50,275 nt of DNA from Flavobacterium sp. (GCA_043768185.1 JAYVKR010000206.1:1-50275), one strand, 5' to 3'; shown: positions 1 to 50,275, counted from the stretch's first letter. A program made the numbers and translations. The notes: a model not told the origin generated them from the sequence alone.

Positions 1-77
1 ATTGTGCTTTGGTTCTCTAATTCATTTTTTAAAGCTTCTTTGAAATTTTCAAGCCCTTTATTTATTAATTCACTCAT
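1..77 (-). CDS. 5' fragment of a hypothetical ORF running off the window (MSELINKGLENFKEALKNELENQST...), probably part of the integrative element
   Basis: ATG at 77 on minus strand, open to the window edge; too short to assign a function. Confidence 0.4.
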   Translation of the reverse strand, partial: MSELINKGLENFKEALKNELENQST

Positions 78-128
78 TACTCTTTTTTAACTTTCGGCAA
101 AGCTTAAAAAGAAAAATCTGAGACTGAT

Positions 129-193
129 AGGTACGCTAAGGTATCGTAAGGTATTGAAAGGTATGTTTAGGTACGCATAGGTATGATTAGGTA
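129..193. repeat. Seven AGGTA direct repeats at exact 10-bp period (phased protein-binding array)
   Basis: AGGTA at 129, 139, 149, 159, 169, 179, 189 with variable 5-bp spacers. Confidence 0.85.
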
Positions 194-262
194 ATTAGCA
201 AGATAAAATAGTTAGTGTAACAGTATTTTTGGTTAATTGTAATGTTGACCGTTAAATTCTAA

Positions 263-297
263 TAAAAAAAGAAGCCGTCACTTAAAGGGGACGGCTT
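263..297 (-). terminator. Intrinsic terminator downstream of the integrase
   Basis: AAGCCGTC...GACGGCTT hairpin followed by a T-run on the minus strand. Confidence 0.65.
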
Positions 298-303
298 GTA
301 AGA

Positions 304-451
304 GTTGCAATTTTCTCGCAATTATTTTATATTTTCATTGCAATTCTACTTCAATTTCATTGCAATGGTTATTTTCATTGAGTTTATAAGAGGTCAAACC
401 CTAGTTTTATATAGAAATAAAATTGCAATTACTTTATTTTCATTGCAATTT
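304..451. repeat. Cluster of TTGCAAT / TTTCATTGCAAT repeats downstream of the integrase
   Basis: About five TTGCAAT copies, three within TTTCATTGCAAT. Confidence 0.6.
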
Positions 452-1804
452 TTATTCAAGTAAGTGTGAATAGTCTTCGGGTAATTCTGCATCAATATCT
501 CTTAAATATTGTTCCAACGCTGTCATTGTAGTATGCCCAGTAATAAGCATTAATTTACTCTTGGCTTCAAATGGTGAAGATGATTTGCGTAATTCTCTGT
601 ATAATTTTGTGATAAAAGTGTGTCTAAAGCTATACATTCCATAATCAATACCTAATTCAAAATGGTCTTTTACAACTGCTTTAAATCGCTTTGAAAAATG
701 GTCTCTACGATTATTTTCTGTTGCAATCCATTCATCGCCAATTTTAGTCGGAGTAAATAAGAAACTGTCTTTGTTTAGCTCTGATAAATCTGGCAATTCT
801 TTGATTAATATTTCGGGAATGATTTTGATTTTAACAGCCTTATTTTTAGCTTTTACATATAGTTTTTTATCCTTTATATCAATATCGCCAACTTTTAAGC
901 GGCATACTTCAACGGGGCGTAAAAAATTATATGAAACAAATTGTACAAAGAGCAACAGAATAGGGTCTTTTTCCGCAAGATGTGCATAAATATCCAACTG
1001 CATTTCGGGAGTGTAAGTTTTGTTTCTTTCGGGTTTAGATTTTAAAATATTAATTTTTTTGATGAAATTATCTGTAATAATTTCATTGTTAGATAAAACT
1101 TCAAACAAGGAACTTAAATCGATTCTTGAATTATTTCGATTTCTTGCACTAGATTTTTCTAAAATTTCATTTAGGTATTCATTTGCGATTTTTCGAGTAA
1201 CTGATGTAATTGGCTTATTTTCATCAAGCCAATTCTTAAAACGGTTTATCCTGCCTTCAAAATTGCTATATGATGTATCGTTGAGTGAACCTTTCTTAAT
1301 TTTTAAAGCAAAATTGAACGCTTCTTTTATTGTCATAATGGGTTCTTCATCAATGACAGTTTCATTTTGGGTTTTAATTGCAATTTTTTCTGATGGAATT
1401 GCAATTGGTTTCTTTTCCTCTGCAATTACTTTATTCTCCAATAGCGATAAATCGTTATCAGTGTTAGGATTAAAGCCTTTTTCAAGCAAAAACTCTAATG
1501 CGTCTCGTAAGTTTATTAAATATTGTAATCTTTCTTTTTTGGTTTTTAGCCTATTTACACCGCCTTTTATATTAGGCATACGCTTTAATTTGTTGGTATT
1601 ATCATCTAAAAATTTATAATAAATGTACCAATCTTTAGAAAGAGCATTGTTTTGCTCCTCTTTTGTGTGCTGATTCCAAAGCGTTATATCAACTCCTCCA
1701 GTATAAATTTTAGGTTGGGTGAATTTTTTTTTGATTGGCAAAATGTGTACTGTTTGGTGTACGTTTTGGTGTACTGTTTGCAAAAGTAGTAATATATTAG
1801 GCAT
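452..1804 (-). CDS. Tyrosine recombinase / site-specific integrase
   Basis: Catalytic motifs FLRPVEV (R), YSFRHT (HxxR position), ITGHT, EQY(L) (Tyr); adjacent to the tRNA 3' end; start codon uncertain. Confidence 0.9.
   Translation of the reverse strand: MPNILLLLQTVHQNVHQTVHILPIKKKFTQPKIYTGGVDITLWNQHTKEEQNNALSKDWYIYYKFLDDNTNKLKRMPNIKGGVNRLKTKKERLQYLINLRDALEFLLEKGFNPNTDNDLSLLENKVIAEEKKPIAIPSEKIAIKTQNETVIDEEPIMTIKEAFNFALKIKKGSLNDTSYSNFEGRINRFKNWLDENKPITSVTRKIANEYLNEILEKSSARNRNNSRIDLSSLFEVLSNNEIITDNFIKKINILKSKPERNKTYTPEMQLDIYAHLAEKDPILLLFVQFVSYNFLRPVEVCRLKVGDIDIKDKKLYVKAKNKAVKIKIIPEILIKELPDLSELNKDSFLFTPTKIGDEWIATENNRRDHFSKRFKAVVKDHFELGIDYGMYSFRHTFITKLYRELRKSSSPFEAKSKLMLITGHTTMTALEQYLRDIDAELPEDYSHLLE
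1745..1780. repeat. Three tandem 12-bp repeats GTGTAC(TG/GT)TTTG in the 5' end of the integrase ORF; candidate arm-type sites
   Basis: GTGTACTGTTTG GTGTACGTTTTG GTGTACTGTTTG. Confidence 0.75.
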
Positions 1805-1835
1805 AAAAAAGCTGGTTAATATACACTAACCAGCT
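1805..1835 (-). terminator. Terminator-like hairpin downstream of tRNA-Met
   Basis: AGCTGGTTA-N8-TAACCAGCT followed by a T-run on the minus strand. Confidence 0.6.
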
Positions 1836-1857
1836 CGTTTCTAATAAATTCCTTTTG

Positions 1858-1931
1858 TAGCGAGAGAGAGATTTGAACTCTCGACCTCAGGGTTATGAAT
1901 CCTGCGCTCTAACCAACTGAGCTACCTCGCC
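1858..1931 (-). tRNA. tRNA-Met (CAT), elongator type
   Basis: Reverse complement GGCGAGGTAGCTCAGTTGGTTAGAGCGCAGGATTCATAACCCTGAGGTCGAGAGTTCAAATCTCTCTCTCGCTA folds as a cloverleaf with anticodon CAT; paired first base and no 3 G-C anticodon-stem pairs, so not initiator; CCA not encoded. Confidence 0.93.
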
Positions 1932-2080
1932 ATGCTTTGGTTTAGCATTCTTCAATGCGGGTGCAAATATAAAACTTAAATAATAGGTTGCAAATATATA
2001 ATGAGAAAAAAAATTTATTTTAAAAATGCTTTTTTATTGCCATATTATTATATATATTTCACAAAAATTACCACTAACTA

Positions 2081-2473
2081 ATGGAATTAAAATCAAGATA
2101 CGAACTAGAATTTCCTATTAACTCATCTCCACAGTTGTTATATCAATATATATCAACACCTTCTGGATTGTCAGAGTGGTTTGCAGATAATGTCAACTCG
2201 AGAGGAGAGTTTTTTACTTTTATATGGGATGACTCAGAAGAAAATGCGCGATTGTCTTCCAAAAAAACTGGAGAGAAAATAAAATTCCGTTGGATTGATG
2301 AGAATAAGAAGGATACCGATTACTTTTTTGAATTGCGAATTTTAGAAGATGAAATAACTAAAGATGTTTCGTTGATGATTATTGATTTTGCAATGGATGA
2401 CGAATTGGATGAAGCTAAATTATTATGGGAAAATCAAATATCAGATCTTAAACATGTTATCGGTTCGGTTTAA
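2081..2473 (+). CDS. START-like / SRPBCC domain protein
   Basis: STPSGLSEWFADNV motif typical of the conserved Bacteroidota START-like family. Confidence 0.8.
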   Translation: MELKSRYELEFPINSSPQLLYQYISTPSGLSEWFADNVNSRGEFFTFIWDDSEENARLSSKKTGEKIKFRWIDENKKDTDYFFELRILEDEITKDVSLMIIDFAMDDELDEAKLLWENQISDLKHVIGSV

Positions 2474-2523
2474 TATTGTAGATATAAACATATCTTTGCC
2501 CTAATCTAAATTAGGGTTTTTTT

Positions 2524-3354
2524 ATGGTCAATTTTAATGGTTTATTGGTTTCAACAGAAGAGAATACTTTAGTAAATAATCGTGGGTTTCTCTATGGGGA
2601 TGGTGTTTTTGAAACTTTAAAAATAAAGGAAAATTCAATTCTTTTTTTAGAAGAACATTATTTTAGATTGATGGCTGCAATGCGTATCGTTCGTATGGAA
2701 ATTCCCATGAATTTCACCATGGAGTATTTCGAAGAGCAAGTTCTTTTAGCTGTAAGAGCAAATAATTGCTCAGATTCTAGTAGAGCTAGAATAACAGTTT
2801 ATAGAAATGATGGGGGTTTTTATTTGCCTGAAACAAATTCGATTAGTTATTTAATTCAAGCGATTCCATTACCATCTAAGTACTATTCAATAAATTCTGA
2901 TCCCTATGAAGTTGATTTATACAAAGACTTTTATATTTCAAAACAATTACTATCCACATTAAAGACAACCAATAAAATGATTTCTATTACAGGAAGTATT
3001 TATGCCAAAGAAAATGGATTGCAAAATTGTTTGGTATTGAATGAAGAAAAAAATGTCGTAGAAGCGTTGCAAGGAAATATATTTATGTTGATGGGACAAA
3101 CTTTAGTGACACCACCCATTTCAGACGGTTGTTTGAATGGTATTATGCGAAAAAACATCCTATCTATTGCAAAAAATATAGAAACTTTAGAAGTGATAGA
3201 AAAATCTATTTCGCCATTTGATCTTCAAAAAGCAGACGAACTCTTTATTACTAATGTTATTATGGGAATTCAACCTATCACTAATTATAGGAAAAAAGAA
3301 TATCGATGGGACTTAGCAACACTATTGGTAGAAAAACTAAATGCGACTATTTGA
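2524..3354 (+). CDS. Class IV aminotransferase (aminodeoxychorismate lyase / BCAT-like)
   Basis: NRGFLYGDGVFET, LKT (PLP lysine), E..GNIF, CLNGIMR motifs. Confidence 0.85.
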   Translation: MVNFNGLLVSTEENTLVNNRGFLYGDGVFETLKIKENSILFLEEHYFRLMAAMRIVRMEIPMNFTMEYFEEQVLLAVRANNCSDSSRARITVYRNDGGFYLPETNSISYLIQAIPLPSKYYSINSDPYEVDLYKDFYISKQLLSTLKTTNKMISITGSIYAKENGLQNCLVLNEEKNVVEALQGNIFMLMGQTLVTPPISDGCLNGIMRKNILSIAKNIETLEVIEKSISPFDLQKADELFITNVIMGIQPITNYRKKEYRWDLATLLVEKLNATI

Positions 3355-3358
3355 GTTG

Positions 3359-3919
3359 TTAATTTAAAAGCGGATTCTCAGGAGCATTAGACCATATTAT
3401 GTATTCTCCTCCGAGTTCTAATATTTTTTCTTTCCAAAAATCAGTAGTAGATTTTCCAATAATTTTATTTTCGTAGAGGTTTTCTGTTAATATCCATGAA
3501 TTTGATTTCATTTCATTTTCTAATTGTTGAGCTTCCCACCCTGTATATCCTAAGAAAAAACGAATATTATCTTTTTTAATTTCGCCATTATTGATGAGGT
3601 TTTTAGTCAATTCGAAATCACCTCCCCAAAAAATTCCACTCGAAATTTCCACACTATTGGTAATTAATTCTGGAATATTATGAATGAAATATAAATTATC
3701 TTGTTCAACAGGACCACCATTATATATCTTAAAATTAGCTTCTACATCGGGAACCAAATCATTAATGGTATACTTTAGTGGTTTGTTGATTATAAATCCA
3801 ACAGAACCATCTTGATTGTGGTCTGCTAATAAAATCACTGAACGATTGAAAGATAAATCTCCAATTATAGAAGGCTCAGCAATAAGTAGTTGTCCTTTTT
3901 TTAATTTTTCTGTTATCAT
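3359..3919 (-). CDS. YqgE/AlgH family protein
   Basis: LLIA, FNRSVILL, GFIINKP, GGPV, GYTGW...QLENE motifs. Confidence 0.9.
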   Translation of the reverse strand: MITEKLKKGQLLIAEPSIIGDLSFNRSVILLADHNQDGSVGFIINKPLKYTINDLVPDVEANFKIYNGGPVEQDNLYFIHNIPELITNSVEISSGIFWGGDFELTKNLINNGEIKKDNIRFFLGYTGWEAQQLENEMKSNSWILTENLYENKIIGKSTTDFWKEKILELGGEYIIWSNAPENPLLN

Positions 3920-3987
3920 TTTAACCTCAATTTTTAATAAATTTAATAATAAAATTTTGAAATAAACAAATAATTTAGATATTAAAT

Positions 3988-4017
3988 AAAAAAAAAGCCT
4001 CCGAAACGGAGACTTTT
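3988..4017 (-). terminator. Intrinsic terminator after the HU gene
   Basis: Minus strand AAAAGTCTCCG-TTT-CGGAGGCTTTTTTTT hairpin plus T-run. Confidence 0.7.
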
Positions 4018-4040
4018 AATGTATATTTTATAAACTTAAA

Positions 4041-4313
4041 TTAGTTTACTGAACCTTCTAAATCTGCACCAGCCTTGAATTTAACAACATTCTTAGCAGC
4101 GATTTTGATTGTTTTTCCAGTTTGTGGATTTCTTCCATCTCTAGCAGCTCTTTTAGAAACTGACCAAGATCCGAAACCTACTAAAGATACTCTTCCACCT
4201 TTTTTCAAAGTACCACCTACGTTACCTAAAAATGATTCTAAAGCTAATTTAGCAGCCGCTTTTGTAATTCCTGCATCAGCAGCAATAGCATCGATTAATT
4301 CTGATTTGTTCAT
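4041..4313 (-). CDS. hup: DNA-binding protein HU
   Basis: MNKSELIDAIA...GFGSWSV...GRNPQTG...KFKAG signature. Confidence 0.95.
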   Translation of the reverse strand: MNKSELIDAIAADAGITKAAAKLALESFLGNVGGTLKKGGRVSLVGFGSWSVSKRAARDGRNPQTGKTIKIAAKNVVKFKAGADLEGSVN

Positions 4314-4494
4314 AATAATAGTTATTAATTGTTGGTTAAACGTTATTTTTATTAAAACAAATTTAGTAGAAAATACACACTACGCAAGCGTTGAGCGAGT
4401 TTTTTAACGTATTTGTTGATAAGTAGAAGCATTTGTTAATAAAAACGAGCATTTCGTCGAAGATTAACTACTTTTTTTCAATGATTACTTGACT

Positions 4495-5442
4495 TTACAA
4501 CGCTTTTGTATCACTAGAAAGTGTAATTCCGTTTAACAATTCAGATGTATTCATCCTCTTTTTTGCTGGAAACTGTAAATTCTTAACTTCCAAGAAACCA
4601 TTTGCAAGTGCAATTTTTAATGTTTTTTTAGTAGTTATTACTGTTCCAATAGCTTCTAAATGTTCTTCCTTATTATATACTGCTTCATAAATCTTAACAT
4701 TCCACTCTTCATTTCCATCTTTTATAGTACACCAAGAACTCGGATAAGGCGAAAGTCCACGAACTAAATTATGAATTTCTTCGCCAGATTTAGAAAAATC
4801 TATTTTGCAATTTTCTTTATTTAATTTATATGCCGTTTTTATCTCGTGAGTATCTTTTTGAATTGTAGTTGCAGCTTTTTCATTTGCTATTAAAGTTAAA
4901 GTTTCAATTACAGTTTCACTTCCTAATACCATTAATCTATCGTGTAATTCACCAGCATTTTCATTTTTAGATATTGAAATTTCTTTACTCATAATCATTG
5001 CGCCAGTATCAATTTTATCATCAATAAAAAAAGTGGTAACTCCGGTTTTGGTTTCTCCATTTATAATTGCCCAGTTTATTGGCGCAGCACCACGATAATT
5101 TGGTAATAACGATGCGTGTAAATTAAAAGTTCCCAAATTTGGCATTTTCCAAACTACTTGTGGCAACATTCTAAATGCAACTACAACTTGTAAATTGGCA
5201 TTTAAACTTTTTAATTCTGTTAAAAAACTTTCGTCTTTTAAATTTGTTGGTTGTAATAATTTTAAATTATTGGCAACTGCATATTCCTTTACAGCAGAAT
5301 ATTTAATTTTTTGACCACGACCAGCAGGTTTGTCGGCAGCAGTTATAACACCAACAACTTCATAATTATTTTTTATGATGGTATCCAAAATGCCTACAGC
5401 AAATTCTGGTGTTCCCATAAAAACTATTCTTAATTTTTTCAT
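4495..5442 (-). CDS. fmt: Methionyl-tRNA formyltransferase
   Basis: IVFMGTPEFA, NLHASLLPNYRGAAPINWA, IDTG motifs. Confidence 0.96.
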   Translation of the reverse strand: MKKLRIVFMGTPEFAVGILDTIIKNNYEVVGVITAADKPAGRGQKIKYSAVKEYAVANNLKLLQPTNLKDESFLTELKSLNANLQVVVAFRMLPQVVWKMPNLGTFNLHASLLPNYRGAAPINWAIINGETKTGVTTFFIDDKIDTGAMIMSKEISISKNENAGELHDRLMVLGSETVIETLTLIANEKAATTIQKDTHEIKTAYKLNKENCKIDFSKSGEEIHNLVRGLSPYPSSWCTIKDGNEEWNVKIYEAVYNKEEHLEAIGTVITTKKTLKIALANGFLEVKNLQFPAKKRMNTSELLNGITLSSDTKAL

Positions 5443-5472
5443 ATTGTTTTTTATGCTAAAGCAATCTCTATT

Positions 5473-7368
5473 TTAATTATTTTTTATCGAATATAAATTA
5501 TTAGAATTAATTACAATTGCATCATTTTCTAATAAATTTTGAAGTACAAAGATAACATCGTCTTTGGTATGTTTAGATAATTTTTGAATATCTCTAGAAT
5601 TTAAATCTTGAATTTTTAATAAACCTACTATTTTATCAGATAATAAATCGAAATTGGTTTTGCTTTTGTTTTTAGAAATACAAAAAGAACAAACGCCACA
5701 ATCAGTTGAAATTGTTTCTCCAAAATAACTTAGAAGTAATTTATTTTTACATTTTTTTTCTTCCTTAATATAATGTAATACTGATTGAAGTTGTTCTGTC
5801 TTTAATTTATTTTGTGCTTCTAAATATTTAGAAACTCTGTTTATGGTTTTGTCGTCTTCTCTAACTTCGTTAAAGGTTAATGTTGCATCGTTATTTTTTG
5901 CATTTAATTCTATGATGTTTTTTTCGTGAAGTTTATGAAGAATTGCTAGAACTTTCTTTTCTTCGGCATTAGATTTCTTGGCAATTAAAGCAACATTAAT
6001 AACGGTTTGCGATTCATAAACACCTGGATTTGTTCTTAAAATAGTTAGAATTACTTCCTCATCTTGCTCGTTCAAACTCATGTATCGAATAACTTCTTTA
6101 GACGGAATTATAAATTGCAAGCTTATTTTTTCTGAAAATTCTTGCGATAAACTAATAATACCTTGTCTGTCTAGAAATTGCAAAGCATTATATACTTTTA
6201 ATACAGAGAACGAATATTTTGTGCAAAAATGATTGATGTTGAAACTAAATTTTTCGTCAATTCCTTCGCCATAAGCAATTTGAAAATAATTACAGAGTTT
6301 AAGAAATACTAAATTTAAAAATGCTTTATCAGATAAAACAGAAAGAAATTGACTTTCTGCATGAATACTATCTGATGGGTTTGTGAGTAAAATTGCAAAT
6401 GCTTTTTCGCCATTTCTTCCTGCACGTCCAGCTTCTTGATAGTAATTTTCAAGATTTGGAGGAATATGTAAATGAATTACAGTTTTTACATTGGGTTTGT
6501 CAATTCCCATTCCAAATGCATTTGTGGCTACCATAATTTGTACTTTGTCATTCATCCAAAGATTCATGTTATTTTCTTTAACCTTTGGCGATAATCCACC
6601 GTGATAATAAGTTGCAGAAAACCCTAAACTTTCTAGTTGACGAGAAACATCGGTACATGCTTTTCTATTGGTTACATATATTATGGAAGATTGTGGATTT
6701 TTAGTTAAAATTTGCTGCATTAAATGCAATTTGTCTTCGATTGTAAAAACCATATAAGCCAAATTTTCTCTGGCAAATGATTTAGAAAAAACAACAGGAC
6801 TATTTAATTGCAATTGAGTAATTACATCTTCTTTTACTCTGTGCGTTGCTGAAGCAGTCAATGCCAAAAACGGAACTTTATTGAAATGATTTTTTAGTAA
6901 AGAAATTTTTAAGTAGCTTGGTCTAAAATCGTGTCCCCATTGCGAGACACAATGCGCTTCGTCAATTGCAATTAAATTTATGGGAAGATTTTTAATTCTT
7001 TCTAGAATCCAATCGTTTTGCAATCGTTCTGGCGAAAGATATAGAAATTTATAATTTCCAAATTCGCAATTGTCTAATAAATCTATAATTTCTTCTTGAC
7101 GAATTCCTCCAGTTAATGCAATTGCTTTTATGCCTAGATTTTGTAAATTAGTTACTTGATCTTTCATTAAGGCAACCAAAGGTGAAATTACCAGACAAAT
7201 TCCGTCCATAAGTAACGCTGGAACTTGGAATGTAATTGATTTTCCTCCGCCTGTTGGCATCAATGCAAATGTGTCTTGACCTTTTAAAACCGATGCAATT
7301 ATTTCTTCTTGCAAGCTTCTAAACGCATCGTGTTTCCAGTATTTTTGAAGAATTTCTAGTGGAGTCAA
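5473..7368 (-). CDS. recQ: RecQ-family ATP-dependent DNA helicase
   Basis: MPTGGGKS, DEAHCVSQWGHDFRP, ATNAFGMGIDK, QEAGRAGR, C-terminal Cys Zn site. Confidence 0.9.
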   Translation of the reverse strand: MTPLEILQKYWKHDAFRSLQEEIIASVLKGQDTFALMPTGGGKSITFQVPALLMDGICLVISPLVALMKDQVTNLQNLGIKAIALTGGIRQEEIIDLLDNCEFGNYKFLYLSPERLQNDWILERIKNLPINLIAIDEAHCVSQWGHDFRPSYLKISLLKNHFNKVPFLALTASATHRVKEDVITQLQLNSPVVFSKSFARENLAYMVFTIEDKLHLMQQILTKNPQSSIIYVTNRKACTDVSRQLESLGFSATYYHGGLSPKVKENNMNLWMNDKVQIMVATNAFGMGIDKPNVKTVIHLHIPPNLENYYQEAGRAGRNGEKAFAILLTNPSDSIHAESQFLSVLSDKAFLNLVFLKLCNYFQIAYGEGIDEKFSFNINHFCTKYSFSVLKVYNALQFLDRQGIISLSQEFSEKISLQFIIPSKEVIRYMSLNEQDEEVILTILRTNPGVYESQTVINVALIAKKSNAEEKKVLAILHKLHEKNIIELNAKNNDATLTFNEVREDDKTINRVSKYLEAQNKLKTEQLQSVLHYIKEEKKCKNKLLLSYFGETISTDCGVCSFCISKNKSKTNFDLLSDKIVGLLKIQDLNSRDIQKLSKHTKDDVIFVLQNLLENDAIVINSNNLYSIKNN

Positions 7369-7415
7369 GATTTAAAGTTGTTTAAATTTTTAAATTGTTT
7401 AAAAGTAAGCAAAAT

Positions 7416-8135
7416 TTAAAAGCCAATTTTTTTGTCATTATTTTCAACAATTTCCTCTTTTATAATATATTTTCCATTAACTAATTTTTTAGTATATAAA
7501 TTTATTGAATCTTCTAAACCAGTTACATAATTCTTGATTTTTTCTTCCTTTAAAATAACTTCATCATTTCTCCAAAAATAATTTTCAGAATGAAATTCTT
7601 GTAGAGCTACTCTCCATTCTGAGTAAATTTGCTTTTTTATTGAATCAAAACCCGGATTATAAACGCTGTCTAATGCAATAATATGTTTGTATTTTTTGGT
7701 TTTATTTTTATAAATCCAATAACTGTGGGATGAATTATAATTTCCAACATAATTTACTAGTTGAATATCTTTATAACCGTCAAAATTGATGTCTTCGTTA
7801 GCCGAAAAAGTTATTTCATATGGAAATAAAAAGTAATTTTTTTTGATATTTATTTTTTGAATACCATTATTTTGTTTGTTTTTGATTATGATTGAATCAA
7901 ATGAAACATTCTCATTTTTATCTTTAGAATAATATAAAAAGCAGTAACTTTCTCTATTTTCATTTTTTATAAGATAAACCGAATCATTTATTTTATTTTC
8001 GAAATCACTTTCTTTTTCAATAATAGTGTCTTTTTTTATTGAAATAGTATCTGTTGTAGAAATTTTAGTTTCATTTTTTTTATTTTGACAATTAACAAAA
8101 AATATAAAAATAAATAAATATTTGATTGTTCTCAT
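7416..8135 (-). CDS. Hypothetical lipoprotein with a DxNFDGYxD Ca-binding-like motif
   Basis: Short signal ending FFVNC (lipobox-like); EDINFDGYKDI. Confidence 0.65.
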   Translation of the reverse strand: MRTIKYLFIFIFFVNCQNKKNETKISTTDTISIKKDTIIEKESDFENKINDSVYLIKNENRESYCFLYYSKDKNENVSFDSIIIKNKQNNGIQKINIKKNYFLFPYEITFSANEDINFDGYKDIQLVNYVGNYNSSHSYWIYKNKTKKYKHIIALDSVYNPGFDSIKKQIYSEWRVALQEFHSENYFWRNDEVILKEEKIKNYVTGLEDSINLYTKKLVNGKYIIKEEIVENNDKKIGF

Positions 8136-8149
8136 ATTTTGTTTTTTTT

Positions 8150-8194
8150 ACTCAAAACTTACAACTCAAAACTCACAACTCACAACTCACAACT
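8150..8194. repeat. Heptamer tandem repeat (ACTCACA/ACTCAAA)
   Basis: About six imperfect copies. Confidence 0.8.
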
Positions 8195-8732
8195 AAAAAT
8201 TCAAAACTTCCAAAATATATTCTATTCTGTTTTCTACAGTATCTTTAGGAACTTCTATAAGGTTGTAACCATATTTTTGATAAGTTTCTGAGAGATGATT
8301 GTAAATTAGTTTGGCTTGTTCGTAGTTTTCATAACGTTCTTCGTCACTAATGTAAATTTCTTCCCAAGGTGGAAGAATAAAAATTTTGGTATATTTATGA
8401 TCTTTGCAAGCTTGATCAAAAAATGATGGATAACTGTCGCCAATGTAATGCATATAAGCCAAAACATCTGGAATGCCACGATCTAGAAATACTATTTTAT
8501 GCGTTTCTGAAATGGCATTGTTGTATTGTTTTTTTCTTCCTTCTAGTAATAACTCGCTAAAAAGTAATGGTTTTTCTAGAAAAAGTTGTTCTATACCTTG
8601 TTTTTTGGCTTCCATTGTTACTTCGCGCGAAATTTCTGGATAGCAACAATATCCTTTGGAAATTAATCCGTCTATGATTGTTGTTTTTCCAGTTCCTGGT
8701 CCGCCAATTATTACAATGATTTCTTTTTCCAA
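8193..8732 (-). CDS. AAA_28 / NadR-Ttd14-like P-loop ATPase
   Basis: GGPGTGKTT, FLDRGIPD, PPW...D.ER.E motifs. Confidence 0.85.
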   Translation of the reverse strand: MEKEIIVIIGGPGTGKTTIIDGLISKGYCCYPEISREVTMEAKKQGIEQLFLEKPLLFSELLLEGRKKQYNNAISETHKIVFLDRGIPDVLAYMHYIGDSYPSFFDQACKDHKYTKIFILPPWEEIYISDEERYENYEQAKLIYNHLSETYQKYGYNLIEVPKDTVENRIEYILEVLNF

Positions 8733-8824
8733 GATTTTTTTAAAATAAGATGCAAATTTATTGAAAGTAATTCAATAGATGGTTGTTTTTTGTAGTTTAT
8801 TTTTTAATCAATTCAAAAATTTTT

Positions 8825-8889
8825 TAGCCCTGATTGAATGGAATAACATCCCAATTTTTTATTGGGATTTATGGAATGAAAGCAGGAAT
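8825..8889 (+). ncRNA. Intergenic structured element, possibly a Flavo-1-like RNA motif or repeat
   Basis: TAGCCCTGATTGAA...GAAAGCAGG outer pairing with an inner ATCCCAAT/ATTGGGAT hairpin; family assignment from memory, not searched. Confidence 0.45.
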
Positions 8890-9003
8890 TACCATTGAAG
8901 AGAATGCCCAAGCCATTTGCTACTGATATACATTAGCATAAATACTAAAAAAAGTAGAAATCTAAAATGTAAATAGTATATTTGCGTTTATTTTAATTTA
9001 ATA

Positions 9004-9288
9004 ATGGATAAAAAAACCGAAGAATTTTATACTCGGCTAAAAGAAGAATTGGCTAATACATCTGCTTGGCCAAGTGAATATTTATATAAATTTATAGTTC
9101 CAACTACGCTAGAAAATGTTATGGAAGTTGAAAATACTTTTAATAATATGGGTGCAGTTATAAAAACTACGCAATCTAAAACTGGTAAATTTACTAGTAT
9201 TTCTATAAATGTAACTATGGAAAACCCAGAAAAAGTGGTAGAAAAATACCTTCAAGTTTCTAATATTGAGGGAATAATTTCATTTTAA
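9004..9288 (+). CDS. DUF493 (YbeD-like) protein
   Basis: WPSEYLYKFIVP...SKTGKFTSISI; TAnnTTTG promoter motif upstream. Confidence 0.85.
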   Translation: MDKKTEEFYTRLKEELANTSAWPSEYLYKFIVPTTLENVMEVENTFNNMGAVIKTTQSKTGKFTSISINVTMENPEKVVEKYLQVSNIEGIISF

Positions 9289-9290
9289 TT

Positions 9291-10022
9291 ATGACAGCAA
9301 AATATATAAAAGAAGACGCAAACGATGTTGTATTTAATCTTGAATACAATGCTGAAAGACCACATTTATTGATTCCAGAATATGGAAGGCATTTGCAAAA
9401 ATTGATAGATCAAGCTACAGAAATTAAAGACGATGTAGAACGCAATAAAGCTGCAAAATATATTATTCAGGTAATGGGAAGTTTAAACCCACACTTGCGT
9501 GATGTACTGGATTTTCAGCATAAATTGTGGGATCAGTTGTTTATAATGTCTGATTTTAAACTAGTTGCCGATTCGCCTTACCCAATTCCAACACGAGATG
9601 TAATTCATTTACGTCCAGAAATTTTAAGTTATCCTCAAAAATATCCAAAATATAGATTTTATGGAAATAACATAAAATTTATGATAGACGTTGCCAATAA
9701 ATGGGAAGAAGGCGAAATGAAAAGTGCCTTGATAAAAGTTATTGCCAACCATATGAAAAAATCGTACTTGAGTTGGAATAAAGATATGGTTGAAGATTCG
9801 GTAATTTTTGAACATCTATTTGAACTTTCTGGTGGAAAATTAAACTTATTACAAAGCGAAGAAGAGCTTACTACGACAACAGATTTAATTAGAACCAACA
9901 AAAAAATATCTAATAAAACACTTTTACCACAACAAAAGAATTTAAAAATTCAGGCGTTTAAAAAACCTCAAGCTGGTAAAAAACCGTTTGTGAAAAATAA
10001 TAATAATAATTCGAAAGCTTAA
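9291..10022 (+). CDS. DUF4290 domain protein
   Basis: LEYN.ER..L.IPEYGR, HKLWDQL motifs; position upstream of murA. Confidence 0.85.
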   Translation: MTAKYIKEDANDVVFNLEYNAERPHLLIPEYGRHLQKLIDQATEIKDDVERNKAAKYIIQVMGSLNPHLRDVLDFQHKLWDQLFIMSDFKLVADSPYPIPTRDVIHLRPEILSYPQKYPKYRFYGNNIKFMIDVANKWEEGEMKSALIKVIANHMKKSYLSWNKDMVEDSVIFEHLFELSGGKLNLLQSEEELTTTTDLIRTNKKISNKTLLPQQKNLKIQAFKKPQAGKKPFVKNNNNNSKA

Positions 10023-10023
10023 T

Positions 10024-10135
10024 TTGTATATTGTATAATGTAAAATTGTAAATCAGTTATACATTATACAATTTTTACATTATACAGTTTTTACATTATG
10101 CAATTTTTACATTATACAATTTTTACATTATACAG
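10024..10135. repeat. 16-bp tandem repeat TACATTATACAATTTT (about 4.7 copies) preceded by an inverted copy
   Basis: Copies start at 10060, 10076, 10092, 10108, 10124; TTGTATAATGTAAAA at 10031 is the reverse complement. Confidence 0.85.
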
Positions 10136-10145
10136 AAAATAAACT

Positions 10146-11459
10146 ATGGGAACTTTTAAAATTGAAGGCGGAATTCAACTAAAAGGTGATGTTACACCAC
10201 AAGGCGCTAAAAATGAAGCGTTACAAATACTTTGCGCTGTATTATTAACGCCAGAAAAAATTACAATTAGTAACATTCCAGATATTATTGATGTAAATAA
10301 ATTAATAACATTATTAAAAAACTTAGGTGTAAAAATTGAAAAAATTGCACACGGAAGTTATACTTTTCAAGCAGATGATGTAAATGTTGGTTATCTAGAA
10401 ACTGAAGCTTTTAAAAAAGAAGGCGGAAGTTTACGTGGTTCTATTATGATTGTTGGTCCGCTTTTAGCACGATTTGGAAAAGGATATATTCCAAAACCTG
10501 GTGGCGATAAAATAGGTAGAAGAAGATTAGACACACACTTTGAAGGATTTATAAATCTTGGAGCAAAATTTAGATACAACAGAGAAGATCATTTTTATGG
10601 TGTAGAAACCGATGGTAAATTAAAAGGAGCATTTATGTTGCTTGATGAAGCATCTGTAACTGGAACTGCCAATATTGTAATGGCAGCAGTTCTTGCAGAA
10701 GGAACAACTACAATTTATAACGCTGCTTGCGAACCATACTTGCAACAACTTTGCAAAATGATGAACGCAATGGGAGCAAAGGTTAGTGGCATTGGTTCTA
10801 ACTTATTAACTATTGAAGGTGTAGATTCTCTTGGTGGTTGCGAGCACAGAATTTTGCCAGACATGATAGAAATTGGTTCTTGGATTGGTCTTGCTGCCAT
10901 GACTAAAAGTGAAATTACTATTAAAAATGTATCTTGGGATAATCTTGGTGTAATACCAAATGTTTTTAGAAAACTTGGAATTACAATAGAAAGAAAAGGC
11001 GATGATATTTATATTCCTGCGCATCTAGATGGTTATGAAATTAAAACCGATATTGATGGTTCCATTTTAACAGTTGCCGATGCACCTTGGCCTGGATTTA
11101 CTCCAGATTTATTGAGTATTGTTTTGGTTGTTGCCACACAATCTAAAGGTGATGTTTTAATTCACCAAAAAATGTTTGAAAGTAGATTGTTTTTTGTTGA
11201 CAAACTAATAGATATGGGTGCAAAAATTATGCTTTGCGATCCACACAGAGCTGTAGTTATGGGACACAATTTTGAGTCGCAACTTAAAGCTACCACAATG
11301 AGTTCGCCAGATATTAGAGCTGGAATTTCTTTATTGATAGCAGCACTTTCTGCTAAAGGAACTAGTATAATTCAAAATAGTGAGCAAATAGATAGAGGTT
11401 ACGAAAGAATAGACGAACGTCTTCGTGCTCTTGGTGCTAATATTGTTAGAGAAGATTAA
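10146..11459 (+). CDS. murA: UDP-N-acetylglucosamine 1-carboxyvinyltransferase
   Basis: GAKNEAL, PGGDKIGRR (Asp at the catalytic Cys position), PWPGFTPD, DIRAG, IDRGYE. Confidence 0.96.
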   Translation: MGTFKIEGGIQLKGDVTPQGAKNEALQILCAVLLTPEKITISNIPDIIDVNKLITLLKNLGVKIEKIAHGSYTFQADDVNVGYLETEAFKKEGGSLRGSIMIVGPLLARFGKGYIPKPGGDKIGRRRLDTHFEGFINLGAKFRYNREDHFYGVETDGKLKGAFMLLDEASVTGTANIVMAAVLAEGTTTIYNAACEPYLQQLCKMMNAMGAKVSGIGSNLLTIEGVDSLGGCEHRILPDMIEIGSWIGLAAMTKSEITIKNVSWDNLGVIPNVFRKLGITIERKGDDIYIPAHLDGYEIKTDIDGSILTVADAPWPGFTPDLLSIVLVVATQSKGDVLIHQKMFESRLFFVDKLIDMGAKIMLCDPHRAVVMGHNFESQLKATTMSSPDIRAGISLLIAALSAKGTSIIQNSEQIDRGYERIDERLRALGANIVRED

Positions 11460-11478
11460 TTTTATTTATCTAAAATTT

Positions 11479-11519
11479 AAAATCCCAATCTTTAAAATTG
11501 TTAAAGATTGGGATTTTTT
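11479..11519. terminator. Bidirectional terminator between murA and the convergent gene
   Basis: AAAATCCCAATCTTTAA...TTAAAGATTGGGATTTT inverted repeat. Confidence 0.85.
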
Positions 11520-11534
11520 ACTATTTAATTTTTT

Positions 11535-14009
11535 CTACTCTAAAACATTCAAGAATTTCAATCCAAAAACAACTCCATCAGTCACTAATCCGTTTTGGTA
11601 GGAACGAACATAATCAAATCTAAACAACCTGAATTTTCCAAAACCTAAATTGTCTAAACCAACTGAAAATTCTTGGTATGGTTTTCTATCTGGCACAGCT
11701 AAATTATGAAACCCCAAAACCAATTGCGATTTTAATTTGTTCAATAACGGAATTTTATTCATTAAAAATCCTCTATCATTATGCTCTGCGTGAAACTCTA
11801 AATAACTATCATTTGTACTTGCAACATAATAAGGTAAAAGATTAAAAACATTGGTGTAACTGTCACTTTGACCAATGTGAGTTTGATTTCCGTTAAAATG
11901 TTTATAATCTACAAAAGCAATGTTATCAGCATTAAAGAATTTACCTGCTTTAAAATTTAGTTGCAAATCGCCTTTATTTCCTAATCTAAATTCTTTTGTA
12001 ATTCGTGTTGATAGTAAATCAAACTCATATTTTTTATCAGTTGCTGCAAATGCTTTTTCATAACCAATAGAAATATTTGGATATTTATCGTTGCCAATAT
12101 TAAATTTTCCGTCTGGACGTGTCCAATATTTTTGTCCAAATTTAATTCTAGCAACCAATGAAGTTTTAAATAAATTGTGTTTGTCAAATGTTGGCGTTAC
12201 AAAATCATTTGGTGCCAACGGATTATTAGAACTATAAACATCATCTGTTTTTGCAGAAGCAAAATTGGTGGTATTAAATAACTGTTTTCTTTCTGCATAT
12301 TCTGCATTTAAATTTAAGTTTAATCCGTTTATAATTTCTCTTCCAAAATTTATTGAAATTGCATTTTTTTCATACAACTTCATAAAATTATTTTTAAAAG
12401 CTAACGAACTTACACTATTTATATTTTTCGAAATAGGATTTGTAGCATTAAATTGATTAATTGTACTACCAACATTAATGCTTAAAATACTATTGTTTTT
12501 ATTGTTGAATTTAGAAAAATAATATCCAGAAACTCTTAGTTTTTTTTCTGAAAATCCGTAGTCAAATTTAGAACCAATTCTACTGTAGGTTCTCTTTTCT
12601 TCATTTCTAGTTCCATAAGAAATTCCGGTATGTGTATTCCAACCTTGCACTGTGTTGAAAGAGGTATTCAATAATAGTCCATCATAATTTACAGACCATT
12701 TTTTATACGAATTACTATAAGAATATCCCATTATTACATCTGCTAATCCAAATTTATTTCTTTTGACATCGATAGAATCTAAATATTTTTGAGATTTTTT
12801 CTTTTCTTGTAACGCATCTTTTTTAATATAATCTGTACTTTCTTCTATAGTTAAAGGAACAGGACGAATGGTTTCCCAAAATGCATCTTCTTTTTTATTG
12901 GCGTTTTCTTCAAATTTTAAAACTTCACTAGTAAAAGTTTTCTTTTCAAATTTTTCTGGAAATTCAAAATTAGAATATACGTGAGTGAATTTTCCACTAA
13001 AGTTAAATCCTAATAAACCTGCTTCAAATTCAATAGTTTGCGTATTTTTTATCCAAGTTTTGGTAATGGTATTGTAACTAAAATTTTGTTTTAAAGCCAA
13101 ATTATTCAACGCAGGATTTTGCATCTGACTTCCTTTTATGGCTAAATCTATTCCATATATTGCAAACGAATCGTCTACAATATAGATAAATCCATTCATT
13201 ACAGGTTCGGTTTCACGCTTTGGTGTAACTTTAATTTTATAAATTAATTGGTTGTTTTCGTCAAAGAATGATCCATCAATTTTATATTTATAATAATTAA
13301 ATGCACCATCAGCAATTGGCGAAATTACTTTTACGTCAAAGTCTAAATAATTTTCGTAAAAATCAAAATTTACATCGGCAGCATTATTAAAACTAAAACC
13401 ATTATCGTTTCCACTCACTTTAGAAGCAATAATAACTTCTTTCATTTTATCTGGTTTTTGAAACGTAATTTTAGAAACCGTTTCCGATAAATATAAAATA
13501 CCACTTCTGGTAGAATCTATTACTTCATCAAACATATCAACTTTTTGTCCTAAGATGGATTTAGGTAAATTCTTAACTCTAAAAATTCCTCTAGAGTAAA
13601 AATCGGCTTTGTATTTATTAGCATTTTTAGAATTTTCTTTTCTGTTTGCAATTGCTTTTTTAATAATGACATTGGCTGGATTTTCTTTGGTATTTATTAC
13701 AACTTCATTCAATTGAAAATCTTCTTCCTCCAATATAATAGATAATGTTATTAAATTGTTTTCAAAATTTACTATTTCTTTGTGCGTTTTATATCCTAAA
13801 TATTGAAATAAAATGGTGTAACTATCAGTTTTTTTAAGGTTTAATTCAAATTTTCCTAACTCGTTAGACGTTGTGCTTGTGTAGGTGTCTTTTACATAAA
13901 TATTTGCAAATGCAATTGGATTTCCTTTGTTGTCATTAACAGAACCTTTAATTTGAGAGAATGAAATGGCGAAAAATAACAAAAATAGGAGTGTAGAAAT
14001 TTTTTTCAT
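11535..14009 (-). CDS. Outer-membrane protein, carboxypeptidase-regulatory-like plus DUF5686 domains
   Basis: Signal peptide, IKGSV.D..G.PI.FANI...YLGYKT domain, ISPIAD, FWETIRPVPLT. Confidence 0.8.
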   Translation of the reverse strand: MKKISTLLFLLFFAISFSQIKGSVNDNKGNPIAFANIYVKDTYTSTTSNELGKFELNLKKTDSYTILFQYLGYKTHKEIVNFENNLITLSIILEEEDFQLNEVVINTKENPANVIIKKAIANRKENSKNANKYKADFYSRGIFRVKNLPKSILGQKVDMFDEVIDSTRSGILYLSETVSKITFQKPDKMKEVIIASKVSGNDNGFSFNNAADVNFDFYENYLDFDVKVISPIADGAFNYYKYKIDGSFFDENNQLIYKIKVTPKRETEPVMNGFIYIVDDSFAIYGIDLAIKGSQMQNPALNNLALKQNFSYNTITKTWIKNTQTIEFEAGLLGFNFSGKFTHVYSNFEFPEKFEKKTFTSEVLKFEENANKKEDAFWETIRPVPLTIEESTDYIKKDALQEKKKSQKYLDSIDVKRNKFGLADVIMGYSYSNSYKKWSVNYDGLLLNTSFNTVQGWNTHTGISYGTRNEEKRTYSRIGSKFDYGFSEKKLRVSGYYFSKFNNKNNSILSINVGSTINQFNATNPISKNINSVSSLAFKNNFMKLYEKNAISINFGREIINGLNLNLNAEYAERKQLFNTTNFASAKTDDVYSSNNPLAPNDFVTPTFDKHNLFKTSLVARIKFGQKYWTRPDGKFNIGNDKYPNISIGYEKAFAATDKKYEFDLLSTRITKEFRLGNKGDLQLNFKAGKFFNADNIAFVDYKHFNGNQTHIGQSDSYTNVFNLLPYYVASTNDSYLEFHAEHNDRGFLMNKIPLLNKLKSQLVLGFHNLAVPDRKPYQEFSVGLDNLGFGKFRLFRFDYVRSYQNGLVTDGVVFGLKFLNVLE

Positions 14010-14060
14010 AAATTGGTTTTAAGGTATAGACGAGAATAAATGTGAAATGGTTGTATGAAA

Positions 14061-14480
14061 TTAAAGAAAAGATTTCAAAGCCAATTCGTAACTTTTTAAT
14101 CCAAAGCCAAGAATAACACCTTTTGCATTGGCAGCAATAAACGATTGATGGCGAAATTCTTCTCTAGAAAAAGTATTAGAAATATGAACTTCAATTACAG
14201 GTGTTTCTATTGCTTTTACTGCATCGCCAATTCCTATAGAAGTATGAGTGTAAGCTGCGGCGTTAAGGATTATTCCATCATAAGTAAAGCCAACTTCTTG
14301 AATTTTATTGATTAATTCGCCTTCAATATTACTTTGAAAATAGGATAATTCAACTTGAGGAAAATTATTTTGTAGTAATTGGAAGTAGGTTTCAAAAGAT
14401 TCACTTCCATAAATAGTAGGTTCTCTTTTGCCTAATAAGTTTAAATTGGGTCCGTTTATTATAATTATTTTCATTTGCAA
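14061..14480 (-). CDS. aroQ: Type II 3-dehydroquinate dehydratase
   Basis: NGPNLNLLGKREPTIYG, NAAAYTHTS, EVHISN. Confidence 0.97.
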   Translation of the reverse strand: MQMKIIIINGPNLNLLGKREPTIYGSESFETYFQLLQNNFPQVELSYFQSNIEGELINKIQEVGFTYDGIILNAAAYTHTSIGIGDAVKAIETPVIEVHISNTFSREEFRHQSFIAANAKGVILGFGLKSYELALKSFL

Positions 14481-14843
14481 ATTGGTTTGTGTAAAAATAA
14501 AATAACTAGATTTAAATTAGCAATAATTTTGTTAAAAATGATGAAAAGTTATTTTATTATTTTTTTCTATAATAAATTCAATTTATTGTATTATTTGTAA
14601 TAAACGGTTTACATTAAAGTCAAAATTTATTAGATTTGTTTATTTTTATTAATAAAATTTAGTATGTTATTGAATGATTAGCAGTTCACTTATTAACAAA
14701 TTATATTGTTAATTCACATTAATACAAGAGATTAAGTAAGTATTTTCGAAATTAATATTGTTAATAACTAAAATAAAAGTAAGTATTGCATCAAATGTTA
14801 ATACAATTACATTTGTAGTATTAATTTTAAACAAAATAATAAC

Positions 14844-15407
14844 ATGAAAAAATTATTTATTGCAGCTGTACTTTTAGCTGGTGTTAGTCTTACAAATGCT
14901 CAAGACATGAAATTTGGAGCAAAAGCAGGTTTAAATATTTCTAGTTTAACTGGAGATGTATCTGATCTTAAAAGTAAAATTGGGTTTCAAGTTGGAGCTT
15001 TTGGAGAATTTAAAGTTTCTGATAAATTTGCAATTCAACCAGAATTACTTTTTACAAGTCTTGGTGCTAAATCTGACAGTTCACCTGCTGAAACATTAAG
15101 TCTTGGTTACATTGCAATACCAGTTATGGCAAAATATTTTGTATCAGACAAATTTGCACTAGAACTTGGACCACAACTTGGTTTTTTAATTTCTGCTAAA
15201 TCTAAATTTGACGGAAATTCACAAGATGTAAAAGATAGTTTCAATTCAACAGATTTTGGAATGAATCTTGGAGCTGGTTATGATGTTGCAGAAAACATTA
15301 ATTTGGGTTTAAGATACACTTTTGGACTAAGTAATGTATTAAAAGATTCAGGAACTTTCAAAGCACAAAATTCTAACTTTGCACTTGCATTGGGTTACAA
15401 ATTCTAG
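14844..15407 (+). CDS. Outer-membrane beta-barrel (porin family)
   Basis: Signal peptide, FGAKAGLN, IQPELLF, C-terminal GYKF. Confidence 0.85.
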   Translation: MKKLFIAAVLLAGVSLTNAQDMKFGAKAGLNISSLTGDVSDLKSKIGFQVGAFGEFKVSDKFAIQPELLFTSLGAKSDSSPAETLSLGYIAIPVMAKYFVSDKFALELGPQLGFLISAKSKFDGNSQDVKDSFNSTDFGMNLGAGYDVAENINLGLRYTFGLSNVLKDSGTFKAQNSNFALALGYKF

Positions 15408-15429
15408 TAATTAAGAATTTTTTTTTATT

Positions 15430-15457
15430 AAAAACCACACAGTTTGTGTGGTTTTTT
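15430..15457 (+). terminator. Intrinsic terminator
   Basis: AAAACCACACA-GTT-TGTGTGGTTTTTT. Confidence 0.8.
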
Positions 15458-15818
15458 GTGTTTAAATAGTAGTAAAATTTAAACCATAATTTATTGCAAA
15501 ATAAATTTTTATTAAAATTTATAGTTAATAATTTTAAAATTGCGAATACTGCACAATTTGTAAAAATAATGTAGTGTATGTTCTACAAATAGATATTTAC
15601 CATTAGTAAATTATAGTATTTTAATGTTAAATTATTAAATTAAATGATAATTATTTCTTTATAAGTTATCATTATATTTAAATATAAAACTCTAAATACG
15701 AACTGTTTATATAATAATTTATGTTAATAACTTTGTTAACAACAATAAACTTGCTAAATTTTACTGTAAATTAATGAATATACCTTTGCACCATTAATTT
15801 TAAACAAAAATAATTAAG

Positions 15819-16493
15819 ATGAAAAAAATTTTTTTAACAGCAACAGCAGTTTTCGCATTTGGATTTGCTAATGCACAAGAGAAGAAAGAATCTACAGGAT
15901 TTGGATTTACAGAAGGAAATGTTTTAGTAGAAGGAAACTTAAGTTTTGGTTCAAGTACTGTAACAGATTCTTTTAACAGTAACGACCTTGAAGAAGTAAA
16001 GGAAAGTAACATGAGTTTTAACCCTAAAGTTGGTTATTTCTTTTCAGACAAATTTGCATTTGGTGTAGAATTAAATGTTCTTTCTGGTAAAACTGAAGAA
16101 ACTGTATTTGGTAATCCAAACGTAGTTACAGAGGAAAAACAAAATGGTATTGGTGCAGGAGTTTTTGCAAGATATTATTTTTTAAACTTAGGTCAAAGAT
16201 TTAAAACGTATACTGAAGCTAGTTTAGGTTTTGGTTCAATTAAAAGCGAACTTAATGGAACAGAAACTTCTAATGTTAGTGGTTTAGGTTTAAATTTTGA
16301 CTTAGGAATTAACTATTTTGTTACTGATAATATTGCAATTAACTTTGGTTTAGCAAATGTTTTAGGTTATAATAGTACTAAAGTAGAATTTCCAAATGGT
16401 GGAGAAGTTAAATCTAATGAGTTAAGTGGGAATTTTAATATTTTCAGAAACTTTTTCGAAACGCCAACTTTTGGTTTAACGTTCAAATTCTAA
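15819..16493 (+). CDS. Outer-membrane beta-barrel protein
   Basis: Signal peptide, FNPKVGYF, FARYYF, C-terminal Phe; TACCTTTG promoter motif at 15781. Confidence 0.85.
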   Translation: MKKIFLTATAVFAFGFANAQEKKESTGFGFTEGNVLVEGNLSFGSSTVTDSFNSNDLEEVKESNMSFNPKVGYFFSDKFAFGVELNVLSGKTEETVFGNPNVVTEEKQNGIGAGVFARYYFLNLGQRFKTYTEASLGFGSIKSELNGTETSNVSGLGLNFDLGINYFVTDNIAINFGLANVLGYNSTKVEFPNGGEVKSNELSGNFNIFRNFFETPTFGLTFKF

Positions 16494-16514
16494 TCTAAAT
16501 TTTAGATATATTTT

Positions 16515-16544
16515 AAACCACTCAAGAAATTGAGTGGTTTTTTT
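16515..16544 (+). terminator. Intrinsic terminator
   Basis: AAACCACTCAA-GAAA-TTGAGTGGTTTTTTT. Confidence 0.85.
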
Positions 16545-16573
16545 ATGCCATAAATTGTTGTTTCTTTGTAGTA

Positions 16574-17470
16574 ATGAATTGGAAAACCTACATAAAAAGC
16601 TATCAATCGTATCTTAAAATTGAACGTGGATTATCTCAAAATACTATAGATAATTACAGCTTGGATTTAGAACGACTTTGTCTATTTCTAGAACAAAATT
16701 TAATTGTAGTTTCTCCTGTAACTATTAATGAAGAAACTATTCAACAATTTATATATTCGGTTTCTAAAGAAGTTAATGCGCGTTCGCAAGCCAGAATTAT
16801 ATCAGGTTTAAAAAGTTTTTTTTCGTATTTAATTTTTGAAGATTATAGAACTTCTTCTCCAATGGAATTGATAGAAGCACCAAGATTAGGAAGAAAATTA
16901 CCAGATACTTTATCTATATCTGAAATTGATAATTTAATTAATGCCATAGATTTATCTAAACCAGAAGGCGAACGTAACAAAGCAATGCTAGAAACATTAT
17001 ATGGTTGTGGTTTGCGTGTTTCTGAACTTACAACACTAAAAATATCAGACTTATTCTTTGACGAAGGTTTTATTAAAATTACTGGTAAAGGAAATAAGCA
17101 ACGGTTCGTTCCTATTAGTGAAACTACAATGAAATTTATTAATCATTATAAAAATTTTGATAGAAAACATCTTACTATTCAAAAGAATTATGAAGATACA
17201 TTGTTCTTAAACCGAAGAGGAAAACAACTTACAAGAGCAATGATTTTTACCATTATAAAAGAATTAGCTATTAAAATTAATCTCAATAAAGCAATTTCTC
17301 CACACACATTTCGACATTCATTTGCTACACATTTATTAGAAAATGGTGCCGATTTAAGAGCTATTCAATTAATGCTTGGACACGAATCTATAACTACAAC
17401 CGAAATTTATGTTCACCTAGATAGGAAACATCTTACCCAAATTGTAAATACGTTTCATCCACGTAAATAA
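16574..17470 (+). CDS. xerD: Site-specific tyrosine recombinase XerD
   Basis: LYGCGLRVSEL, GKGNKQR, SPHTFRHSFATHLLENGADLR, LGHESITTTEIY. Confidence 0.9.
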   Translation: MNWKTYIKSYQSYLKIERGLSQNTIDNYSLDLERLCLFLEQNLIVVSPVTINEETIQQFIYSVSKEVNARSQARIISGLKSFFSYLIFEDYRTSSPMELIEAPRLGRKLPDTLSISEIDNLINAIDLSKPEGERNKAMLETLYGCGLRVSELTTLKISDLFFDEGFIKITGKGNKQRFVPISETTMKFINHYKNFDRKHLTIQKNYEDTLFLNRRGKQLTRAMIFTIIKELAIKINLNKAISPHTFRHSFATHLLENGADLRAIQLMLGHESITTTEIYVHLDRKHLTQIVNTFHPRK

Positions 17471-17526
17471 TTGTAGTTTCTTAACTACTGATTTTATTAG
17501 ATTTAACAATAATAATTTAAAAAATG

Positions 17527-17577
17527 ATGTATTTTGTCGGTAAAAGAAGTGGTTTATCGTCTTTTTTTATATATTTG
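17527..17577 (+). promoter_or_regulatory. Promoter: ATGTATTTTGTCG box plus Bacteroidota -7 element TATATTTG
   Basis: Box at 17527, -7 element at 17570; the same box and spacing recur at 21758 and 28031. Confidence 0.6.
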
Positions 17578-17641
17578 TTGCGTAAAGTAGTATTGGTCCC
17601 AAACTAAATTTTACTTTAATTTACTAACCTACCTACTAAAT

Positions 17642-19165
17642 ATGAGATCAAATTGGTACTCAGAAGATTACTTATTAGAAGAAAAAAACAGCTTTTACAG
17701 GAAGCTTTTAAACAAAATTCCAGATTTAATTTTTCAATTAAATATAAATCATATTAACGATTTTTATTTTTCTTATGTTAACAACAGTATAATTTCATTC
17801 TTAGAAATTACACAATCAGAATTAAAAGACAATCCACTAAAAATTATTTCTAGTAGAATTTTTCCAGATGATCTTGAAGGTTTTTTTGCCACATTATTTA
17901 AATCTAAAAAATCTGGTTTACCATGGTCGTATGAATTTAGAATTGTATTAGACAAAAAAGATATTACTTGGTTAAAAGTTGATGCCAATGTTGAAATAAG
18001 CAAAACTAAAGATTCTGTATTTTTTGGAAGATTGTCAGACATAACTATGATAAAAGAACGTGAGTTTAAAGTATCTAATTCTGAAGAACGATTTCATTTT
18101 GCCATGAAAGCTTCTAACAGCGGTGTTTGGGATTATAATGTTTCTAGTGGAGAAGTATATTTTTCTAAAGAATCATTAGCTATTATTCAATTTAATTTAG
18201 AAGATAATTTAAATACCAATGCACTTTGGGACGAAAGAATTCACCCAGAAGATTTAGATAATTATATAGAAAGTATAACTTCTCACAAAGAAAATAAAAC
18301 CACTTACTTCGAAAATTCTAAACGAGTTTTAGCCAAAGATGGTACTTATAGATGGGTTTTAAGTAGAGGTAAAATTATAGAAAGAGATAAAAATAACAAA
18401 CCTTTACGAATTATTGGCACGCATACAGATGTTACATTAGAGAAAGAAAGAGAAAACCATTTACTAGGTAATATTGATATTATAAATGCACAAAATAATA
18501 GATTGTTAAATTTTGCACATATAGTTTCACATAATTTAAGATCGCACACTGGGAATTTTAAAATGTTGTTAAATATTTTAGATAGCGATGACGATTTAGT
18601 TACGCGAGACGAATGTTTTAGTCATTTAAAATCTACTTCTAATGCACTTTCAGACACTATTGAGCATTTAAAAGAACTAGTTGATATACATTCTACAATA
18701 ATTCATAAAAGAGAAAAATTAAACTTAAAAATTTATTTAGACAGTACTTTAAGTATTTTAAGTAAAGAAATAAAGGATAACAATGTTGAGATTATTAATA
18801 ATGTAAACGAAAAACATTCAACCCATTTTAATCCAGCTTATTTAGAAAGTTTGTTTTTAAATTTTACAACCAATGCAATTAAATATTCGCATCCAAGTAG
18901 AGTTCCTGTAATAAGTTTTACATCAATTAAAGAAAAAAATAAATTAACTTTATTAATAAAAGATAACGGTTTGGGAATAAATTTAGAAAAATTTGGAGAA
19001 AAATTATTTGGTATGTATAAAACATTTCATAAAAATCCAAATGCTCGCGGAATAGGTTTGTTTATTACAAAAAATCAAATAGAATCTATGGGCGGAACTA
19101 TAGAAGTAGAAAGTAAAGTTAACGAAGGAAGCACTTTTAAAATAAATTTTAATGAAGAAGTATAA
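17642..19165 (+). CDS. Cytoplasmic PAS/PAC sensor histidine kinase (copy 1)
   Basis: Two PAS_3-like units (IFPDD, IHPED, WVLSRG, GTHTDVT), H-box IVSHNLRS, NAIKY, DNGLG, GIGL; no TM helix. Confidence 0.92.
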   Translation: MRSNWYSEDYLLEEKNSFYRKLLNKIPDLIFQLNINHINDFYFSYVNNSIISFLEITQSELKDNPLKIISSRIFPDDLEGFFATLFKSKKSGLPWSYEFRIVLDKKDITWLKVDANVEISKTKDSVFFGRLSDITMIKEREFKVSNSEERFHFAMKASNSGVWDYNVSSGEVYFSKESLAIIQFNLEDNLNTNALWDERIHPEDLDNYIESITSHKENKTTYFENSKRVLAKDGTYRWVLSRGKIIERDKNNKPLRIIGTHTDVTLEKERENHLLGNIDIINAQNNRLLNFAHIVSHNLRSHTGNFKMLLNILDSDDDLVTRDECFSHLKSTSNALSDTIEHLKELVDIHSTIIHKREKLNLKIYLDSTLSILSKEIKDNNVEIINNVNEKHSTHFNPAYLESLFLNFTTNAIKYSHPSRVPVISFTSIKEKNKLTLLIKDNGLGINLEKFGEKLFGMYKTFHKNPNARGIGLFITKNQIESMGGTIEVESKVNEGSTFKINFNEEV

Positions 19166-19535
19166 TTCTGTTTTTATTATAGATGATGATATTGTATTTC
19201 ATTTTATCATAAAAAAGTTATTTATAAAGAGTGATTTACATGTAAACACCAAATATTTTTTTAACGGATTAGAAGCAATTGAAGTTTTAAAAAATAGTGA
19301 GTTAGTACCAGATTTAATTTTACTAGACATAAATATGCCCATTTATGATGGCTGGCAATTTCTAGAAGAATTTAGAAATTTAAAAACAAGTTTAAATAAA
19401 AATATAGATGTTTTTTTAATTAGTTCTTCTAATGATATTTCAGATATTAATAAAGCTGCCCATTATAAAAACGAAGTTAAAAGATATTGCAATAAACCAT
19501 TAACCATATTAGAACTACAAAATATATTTAAATAA
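19152..19535 (+). CDS. Single-domain response regulator (copy 1)
   Basis: IIDDD, PDLILLDINMP, SSS, NKP; no output domain. Confidence 0.92.
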   Translation: MKKYNSVFIIDDDIVFHFIIKKLFIKSDLHVNTKYFFNGLEAIEVLKNSELVPDLILLDINMPIYDGWQFLEEFRNLKTSLNKNIDVFLISSSNDISDINKAAHYKNEVKRYCNKPLTILELQNIFK

Positions 19536-19628
19536 AGTTTAAAAATTTGGAGTAGAAATTCTACGGCTAAAAAAATTGTTATTACATATTATTTATTTCC
19601 TTTGCAAAACCTACTAACTAAATAAATA

Positions 19629-21134
19629 ATGAATCCCAATTCAAATAAGTTTGAAGATAGTTCCAATTATATTGGAAAAATCATAAACCAATTGCCTAAT
19701 ATTTTATTTCAATTTACAATATCTAGTGACTACATCATTGGTTGCGATTACATGAATGGACCTTTTTTTAATTTTTACGAACTTACAGTTCAAGATGTTT
19801 TAGAAAGAACAGATGATTGTATTAAAGAACGAATACATCCAGAAGATATAAATTTATTCAATTCTTCAATTGTTTCTTGTTTTAAATCATTAGAAAGATG
19901 GGAGTTATCATTTCGAGTTTTACTACCAAAAAAAGGTTTAAAATGGATAACAACATCTGCCAAGACCGAACGTTTAGAAAACGGAAGTGTAATTTTTTAT
20001 GGAGTTCAATCCGATGTTACACAATTAAAAAATAGTCAACAAGAACTAGAAATTTCTGAAGCTAGAAGTCAATTTGCCAATATGGCTTCCAATGTTGGCG
20101 TTTGGGATTGGAATTTAGTAACCAATAAAGTTTTTTACTCTAAAGAATCGCTAGAAATTTTAGAATTAGAAGAAAATGCTAAAGAACTTAGCAATCCAGA
20201 ATTTTGGGATGATAAAGTACATCCAGAAGATAGAGAAATTTATTTTGGAAATATAAAACTGCATTTTGACGGAATAATACCCTATTACGAAACTGTTCAC
20301 AGAGTATTGTGCAATAATAAATACAAATGGATTCTAGACAGAGGAAAAGTAATTAGTAGAGATGAAAATGGCAAACCAACTAGAATTGTTGGTACACACA
20401 CCGATGTTTCTAATCAAAAAAATAAAGAAGAAAAACTATTAAAAACATTAGAACTTGTTAATGATCAAAAAAATAAATTATTAAACTTTGCTCATATTGT
20501 ATCTCATAATTTAAAAAATCATACAGGAAATTTAAGTTCTTTAATAGAAATGAAAGAAACTGACATTTTAACTACTGATGAATTTTCTACTTATTTAAAA
20601 ACAGTTTCTGTAGAATTGTCTAACACAATTTTAAATTTAGAAGAATTAGTTAAAGTGCAAGAAACGGTTACAATAACTAAAGTTAATTTAAATTTAAATG
20701 AGTATTTAGATAAGACATTTAAAGTTTTATTTGACGATATAAATAAATCTAATGCTATAATTATTAACAATATACCTGTTAATGTTACTGTAAAATTTAT
20801 TCCTGCATACCTTGAAAGTATTTTGTTAAATTTGACTTCCAACGCTATAAAGTACTCTAGTGTAGATAGAAAATTAGAAATTATTTACACTGTAGAAATT
20901 GTTGATAACTTTATAATTTTATCAGTAAAAGATAACGGATTAGGCATAGATTTATACAGACATAAAGATTCTGTTTTTGGATTATATAAAACATTTCACG
21001 CTAACGAAGATTCTAGAGGTGTAGGTTTATATTTATCTAAAAATCAAATAGAATCTTTAAACGGAAAAATTGAAGTTGAAAGTGAAATAAATATAGGAAC
21101 AACATTTAAAGTGTTTTTTAATGAAGAATTTTAG
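19629..21134 (+). CDS. Cytoplasmic PAS/PAC sensor histidine kinase (copy 2)
   Basis: IHPED, VHPED, GTHTDVS, IVSHNLKN, NAIKY, DNGLG, GVGL; paralog of copy 1. Confidence 0.92.
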   Translation: MNPNSNKFEDSSNYIGKIINQLPNILFQFTISSDYIIGCDYMNGPFFNFYELTVQDVLERTDDCIKERIHPEDINLFNSSIVSCFKSLERWELSFRVLLPKKGLKWITTSAKTERLENGSVIFYGVQSDVTQLKNSQQELEISEARSQFANMASNVGVWDWNLVTNKVFYSKESLEILELEENAKELSNPEFWDDKVHPEDREIYFGNIKLHFDGIIPYYETVHRVLCNNKYKWILDRGKVISRDENGKPTRIVGTHTDVSNQKNKEEKLLKTLELVNDQKNKLLNFAHIVSHNLKNHTGNLSSLIEMKETDILTTDEFSTYLKTVSVELSNTILNLEELVKVQETVTITKVNLNLNEYLDKTFKVLFDDINKSNAIIINNIPVNVTVKFIPAYLESILLNLTSNAIKYSSVDRKLEIIYTVEIVDNFIILSVKDNGLGIDLYRHKDSVFGLYKTFHANEDSRGVGLYLSKNQIESLNGKIEVESEINIGTTFKVFFNEEF

Positions 21135-21519
21135 TAATGTATTTGTTGTAGATGATGATTTAGTTTTTCATTTTATTATGAAAAAGTTATTTGCAAAAAC
21201 TAATATTAATGTTAAAACAAGTTATTTTTTTAATGGTAACGAAGCAATAGATAATTTAAAAAATAATATCAATCAAGAAAATTCTGTTCCAGATTTAATT
21301 TTGTTAGATATAAATATGCCAGTTTGCGATGGTTGGCAATTTTTAGACGAGTTTAAAAAACTAAAACAATATTTAAAAAAAGAAATTATGGTTTACCTAG
21401 TTAGTTCCTCTAACGATCTATCTGATTTAAACAAATCTAAAGAATATGAAAACGAAATTCAACAATATTATAATAAACCAATGACTATTGAGAGTTTTCA
21501 AAATATTTTTGCAGCATAA
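21121..21519 (+). CDS. Single-domain response regulator (copy 2)
   Basis: VVDDD, PDLILLDINMP, SSS, NKP. Confidence 0.92.
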   Translation: MKNFSNVFVVDDDLVFHFIMKKLFAKTNINVKTSYFFNGNEAIDNLKNNINQENSVPDLILLDINMPVCDGWQFLDEFKKLKQYLKKEIMVYLVSSSNDLSDLNKSKEYENEIQQYYNKPMTIESFQNIFAA

Positions 21520-21542
21520 AATAATTTACTTCAAAATAAAAT

Positions 21543-21573
21543 AAAAACGTTTAAGAAATTAAACGTTTTTTTT
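21543..21573 (+). terminator. Intrinsic terminator after the two-component genes
   Basis: AAAAACGTTTAA-GAAA-TTAAACGTTTTTTTT. Confidence 0.8.
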
Positions 21574-21757
21574 GTTTTTTAATATTTCCATATTTTTTAA
21601 TTCTATATTCATCTTAATAAGCAAAGGTTTTGTAGATTTAATTCTACTATTTTTTACTACAATTATACACATAGTTTTAGAGTTAGAAAATTCTTATAAG
21701 AAAATTAATATAATATTATCTTAAATATAAGATTTATATTGTTAAAAATTAGTATTT

Positions 21758-21810
21758 ATGTATTTTGTCGTATAAATCTGCTTTTAATAGATAATAATTA
21801 AATAGTTTTG
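21758..21810 (+). promoter_or_regulatory. Promoter of the kinase-transporter operon: ATGTATTTTGTCG box plus TAGTTTTG -7 element
   Basis: 13-bp box identical to the one at 17527; -7 element at 21803. Confidence 0.6.
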
Positions 21811-21847
21811 CAATCTAATATGTGTTAATAATTTATTAAATAGCAAA

Positions 21848-22996
21848 ATGTCTAAATTGCATCTTTCTAGTTCGGCATCAATAGAACAACATGAAACAAC
21901 TTGGTATGTTTTTTTAAATTCTAAATCTTTTAGAATTAATGAAACTATTGCAATAGTTCTTAATAAATTTAAAGAACCAATAACTATTAACGATGTTTTA
22001 AAAGAATTAATACCAAATTCTCCATCCAAATCCAATGAAATTTTAGACTCTATAACCAATTTTTTATTAGAAATGAAAAAAATTGGAGTTTTAAAACGCG
22101 AAAATGCCAAAGATTATGTAGCAATACCACAACCATTATTTGAACTAAATTCTACACATCTAGAATATAAAATTGAAACGCTACTACTTATTAATAATCA
22201 TATTCAAATTTATAAAGTTTTTAATAAAAAAAGAAAAAAACAATCAGTAATAAAACTATTTGCTCACAAAGTAGAAGAATCTATAAATGATAGAAAATTA
22301 ATTAAAAACTATGAAATGTTTCTTCAAGAAATTGCTATTACAAGTAGCATTCCGCCACAAGAAAATATAAATGAGTACATAAAATCTGCTACTATTTATG
22401 ATTATTTGTTTTTTGAAATAGATTTTATAGATGGCGAAACCTTGTCTAAATGTGTAAAATTAAATTCTATAGAAAATAAAATTAAAAATGATATTGCCAA
22501 GCAATTACTTTCGGCAGTGTCACATTTACATTTAAACAACATTATTCACAGTGATATTCATGCAAGAAATTTTATGATAAATACTGATAATAAGGTTAAA
22601 ATGATAGACTTTGGTTTTTCTCACAATTTAGAAAATAAAACTTTAACTAAACAGTATATGGTAAAAGGTGGCGTAACTCATTACATGACTCCAGAAAGAG
22701 TACACGTTCATAGTTATAAATTTTCTAACGAATATTCTACAAAACAATCTGAAGTGTATCAAATGGGTTTAATACTTTATGCATTATACAAAGGATTAAA
22801 TCCTTTTAACAAAGTTAAAGACGAAATTACCTGGAAAGAAATGGCACAAGATATTTTAACAAGAGAATTTAATGAAGAAATTTCTGGAGAAGAAAATATT
22901 GATATAATTATTAGAAAAGCATTAAAAATTAAACCCGAAGATCGATTTTTATCTTGTGTAGAAATGCACAACGAGTTTATAAAAAGCATAAATTAA
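21848..22996 (+). CDS. Ser/Thr protein kinase with N-terminal PqqD/RRE-like domain; putative RiPP maturase
   Basis: VIK, FLQEI, HSDIHARN, DFG, YMTPE, PEDRF kinase motifs; the first ~85 aa have a three-strand/three-helix RRE-like pattern (FRINET..VL..F..P.T..DVL...FLLEMKKIGVL). Confidence 0.85.
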   Translation: MSKLHLSSSASIEQHETTWYVFLNSKSFRINETIAIVLNKFKEPITINDVLKELIPNSPSKSNEILDSITNFLLEMKKIGVLKRENAKDYVAIPQPLFELNSTHLEYKIETLLLINNHIQIYKVFNKKRKKQSVIKLFAHKVEESINDRKLIKNYEMFLQEIAITSSIPPQENINEYIKSATIYDYLFFEIDFIDGETLSKCVKLNSIENKIKNDIAKQLLSAVSHLHLNNIIHSDIHARNFMINTDNKVKMIDFGFSHNLENKTLTKQYMVKGGVTHYMTPERVHVHSYKFSNEYSTKQSEVYQMGLILYALYKGLNPFNKVKDEITWKEMAQDILTREFNEEISGEENIDIIIRKALKIKPEDRFLSCVEMHNEFIKSIN

Positions 22997-23035
22997 AACT
23001 AATAAATAGTACATAAAAATAAGAAATAACAAGTT

Positions 23036-25420
23036 ATGGCTAAAACAGACCCACAGTTAAAGTCTAATGATTGCGGAATAAGTGTAATAAAAACAATTTA
23101 CAATATATTTAATCTAGACATTAGTAGAAAATATATTGAAGATAACATTGCACTTGAAGAAAAAGGATCAAGACTAATTGATATAAAAAATTTTTTAGAT
23201 GCAAATGGTTGCGAAGCCAATTATAAGCTATTAGACATTAATTACATTCAAGGAAATAAAAGTACGCTTGATGCACTTTTTCCTTTTATTTTGCCTTTAC
23301 AAAACAAATCTGGTTTACATTATGTTGTTGTAAACGGACGAGCCAACAATAAATTAAAAATTTACGATCCGGTAAAAGGAAGTCAATATTATCTATCAAT
23401 TCAAGAATTAAAAAAGCATTCTTTTTTTAGTAAAAATTATTGGGATTTAGCCAAAACCGATGAAAAAATTGCAGCACTTTGTACAGAAGATTTAAGTAAT
23501 TATGGAATTAAATATGACGATGTTGCGCTAGAAAATGACAACACAATGTTATTTAACAAGCTTACTTATTTTACTTATTTAAAAGAAAACTTTGGCTTTA
23601 AAAATAAAGTTAAAGAAAAAGAATTTGTACTTGACTTATTAAAAAATCAAGATATTTCTACAATACCCAAACATTTTAAATCATTAAAATACAGTTCAGA
23701 CAAAGTAAAAGTAACTGCGCCGTTAATATTAACAGTTAAAAAAGTAGTTTCTAAACAAAAGTTAGAGTTTCCCAAAGACGATAGTAGAAGTGTATACTGG
23801 CAATTATTTAAGCAAATTGGTCAGTTTAAACAACTGTGGTACATCTATATTTTTGCCGCATTATTTTCTGCAACAACAGCACAATTATCGGTTTTTACTA
23901 GTCAAATTTTAATTGATGATGTTTTGCCTTCCTATAATTTAAATACTTTAGTATTATTTGCAGTAGGAATAGGAGTTTATAAATTGTTTGATCTTTTTAC
24001 CTCATTATATAAAGCGTTTGTAGCCATACATTTAGGAAATTCGTTAGATAAATTTTTCTTGCAATCATTTGATAATAAGTTAAATACATTTTCGTTGCCT
24101 TATATTTCATCTTACAAGAAAGGCGATTTGCTAGAAAGAGTAAGCGATTCTTTAAAACTAAAATCATTCTTTTTACGCTATTTTACAAGTATTTTAGTAG
24201 ACGTTTCTGTAGCAATATATTCACTAGGAATACTATTTTATATTAACTGGAAAATCGCAATTATTGTTTTAATAGTAATGCTATCCTTTTTTACTTGGTT
24301 TAAAATAATAACACCAAGACTAAGACAAAATGAACGAATTAGATACATTAGTAAAGCCGACTTTTTATCTAAAATGATAGAAAAAATAGAAGGAATTCAA
24401 GTTATTAAAAGTTTTAAAATAGAACAATATCATTCTAATAAAATAAATTTAGGAATATCTAATTATTTAAAAATTCAATTAAAAAACGGTTATATAGATT
24501 TAATTAACCGATTTGTTGTTACAATTATTATATCTTTTTCATCTATAATGATATTGATATTGTTAACCAAGTTGGCTATAGAAGATCAAGCTATTACACT
24601 AGGTCAAATAGTTACATTTATTGGTCTTTCGGCAAGTATATTCTCTTCATTAAAAAGCATTTTAGAAGACAATCTTTCGCTTCAAGAAAATGAAGTAATA
24701 TTAAAACGAAACCTAGATTTTAATGAAGAATTACCTCTTAATTCAGCTAAAGGAATTAAAGATTTTACCATACAAAATGTGGCTATTAAAGATTTAAACT
24801 TTGGTTATTTTGACGATCAACCCATTTTAAAAAATATAAATTTTAATTTTAATAGTGGCGATAAAATAAAAATTGAAGGACAAAATGGATCTGGAAAATC
24901 TACACTTAGCAAGGTTTTAACAGGATTGTATTATCCTAAATCTGGCGATTTTTTAATAAACGATAACATCAATAAACTTTATGATCCAAATAAAATAAAA
25001 GATAAAATTTTATTAGTTACCAATGAAGATACTTTGTTTAATGACACCATTGAAGGAAATATTTTATTAGGAAAAGATATAAGTAGAAGTATAATTATAA
25101 ATTATGCTAAGCAAATAGATTTTTATGATTTTATTGCCAATAAAGAAGAAGCATTAGATTTTATTGTTAATGAAAATGGTAAAAATTTATCTACAGGTCA
25201 AAGAAAAAAGATTTTACTTTTAAGAGCATTACTATCTAAAGCTGAGGTTATAATTCTAGATGAAGTACTCTCTGGAATGGACATAGAGAGTAGAATTAAA
25301 GTAGAGCAATTAATAAACGATGATAAACGTACTTTTATAATAATATCGCACGAGCCAATAGAAAAAATAAGTTTCACTAAAAAATATAAAATTACCAATG
25401 GAGAACTCAATATTATATGA
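23036..25420 (+). CDS. Peptidase C39-containing ABC transporter (PCAT)
   Basis: Q....DCG, HYVVV, IYDP triad; multi-TM domain; GQNGSGKS, LSTGQ, ILDE, ISH. Confidence 0.93.
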   Translation: MAKTDPQLKSNDCGISVIKTIYNIFNLDISRKYIEDNIALEEKGSRLIDIKNFLDANGCEANYKLLDINYIQGNKSTLDALFPFILPLQNKSGLHYVVVNGRANNKLKIYDPVKGSQYYLSIQELKKHSFFSKNYWDLAKTDEKIAALCTEDLSNYGIKYDDVALENDNTMLFNKLTYFTYLKENFGFKNKVKEKEFVLDLLKNQDISTIPKHFKSLKYSSDKVKVTAPLILTVKKVVSKQKLEFPKDDSRSVYWQLFKQIGQFKQLWYIYIFAALFSATTAQLSVFTSQILIDDVLPSYNLNTLVLFAVGIGVYKLFDLFTSLYKAFVAIHLGNSLDKFFLQSFDNKLNTFSLPYISSYKKGDLLERVSDSLKLKSFFLRYFTSILVDVSVAIYSLGILFYINWKIAIIVLIVMLSFFTWFKIITPRLRQNERIRYISKADFLSKMIEKIEGIQVIKSFKIEQYHSNKINLGISNYLKIQLKNGYIDLINRFVVTIIISFSSIMILILLTKLAIEDQAITLGQIVTFIGLSASIFSSLKSILEDNLSLQENEVILKRNLDFNEELPLNSAKGIKDFTIQNVAIKDLNFGYFDDQPILKNINFNFNSGDKIKIEGQNGSGKSTLSKVLTGLYYPKSGDFLINDNINKLYDPNKIKDKILLVTNEDTLFNDTIEGNILLGKDISRSIIINYAKQIDFYDFIANKEEALDFIVNENGKNLSTGQRKKILLLRALLSKAEVIILDEVLSGMDIESRIKVEQLINDDKRTFIIISHEPIEKISFTKKYKITNGELNII

Positions 25421-26615
25421 TACTAAATCCATACGATTTATAAAAATTATTTTTAGAATAACGCTGTTTTTTACAATCGTTGGAATAGGTTTATTGTTTT
25501 TATTACAAATTAATGATTCGATAAAATTTAACGAAGGTTCTATTTATTCTAATAATCCACAAGTTAAAATAAATGCGCCTAATGAAGTAAAGATTTTAAA
25601 AATAAATGTTGCCGAAGGTGAAGAAGTTAAAAAAGGCGACACCATATTTGAACTAGAAAATTTAAAAACACAAGCCGATTTTGATATTGTAAATCTAGAC
25701 GTTACAACTCTAGAAGAAAAAATTAAAAACTGCAATATGTTAATAAACAGTTCTGTACAAGAAAAAACGGCAATGCAACGATTAATTGCAATACAATCTA
25801 ATATTTTTAGTACAGACAAGAAAAAAACAGAACAAGAAATTAAAAATCTTAACAGTAAAATTGGTTGGTCTAAAAAGCAAAGTAATGATATAACAGAACG
25901 TTATAAAACAGATTCTATATTGTATGCCAAAGGTGCAATTTCTAAGTTAGAGTTGTCTGAACAGTCTAAAAATAGAATTGATGATAAAAAACAAGAATCA
26001 GACATAACAACCAATTATCAAATTAAAAAATACGATTATAATAATCTTGCCAATAATTATCAAAAAACGGCAAGCGATTTAAAACTTAATATAATTGCTA
26101 TAGACAATCAAATACTTAATTATAAAGGTCAAATATTAGAATTGCAATCGCAAATTGACAATAAAAAAGTAAATATGAAATATTTTAAAGATGAGTTGGG
26201 CAAGTTAATTGTACTTTCTCCATTTAATGGAACCATATCTAACTTGTTTAATGACAAACAAAATTTGCAAATTATTAATAAAGGAGAATTGTTAACAATT
26301 ATATCTCCAAATCAAGAAAACTATTATTCTAAAGTTGCGTTAACAGACAAAGATTTAATTTATGTAAAAAAAGGTCAAGAAGTTAATTTAAAATTAGATG
26401 CCTATAATTTTTATAAATATGGTGCAATAAAAGGAGTAGTTTCTTATGTTTCTGAATCAGATATTAATAATAAATTCTTTTGTATTGTAAAATTAAAAAA
26501 ATACAACGAAAGAATTAAATTAAAAGCAGGTTATAGTTTAAAAGGAGAAATAGTTATTGATAAAATGAGTCTTTTTAACTACATGATGAAAAAGCTGTTT
26601 AAAAAACTAGATTAA
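25398..26615 (+). CDS. HlyD-family membrane fusion protein
   Basis: N-terminal TM, V.EGEEVKKGD lipoyl half, long coiled coil, SPFNGTI, KYGAIKG.V. Confidence 0.92.
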   Translation: MENSILYDTKSIRFIKIIFRITLFFTIVGIGLLFLLQINDSIKFNEGSIYSNNPQVKINAPNEVKILKINVAEGEEVKKGDTIFELENLKTQADFDIVNLDVTTLEEKIKNCNMLINSSVQEKTAMQRLIAIQSNIFSTDKKKTEQEIKNLNSKIGWSKKQSNDITERYKTDSILYAKGAISKLELSEQSKNRIDDKKQESDITTNYQIKKYDYNNLANNYQKTASDLKLNIIAIDNQILNYKGQILELQSQIDNKKVNMKYFKDELGKLIVLSPFNGTISNLFNDKQNLQIINKGELLTIISPNQENYYSKVALTDKDLIYVKKGQEVNLKLDAYNFYKYGAIKGVVSYVSESDINNKFFCIVKLKKYNERIKLKAGYSLKGEIVIDKMSLFNYMMKKLFKKLD

Positions 26616-26636
26616 AAAACAAAACATTTTTTTGAG

Positions 26637-27950
26637 ATGAAAAAAATTAGTTACACCATAATACTATTACATTTAGTTTTGTTTTCTTACTGTCAAGAAA
26701 ATTTAAGCTTAACAGATTGCTTTTTTATAGCATTAAAAAATAATTTAAATTTAAAGGACGAACAGTTTAACGCAAAAATATCTAAGACTAGAGTAAATGC
26801 TGCCAAATTAAAAGCGTTGCCAAGTATTAATAGTAGTGCAACCAACAGATATTCTTGGGGAAGATCTATAGATCCAGATTCTAACAGTTACATAGAAACA
26901 CAATTTAGTACAGTTTCTGGCGGAATTGGAAGTTCGTTTAATTTATTTTCTGGATTTCAAAATTTAAATGCTATTAAACAAGCCAAGCAAGACTTAATGA
27001 TTAACAAAGTTAATTATGCACAAGTTGAAAACGATTTAAAAATTAATATAGCTTCTAAGTATACTTCAATTTTATTTTTACAAGAAATAGTAAAATCGCT
27101 AAAAGCAGAAAAGGAATCTACAACTAAACAGTTGGAAATGATTGAACTAAAGTTTAAAGCTGGTTATTTATCTGAAAGTGAAGTTTATAAAGTAAAATCG
27201 CAACTTGCCAATTTAGATGTAACTTTAATTACAACCGAGAATGAATTAGATATAAATTTTTTAGATTTAAAACAGTTACTAAATTTAGATGTTACTAAAA
27301 CAGTAACATTAAATCCATTAATAAATGAGGATTTTACAATATTAGAATTAGAAAAAGAAGAAGAATTTGTATCTAAAAATGTAGAAATTTATCCTATGTA
27401 TCAAATATCTAAACTACAATTGCTAAAATCTAAAACAGATATTAGTTTAAATAGAAGTGCTTTGTTTCCTAAAATTAGTTCTAATTTTAATTACAATTCT
27501 TTTTATACAAGTAGTAAAGAATTAATAACTTTTAACAATCAAATAAATTTAAATTTAAATTACAGTGTAGGATTTTCTGTTTCTATGCCATTATTTAACC
27601 AATCTCAAGCCAGATCTAAAATTAAAGAAAGCAAACTTATTTATTTGCAAAATAAAGTAAAACTAGATTTAGAAAAAATGCGCGTTACTAAAATTCTTTA
27701 TCAATCTGTAAAGGATGCAAAATCTGCAAAGAAAAAATATGAAGCTGCAAAATTAAATTTTGAATTCTCATCTAAAAGTTATGAAGCTGATATTTTAAAA
27801 TTTAATTATGGAAAAATAAATTTTAATGATTTAATAGTTACTAAAAATGAATACTTAAATTCTCAATCTAATTTGATAAAATCCAAGTATGAATTTTTAT
27901 TTAATAATGCATTGATAAATTTTTATAAAGGAAATGATTTTACGCTATAA
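26637..27950 (+). CDS. TolC-family outer-membrane efflux protein
   Basis: Signal peptide, ALKNN, LPSI, LFSGF, S.PLFN, KF..G repeats. Confidence 0.9.
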   Translation: MKKISYTIILLHLVLFSYCQENLSLTDCFFIALKNNLNLKDEQFNAKISKTRVNAAKLKALPSINSSATNRYSWGRSIDPDSNSYIETQFSTVSGGIGSSFNLFSGFQNLNAIKQAKQDLMINKVNYAQVENDLKINIASKYTSILFLQEIVKSLKAEKESTTKQLEMIELKFKAGYLSESEVYKVKSQLANLDVTLITTENELDINFLDLKQLLNLDVTKTVTLNPLINEDFTILELEKEEEFVSKNVEIYPMYQISKLQLLKSKTDISLNRSALFPKISSNFNYNSFYTSSKELITFNNQINLNLNYSVGFSVSMPLFNQSQARSKIKESKLIYLQNKVKLDLEKMRVTKILYQSVKDAKSAKKKYEAAKLNFEFSSKSYEADILKFNYGKINFNDLIVTKNEYLNSQSNLIKSKYEFLFNNALINFYKGNDFTL

Positions 27951-28030
27951 TTATTAACATAATTTTAATAGTTTATATTCTACTTTAATTTATTAAAAAT
28001 AAATATTTTCTTATAAATTAAATGTTATTT

Positions 28031-28082
28031 ATGTATTTCATCGATTTTATTTGCATTTAAACTGATTTAATTCTTATATTTG
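28031..28082 (+). promoter_or_regulatory. Promoter of precursor 1: ATGTATTTCATCG box, TTTG (-33), TATATTTG (-7)
   Basis: Box at 28031, TTTG at 28050, -7 element at 28075. Confidence 0.65.
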
Positions 28083-28124
28083 TATTGTTAAATTTTAATA
28101 TTAAATAAATTTTAAAAATAATAT

Positions 28125-28157
28125 GGTCGCTTTAACACTCAAGACCTTTAATGGAGT
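28125..28157 (+). promoter_or_regulatory. Conserved 5'-leader motif, copy 1 (pseudoknot-capable)
   Basis: GGTC GCTTTAAC ACTC AA GACC TTTAATG GAGT. Confidence 0.7.
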
Positions 28158-28175
28158 AACTAATAATTGTCCCAA

Positions 28176-28337
28176 ATGATTACATTAGAAAAATTAACAC
28201 AAGAATTAAGAATTGAAAATTTAGATTTAGTAGTTGGTGGAGGAAAAAAGCCAAAGAGTGTAAAATCTCTTAGTAATTCTTCTAGTTCATCACATTCGTC
28301 ATCAACAGACGTGGTAGTTGTAGTTGATACTAAATAA
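28176..28337 (+). CDS. Double-glycine precursor peptide 1, 53 aa: MITLEKLTQELRIENLDLVVGG-GKKPKSVKSLSNSSSSSHSSSTDVVVVVDTK
   Basis: Translated by hand; GG leader with hydrophobic -4/-7/-12 positions; paralog of 30033..30215. Confidence 0.92.
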   Translation: MITLEKLTQELRIENLDLVVGGGKKPKSVKSLSNSSSSSHSSSTDVVVVVDTK

Positions 28338-28358
28338 TACTTTTTTTAGTTATTAATT

Positions 28359-28388
28359 AAAGACTGTCTTGTGGCAGTCTTTTTTTTT
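28359..28388 (+). terminator. Terminator after precursor 1
   Basis: AAAGACTGTC-TTGT-GGCAGTCTTTTTTTTT. Confidence 0.85.
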
Positions 28389-28584
28389 GGATAATGGTAA
28401 TCATAATAATTATTTGTAAAACCATCGTTGAACTACATACCTCTTGTAGATAAACGATTTTATCGTTAGTTTGTAGATTTTATTTTAGAGATAGTTACAA
28501 TGTTTATATTTTTACATCAGAAATAAAAACAAAGAGTAATTTCATTACCTAATAGTAGTTTTACTATTGAAATTATTTTTTAAA

Positions 28585-28616
28585 GGTCGTTTTAACACTC
28601 AAGACCATAATGGAGT
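28585..28616 (+). promoter_or_regulatory. Conserved 5'-leader motif, copy 2
   Basis: GGTC GTTTTAAC ACTC AA GACC ATAATG GAGT. Confidence 0.7.
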
Positions 28617-28636
28617 AAAACTAAAAATCGTCCCAA

Positions 28637-28801
28637 ATGATTTCATTAGAAAAATTAACACAAGAATTAAACATTAACAATTTAGAATTAATAGTTGGTG
28701 GAGGAAAAAAAGTAAAAAGTATAAAAAGCATAAGCGAATCTAGTTCTGCTTCTTCTCACTCTTCATCATCAGGTTCATCATTTGAAGCACCAATAAAATA
28801 A
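28637..28801 (+). CDS. Double-glycine precursor peptide 2, 54 aa: MISLEKLTQELNINNLELIVGG-GKKVKSIKSISESSSASSHSSSSGSSFEAPIK
   Basis: Translated by hand; conserved GG leader. Confidence 0.92.
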   Translation: MISLEKLTQELNINNLELIVGGGKKVKSIKSISESSSASSHSSSSGSSFEAPIK

Positions 28802-28823
28802 TAATTTTATAAAAATATAAATT

Positions 28824-28853
28824 AAAGACTGTCCATTGGCAGTCTTTTTTTTT
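28824..28853 (+). terminator. Terminator after precursor 2
   Basis: AAAGACTGTCCATTGGCAGTCTTTTTTTTT. Confidence 0.85.
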
Positions 28854-29050
28854 GGGTTTGTAGCGAATATAATAATTATATAATAAACTATCGATGAACT
28901 ACATACCGCTTGTAGATAAACGATTTTATCGTTAGTTTGTAGATTTTATTTTAGAGATAGTTACAATGTGTTTATTTTTACATCAGAAATAAAAACAAAG
29001 AGTAATTTCATTACCTAATAGTAGTAACATACTATTGAAATTATTTTTAA

Positions 29051-29082
29051 GGTCGTTTTAACACTCAAGACCATAATGGAGT
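29051..29082 (+). promoter_or_regulatory. Conserved 5'-leader motif, copy 3
   Basis: Identical to copy 2. Confidence 0.7.
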
Positions 29083-29102
29083 AAAACTAAAAATCGTCCC
29101 AA

Positions 29103-29267
29103 ATGATTTCATTAGAAAGATTAACACAAGAATTAAGCATTGAGAATTTAGAATTAATAGTTGGTGGAGGAAAGAAAGTAAAAAGTATAAAAAGCATAAG
29201 CGAATCTAGTTCTGCTTCTTCTCACTCTTCAACATCTGGTTCATCATTTGAAGCACCAATAAAATAA
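29103..29267 (+). CDS. Double-glycine precursor peptide 3, 54 aa: MISLERLTQELSIENLELIVGG-GKKVKSIKSISESSSASSHSSTSGSSFEAPIK
   Basis: Translated by hand; core differs from precursor 2 by one S-to-T change. Confidence 0.92.
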   Translation: MISLERLTQELSIENLELIVGGGKKVKSIKSISESSSASSHSSTSGSSFEAPIK

Positions 29268-29290
29268 ATAATTTTATAAAAATATAAATT

Positions 29291-29320
29291 AAAGACTGTC
29301 CATTGGCAGTCTTTTTTTTT
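29291..29320 (+). terminator. Terminator after precursor 3
   Basis: AAAGACTGTCCATTGGCAGTCTTTTTTTTT. Confidence 0.85.
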
Positions 29321-29434
29321 GGGTTTGTAAAGAATAGAAGTGATAAATATTGTAATTTAACGAGTATAATAGCAATTTATAGATTTTATTTTTAAATTAA
29401 TATTATATTACTTTATTTTATGATAAATTATTAA

Positions 29435-29466
29435 GGTCGCTTAAACACTCAAGACCAAAATGGAGT
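29435..29466 (+). promoter_or_regulatory. Conserved 5'-leader motif, copy 4
   Basis: GGTC GCTTAAAC ACTC AA GACC AAAATG GAGT, retained although the flanks have diverged. Confidence 0.7.
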
Positions 29467-29482
29467 ATTTATATAGTATAAT

Positions 29483-29653
29483 ATGATAACACTAGAAAGA
29501 TTATCCCAAGATTTAAATGTTGAAAATTTTGATTTAATAGTTGGTGGATGTCCACCAGTAGGAGTTGGAAGCAGTAGTAAAGTTACATGCAAATCTGTAT
29601 CTTCAATGTCTTCAATGTCTACAAAATCAGTTAAAATTAAAATTAAGCATTAA
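29483..29653 (+). CDS. Double-glycine precursor peptide 4 (divergent, two Cys), 56 aa: MITLERLSQDLNVENFDLIVGG-CPPVGVGSSSKVTCKSVSSMSSMSTKSVKIKIKH
   Basis: Translated by hand; conserved leader, different core. Confidence 0.9.
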   Translation: MITLERLSQDLNVENFDLIVGGCPPVGVGSSSKVTCKSVSSMSSMSTKSVKIKIKH

Positions 29654-29670
29654 TTTTTTTTAAAAAATTT

Positions 29671-29708
29671 AAAAGTCAGTTTTTATTAATAAATTCTGAC
29701 TTTTTTTT
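29671..29708 (+). terminator. Terminator after precursor 4
   Basis: AAAAGTCAG...CTGACTTTTTTTT. Confidence 0.7.
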
Positions 29709-29980
29709 ATGAATAAATGTTTCAATAAAACTTAATTTATTAATAAATTATAATAAGTTTAGTAATAATATATTGTTAATTAATTGCATAAATTAACAAA
29801 TTTAAAAGCAATTTTATTCGATAAACTACATTGTACTTGCAATTTAACGAGTTTATTGACAAGTTGGTAGATTTTATTTTAAACATAGTTAACATATACT
29901 TAGTTTTACATCAGAAACAAAAACAAGAAGTAATTTCATTACCTAATATTATATAATAATATTGAAATTATTTTTTAAAA

Positions 29981-30012
29981 GGTCGCCTTAACACTCAAGA
30001 CCATAATGGAGT
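29981..30012 (+). promoter_or_regulatory. Conserved 5'-leader motif, copy 5
   Basis: GGTC GCCTTAAC ACTC AA GACC ATAATG GAGT. Confidence 0.7.
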
Positions 30013-30032
30013 AAAATAAAAAATCGTCCCAA

Positions 30033-30215
30033 ATGATTACATTAGAAAGATTAACACAAGAATTAAGAATTGAAAATTTAGAATTACTAGTTGGTGGTGG
30101 AAAAAAAGTAAAGAGTATAAAAAGTGCAAGCGGATCAAGTTCTGCATCATCTCACTCTAGTTCTTCTCATTCAAATTCTTCTACAGTAGTTGTAGACATT
30201 AGAGTTTACAATTAA
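30033..30215 (+). CDS. Double-glycine precursor peptide 5, 60 aa: MITLERLTQELRIENLELLVGG-GKKVKSIKSASGSSSASSHSSSSHSNSSTVVVDIRVYN
   Basis: In the ORF track; GG leader, 15 Ser in a 38-aa core. Confidence 0.92.
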   Translation: MITLERLTQELRIENLELLVGGGKKVKSIKSASGSSSASSHSSSSHSNSSTVVVDIRVYN

Positions 30216-30234
30216 TAAAAAGATTTATTATACT

Positions 30235-30268
30235 AAAAAAGACTGCTTAAAAGCAGTCTTTTTTTTTG
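30235..30268. terminator. Bidirectional terminator between precursor 5 and rny
   Basis: AAAAAAGACTGCTT-AA-AAGCAGTCTTTTTTTTT. Confidence 0.88.
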
Positions 30269-30285
30269 AATTGAAAGTATTAATA

Positions 30286-31851
30286 TTATTTAGCGATATT
30301 AACCGCACGAGTTTCTCTAATTACTGTAATTTTAACTTGTCCAGGATAAGTCATTTCTGTTTGAATTTTTTGTGATATTTCAAATGATAAATTTTGAGCC
30401 ATATCATCACTCACTTTTTCACTTTCTACAATAACTCTAAGTTCGCGTCCGGCTTGAATTGCATAAGCGTTTTTAACGCCATTAAATCCAAAAGCTATTT
30501 CTTCTAAATCTTTAAGTCGTTGAATGTATGAATCTAATACTTGACGTCTTGCGCCAGGTCTTGCGCCAGAAATTGCATCACAAACCTGAATAATTGGAGA
30601 AATTAAATATTTCATTTCAATCTCATCGTGGTGTGCTCCAATTGCGTTGCATACTTCTTCTTTTTCTCCAAATTTTTCTGCCCATTGCATTCCTAAAAGT
30701 GCGTGAGGTAAATCGCTTTCTGCATCTGGAACTTTACCAATATCGTGAAGTAAACCAGCACGTTTAGCCAATTTAACATTCAAGCCAAGTTCTGCAGCCA
30801 TAATTCCGCAAAGTTTTGAAACTTCTCTTGAATGTTGTAATAAATTTTGTCCGTAAGACGATCGGTATTTCATTCTACCAACAACTTTTATAAGTTCTGG
30901 ATGCAAACCGTGAATTCCCAAATCAATTACAGTTCTTTTACCAACTTCTATAATTTCATCATCAATTTGTTTGGTAGTTTTTGCAACAACTTCTTCAATT
31001 CTTGCTGGGTGAATTCTACCATCGGTAACTAATTTATGCAATGCCAATCGTGCAATTTCTCTTCTAACTGGATCAAAACAAGATAATATAATTGCTTCTG
31101 GTGTATCATCAACAATAATTTCAACTCCTGTTGCAGCTTCAAGTGCACGAATATTTCTTCCTTCTCTACCAATAATTCTTCCTTTTACATCGTCAGATTC
31201 TATATTGAAAACAGATACGCAATTCTCTACAGCTTCTTCTGTTCCAACACGTTGTATGGTAGAAATAATTACTTTTTTAGCTTCTTGTGCAGCAGTAAGT
31301 TTAGCTTCTTCTATTGTATCTTGAATGTGCGACATAGCTTTGGTTTTTGCCTCAGCTTTCAAGCTTTCTACAAGTTGTTCTTTGGCATCTTCTGCAGAAA
31401 GTCCAGAAATTACTTCTAGTTGTTCTACTTGGCTTTTGTGCATTTTTTCAACTTCATTTTGCTTTTTATCTAGCAACTCAATTTTAGAAGTATATTCAGT
31501 AGTTTTAGCTTCGTAATCATCGTTAACTTTCTTAGCTTTAGATAATTCGCTAGAAACTTGCGATTCTTTATCTCGTATTCTTTTTTCAACTTCGGCAAGT
31601 TTTTTATCTTTAGCCAAAATATCCTTTTCGTGCTCTGATTTTAACTCTAAAAACTTTTCTTTTGCTTGTAAAAGCTTGGCTTGTTTCGTATTTTCTGCTT
31701 CAAGATTAGCTTCTTTTATTATAGAACCAGCTTCTTTTTTTGCACTTTTTATCATGTTAGAAACGTTGCTCTTTTCCAAAAATTTTGCAATTGCAAAACC
31801 ACCGCCGATTCCAGCTAAAACTGCAAAAATTATAAATAATGTTGTACTCAT
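30286..31851 (-). CDS. rny: Ribonuclease Y
   Basis: N-terminal TM, coiled coil, KH ([13 protein letters not shown]), HD (LLHDIGK), [11 protein letters not shown]. Confidence 0.97.
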
Positions 31852-31874
31852 GTTTGTTTAAAATTTAGATATAA

Positions 31875-32036
31875 AAAAAACCTACATTAGGCGATTGAAT
31901 AAACTCGAATCGACAAGTTTTGAGCTAACTCGCTGTTCAAGCTTCCAATTCTAGATTGGCTTGCTATAGTAGCGACGATTCACTCATTTTAATTTGTTAG
32001 TGTTGAGTTTACCAAAAATGTACTAATGTAGGCAGT
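31875..32036 (-). ncRNA. ssrS: 6S RNA (Flavobacterial type)
   Basis: Long rod closed by CCTACATTAG (31881) / CTAATGTAGG (32023) and TAAACTC / GAGTTTA around a central bubble; typical position between zapA and rny; ends approximate. Confidence 0.8.
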
Positions 32037-32077
32037 ATTTTTAGTTTATGTAAATGAACGTTTTTTAACCTTTTTTA

Positions 32078-32371
32078 TTATTTATTAAGATACGAGTCAA
32101 CCTTATTATTAAGTTTATTTAATCTATCTAACGATGCTGTTCCATCAATAGGATTATCTACTTTTTTTTGTTCAACTTGCGATGCAAATTGTAAGGCACA
32201 CATGGCTAAAACATCTTGTTTATCTCGTACTGCGTAATTTTCTTCAAACTGTTTAATCATTACATCAATTTTTTTGGAAGCACTTCGCAATCCTTCTTCT
32301 TGAGAGAATTCAACCGTTAACGGATAAACTCTATCTGCAATTGATATTTTAATTTTTAGCTTTTCATCCAT
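32078..32371 (-). CDS. zapA: Cell division protein ZapA
   Basis: IKISIADRVYPL...EEGLR...DKQDVLAMCALQ; start set at MDEK (32371). Confidence 0.9.
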   Translation of the reverse strand: MDEKLKIKISIADRVYPLTVEFSQEEGLRSASKKIDVMIKQFEENYAVRDKQDVLAMCALQFASQVEQKKVDNPIDGTASLDRLNKLNNKVDSYLNK

Positions 32372-32375
32372 ATTT

Positions 32376-32666
32376 TTAATCAGATAATTGTGCAACACAA
32401 TAATCTATATCACGAATTAAAGAATTTATTTTCAGCTTTGTATCTCTTTTATAATCTTCACTGCCCAATAATGAATTGGCTGTTTTTAAAGTTTCATACT
32501 CTTTTTTTAATTGATCTACAATTAAATTTTGATTCTGATTGGAAACGGCAGATTTCTTTAATTCTTCTTGCAACGCTTGATTTTTTTCTTCCAAACTATC
32601 TATTTTTGCAAACAGTTTTTCGATTTTAATTTCAAGAGTATCAATTATTTCTGCAATTTCACTCAT
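32376..32666 (-). CDS. Coiled-coil protein, ZapB-like
   Basis: All coiled coil, ends KINSLIRDIDYCVAQL; directly upstream of zapA. Confidence 0.75.
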   Translation of the reverse strand: MSEIAEIIDTLEIKIEKLFAKIDSLEEKNQALQEELKKSAVSNQNQNLIVDQLKKEYETLKTANSLLGSEDYKRDTKLKINSLIRDIDYCVAQLSD

Positions 32667-32861
32667 TTATAACACTATTCATTACTTAATCTTACAAATT
32701 TATAATTCTCAATCAATTAAACCAATATTTTGAGTAAAAATATTCATTTATTTTTAGTTAAACTTGTAATATTTTGTTACATAGCTATTTATAATCACTT
32801 TTTTATTTTTATTTTAGTAGTAATAATCTTTTTTATATTTTAGCCAAAAACCTACTTTACC

Positions 32862-34553
32862 ATGAGATTACTAATTTTAACTTTATTGATTACATTTTTT
32901 TGTAATTCACAAGAAAAATATCCTCAAGATTATTTTAGATCACCATTGGATATTCCTATTCAATTGTCTGGAAATTTTGGAGAATTACGTCCCAATCATT
33001 TTCATGCAGGTTTTGATATTAAAACCCAACAAAAAGAAGGATTAAATATCTATGCTGTAGCTGATGGTTATGTTTCTAGAATTAAAATTTCTATCTATGG
33101 ATACGGAAAAGCAATTTACATTACACATCCAAATGGTTATACTTCTGTTTACGGTCATCTTCAAAAAGCATCTGGAACTATTCAAGATAAAATTATCGAA
33201 TTACAATACGATCAAAAATCTTATGAAATTGAAGCTTTTTTTAAACCTAACGAAATACTTGTTACTAAAGGTCAAGTAATTGCAATTTCTGGAAATACTG
33301 GCGGTTCTGAAGGTCCACATTTACATTTTGAATTTAGAGAAAATAAAACAGAAAATGCTTTAAATCCGTTACTGTTTGGTTTAAATGTAAAAGATACTAA
33401 GAAACCTGTTGTTTCAAGTTTAATGGTTTATCCTATTGATAATGAATCTGTTGTAAATTCATCTAAAAGACCAATTGCATTAAATTTATCGCTTCAAGCT
33501 GATGGAAGTTACGTTTCTGAAAAGGTTTTGGCATCTGGTAAAATTGGTTTCGGAATAACAACTTCAGATTATGATGATGTTTCTTTTAACAATAACGGAA
33601 CTTATAAAACGCAAGTAAGTGATAATGGTAAAACAATTTTTAGTTATGAATTTGACAAAATAGCATTTGAAGAAGCAAGGTTTATTAACGCATTTATTGA
33701 TTATGATAGATATAAAAAAATGCGAAACAGAATACAAAAATTGTTTATGAAAAACGAATATAAATTAGCAAATATAAAATCGAACATTAATAACGGAGTT
33801 TTAAATATTGTTCCAAATTATATGGATACAGAAAAAATAGAAGTTTCAGATTTTTATGGTAATACCACTAAAATTACAATTCCAGTTTCTTATTCTGCTG
33901 GATTAAATGTTGTTCCTGTAGAACCAAAAACAACTAAATATTTTATAAAAGCTAAATCTGATACTAATTTTGAAAAAGATAATTTCTCTGTTTTTTTTCC
34001 TGCAAATACTTTTTATGACGATTTTTACATGAACTTTGATGTAAAAAATAAAACACTTTTTCTTCATGAAGATGTTGTGCCTGCGCATACTAATTTTACA
34101 ATTTCTATTATAGATTCTGTTTCTAGCGCAACAGATAAAAGTAAACTATTTATTGCAGCAGTAAACGGAATAAAATTGAGTTACAATGCAACAAACTTAG
34201 TAGATAATACGTTTACTTGTAAAGCACGAACTTTAGGACAATTTATATTAGTAAAAGACACTATTGCGCCTAAAATTTCTATTGCCAAACCCATTCAAGA
34301 TAAGTGGATTACAGACCAAAAAAGTATTTCTATTACAATTTCTGATGATTTGTCTGGCGTAAAAACCTATAATGGTTATATAAATGACAAATGGGTTTTA
34401 TTTGAATATGAAAATAAATTAAAACGATTAACGCATACTTTTGATGATAAATTATTATTAGAAGGAAAAAATAATTTGAAAATTGTTGTAACCGATAATG
34501 TTGGAAATTCAACTATATTTGAAACGCAATTTAATAGAAGCCAAAAAAAATAA
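32862..34553 (+). CDS. M23-family metallopeptidase
   Basis: HFHAGFD, YGHL, GNTGGS.GPHLHFE. Confidence 0.92.
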   Translation: MRLLILTLLITFFCNSQEKYPQDYFRSPLDIPIQLSGNFGELRPNHFHAGFDIKTQQKEGLNIYAVADGYVSRIKISIYGYGKAIYITHPNGYTSVYGHLQKASGTIQDKIIELQYDQKSYEIEAFFKPNEILVTKGQVIAISGNTGGSEGPHLHFEFRENKTENALNPLLFGLNVKDTKKPVVSSLMVYPIDNESVVNSSKRPIALNLSLQADGSYVSEKVLASGKIGFGITTSDYDDVSFNNNGTYKTQVSDNGKTIFSYEFDKIAFEEARFINAFIDYDRYKKMRNRIQKLFMKNEYKLANIKSNINNGVLNIVPNYMDTEKIEVSDFYGNTTKITIPVSYSAGLNVVPVEPKTTKYFIKAKSDTNFEKDNFSVFFPANTFYDDFYMNFDVKNKTLFLHEDVVPAHTNFTISIIDSVSSATDKSKLFIAAVNGIKLSYNATNLVDNTFTCKARTLGQFILVKDTIAPKISIAKPIQDKWITDQKSISITISDDLSGVKTYNGYINDKWVLFEYENKLKRLTHTFDDKLLLEGKNNLKIVVTDNVGNSTIFETQFNRSQKK

Positions 34554-34556
34554 AAT

Positions 34557-37028
34557 TTGAAAACAAAAAATACATTATTTCACCTTTTTTTGCTACTTGT
34601 ATCAGTAGTTTCTTTTGCACAAAACGCTAGAATTAAAGGAGTTATATTAGACGAAAATAATAAAGCTGTAGAAGGCGTAACGGTTAGTTATCAAGGCAAA
34701 TCTACTATTACTGATGAAACTGGTTTTTACATTATTGGTGTTCCTTCCAATCAAAAAGTGGTTTTAATATTTTCTCATATTTCTTTAGGAAAAATTACAG
34801 GAACATTTCAATTAAAACCAAACGAGGATTTTGAATACAATCCAATAATGATTGTTGGAGCTGAACAATTGAATGATGTATTAATTACCAGTAATAAACG
34901 AAGAGTTCAAGGTATTATAAGTATTGAACCAGAAACTATTAGAAGAATTCCTGCTGCAAATGGTGGTATTGAAAACATTTTAAAAACTATGCCTGGAGTT
35001 AGTAATAATAATGAATTAAGTACACAATATTCAGTTCGAGGTGGAAATTACGATGAAAATTTAGTCTACGTAAACGAAATAGAAGTGTATCGACCGTTTT
35101 TAATTCGTTCTGGCCAACAAGAAGGTTTAAGTTTTACCAATACCGATTTGATTCAAAATGTAGATTTTTCTGCTGGAGGTTTTCAGGCAAAATATGGCGA
35201 TAAAATGTCGTCTGTTTTAGACATTACTTATAGAAAACCTACAAAATTTGGCGCATCAATAGAAGCAAGTTTGCTTGGAGGAAGCATTTCTGCCGAAGGT
35301 GTTTCTAAAAATCAAAAATGGAGTGCCATTACTGGAGTTCGTTACCGTGACAATTCTCTTTTAGTAAACAGCCAAGAAACAGAAAGTAATTTTAGACCAT
35401 CATTTGCCGATATTCAAACTAGTGTTAATTTTAATTCGTCTACCAAATGGCAATGGAGTTTTCTTGGAAATATTTCTCAAAATAAATACAATTTTCAACC
35501 CTTAACGCGTCAAACCAATTTTGGAACTATTAACGAACCAATTGCGTTGCAAGTTTTTTACGAAGGTCAAGAAAGTGATGAATATCAAACTTATTTTGGT
35601 GCTATAAAATCTACTTTCGTTGCCGATTCTGTAAGTACTTATAAACTAATTGCTTCTGCTTTTCACACTCAAGAACAAGAACATTTTGATATTGATGCAG
35701 CTTATTTTCTTGGCGATGTTGATACTAATATTGGATCAGAAACCTTTGGTGATGTAACTTTCAATACAGCAGTTGGTTCGCAATTAACTCACGCAAGAAA
35801 CGATCTTGATGCTGTAATTGTAAATGCAGAAGTTAAAGGAAATCATAGTATTAAGAATAAATTTCAAATAGATTGGGGTTTAAAATATACCCACGAAAGT
35901 ATTCGCGATAGAATTGTAGAATGGGAAGTTATAGATTCGGCAGGATTTTCATTAAACAATCCAATATTAGATTTGCCAGTAAATGATCAACCTTATAATC
36001 CATATATTGGTCCGTTAGTTCCATATAAAAATGTTAGAGCAACTAATTTTGTAGACATTAATAGAATTTCTGGGTTTGCACAATACAGTAAAAAAACTAA
36101 GCTTGGCGAAAATCAATTGTGGTTAAATGCTGGAATTAGAGCACACAATTGGACAATTTCTGGACCACAAATTACAAATGCTAAAACGCAAACTGTTTTT
36201 TCTCCAAGAGTTCAAATTGCCTTAAAACCCAATTGGGATAAAGATATGATTTTTAGATTTTCTACAGGATTTTACTATCAACCGCCATTTTACAGAGAAT
36301 TACGAGATGAAAATGGAGTAGTGCAACCCAATGTAAAAGCTCAAAAATCTATTCATTTTGTGTTGAGTAATGATTATAGTTTTAAAATGTGGAATCGTCC
36401 TTTTAAACTAGTTTCAGAGTTGTATTATAAAAATATGACTGATGTAAATACGTATACTTTAGAAAATGTTAGAATTAGATATCGTGCTAATAATGATGCA
36501 GTTGCATATACTTATGGATTTGATTGTAGGTTAAACGGACAGTTTGTAACAGGAACAGAATCATGGTTTAGTTTTGGATATTTAAAAACCGAAGAAAACC
36601 AAAACGATAAAGGTTACATTGCAAGACCAACAGACCAACGATTAAAATTTGGAATTTTGTTTCAAGATTATATGCCAAACATTCCAAACGTAAAATTATA
36701 TTTGAATTTGGTATACAATACTGGACTTCCTGGTGGTTCTCCATCGTATGCTGATGTGTATCAATATCAAAGTCGATTGCGAGATTATCGTCGTGCAGAT
36801 GTTGGATTTTCGTATGTTTTTACAGAAAAAAATAGTGAAAAACCAAGCGGACATTGGTTAAAAAAGTTTCAAGATTTATCATTAGGATTTGAAATTTATA
36901 ATCTATTTAATAATCAAAATGCAATTACCAATACTTGGGTTCGCGATGCGTATACTAAAAACCAATACGGAATTCCAAATTATTTAACCCAACGAGTTTT
37001 TAATATAAAATTGTCGGCTAGGTTGTAA
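34557..37028 (+). CDS. TonB-dependent receptor with carboxypeptidase-regulatory-like N domain
   Basis: Signal peptide, plug motif PGV...YSVRGG..DEN, GGF.AKYG, barrel end NLFN. Confidence 0.85.
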   Translation: MKTKNTLFHLFLLLVSVVSFAQNARIKGVILDENNKAVEGVTVSYQGKSTITDETGFYIIGVPSNQKVVLIFSHISLGKITGTFQLKPNEDFEYNPIMIVGAEQLNDVLITSNKRRVQGIISIEPETIRRIPAANGGIENILKTMPGVSNNNELSTQYSVRGGNYDENLVYVNEIEVYRPFLIRSGQQEGLSFTNTDLIQNVDFSAGGFQAKYGDKMSSVLDITYRKPTKFGASIEASLLGGSISAEGVSKNQKWSAITGVRYRDNSLLVNSQETESNFRPSFADIQTSVNFNSSTKWQWSFLGNISQNKYNFQPLTRQTNFGTINEPIALQVFYEGQESDEYQTYFGAIKSTFVADSVSTYKLIASAFHTQEQEHFDIDAAYFLGDVDTNIGSETFGDVTFNTAVGSQLTHARNDLDAVIVNAEVKGNHSIKNKFQIDWGLKYTHESIRDRIVEWEVIDSAGFSLNNPILDLPVNDQPYNPYIGPLVPYKNVRATNFVDINRISGFAQYSKKTKLGENQLWLNAGIRAHNWTISGPQITNAKTQTVFSPRVQIALKPNWDKDMIFRFSTGFYYQPPFYRELRDENGVVQPNVKAQKSIHFVLSNDYSFKMWNRPFKLVSELYYKNMTDVNTYTLENVRIRYRANNDAVAYTYGFDCRLNGQFVTGTESWFSFGYLKTEENQNDKGYIARPTDQRLKFGILFQDYMPNIPNVKLYLNLVYNTGLPGGSPSYADVYQYQSRLRDYRRADVGFSYVFTEKNSEKPSGHWLKKFQDLSLGFEIYNLFNNQNAITNTWVRDAYTKNQYGIPNYLTQRVFNIKLSARL

Positions 37029-37040
37029 AATTCATTAAAT

Positions 37041-37772
37041 TTGATAAAAAAAATCATTATGCATAAATTCATCATATTAGTTCTAATTATTGCTTCGTTT
37101 AGTAGCTGCAAACAAGAAAAAGAAACTCCCAAAGTACGTTACGAAGCAACTTCTAAAGATAAAAAAGAAGTAAAAGTTGATACAACTCAAATTGCTGTTG
37201 CCGATTTGCCAATACATTTTGAAGGAACTAATTTTTTAATTCATCCAATAGGAAATTTAAATAGTGCTGGAAAAAAAGTTGCCTATGATTCTTCTAGTGC
37301 TTATGAAGATCAAAGTTTTACTATTTCTAATACTAATGATTTTCAAATAACTGGTCATTTATCTAATTTAAAATTTCAACAAGTAAATTCAGATTCTTTA
37401 AAAGTGCTTTCTGCAAAACCAATTCTAATAGAAACTGCTACCTATTTAAAAACATTTTCAGATAAAACAGGAAATCAATTTATGGTGTACACTTTATCAG
37501 ATTTTGATACCAATATGGATGGAAAACTTGATGAAAAAGATATAAAATCTATATATTTAAGTGACAGTAGCGGAAATAAATTCACTAAAATATCTCCAGA
37601 TTTAAATGAATTGATAGATTGGAATTGTATAGAAACAACTTCCAAATTATATTTTAGATCAATTGAAGACAGTAATAAAAATGGAAAATTTGATAAAAAT
37701 GATGTGGTGCATTATCATTTTTTAAACTTACTATCTAAAGAGTGGAAAGCACAAGAATACAACCCAATTTAA
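37041..37772 (+). CDS. Hypothetical lipoprotein with two EF-hand-like DxNxDG motifs
   Basis: FSSC lipobox; DTNMDGKLD, DSNKNGKFD; true start may be the internal Met. Confidence 0.7.
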   Translation: MIKKIIMHKFIILVLIIASFSSCKQEKETPKVRYEATSKDKKEVKVDTTQIAVADLPIHFEGTNFLIHPIGNLNSAGKKVAYDSSSAYEDQSFTISNTNDFQITGHLSNLKFQQVNSDSLKVLSAKPILIETATYLKTFSDKTGNQFMVYTLSDFDTNMDGKLDEKDIKSIYLSDSSGNKFTKISPDLNELIDWNCIETTSKLYFRSIEDSNKNGKFDKNDVVHYHFLNLLSKEWKAQEYNPI

Positions 37773-38525
37773 TTAATTTTTTACTCCAAAAAGTACTGCT
37801 AATAGTACTCCAAGAACAATTAAAATAAACAAAAATAGTATTATTAAAAATCCGAAAAGTAAAATTCTTAAAATTACATCGCCACTATTTTTATCTTTAT
37901 AAATACTGTAATACGTCCAAAGAGTTAATCCATAAATAGGTAAAGTTGCAATTGTACTAATTATAAGTATGTATTTTGTATCAAGAAGATATAGAAAAGG
38001 TGTTATTACAATTCCAAATACTAGCCGTTGTCCTGCAGCAAAACAATTAATTATAATATTTTCGATATAATTATAACCCCATTTTTTAAAAGCTACGTAA
38101 GAACATAAAGAAATTATTGGTAATAAACCTATTTCAAAAACTGCATAATGTTCTATAAACCAAGTAGAAACTGATGCATTTATGGAATTAAATTCTGAGG
38201 TATTAGCATTTTTAGAAGTAAATACATCTTTATATAAATTAATAGAAAGTAATCCATTTAAACCTGCTAATACAAAAACTAGCAATATAGGTTTATAATG
38301 TTGAATTCTTTTTCCTGCTATAAACTCGTTTATAGTTTCTCCAGGACGTACAAATAATTGTTTTATAGTGTAAAGTAATCCATTATTAAGATGTAGAAAA
38401 GTATATTTTGCCTCATCTTTTAAGTAATTCCAATCCAATCTTTTTGTATTGGTTTTTTGTCCACAGTTGGAACAAAATTTTCCATCAAAACTATTTTCGC
38501 AGTTTTTGCAAAGATTTTCTAGCAT
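37773..38525 (-). CDS. DUF3667 membrane protein with N-terminal Zn ribbon
   Basis: CKNC...FCSNCGQK, RPG..I.EFI.GKR, several TM helices. Confidence 0.85.
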   Translation of the reverse strand: MLENLCKNCENSFDGKFCSNCGQKTNTKRLDWNYLKDEAKYTFLHLNNGLLYTIKQLFVRPGETINEFIAGKRIQHYKPILLVFVLAGLNGLLSINLYKDVFTSKNANTSEFNSINASVSTWFIEHYAVFEIGLLPIISLCSYVAFKKWGYNYIENIIINCFAAGQRLVFGIVITPFLYLLDTKYILIISTIATLPIYGLTLWTYYSIYKDKNSGDVILRILLFGFLIILFLFILIVLGVLLAVLFGVKN

Positions 38526-38539
38526 TTAAAACTAATATT

Positions 38540-38605
38540 CTAAAAAAATATTTTAACTAAAACTGAAACAAGAACCGTAATTAATTTTACTACAAGTGTT
38601 ATCAT
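38540..38605 (-). CDS. Possible 21-aa hydrophobic small protein MITLVVKLITVLVSVLVKIFF
   Basis: ATG preceded by an A-rich tract; stop 15 bp upstream of the DUF3667 gene. Confidence 0.4.
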   Translation of the reverse strand: MITLVVKLITVLVSVLVKIFF

Positions 38606-38704
38606 AATTTTTTTGTTTAAAGTTTTGAGGAACTTATTTTGTGTAAAGTTAAAATATTTACTGTTAATAAAATTGTAAAAATGGAAAGAGATTTTAGTTA
38701 AATT

Positions 38705-39151
38705 TTATTCTTCAAAATTATCAAAATAAGTAAAATCTTTAGATATCAAACCATTTTTGATGCTGAAAATAGTACATATTGGCAACTCAAATTTAGAATT
38801 ATCTGGCGCAGTTCCGCTTGAAACAAATTCTACAATAATATTATTATCTCCAGATGGATAAACTGCAATTACTTTATCGTTCAAATCTTGAAAAACTTTG
38901 TTTAACTCAGTATATTTATCGATAGTTTGTTGTCTAGTTTGTTTAACGATTCCAGTTCCTAATGTTGGGTCTTTAAAATCGGCAGTTTCTATATACATTG
39001 CTGCCATTGCTTTCCAATCGTGTTTGTTGAAATGTTCAAAATAGGTTTTTACTAATTGTTCATTTGCTATTGTTTCCATTTTTCTATTTTTTTGTTGGTT
39101 ACAAGAAATAATTAATACTGTAGCGATTAAAAGTGTTACGAGGTTTTTCAT
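38705..39151 (-). CDS. SnoaL/NTF2-like lipoprotein
   Basis: IISC lipobox; YFEHFNKHDW, F.DP, GLI..D..YFD. Confidence 0.8.
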   Translation of the reverse strand: MKNLVTLLIATVLIISCNQQKNRKMETIANEQLVKTYFEHFNKHDWKAMAAMYIETADFKDPTLGTGIVKQTRQQTIDKYTELNKVFQDLNDKVIAVYPSGDNNIIVEFVSSGTAPDNSKFELPICTIFSIKNGLISKDFTYFDNFEE

Positions 39152-39167
39152 AATAGTATGTTTTTAG

Positions 39168-40430
39168 TTAATTAAATTCTAATTCAATTTTACTGTCTTT
39201 TAAAAATTTTTCATAATCTTGAATGTTGAGTATGTCATGAATTGCTTTTTTCTTATCTAATGCTTGGTTATAATATGCTTTACATATTTGATAACCAACC
39301 CAATACCCTAAATCTGCTGGTTTTTCTTCGGTTTCTTGATCACCATTGGCAATCCAATTACTCTTATCATTGAGTAACATTTCTTTTTTAAAATCTGACC
39401 AAATGGTTTTTTCTTTTCCTTTTGCATAAATATGTAAACGTTCGTTGGCAGTTTTTCCAGAAATTAATTCTCCTATAAAATCGGCCATGCCTTCTACTAA
39501 AGCAGCTTTTAAAAGTGTAGGACTTGATGCCATACCAGATTGTTCATAATGTATCAATTCGTGTGCAACGGTGTATGGCAATTCTTCAAATGTTGAAATA
39601 TTATTTTTTTCCCAAGTAGTTAATTCATTTGTCACAGCATTTTTAGACATACACGCTTGATCAATTGCTAATATTAATCCGTCGCTAGAAACTGTTCCAG
39701 CAGAATTTAACTTTCCGATTACAAAATAAATGGGCGGAAAAATAGCTTCTGGATAAATGTTTTTTAATTTAATAAATGATTTTTGATATGACGATTGAAA
39801 CTTCTTTGTGTTTAAAGTATTTTGACGAATACTTTTATAATAATTTTTCTTTAAATCGTGTTGTAGAACAAAATTTTCAATAGTTTGAATTTTATTTACA
39901 AAATAATCTTGTAATGCAACTGTGCCTTTGTCAATATAATTTGTTTTATAAACTGAAACTACATTTTCCTGATTTTTATTTGCTAAGTCATATGCTATCC
40001 AAAAATTTTGAACATCAGTATCTATAATTTTAACTTTTTTAGGATTGGTTGTGTAAGCAACTTTAATTGATTTTAATAGATTTTTCCATCTATTGGATTG
40101 TTTCATAAAATTAAAACTATCTTCATCTTTCAATGAAGGCAAATCGTTGTAACCAAACTCAGAAATCGTTTTTTCTAAACATCTAAAACTGTTAATACTG
40201 TCTGATGCTTTTGCAAATGCCATTGCTGTGTAAACATAATATTCGCGTTTTGAAATCGCAAATTCTGCCATTTGTGACGCTTTTTCCCAATTTTCAGCTG
40301 CGGATTTAAACTCTTTTTGTTTGTAAAATTTACTTCCAACTTGAATTAAACTATCTACTTTTTGTTGTGAAAAAGCTGAAAATCCTATCAATATAATTAA
40401 GTTGTAAATTTTTATTTTGTATAAAATCAT
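39168..40430 (-). CDS. Secreted Zn-dependent protease (DUF2268-like) with TPR-like N terminus
   Basis: AHELIH, EGMADF, DLGYWVGY. Confidence 0.8.
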   Translation of the reverse strand: MILYKIKIYNLIILIGFSAFSQQKVDSLIQVGSKFYKQKEFKSAAENWEKASQMAEFAISKREYYVYTAMAFAKASDSINSFRCLEKTISEFGYNDLPSLKDEDSFNFMKQSNRWKNLLKSIKVAYTTNPKKVKIIDTDVQNFWIAYDLANKNQENVVSVYKTNYIDKGTVALQDYFVNKIQTIENFVLQHDLKKNYYKSIRQNTLNTKKFQSSYQKSFIKLKNIYPEAIFPPIYFVIGKLNSAGTVSSDGLILAIDQACMSKNAVTNELTTWEKNNISTFEELPYTVAHELIHYEQSGMASSPTLLKAALVEGMADFIGELISGKTANERLHIYAKGKEKTIWSDFKKEMLLNDKSNWIANGDQETEEKPADLGYWVGYQICKAYYNQALDKKKAIHDILNIQDYEKFLKDSKIELEFN

Positions 40431-40446
40431 TGAATTTTTTTTAATT

Positions 40447-41151
40447 TTATTTATTTAGTATTATTTTTCTAATAGAAATTAAATGTGAAAGCATTACAAT
40501 AGGAACAATAAATGTGGGCAACCAACTTATAGGAAAATTTATTATTGCAATGTTAGGTTGTTCAAAAGCCATTTGTTGAAATGGCGTTGGCGAAGATAAA
40601 ATTCCTATAATCACAACATTAATTACAAGTGCAAGACAAATAAAGTTCCAAGTTAGAATTACATTCTTAGTAATTTTATCTTTTTTGAAACAGAAAAAAG
40701 CAACTATTGGTGCAGTAATTCCAGCTATAATATCAAAATTAGTTCCTTCAAATGTCATTGTTTTTGGAATTGTTTTTTCTATAAAAAGCCAATATAACAC
40801 AATTTCTACAGGCAGTCTAACACAACTGATTAATGTTAAACTTTTTAGTGATAAACCATCTATAAAATTCCTTCCTTTACTTGTTACAAATAATAAAATT
40901 ATTATGGCAACAGTTGGAAAAATACCAAAAATAAAAATTTTGGGTGGTATTGAATTTATATTTGTATTATAAACATTAGTTAACGTTAAAACTCCTTGTA
41001 AAACTAACCATCCCAATAATCCAATAATTATTAATGAAGATTGCTTTTTAGAATAATTTGAATTTTTTAAAGCCAAATAAACCAACAATAAAGTTAACAA
41101 TGTTGTTAGAAAAAAAACTATAAATATTTTATTTGAGAATGTTGCTATCAT
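40447..41151 (-). CDS. Hypothetical multi-pass membrane protein
   Basis: Six or seven TM helices; NFDI..G, FP..WLPTF.VP. Confidence 0.75.
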   Translation of the reverse strand: MIATFSNKIFIVFFLTTLLTLLLVYLALKNSNYSKKQSSLIIIGLLGWLVLQGVLTLTNVYNTNINSIPPKIFIFGIFPTVAIIILLFVTSKGRNFIDGLSLKSLTLISCVRLPVEIVLYWLFIEKTIPKTMTFEGTNFDIIAGITAPIVAFFCFKKDKITKNVILTWNFICLALVINVVIIGILSSPTPFQQMAFEQPNIAIINFPISWLPTFIVPIVMLSHLISIRKIILNK

Positions 41152-41190
41152 TGTAAATTGTTATTAAAAATTTAAAAGTTAACTTTAAAT

Positions 41191-42317
41191 TTATCTTTTT
41201 TCTAATAATTCTGTAAACAATCCTTTCATAATTTTAAATCCTTCTTTTCCATTGTAAATAAATCCGTGATTTCCTGTTTCTAAAGTTTGAAATTTCCAGT
41301 CAGTAGCCAGATTTTTATTACTATCATAAATTGCAACTACATCTTTATAATTAAAAACAGAATCATCAACAGCGTTTACTGATAAAAAAGGTTTGCCTTG
41401 AGAAATGTTTTTAAAATTGATTGTGCCAATTTCTAATTTTGGATTGGGCGAAAAAGCAAAAAATCCTTTAAATTGATTTTGTTTTTGATTGGCAAACCAA
41501 AAAGCTGCTGTTGCACCATTTGACATTCCACCTAAATAAATAGGTCCAATATTATATTTCATTTTTGCAAGAGTAATGATAGTGAAAATATTTTCGAATG
41601 CTTTGATTTGATTGACCCAACCAAAATCTTTTTTTCCAAAAGGATAAATAATTATAGAATTAAATTGTTTTCCTATTTCAAATATTGGCTCACCAACAAC
41701 ATTTGGATCTTCAAAATTAAAATTCTCTGTATTTACTATGCCACCATGAAGATAAACTATTGTTTTTGTTGGTTTTTTTGAATCGTAATTTTCTGGAATA
41801 TAAATTAAAAAAGGAATTTCAAGATTGTCAACTTTTGTAAAATATAGTGCATAACCATTTTTAACAACTGATTTTTTATATATAACTTGATTATTTACTA
41901 TTATTTTATTCCATTCTTCCTTTTGTTTTAAAATTGTTAGTTCTTTTTCTTTGTAAGCCGTTTGCATTGCTAGAACAAATTCGTTCCAATCACTAAATTG
42001 TTGTAACTTTTCAAAAACAGGATCGTTTTTAATATTTTCTGCTTCGCCAGGATTTAAACCTAATCCTTTTTCTTGACTCATTTTTAACCAAGTCAATGCT
42101 AATTTTTCTTTTTTGCAATTTAGAGCTGCTGTTGAAGCAAATGCCAAATCATAAGTTCCAATTTTTTCAGTTTCTTTAAAAGCATCTTCAAAGAGTGTTA
42201 AAGCATCGCAAAATTCTTTTTTTGTAAAGCTTCACTAGCTTTATTTATTTTTTCTTCATACGATTGAGAGAATAGGAGAGTTGGAAATATGGCGAAAAGT
42301 AAAAATATTTTTTTCAT
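41191..42317 (-). pseudogene. Secreted alpha/beta-hydrolase (esterase) split by a -1 frameshift at 42216..42223
   Basis: Signal-peptide ORF 42198..42317 joins the 41191..42147 frame (YLHGG, GMSNG, D, H) if one A is added to an A7 run. Confidence 0.75.
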
Positions 42318-42416
42318 TGGTTTAGTTATTGTTTAGTTAAATTAAGGACGAGCCATAATTAAATTTGTAACATTTTAAAATATTTAATAAACTTAAAAAA
42401 GAGTTTCAAAAATTAA

Positions 42417-42968
42417 TTAATTCGCTTTATCATAAGCCATTTTAATCCAGTTAATTACTTCTTTATCAATTTCAGAAATCTCAGCAAGATTAATTTTATG
42501 CGAACATATACCATTTGGTTTTTCGGCTTCTAATTTTCCTTTAGGTTCTACTCCTTTTAAGTTAAAACCAATTTCGAAACGTGTTTTAGATGCAGGATTT
42601 AAAATTATAAATTGTTTTTTCCGTTTTAAACTTACGTAAGTTTTCTTTGGTGCAATTTCAAAATCGCCATCAAATTGTTCAATTTCAGCTAGTATTTTAT
42701 CATAAAAAGATTTTAAATGTTCTTTACCTTTGTATTGAGTTTCAATAAAATCATCTGCATTTGTTGAAGAATCTGCGTCAGAACCTAATACTTTCAACCC
42801 AATTTCTGAAGCATAACCGTGAGTAACATTATGTTTTTCTTTTAGAAATTTTACTATTTGGCCATGTTTTGCTAAATTTTCTTTAGTAATTATTACTTTC
42901 CACTCTTCTAAGGTATTACCTGTTTTTTCTTTCAGGTTTTCAATCATTGATGCTACATTTTTGTCCAT
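42417..42968 (-). CDS. DUF4287/DUF5655-like protein
   Basis: NLKEKTG..LEEW, KHGQIV.FLK..H...HGYA, PKKTYVSL.RKKQF. Confidence 0.75.
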   Translation of the reverse strand: MDKNVASMIENLKEKTGNTLEEWKVIITKENLAKHGQIVKFLKEKHNVTHGYASEIGLKVLGSDADSSTNADDFIETQYKGKEHLKSFYDKILAEIEQFDGDFEIAPKKTYVSLKRKKQFIILNPASKTRFEIGFNLKGVEPKGKLEAEKPNGICSHKINLAEISEIDKEVINWIKMAYDKAN

Positions 42969-42982
42969 AATTTTTTTATTTT

Positions 42983-43516
42983 TTAAGATTCAATTGATTT
43001 TTTAAGTAAGTCTAAACCTTGTTGGTTGGTTTTTATCATTTCTGCTTTGGCACCAAAAAGCCATAAGAAAAATGCATCTACTTGACCAGATTCTAATTTG
43101 AATGTTTCCTTAACAGTTAAACCATCAGCAGTTTCTGTAAAATTATAATCAAAAGTTGGTTTGGCTACAAATGGTTTTTGAATATCACATTTTTTTCCAA
43201 TAAATGTTCCTTCTTCTATTTTAGTGATTTCTTGATAACCAACATCTTCTCCGCCATTTCCTACCCAATGGTATTGCGAACCTACTGTGCCATTTGCACC
43301 TTTTACTTCATATTTCTGAGATGGATCTTGTACTAAGAATGGCGACCATTTTGGGAATTCTGATAAGTTTTTTACTCTATTAAAAATGGCTTGTCTTTCG
43401 CCTTTAATTATAGTTGAAGTTACAATTTCTATAGATTTTAAATCATTAGACATAAACATTCCAATTGCTAAAAACCCTATAATTCCTATTCCGATAAGTA
43501 ATACTATTTTTTTCAT
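42983..43516 (-). CDS. SRPBCC / polyketide cyclase-like protein
   Basis: WSPF...DP, G.VGS.Y.W.GN...G.QEI, GLDLLK. Confidence 0.8.
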   Translation of the reverse strand: MKKIVLLIGIGIIGFLAIGMFMSNDLKSIEIVTSTIIKGERQAIFNRVKNLSEFPKWSPFLVQDPSQKYEVKGANGTVGSQYHWVGNGGEDVGYQEITKIEEGTFIGKKCDIQKPFVAKPTFDYNFTETADGLTVKETFKLESGQVDAFFLWLFGAKAEMIKTNQQGLDLLKKSIES

Positions 43517-43535
43517 TTTTTTTGTTTTTTAAAAA

Positions 43536-43994
43536 TTATACTCCAAATTGTGTTAAATGATGGTCTAAATGTTTGTAATAAAAATTATTCCATTCTTGTT
43601 TGGTCATTACACCAAAGCCAGGATGATCTTTTAAATCAAAATAGTCTTCTCCTTTTTTAACTAAATCATGCACATTTTCAACAAGTTTATTTTTTTCTGA
43701 CTCGAAATTTTTAGGTGTTTTAATAAGCATTTCTGTAGCTGTTGAACTATTTTTTTTAAGCGGATTTTCGTTCACCAAACCTTTTTTCACCAAATTCTTT
43801 AATATAAATCGTATAAAGCCATTCGATTTTTTGTAATTTTCATCAAATGCCATTTCGTAACTTACGTTGCAATGCGCCATCATTTGGCTAACATCCATTT
43901 TGCCCCATTGTTGCTGGGTTGATACTGATAAATTGTTTATTCTAGCTGTAAATTTTTCGGCTGTTGATTGAGAAAAAATGTTTTCTGTTTTCAT
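43536..43994 (-). CDS. DUF1569 (DinB-like) protein
   Basis: WGKM.V.QM.AHC, HP.FG.MT..EW, KHLDHHL.QFG. Confidence 0.88.
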   Translation of the reverse strand: MKTENIFSQSTAEKFTARINNLSVSTQQQWGKMDVSQMMAHCNVSYEMAFDENYKKSNGFIRFILKNLVKKGLVNENPLKKNSSTATEMLIKTPKNFESEKNKLVENVHDLVKKGEDYFDLKDHPGFGVMTKQEWNNFYYKHLDHHLTQFGV

Positions 43995-44051
43995 TTTTTA
44001 AAGTTTTAGGTTGTTGATTTAAATTGAATATTTGTAGTTAAAAAAATAACT

Positions 44052-44399
44052 TTATTTCATTGGTGTAATCGTTCTAACTTCCACTGTTCCGCCCATAAAA
44101 AGTATTGGGCAATTTTTGGCTAAATCTGTTGCTGCTTCAAGAGAATTTGCTTTCAAAACCATATTGCCAGCAAGCATTTGATTTTCTGCAACTAAAAATC
44201 CGTTGTCAATAGTTTGATAAGAAGAAATTTTATTTCCTTCAAAACCCAATTGGTATGTGCTAACTAATTTTCCTTGCATAGCAATGTTACCAATAAATTG
44301 TCCCCATTGTTTTTCCATTTCTTGCAACTGTTCTTGAGTTGGTTGTTCGTTGCTTGGTTCCATTCTAAAAAGTAACATAAATTCTTGTAGCGTTTCCAT
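44052..44399 (-). CDS. YciI/YCII-related protein
   Basis: FMLLFR, A.SLE.A..LAK.CP....GG.VEVR. Confidence 0.85.
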   Translation of the reverse strand: METLQEFMLLFRMEPSNEQPTQEQLQEMEKQWGQFIGNIAMQGKLVSTYQLGFEGNKISSYQTIDNGFLVAENQMLAGNMVLKANSLEAATDLAKNCPILFMGGTVEVRTITPMK

Positions 44400-44479
44400 A
44401 ATAAAAAGTTTTAATTATTAATTATGAAGCAAATTTCTAGCAATCAGTTAAATAAAAACTTGTCATAAGACAAGAAAAA

Positions 44480-45067
44480 CTATTCGGTTGCAATTTCTTT
44501 TCTAATTCTGCTTAAAGATGTGTCTGTTATTCCCAAAAAAGTAGCAATATGTTTAAGAGAAATATTTTGAATAATGTGCGGTTTCGTTTTTAAAAGTTTT
44601 AAATAACGATCTTTTGCTTGGTCTGCAATAAGCGAAATACTATGTTCTTTCAATGCGAAATAACTACCAACCAAAAGACCACGTTGTTGTTCTCTATAAC
44701 TAGAAATTTCATTAAAAAGCGCTGTAAAAGTATTAAAGTCTATTTCCCAACAAACACAATCTGTCAATGCTTGAATGTTTTCTTTGGTTGGTGCAAAAAA
44801 GAAAAAAGATGGATAATCAATTACAACATCGCCAGAAGAATATAAATTAAAAGTAATGTCATTTCCTTCTGTATCAATAACATAAGATCTAATAAAACCA
44901 CTTTCTATAAACCAATACTTTTTTTCTATTGTGCCTTCATTCAATAAATAATCATTTTTATTAATTAGTATTTTATTGTATTTGGGAATAATTAAATCTA
45001 ATTCAGTTTGAGTAATTCCGCTTGAAGCAAAAACTTGATTTAAAAAATGTTGGTTTTCATTTATCAT
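44480..45067 (-). CDS. Crp/Fnr-family transcriptional regulator
   Basis: cNMP-binding-like domain; IATFLGIT..SLSRIRK HTH. Confidence 0.9.
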   Translation of the reverse strand: MINENQHFLNQVFASSGITQTELDLIIPKYNKILINKNDYLLNEGTIEKKYWFIESGFIRSYVIDTEGNDITFNLYSSGDVVIDYPSFFFFAPTKENIQALTDCVCWEIDFNTFTALFNEISSYREQQRGLLVGSYFALKEHSISLIADQAKDRYLKLLKTKPHIIQNISLKHIATFLGITDTSLSRIRKEIATE

Positions 45068-45091
45068 AATTAGTTATATTTTGTTAATTGA

Positions 45092-46243
45092 TTATTTAAC
45101 TTTCTCTGGAGATAAAATTAAAACATCAAATTGCTTTATGCAATCAATCATTTCTTTTGATAATTCAATTTTAGGAGTTTTTTTTAATTGTTCGTTATAA
45201 AGTTTAGCTTGAAATGGTCTTAAATCTAAAATTACCCATTCATTTTCTTTGTACAATTCTAATAATTCAATTGGATAATCGCCAGAAGTTAATCTATCTG
45301 TCATCACATTTTTATCTAACTCAAATCGATAACAAAGCTGCATGTGAATTGATTCTTGGTTTTTCATTTGTGATAATTGATTGATGAAATCTCCCAAATC
45401 TAAAATTCCAAGTGGCGATAATCCTTTTGAAATGTGGTTGCTACCAAATTTAAAAAATGCTTTTGGTTCAACCTTTTTTGTATTTAAATAGTTTGTGTAA
45501 TAACTGTTATAATTGGTTTTCATTAATTTAGATCGAACTGTATTATTTTGATAATACTTTCCTGCTGAATAATCAGTGTAAATTGCTATTGATTCTAGCA
45601 TTTCTTTTTTTATAGATTGTGCTAGTTTATTTTTAGATAAATCAAATAATGTTGAAAATGCTAAATTGCCATTGGGTTTACTTGCATCTTCTAATAAAGT
45701 TGAATTTTCTTGTTTGGTTTTAGCATCATAACCATTAAAAATATCGTCCATAACAAATTGAAATCCACCAAAATAATGTTGATCTAAACCCCAAAGTTCA
45801 AAACCATTATTTCTTGAAGCTTGTAACATATCAAAGTCAGCCGAAGAGCTAAAAAAAGGAATAGCATCATTATTTTTCCCATATTTTGTAGTAAAATCGG
45901 TTATGTTTTTGGTAAAATCTTTACTGTCTAAAAAAGAGTTTAATTTTCTAACAGATGTTGGACTAATTTCAGTCACCCAAACTTTAAAATTGGCCTCTTT
46001 TAAATAAGGAAATAAACTTTGAGTGAATTTAGAAACCAAGCTAGAATTATGATATTCGCCCAACATAAAATTTTGATTGGTTTTCATCTCTACTTTTAGA
46101 AATTCAAATCCTTCACCATACAATTTGTATGAAATAGTGTCTAATGTAAATGTTTTTGCAGTTTTTACCAATTCAGCTTTTGTAATTTCTTGCGCAAAAT
46201 TATAGGAGGTAAATAACAAAAAATAAATAAAAATTTTTTTCAT
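45092..46243 (-). CDS. Secreted hypothetical protein, possibly EreA/ChaN-like fold
   Basis: Signal peptide; LGEYH, E, GLD, R...M, G.NH pattern. Confidence 0.5.
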   Translation of the reverse strand: MKKIFIYFLLFTSYNFAQEITKAELVKTAKTFTLDTISYKLYGEGFEFLKVEMKTNQNFMLGEYHNSSLVSKFTQSLFPYLKEANFKVWVTEISPTSVRKLNSFLDSKDFTKNITDFTTKYGKNNDAIPFFSSSADFDMLQASRNNGFELWGLDQHYFGGFQFVMDDIFNGYDAKTKQENSTLLEDASKPNGNLAFSTLFDLSKNKLAQSIKKEMLESIAIYTDYSAGKYYQNNTVRSKLMKTNYNSYYTNYLNTKKVEPKAFFKFGSNHISKGLSPLGILDLGDFINQLSQMKNQESIHMQLCYRFELDKNVMTDRLTSGDYPIELLELYKENEWVILDLRPFQAKLYNEQLKKTPKIELSKEMIDCIKQFDVLILSPEKVK

Positions 46244-46278
46244 TGATTTTTATGTTTAGTTAAGATAATTTGGTTTAC

Positions 46279-47646
46279 TTATTCTTTTATTAACTCTGTA
46301 AAAACTTTTTGAAAAGCAACTTCAGATTTAGTTTCAACATTTGGAGTTACACCGTTTTGCTCAATTCTAAATCCATCAGACGTGTAATAATCTGCTGTTG
46401 GAACGTATATGTAAAAATTATTATAAAGATTAAATTTTTCAGCGTTTAACATTGCTCCAGCTGTTTTTTCTCCAACTATAGTTGCTCTTTTTTGTTGTAT
46501 CAGCTCATAAACTATAGGTTCACAAGTACTTGCTGTTTTTTTATTAGTTAAAACATACAAATTTCCTTGAAATGATTTTGGCTTAGGATTAACTTTTAAA
46601 TACAATCCTTTTTTTGAGTGTATTCCATTAATTATTAAATCGAAATTAGATTCACTAAAACTTTCAAATTGGCTATATTCTTTTAAGGTTGGAATTACTT
46701 CATTTTGGTTAAACCATTTTTGTGTTAAAAAAACACCACCATTTACGGTCTTGTTAAATATATTATTTGCCAATGCCATTCCTGCTTCAACAGTACCGCC
46801 ACTATTATTTTGTAAATCAATAATTAAGTTTTTATAATTTTTTAAATTAATAACATTAAAAACACTATCTATTTCTGATGCACTTCCGTTAAATGATGTA
46901 ATTTTTAAATAAGCAGTTTTTTCTGTTTTTTCTTCTAATAAAATTTGATTTGATTTTTTAAGGTTTAAAGCTTCATTTTCATTATTTTCAGATTTTAATA
47001 ATGCAAAATGAGATGTTTCTAATTTATTGCCAAAATAGTAAAAAGCACTAACCATTTCTAAATCATCTTGAATTTCAGGTAAAATTTCATTCATATTTGA
47101 AATGAAATTTTTCCATTTTTTTTCATCAAATAAAGATTTTTTATAAATTTTTTCTTTAGAAATTTCTATCGCTTTATTAAATAGCTTACCATAATCTTCA
47201 AGAGGAAGGGTTATTTTTGCTCTTGTGCCAATAATAGTACCAAATGTTTTTAAATTACTTTTACTAATATTTACATTTAATTTGTCATTATAAATTGTTC
47301 CTATAAAATTATAATTACCCATTGAAGTAACGATAATTCCTTTGAGTTTTATAGTATCAATTACTTCTGTAAATTCTCCTTTTTCAACACGAATAAGTGA
47401 TCCATTTTTAAAGTTACTCATACCTCGAATCATTGGTGCTTTTAATTTACCCAACAATAATTTATCAGCATCTTTTCTAGAAAATGCATAAAAAGTTTTT
47501 TCTTTAGTCTCAAATTCTAATATAGTCTTTACAACTCCAATATCCGGATGAGTGAAATCTACCAACCATTTTCCATCAATTTTAGAATTTTGTGCATTAA
47601 TTACAAAAGAAAATAAAATGTTTAAATAAATAAATAGTTTTTTCAT
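46279..47646 (-). CDS. S41-family peptidase
   Basis: AYLKITSF, LIIDLQNNSGG, TASTCE, VGEKTAG, GVTPN. Confidence 0.88.
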   Translation of the reverse strand: MKKLFIYLNILFSFVINAQNSKIDGKWLVDFTHPDIGVVKTILEFETKEKTFYAFSRKDADKLLLGKLKAPMIRGMSNFKNGSLIRVEKGEFTEVIDTIKLKGIIVTSMGNYNFIGTIYNDKLNVNISKSNLKTFGTIIGTRAKITLPLEDYGKLFNKAIEISKEKIYKKSLFDEKKWKNFISNMNEILPEIQDDLEMVSAFYYFGNKLETSHFALLKSENNENEALNLKKSNQILLEEKTEKTAYLKITSFNGSASEIDSVFNVINLKNYKNLIIDLQNNSGGTVEAGMALANNIFNKTVNGGVFLTQKWFNQNEVIPTLKEYSQFESFSESNFDLIINGIHSKKGLYLKVNPKPKSFQGNLYVLTNKKTASTCEPIVYELIQQKRATIVGEKTAGAMLNAEKFNLYNNFYIYVPTADYYTSDGFRIEQNGVTPNVETKSEVAFQKVFTELIKE

Positions 47647-47800
47647 TGGTTTAATTATTTATAATTTAGATAAAAATATTAAAATAAAATTGTTAATTTG
47701 GTAAATTAAATTTTATGAGTAAATAACATTTTTTAATATTTTTGTTAAGGTTAATGTAAAATTATATTTTAAAAAATCTTAAAAATTGTAAAAATGGAAT

Positions 47801-48634
47801 CTAAGAGCCAAACAACCAATTTATTTCCCCATTTTCTTGAGAAGTTATATTTTTAAAAAAAGTTTTGGGTGTTAAACCTGTAAGTGATTTAAAATCTTTT
47901 ATAAGATGAGATTGATCATAAAACAACATATCATAACTTAAAGAAGTATAATTATTTTTAGAAGTTTTATTTATTTGAACTTTTAATGCTTCTCTAAAAC
48001 GGTGTACTTTTTTAAACTCTGATGGTGTTTTACACAAATGAATTTCAAAATGCTTGCTTAAATTCTGACGACTTGTTTTGTATTTCTTAGCCAATTCATC
48101 AATAGAATGTTCTTTTTCAAGATTTGATAAATCTATAATAACATCTTTTAAAAATGGATGTTTAAAATCTAAAATTTTAGACAACCAATAGTTTTCTATT
48201 AAATCTTGCCTTTCATCAAAATCATTTTCGTTTAAAATTTTTTTCATTTCAGTTTCATAATCATCAAATGGAAAAAAATTAGAAAAGAAATTAGAAGTGT
48301 AATTAGATAGCGGTTTATTTAAAAAAGCATTCAATCCTAAAGGTTTAAAATAAAAAGTAATTTCGTTTATAAAACCATTGTATTGAAGTTGAATTGGTTT
48401 TTTGTAACGGCAAATTAAATCTGACGAAAAAGGACTATTTTCATCCTCAGACAACAATGCATTATTTTCTGAATACTCAACTTTTATCTTTTCAAAAACC
48501 GATATTATACTGTAGTTATTTGGAAATGTTAGGTATTTAACATTCGGTTCATCTACTTTTTTAGTCAAGAAATAGTATCCTTCAATATAGTTTTGAAGAA
48601 GCTTGCTTTTGGGTTTAAAGAATTTTATTTCCAA
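47801..48634 (-). CDS. AraC-family transcriptional regulator
   Basis: C-terminal SRQNL.KHF, FYDQSHLIKDFK..TG.TP. Confidence 0.88.
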   Translation of the reverse strand: MEIKFFKPKSKLLQNYIEGYYFLTKKVDEPNVKYLTFPNNYSIISVFEKIKVEYSENNALLSEDENSPFSSDLICRYKKPIQLQYNGFINEITFYFKPLGLNAFLNKPLSNYTSNFFSNFFPFDDYETEMKKILNENDFDERQDLIENYWLSKILDFKHPFLKDVIIDLSNLEKEHSIDELAKKYKTSRQNLSKHFEIHLCKTPSEFKKVHRFREALKVQINKTSKNNYTSLSYDMLFYDQSHLIKDFKSLTGLTPKTFFKNITSQENGEINWLFGS

Positions 48635-48714
48635 AGAAATTAAAATAAATTGGTTCTGTAAATATATGAAATCAATTATATTTTAAATGTTAAATTTTAC
48701 TGAACTGTAATAAT

Positions 48715-49416
48715 TTATATTAAAATATCACTTTCTAAATCAGACTTTTCTATTTCAAAATCGAAACCAAGTTTATCAACCAATTCTATAACCAATTTTT
48801 TATACCAGTTTTCAGATTTGGGATGAATGTAAATTTTTTCAATTAGTTCATTAATATTTACATTAATTTTCAAACCATCATTAATTGCAATAGTATTAGA
48901 TGAAACATCAGAAATAATTCGAACTTCACGTTCATACTGAAAACTTTTTCGCTTAAAAAGAAATGGAAAAAAGGCATCTTCAAATGGAATGTATTCTTTT
49001 TTATAGTCGATATAATTTACTTCGCCAATAAATTGGTCGTAGTTTTTTTCGGGAATTAATGCGTTTTGTAATCGTTTTACTGTAGATTGTATGGCTAAAC
49101 CTTCACTATTTTGAGTAAAAATTTGCCACATTGCAAAACTTTCATACTCATTAATGTGCCAAGAACTAATAATTACTTTTTCGCGTTTGGACTTGTAATA
49201 ATCTAAAAACTCTGGATTGTTTTCGGATAGTTTTTTAATTTCTTCAAAGGTTGGTTCGCTAAAAGTGCCTTCGTATTGGTCTTCAAATTTGTCTGATCGT
49301 GACATAAATAATTTCTGCGAAAGCAATAAATCTAAAAATTTAGACAAGTCCAAGTATTTCCAAACAATAGTATCTGGATTTTCTGGAAGTGTGCTATTTG
49401 GATTTTGTTTATACAT
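48715..49416 (-). CDS. Conserved hypothetical protein (DUF2971-like)
   Basis: WKY.D..KF, FEDQYEG, SWH..EYES.AMW, KRKSF.YE.EVR. Confidence 0.65.
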   Translation of the reverse strand: MYKQNPNSTLPENPDTIVWKYLDLSKFLDLLLSQKLFMSRSDKFEDQYEGTFSEPTFEEIKKLSENNPEFLDYYKSKREKVIISSWHINEYESFAMWQIFTQNSEGLAIQSTVKRLQNALIPEKNYDQFIGEVNYIDYKKEYIPFEDAFFPFLFKRKSFQYEREVRIISDVSSNTIAINDGLKINVNINELIEKIYIHPKSENWYKKLVIELVDKLGFDFEIEKSDLESDILI

Positions 49417-49420
49417 AAAT

Positions 49421-49516
49421 TCAATTACAATGTCAATGTCAATTACAATTACAATGTCAATATCAATTACAATTACAATTACAATGTCAATTACAATGTC
49501 AATTACAATTTCAATG
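49421..49516. repeat. Hexamer tandem repeat (CAATTA/CAATGT), about 16 copies
   Basis: Directly visible. Confidence 0.9.
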
Positions 49517-49550
49517 GTAATATTGATTACAAATTTTAACTACAAAATTC

Positions 49551-49597
49551 TAACTCATAACCCATAACTCACAACTCATAACTCACAACTCACAACA
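49551..49597. repeat. Heptamer tandem repeat (AACTCAY)
   Basis: Same unit family as 8150..8194. Confidence 0.8.
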
Positions 49598-49603
49598 GAA
49601 AAG

Positions 49604-50275
49604 CTACTCAAAACTTTGTAAAGTAACCAAGTTAGCATACGTTCCGTTTTTAGCCAAAAGTTCTAAATGTGTTCCTTGTTCTACAATTTCGCCTTTTTTC
49701 ATCACAATAATAGTGTCTGCTTTTTGTATAGTTGATAATCTATGAGCAATTACAATTGATGTTCTGTTTTGCATCATATTTTCTAACGCCACCTGAACTA
49801 ATTTTTCACTTTCTGTATCTAGTGCAGATGTTGCTTCGTCTAGAATCATTATTGGTGGATTTTTTAAAACTGCTCTTGCAATAGACAATCGTTGTTTTTG
49901 TCCGCCAGAAAGTTTGTTTCCTGCATCACCAATGTTAGTATCGTATCCTTTTGGTAAATCTTTTACAAACTCGAACGCATTTGCAATTTTTAAAGCATTT
50001 ACTAACTCTTCATCAGTTGCATTGGGTTTTCCAATAAGAATATTATTTTTTATGGTATCATTAAAAAGAATTGAATCTTGTGTTACCAAACCAATTAATC
50101 CTCGTAACGAATTCATTGTCATATCTTTAATGTCAATTCCGTCAACTGCAATACTACCTTCTTGAACATCATAAAAACGAGTCAGTAAATTGGCAATAGT
50201 ACTTTTTCCGCTTCCAGATTGACCAACAAGAGCAACAGTTTTACCTTTTGGAACAGAGATTTTAAAGTTCTTTAA
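49604..50275 (-). CDS. ABC transporter ATP-binding domain (MsbA-like), 5' part outside the window
   Basis: Frame is open to the window end: [34 protein letters not shown]. Confidence 0.9.

Follow-up and report, generated by a model that had tools for sequence, protein, structure and literature searches.

A candidate phospho-RiPP gene cluster of Bacteroidota: a stand-alone RRE-kinase with serine-rich double-glycine precursors and a dedicated exporter

Phosphorylation in natural products is described as rare (PMC12639078), and the phospho-RiPPs in the papers cited here carry one to four phosphates (PMC9259500, PMC13381572, PMC12639078). Phospeptin, from Ca. Eudoremicrobium malaspinii, is a linear RiPP made by a single maturase, EmbM, in which a LanM-dehydratase-like domain has a degenerate elimination site; the reported end product is phosphorylated but not dehydrated, and LahT150, a PCAT protease domain, served to remove the leader in vitro (PMC9259500). 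The locus described here lies in a 50,275-nucleotide stretch of Flavobacterium sp. DNA, the whole of which we call the window. Its genes likewise suggest a linear RiPP with a single maturase, but here the enzyme is a PknB-like kinase joined to an RRE, the cores have 10-15 Ser, and a dedicated PCAT, HlyD and TolC are encoded alongside. A preliminary description had named phospeptin as a kinase-only precedent; this does not hold, because the LanM-dehydratase-like enzyme gives a di-phosphorylated Thr product, with no Hanks kinase (PMC9259500). The window kinase gave no DUF4135 match, and neither did its genome, in a search whose control was blank.

The linear polyphosphorylated peptides (LPP) of Bacillota (Popov et al. 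2026) are a second phospho-RiPP precedent, made by an HprK-like kinase with a discrete RRE, a SipW-type peptidase and an NTP transferase from precursors with a YxxPxVL leader, and bearing up to four phosphates stacked on one Ser (PMC13381572). LPP share with our system RRE dependence, a kinase as primary modifier, a linear product, a conserved leader with a variable core, a patchy spread and an obscure function (PMC13381572). Our system is nevertheless not an LPP system: its Hanks-type, PknB-like kinase is fused to the RRE, a C39 PCAT is present, there are many Ser sites, and the double-glycine leader has the family consensus MITLxxLxxELxxExxxLxVxG instead of YxxPxVL. The terms 'Bacteroid', 'Hanks' and 'PCAT' are absent from the main text of the LPP paper (PMC13381572). 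The lanthipeptide synthetases LanKC and LanL resemble our kinase in having a eukaryote-like Ser/Thr kinase domain that acts on a leader-bound peptide and lacks a canonical P-loop, but here there is no lyase or cyclase, fused or nearby, four of the five cores lack Cys, and there is an RRE, which LanKC does not have (PMC10604976, PMC9828337). In the phosphorylated cyanobactins, DolG and AphG carry a kinase domain inside the macrocyclase; this domain modifies cyclic peptides at a late stage, favours Tyr and attaches 1-2 phosphates. As we propose here, a PKc-like kinase leaves phosphate as the final RiPP modification (PMC12639078).

No description of this RRE-kinase/poly-Ser family was found in the literature searched, which covered main texts and few subscription journals. 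The term 'kinase' is absent from the main text of RRE-Finder (PMC7470986) and of Ren 2023 (PMC10036551), and the kinases mentioned in that of a Bacteroidales RiPP survey are all histidine kinases (PMC10352776). A literature search for DUF805 had no return. Double-glycine peptides of the colicin V type are exported by PCAT, HlyD and TolC, and our system resembles them in the pattern of its leaders, in the catalytic residues of its C39 domain and in having an exporter of three parts; the dedicated RRE-kinase, a family-specific PCAT stretch of about 100 aa and the low-complexity Ser-rich cores set it apart. Phosphoserine-rich peptides of the eukaryotic secretory pathway include phosvitin, dentin phosphophoryn and the diatom silaffins. 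The analogy, with no homology claimed, is in runs of Ser accompanied by acidic residues (loci L115 and L122-L125) or by Lys (the window and L120), which would bind metals or minerals if phosphorylated.

In the cluster one operon encodes the kinase, a C39 peptidase-ABC transporter (PCAT), HlyD and TolC, and five small precursor genes come after it, all on the + strand (Table 1). The gene positions, the domains (matched in profile searches), the five paralogous reading frames of 53-60 aa, their conserved 22-aa leaders ending (V/I/L)VGG, the 10-15 Ser per core and the restriction of Cys to a single core all agree with the preliminary description. The PCAT has the C39 residues Q7, C13, H95 and D111, together with Walker A/B and signature motifs. 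Judged from sequence, with the GG leader end, the C39 residues, HlyD and TolC, the precursors fit the double-glycine/PCAT export class. The stretch behind the C39 core was found in 5 of 171 genomes (set f22); all five belong to the 8 that carry the kinase, and none of the remaining 163 has it. An Atlas search with this stretch returned one 0.77 match, which is a lead only and uninformative. Two HK-RR pairs just upstream of the kinase were not counted as part of the system; the HKs have only PAS and ATPase domains in Pfam, and a similar HK adjoins xerD in other Flavobacterium loci, lying in L128 directly between xerD and rny. In the window an rny gene is convergent to the cluster, downstream of precursor 5. 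Among PLSDB plasmids the kinase had no match at 1e-15.

Table 1. Coordinates of the features of the cluster, counted from the first letter of the window.
Feature	Position	Strand	Description
RRE-kinase	21848..22996	+	Stand-alone, 382 aa; Pkinase E 5e-32
RRE domain	21848..22105	+	Predicted model: beta strands then three helices; predicted leader-binding strand aa 26-30
PCAT	23036..25420	+	794 aa; Peptidase_C39, ABC_membrane, ABC_tran
Family-specific PCAT stretch	23417..23743	+	About 100 aa after C39 core; NKLTYFxYxxxNFGF motif
HlyD	25398..26615	+	Periplasmic adaptor, 405 aa
TolC	26637..27950	+	Outer-membrane channel (OEP), 437 aa
Upstream element 1	28125..28157	+	Predicted H-type pseudoknot, GGUC/GACC and ACUC/GAGU
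Precursor 1	28176..28337	+	53 aa; core 31 aa, 11 Ser, no Cys
Hairpin after precursor 1	28359..28382	+	Terminator-like
Upstream element 2	28585..28616	+	
Precursor 2	28637..28801	+	54 aa; core 32 aa, 14 Ser, no Cys
Hairpin after precursor 2	28824..28847	+	Terminator-like
Upstream element 3	29051..29082	+	
Precursor 3	29103..29267	+	54 aa; core 32 aa, 13 Ser, no Cys
Hairpin after precursor 3	29291..29314	+	Terminator-like
Upstream element 4	29435..29466	+	
Precursor 4	29483..29653	+	56 aa; core 34 aa, 10 Ser, 2 Cys; divergent type, also in L011
Upstream element 5	29981..30012	+	
Precursor 5	30033..30215	+	60 aa; core 38 aa, 15 Ser, no Cys
Hairpin after precursor 5	30235..30264	+	Terminator-like; faces convergent rny

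The kinase has an N-terminal RRE (aa 1-86) followed by a PknB-like kinase domain. The sequence of the window kinase alone gives a weak RRE signal (PqqD, E 0.064), the PqqD profile matches 10 of 18 family members, and a PDB sequence-profile search with the RRE alignment found nothing below E 0.07. The predicted fold is clearer: the model has a pLDDT of 81.7, its top Foldseek matches are ThcOx, a heterocyclase, TbiB1 and TigE, and VIA-align superimposes it on TigE with Z 10.8 (rmsd 2.3, 89 residues aligned) and on TbiB1 with Z 9.9 (rmsd 2.9, 81 aligned). On this modelled fold the N-terminal domain is an RRE, as the preliminary description had assigned it. A complex of the kinase with precursor residues 1-32 was also modelled, and scored 0.69 against 0.00 for the best of three controls; the mark applied is reached by 116 of 157 solved pairs and 2 of 215 mismatched pairs, a calibration only roughly valid here because our own alignments were used. 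The runs share at least 75% of contacts, with a partner pLDDT of at least 64, and leader residues 15-19 pair with the RRE strand 26-30 (the third strand). This docking mode is canonical, and similarity to RRE-leader complexes of solved structure may therefore account for the pass. The models predict that the leader is bound by the RRE of the kinase.

The kinase domain contains K136, E161, H-S-D-I-H-x-x-N, DFG, PE and R366, and has no Gly-rich loop. Across the family, all 90 kinases share K136, E161, D236, D254, P282, E283 and R366 without exception, a GxG loop is found in none of the 90, His replaces the catalytic-loop Lys in 87, and the Thr of the P+1 loop is missing in all 18 aligned loci. 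Because of these three departures the motifs alone do not settle activity or Ser specificity; an active lanthipeptide kinase likewise lacks any P-loop-like sequence (PMC9828337). Among solved structures, regulatory PknB/Stk1 kinases come closest, and the dN/dS of the kinase is 0.21. The Atlas structures nearest to residues 1-382 are kinase-LanC fusions of 782-805 aa (TM 0.7), which link the family kinase to lanthipeptide enzymes.

The leaders of all five window precursors are hydrophobic at positions -4, -7 and -12. A leader profile run over the 3.06-Mb assembly of this genome (78.8% complete) recovers exactly the five precursors (E 1e-10 to 8e-9, next best E 0.12), a result that is partly by construction. 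The first residues of the window cores include 5-6 Lys/Arg, and the cores hold 0-2 Thr; the repeat unit of precursor 3 may represent several collapsed copies. If the leader is cut off after G22, the unmodified cores of precursors 1 to 5 have calculated monoisotopic masses of 3160.66, 3210.64, 3224.65, 3493.81 and 3850.94. Against locus L011, dN/dS is 0.18 for precursor 1 and 0.13 for precursor 5. Ser makes up 28.6% of the 30 aligned cores, compared with 5.3% of their leaders and 7.0% of the long frames of this genome. The core serines use both codon boxes (207 TCN, 111 AGY), and Ser is therefore kept at the protein level; in the relatives P0218 and P0220, Thr stands where the same repeat otherwise has Ser. 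No NCBIfam family covers the 30 aligned precursors, so that routine annotation would not flag them.

Each of the five precursor genes has its own conserved upstream element, a predicted pseudoknot with covariation. The pairing count from alignment A7 is too low, since for L013/L014 and L141 the second helix has its 3' strand shifted by one column; the descriptor scan gives the cleaner count. Minimum-energy folds of the element are not significant (z 0.48 to -1.15), as expected because pseudoknots are not modelled. No Rfam family reached gathering score over 27900-30300, and the motif had no match in viral contigs. The terminator scanner called 6 sites against 1.4 in shuffles, including the four hairpins of Table 1; a hairpin after precursor 4 (29671-29704) is visible by eye. 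A sigma-70 promoter scan was at chance level (71 vs 68.2).

The gene cluster recurs patchily across Bacteroidota, and among cultured strains Hymenobacter roseosalivarius DSM 11622 has a kinase of the family (P0020). The family kinase was read in genomic context at 19 loci; L015 and 52 of 53 metagenome loci, matching only part of the kinase domain, were left out. Two borderline genome hits, G369 and G436 (L102, L103), proved to be generic kinases, and P0236, which ranked first among the longer relatives, is a double kinase that has no RRE and is unrelated. Small reading frames bearing the leader adjoin the kinase at all 19 loci, and PCAT and HlyD are present at 16; at L100, L120 and L121 there is no PCAT, and kinase and precursor are still together. 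This co-occurrence and the RRE model support the RiPP reading of the preliminary description. Its view of a poly-Ser family of Flavobacterium proved too narrow, the family being restricted neither to that genus nor to poly-Ser cores: at least 20% Ser is found in 20 of the 30 aligned cores but in only 16 of 56 database precursors, only 8 of those 56 are free of Cys, many relatives have Lys/Cys-rich cores, and one L121 core has no Ser at all. Basic cores include the SKK repeats of L120 and the Arg runs of L117. In L115 and L122-L125 the cores are free of basic residues and contain up to 22 Ser in 31 residues, with Asp/Glu. Several relatives have leaders ending in AG, AAG or EAG, which makes their cut site uncertain.

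Phosphatase genes of two unrelated families lie in or beside the cluster at 7 of the 19 loci, which gives independent support for phosphate chemistry. The one in L016, between kinase and PCAT, carries a hydrophobic anchor at its N terminus. In L122-L125 the PP2C genes form one clade and may belong with downstream TPR/CHAT genes. No phosphatase is encoded in the window cluster, and a search of its genome, which is 78.8% complete, found none of the linked type.

From these observations we propose a mechanism that is probably right in outline. The RRE of the kinase would grip the precursor leader, as the models suggest; the kinase, as sole tailoring enzyme, would phosphorylate several to many core serines; the C39 transporter would cut behind the double glycine, after G22; and a linear phosphoserine-rich peptide would leave through HlyD and TolC. 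Heavy phosphorylation is not assured, because isolated lanthipeptide kinase domains phosphorylate once (CurKC, VenL) or not at all (ThurKC) (PMC9828337, PMC10604976). The same serines could be modified only transiently, the phosphate masking a basic and potentially toxic core in the producer, or licensing export, and a phosphatase then releasing a cationic antimicrobial or nucleic-acid-binding peptide. The linked phosphatases, above all the anchored one of L016, and the Lys/Arg of the window, L120 and L117 cores would suit this, but in L115 and L122-L125 there is nothing to mask because the cores have no basic residue, and the window has no phosphatase of its own; we consider transient phosphorylation unlikely. 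It is quite improbable that the kinase is a pseudo-kinase or regulator, serving as leader chaperone or phosphorylating the exporter or other proteins while bacteriocin-like or signalling peptides leave unmodified. The departures in the three loops, the regulatory nearest structures and the HK-RR pairs upstream speak for such a role; against it, the core catalytic residues are invariant, the cores are selectively Ser-rich, kinase and precursor stay linked even where the PCAT is missing, and the upstream HKs have only the PAS and ATPase domains, and a similar HK the xerD association, noted above.

The remaining alternative, that phosphoserines are intermediates on the way to dehydroalanine or lanthionine, converted by a lyase or cyclase encoded elsewhere in the manner of split class V or class III/IV chemistry, draws on the Cys of precursor 4 and many relatives, the Atlas neighbours, and the weak scores of the kinase against LanL (46.8 bits, cut-off 650, E 1e-12) and LanKC (40.6 bits, cut-off 575, E 1e-10). 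The LanKC matches, however, start at profile position 217 or beyond, which is the kinase part, and the absence of LanC from all 31 longer sequence relatives adds weak evidence. The locus does not fit class III or IV, with a 382-aa kinase that has no fused lyase or cyclase and with four cores out of five free of Cys. Class V, or the split type, is defined by an APH-fold kinase with a HopA1-family lyase partner; here APH scores 15.8 bits (cut-off 23.2) against 111.7 for Pkinase, and no HopA1 partner was found over the cut-off. That the kinase is the only modifying enzyme, as the preliminary description had it, is supported by the absence of lyase, LanB, LanC and LanM among the 70 neighbours scanned and of any lanthipeptide lyase or cyclase at the 19 loci. 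LanC was not found in seven kinase-bearing genomes (G000, which is that of the window and 78.8% complete, G1355, G271, a single contig, G849, G904, G1041 and G967), in a search whose positive control matched 12 of 41 genomes (f27), and HopA1 did not exceed the cut-off in the window's genome and five others, with a positive control. G849 does have a LanB elsewhere and a HopA1 match below cut-off, which would favour a further step, but overall we regard such processing as very improbable.

If serines are indeed phosphorylated at many sites and the peptide is exported, the role we tentatively favour is binding of Ca, Fe or mineral surfaces outside the cell, the peptide being polyanionic or zwitterionic; it may instead act in competition or signalling. 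A bolder and rather doubtful extension is that Bacteroidota secrete encoded phosvitin- or phosphophoryn-like peptides with 10-20 phosphoserines as finished product, bacterial phosphate-based metal chelators or mineral/surface binders made by a processive leader-guided kinase, with a transporter domain adapted to the cargo and, in some lineages, reversal by a dedicated phosphatase. Secreted peptides carrying many phosphoserines, the likely product of the cluster, are a type that was found nowhere in the literature searched. Chemical synthesis of multiply phosphorylated peptides is laborious, and the system, if the proposed mechanism is true, would offer a two-gene, leader-programmable route to them. 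It would also represent a new phospho-RiPP family, with substrates of 30-70% Ser, an RRE-guided eukaryote-like kinase as sole tailoring enzyme, and an exporter of its own.

The preliminary description had reported an operon of a Ser/Thr kinase, a C39 peptidase-ABC transporter (PCAT), HlyD and TolC with five precursor genes, and this arrangement is present: the four large genes lie on one strand and are followed by the five small ORFs. The precursors were also described correctly. They have a common 22-aa leader (VGG end, hydrophobic residues at -4, -7 and -12), 11, 14, 13, 10 and 15 Ser in the cores of precursors 1-5 (against a reported 10-15), and Cys only in the core of precursor 4, the other four having none. 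Each precursor forms a separate unit with its own conserved upstream element and terminator-like hairpin; four hairpins were called by the scanner and the fifth is visible by eye in the sequence. The suggested search with a leader profile, run on the 3.06-Mb assembly (78.8% complete), found the five window precursors and nothing else below E 0.1.

Features of the cluster and copies of its upstream motif (positions are those of the window unless a related locus is named)
Feature	Position	Strand	Basis
Kinase, 382 aa	21848-22996	+	gene call, Pfam
PCAT, 794 aa	23036-25420	+	
Family-specific PCAT stretch	23417-23743		
HlyD	25398-26615	+	
TolC	26637-27950	+	
Precursors 1-5 (starts)	28176, 28637, 29103, 29483, 30033		
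Upstream pseudoknot-like elements (predicted)	28125-28157, 28585-28616, 29051-29082, 29435-29466, 29981-30012		
Further copies of upstream motif	L011; L012 3536; L013 9237; L014 9715; L141 1522	(-) for L141	

The cluster looks inserted between xerD and rny. Of 13 further xerD loci in the genus, 8 have rny within about 1 kb of xerD, 3 carry a histidine kinase in that place and 2 run into a contig edge. The GC content of the cluster is 23.5-25.6%, against 28.8% for the genome. Two tandem pairs of PAS histidine kinase and single-domain response regulator (17642-21519) separate xerD from the cluster, and similar histidine kinases occupy the same site in other members of the genus. The closest relative is locus L011, at the same site, with a PCAT 98% identical to that of the window (dS 0.27). 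The kinase is only 73% identical to its L011 orthologue (10001-11149), with dS 0.86, well above the values for PCAT and xerD (0.34), and this excess divergence suggests that the kinase gene was swapped in by recombination. A contig with one precursor repeat unit (28833-29329) has a read depth of 77.5 (X1) and 69.5 (X2). The operon stands at 20.5 and 19.1 in these two runs, which hints at a true copy number of the array above the assembled one.

About 50 nt ahead of each precursor lies an element predicted to fit an H-type pseudoknot. With a descriptor that left the second helix unconstrained, 13 distinct matches were obtained, 12 of which have a perfect 4-bp complement, in four covarying variants (ACUC/GAGU, GUCC/GGAC, GCCC/GGGC and GUUC/GAAC). 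The motif has no match in Rfam. It occurs in 1 of 200 other genomes of the genus, ahead of an unrelated secreted protein gene, and is therefore not specific to the cluster. Elsewhere, the Rfam motif DUF805b lies ahead of the L101 precursor (L071 1155-1190, the same place as L101) with 39.7 bits, above the gathering score; it reaches 19.9 bits in L113, and a motif of this type is upstream of precursors in L122-L125. Small structured motifs thus stand before the precursors in two lineages.

Core statistics cover 30 of the 34 precursors seen. Ser makes up 28.6% of cores, against 5.3% of leaders and 7.0% of long reading frames in the assembly; 20 of the 30 cores reach 20% Ser and 18 have no Cys. 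Both Ser codon boxes are used (207 TCN, 111 AGY), an argument that the residue itself is under selection and that the Ser runs are not just a repeat in the DNA. The most Ser-rich cores have 22 Ser in 31 residues (L122, with Asp/Glu and zero basic residues) and 18 in 29 (L115). The wider database set is less Ser-rich (16 of 56 reach 20% Ser, 8 have no Cys) because it includes a large clade with Ser-Lys-Lys repeats and Cys-rich tails, to which the L120 cores belong; two of its members have Thr in place of Ser. The proposed poly-Ser family therefore stands for the window cores but not for the family at large, whose trait, judged by sequence, is a low-complexity hydroxyl-rich core with poly-Ser as one branch. 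At L117 (5283-7337), five precursors carry Arg runs or Ser runs with Cys/Trp/Tyr tails.

Full-length copies of the kinase turned up in 2 of 400 genomes of the phylum (the same 2 in 400 of the class) and in 1 of 300 of the genus; two other families gave 8 of 171 and 5 of 171. Named carriers include Hymenobacter roseosalivarius and Chitinophagales. The distinct loci examined number 19 (the window, L011-L014, L016, L100, L101 and L115-L125; L126, with the same kinase as L011, was not counted again). Gene anatomy and co-occurrence were directly observed. Between one and five small ORFs with a related leader occur at every one of the 19; in most loci they immediately precede the kinase, and in the window and L011 they lie downstream of TolC. 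PCAT and HlyD are present in 16, and the family TolC in nine; L115 has a different OEP, and two loci are truncated at contig ends. No PCAT was found at L100 (8075-9594), L120 (2756-5116) or L121 (9008-11283), which are minimal precursor and kinase loci with no exporter. At L118, a 92-aa ORF downstream of HlyD (11187-11465) carries a double-glycine-type motif internally and has a tail rich in Asp/Asn; it is possibly a further exported peptide. The kinase and PCAT trees have well-supported groups in common, agreement that kinship alone can produce. A stretch of about 100 aa behind the C39 core is found in all 14 aligned PCATs and, within family f22, is restricted to kinase-bearing genomes: 5 of 171, all among the 8 carriers. 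The query alignment already contained those five, so what is informative is the count in non-carriers, 0 of 163.

The RRE claimed for the kinase N-terminus is supported by modelling. Pfam gives only a faint PqqD match in the window kinase (residues 23-82), but PqqD matches 10 of 18 family N-termini (best E 5.6e-5). The predicted domain (pLDDT 81.7) has RiPP RREs as its best Foldseek matches (ThcOx, a cyanobactin heterocyclase, TbiB1 and TigE). VIA-align superimposes it on TigE with Z 10.8 and rmsd 2.3 over 89 residues, although values as high are obtained for two or three non-RiPP winged-helix domains (3dee, Z 10.4). When the kinase was modelled in complex with precursor residues 1-32, the score was 0.69 and that of the best control 0.00; the mark passed is reached by 116 of 157 solved pairs and 2 of 215 mismatched pairs, and is approximate here as our own alignments were used. 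Runs share at least 75% of contacts, with partner pLDDT at least 64. Leader residues 15-19 are modelled as pairing with RRE strand 26-30, with a further contact from kinase C-lobe residues 321-332. Such pairing is how RREs classically bind leaders according to the available text of PMC9828337, so the pass may stem from likeness to solved complexes. The RRE would grip the leader, the kinase would phosphorylate core Ser with ATP, the leader would be cleaved after G22 and a linear phosphopeptide would leave through PCAT-HlyD-TolC; phosphorylation, cleavage and export together we consider probable. The number of Ser sites filled may be small or large, since lanthipeptide kinase domains in isolation attach a single phosphate (PMC9828337, available text) or do not phosphorylate at all.

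The kinase domain most closely resembles PknB/Stk1. The alignment of full-length relatives comprises 90 sequences: 5 come from one search and 85 were taken from the 150 listed by another, on the criteria of length (374-434 aa) and coverage of the N-terminus. K136, E161, D236, D254, P282, E283 and R366 are invariant, the GxG loop is present in none, and the catalytic-loop Lys is replaced by His in 87; the P+1 Thr is missing in all 18 aligned loci. The missing GxG loop is no mark of a dead enzyme, as an active lanthipeptide kinase also has no P-loop-like sequence (PMC9828337, available text). Motifs alone cannot fix activity or specificity, and we regard a non-modifying or regulatory kinase as rather improbable.

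The kinase had been taken as the only modifying enzyme, and no lanthipeptide dehydratase, cyclase or HopA1 lyase was found among the 70 neighbouring proteins scanned. Dehydration by a remote lyase is very unlikely: LanC, LanB, DUF4135 and HopA1 have no match in the window's assembly (78.8% complete), where the LanKC profile matches the RRE-kinase alone, and five carrier genomes (92-100% complete) have no LanC and no HopA1 over cut-off, their LanKC matches being kinase parts only. LanB is present in one of the five, 2.6 Mb from the cluster. As a control, the LanC search was positive in 12 of 41 genomes of family f27, the carriers G271 and G967 being negative. The counterpoint is that the nearest ESM Atlas models over kinase residues 1-382 are kinase-LanC fusions of 782-805 aa. 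Their clusters (805 aa, commonest in Acidobacteriota; 782 aa, commonest in Bacteroidota) align over the whole RRE-kinase; they are possible relatives or ancestors of the family, and by their length may have no lyase. LanC was found in none of 31 longer sequence relatives, a weak test. Phosphatase genes occur at 7 of the 19 loci: calcineurin-like in L016 (between kinase and PCAT), L101 (directly after the kinase) and L117 (divergent), and PP2C directly 3' of TolC in L122-L125, which form one clade. That phosphorylation is transient and masks a cationic product is unlikely.

Phospeptin had been named as a kinase-only precedent, but the available text of PMC9259500 describes a LanM-derived domain whose product is a linear di-phosphothreonine peptide, whereas the window enzyme is a PknB/Stk1-like kinase with an RRE. 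In linear polyphosphorylated peptides, phosphates are stacked on one Ser by a system of HprK-like kinase, discrete RRE and SipW peptidase (PMC13381572, available text); here the RRE is fused to a PknB/Stk1-like kinase. Cyanobactin kinases are late-acting and prefer Tyr (PMC12639078, available text). The cluster thus resembles these phospho-RiPPs in its proposed working, yet does not have the defining enzyme of any of them. In line with the view that the precursor family was unrecognised, the precursors match no NCBIfam model at cut-off, and no description was found in the accessible main texts that the literature search covered.

Ser-rich phosphoproteins that bind metals or minerals include phosvitin, phosphophoryn and the silaffins. 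By analogy with these, the role we favour for the product would be that of an extracellular metal or mineral binder.
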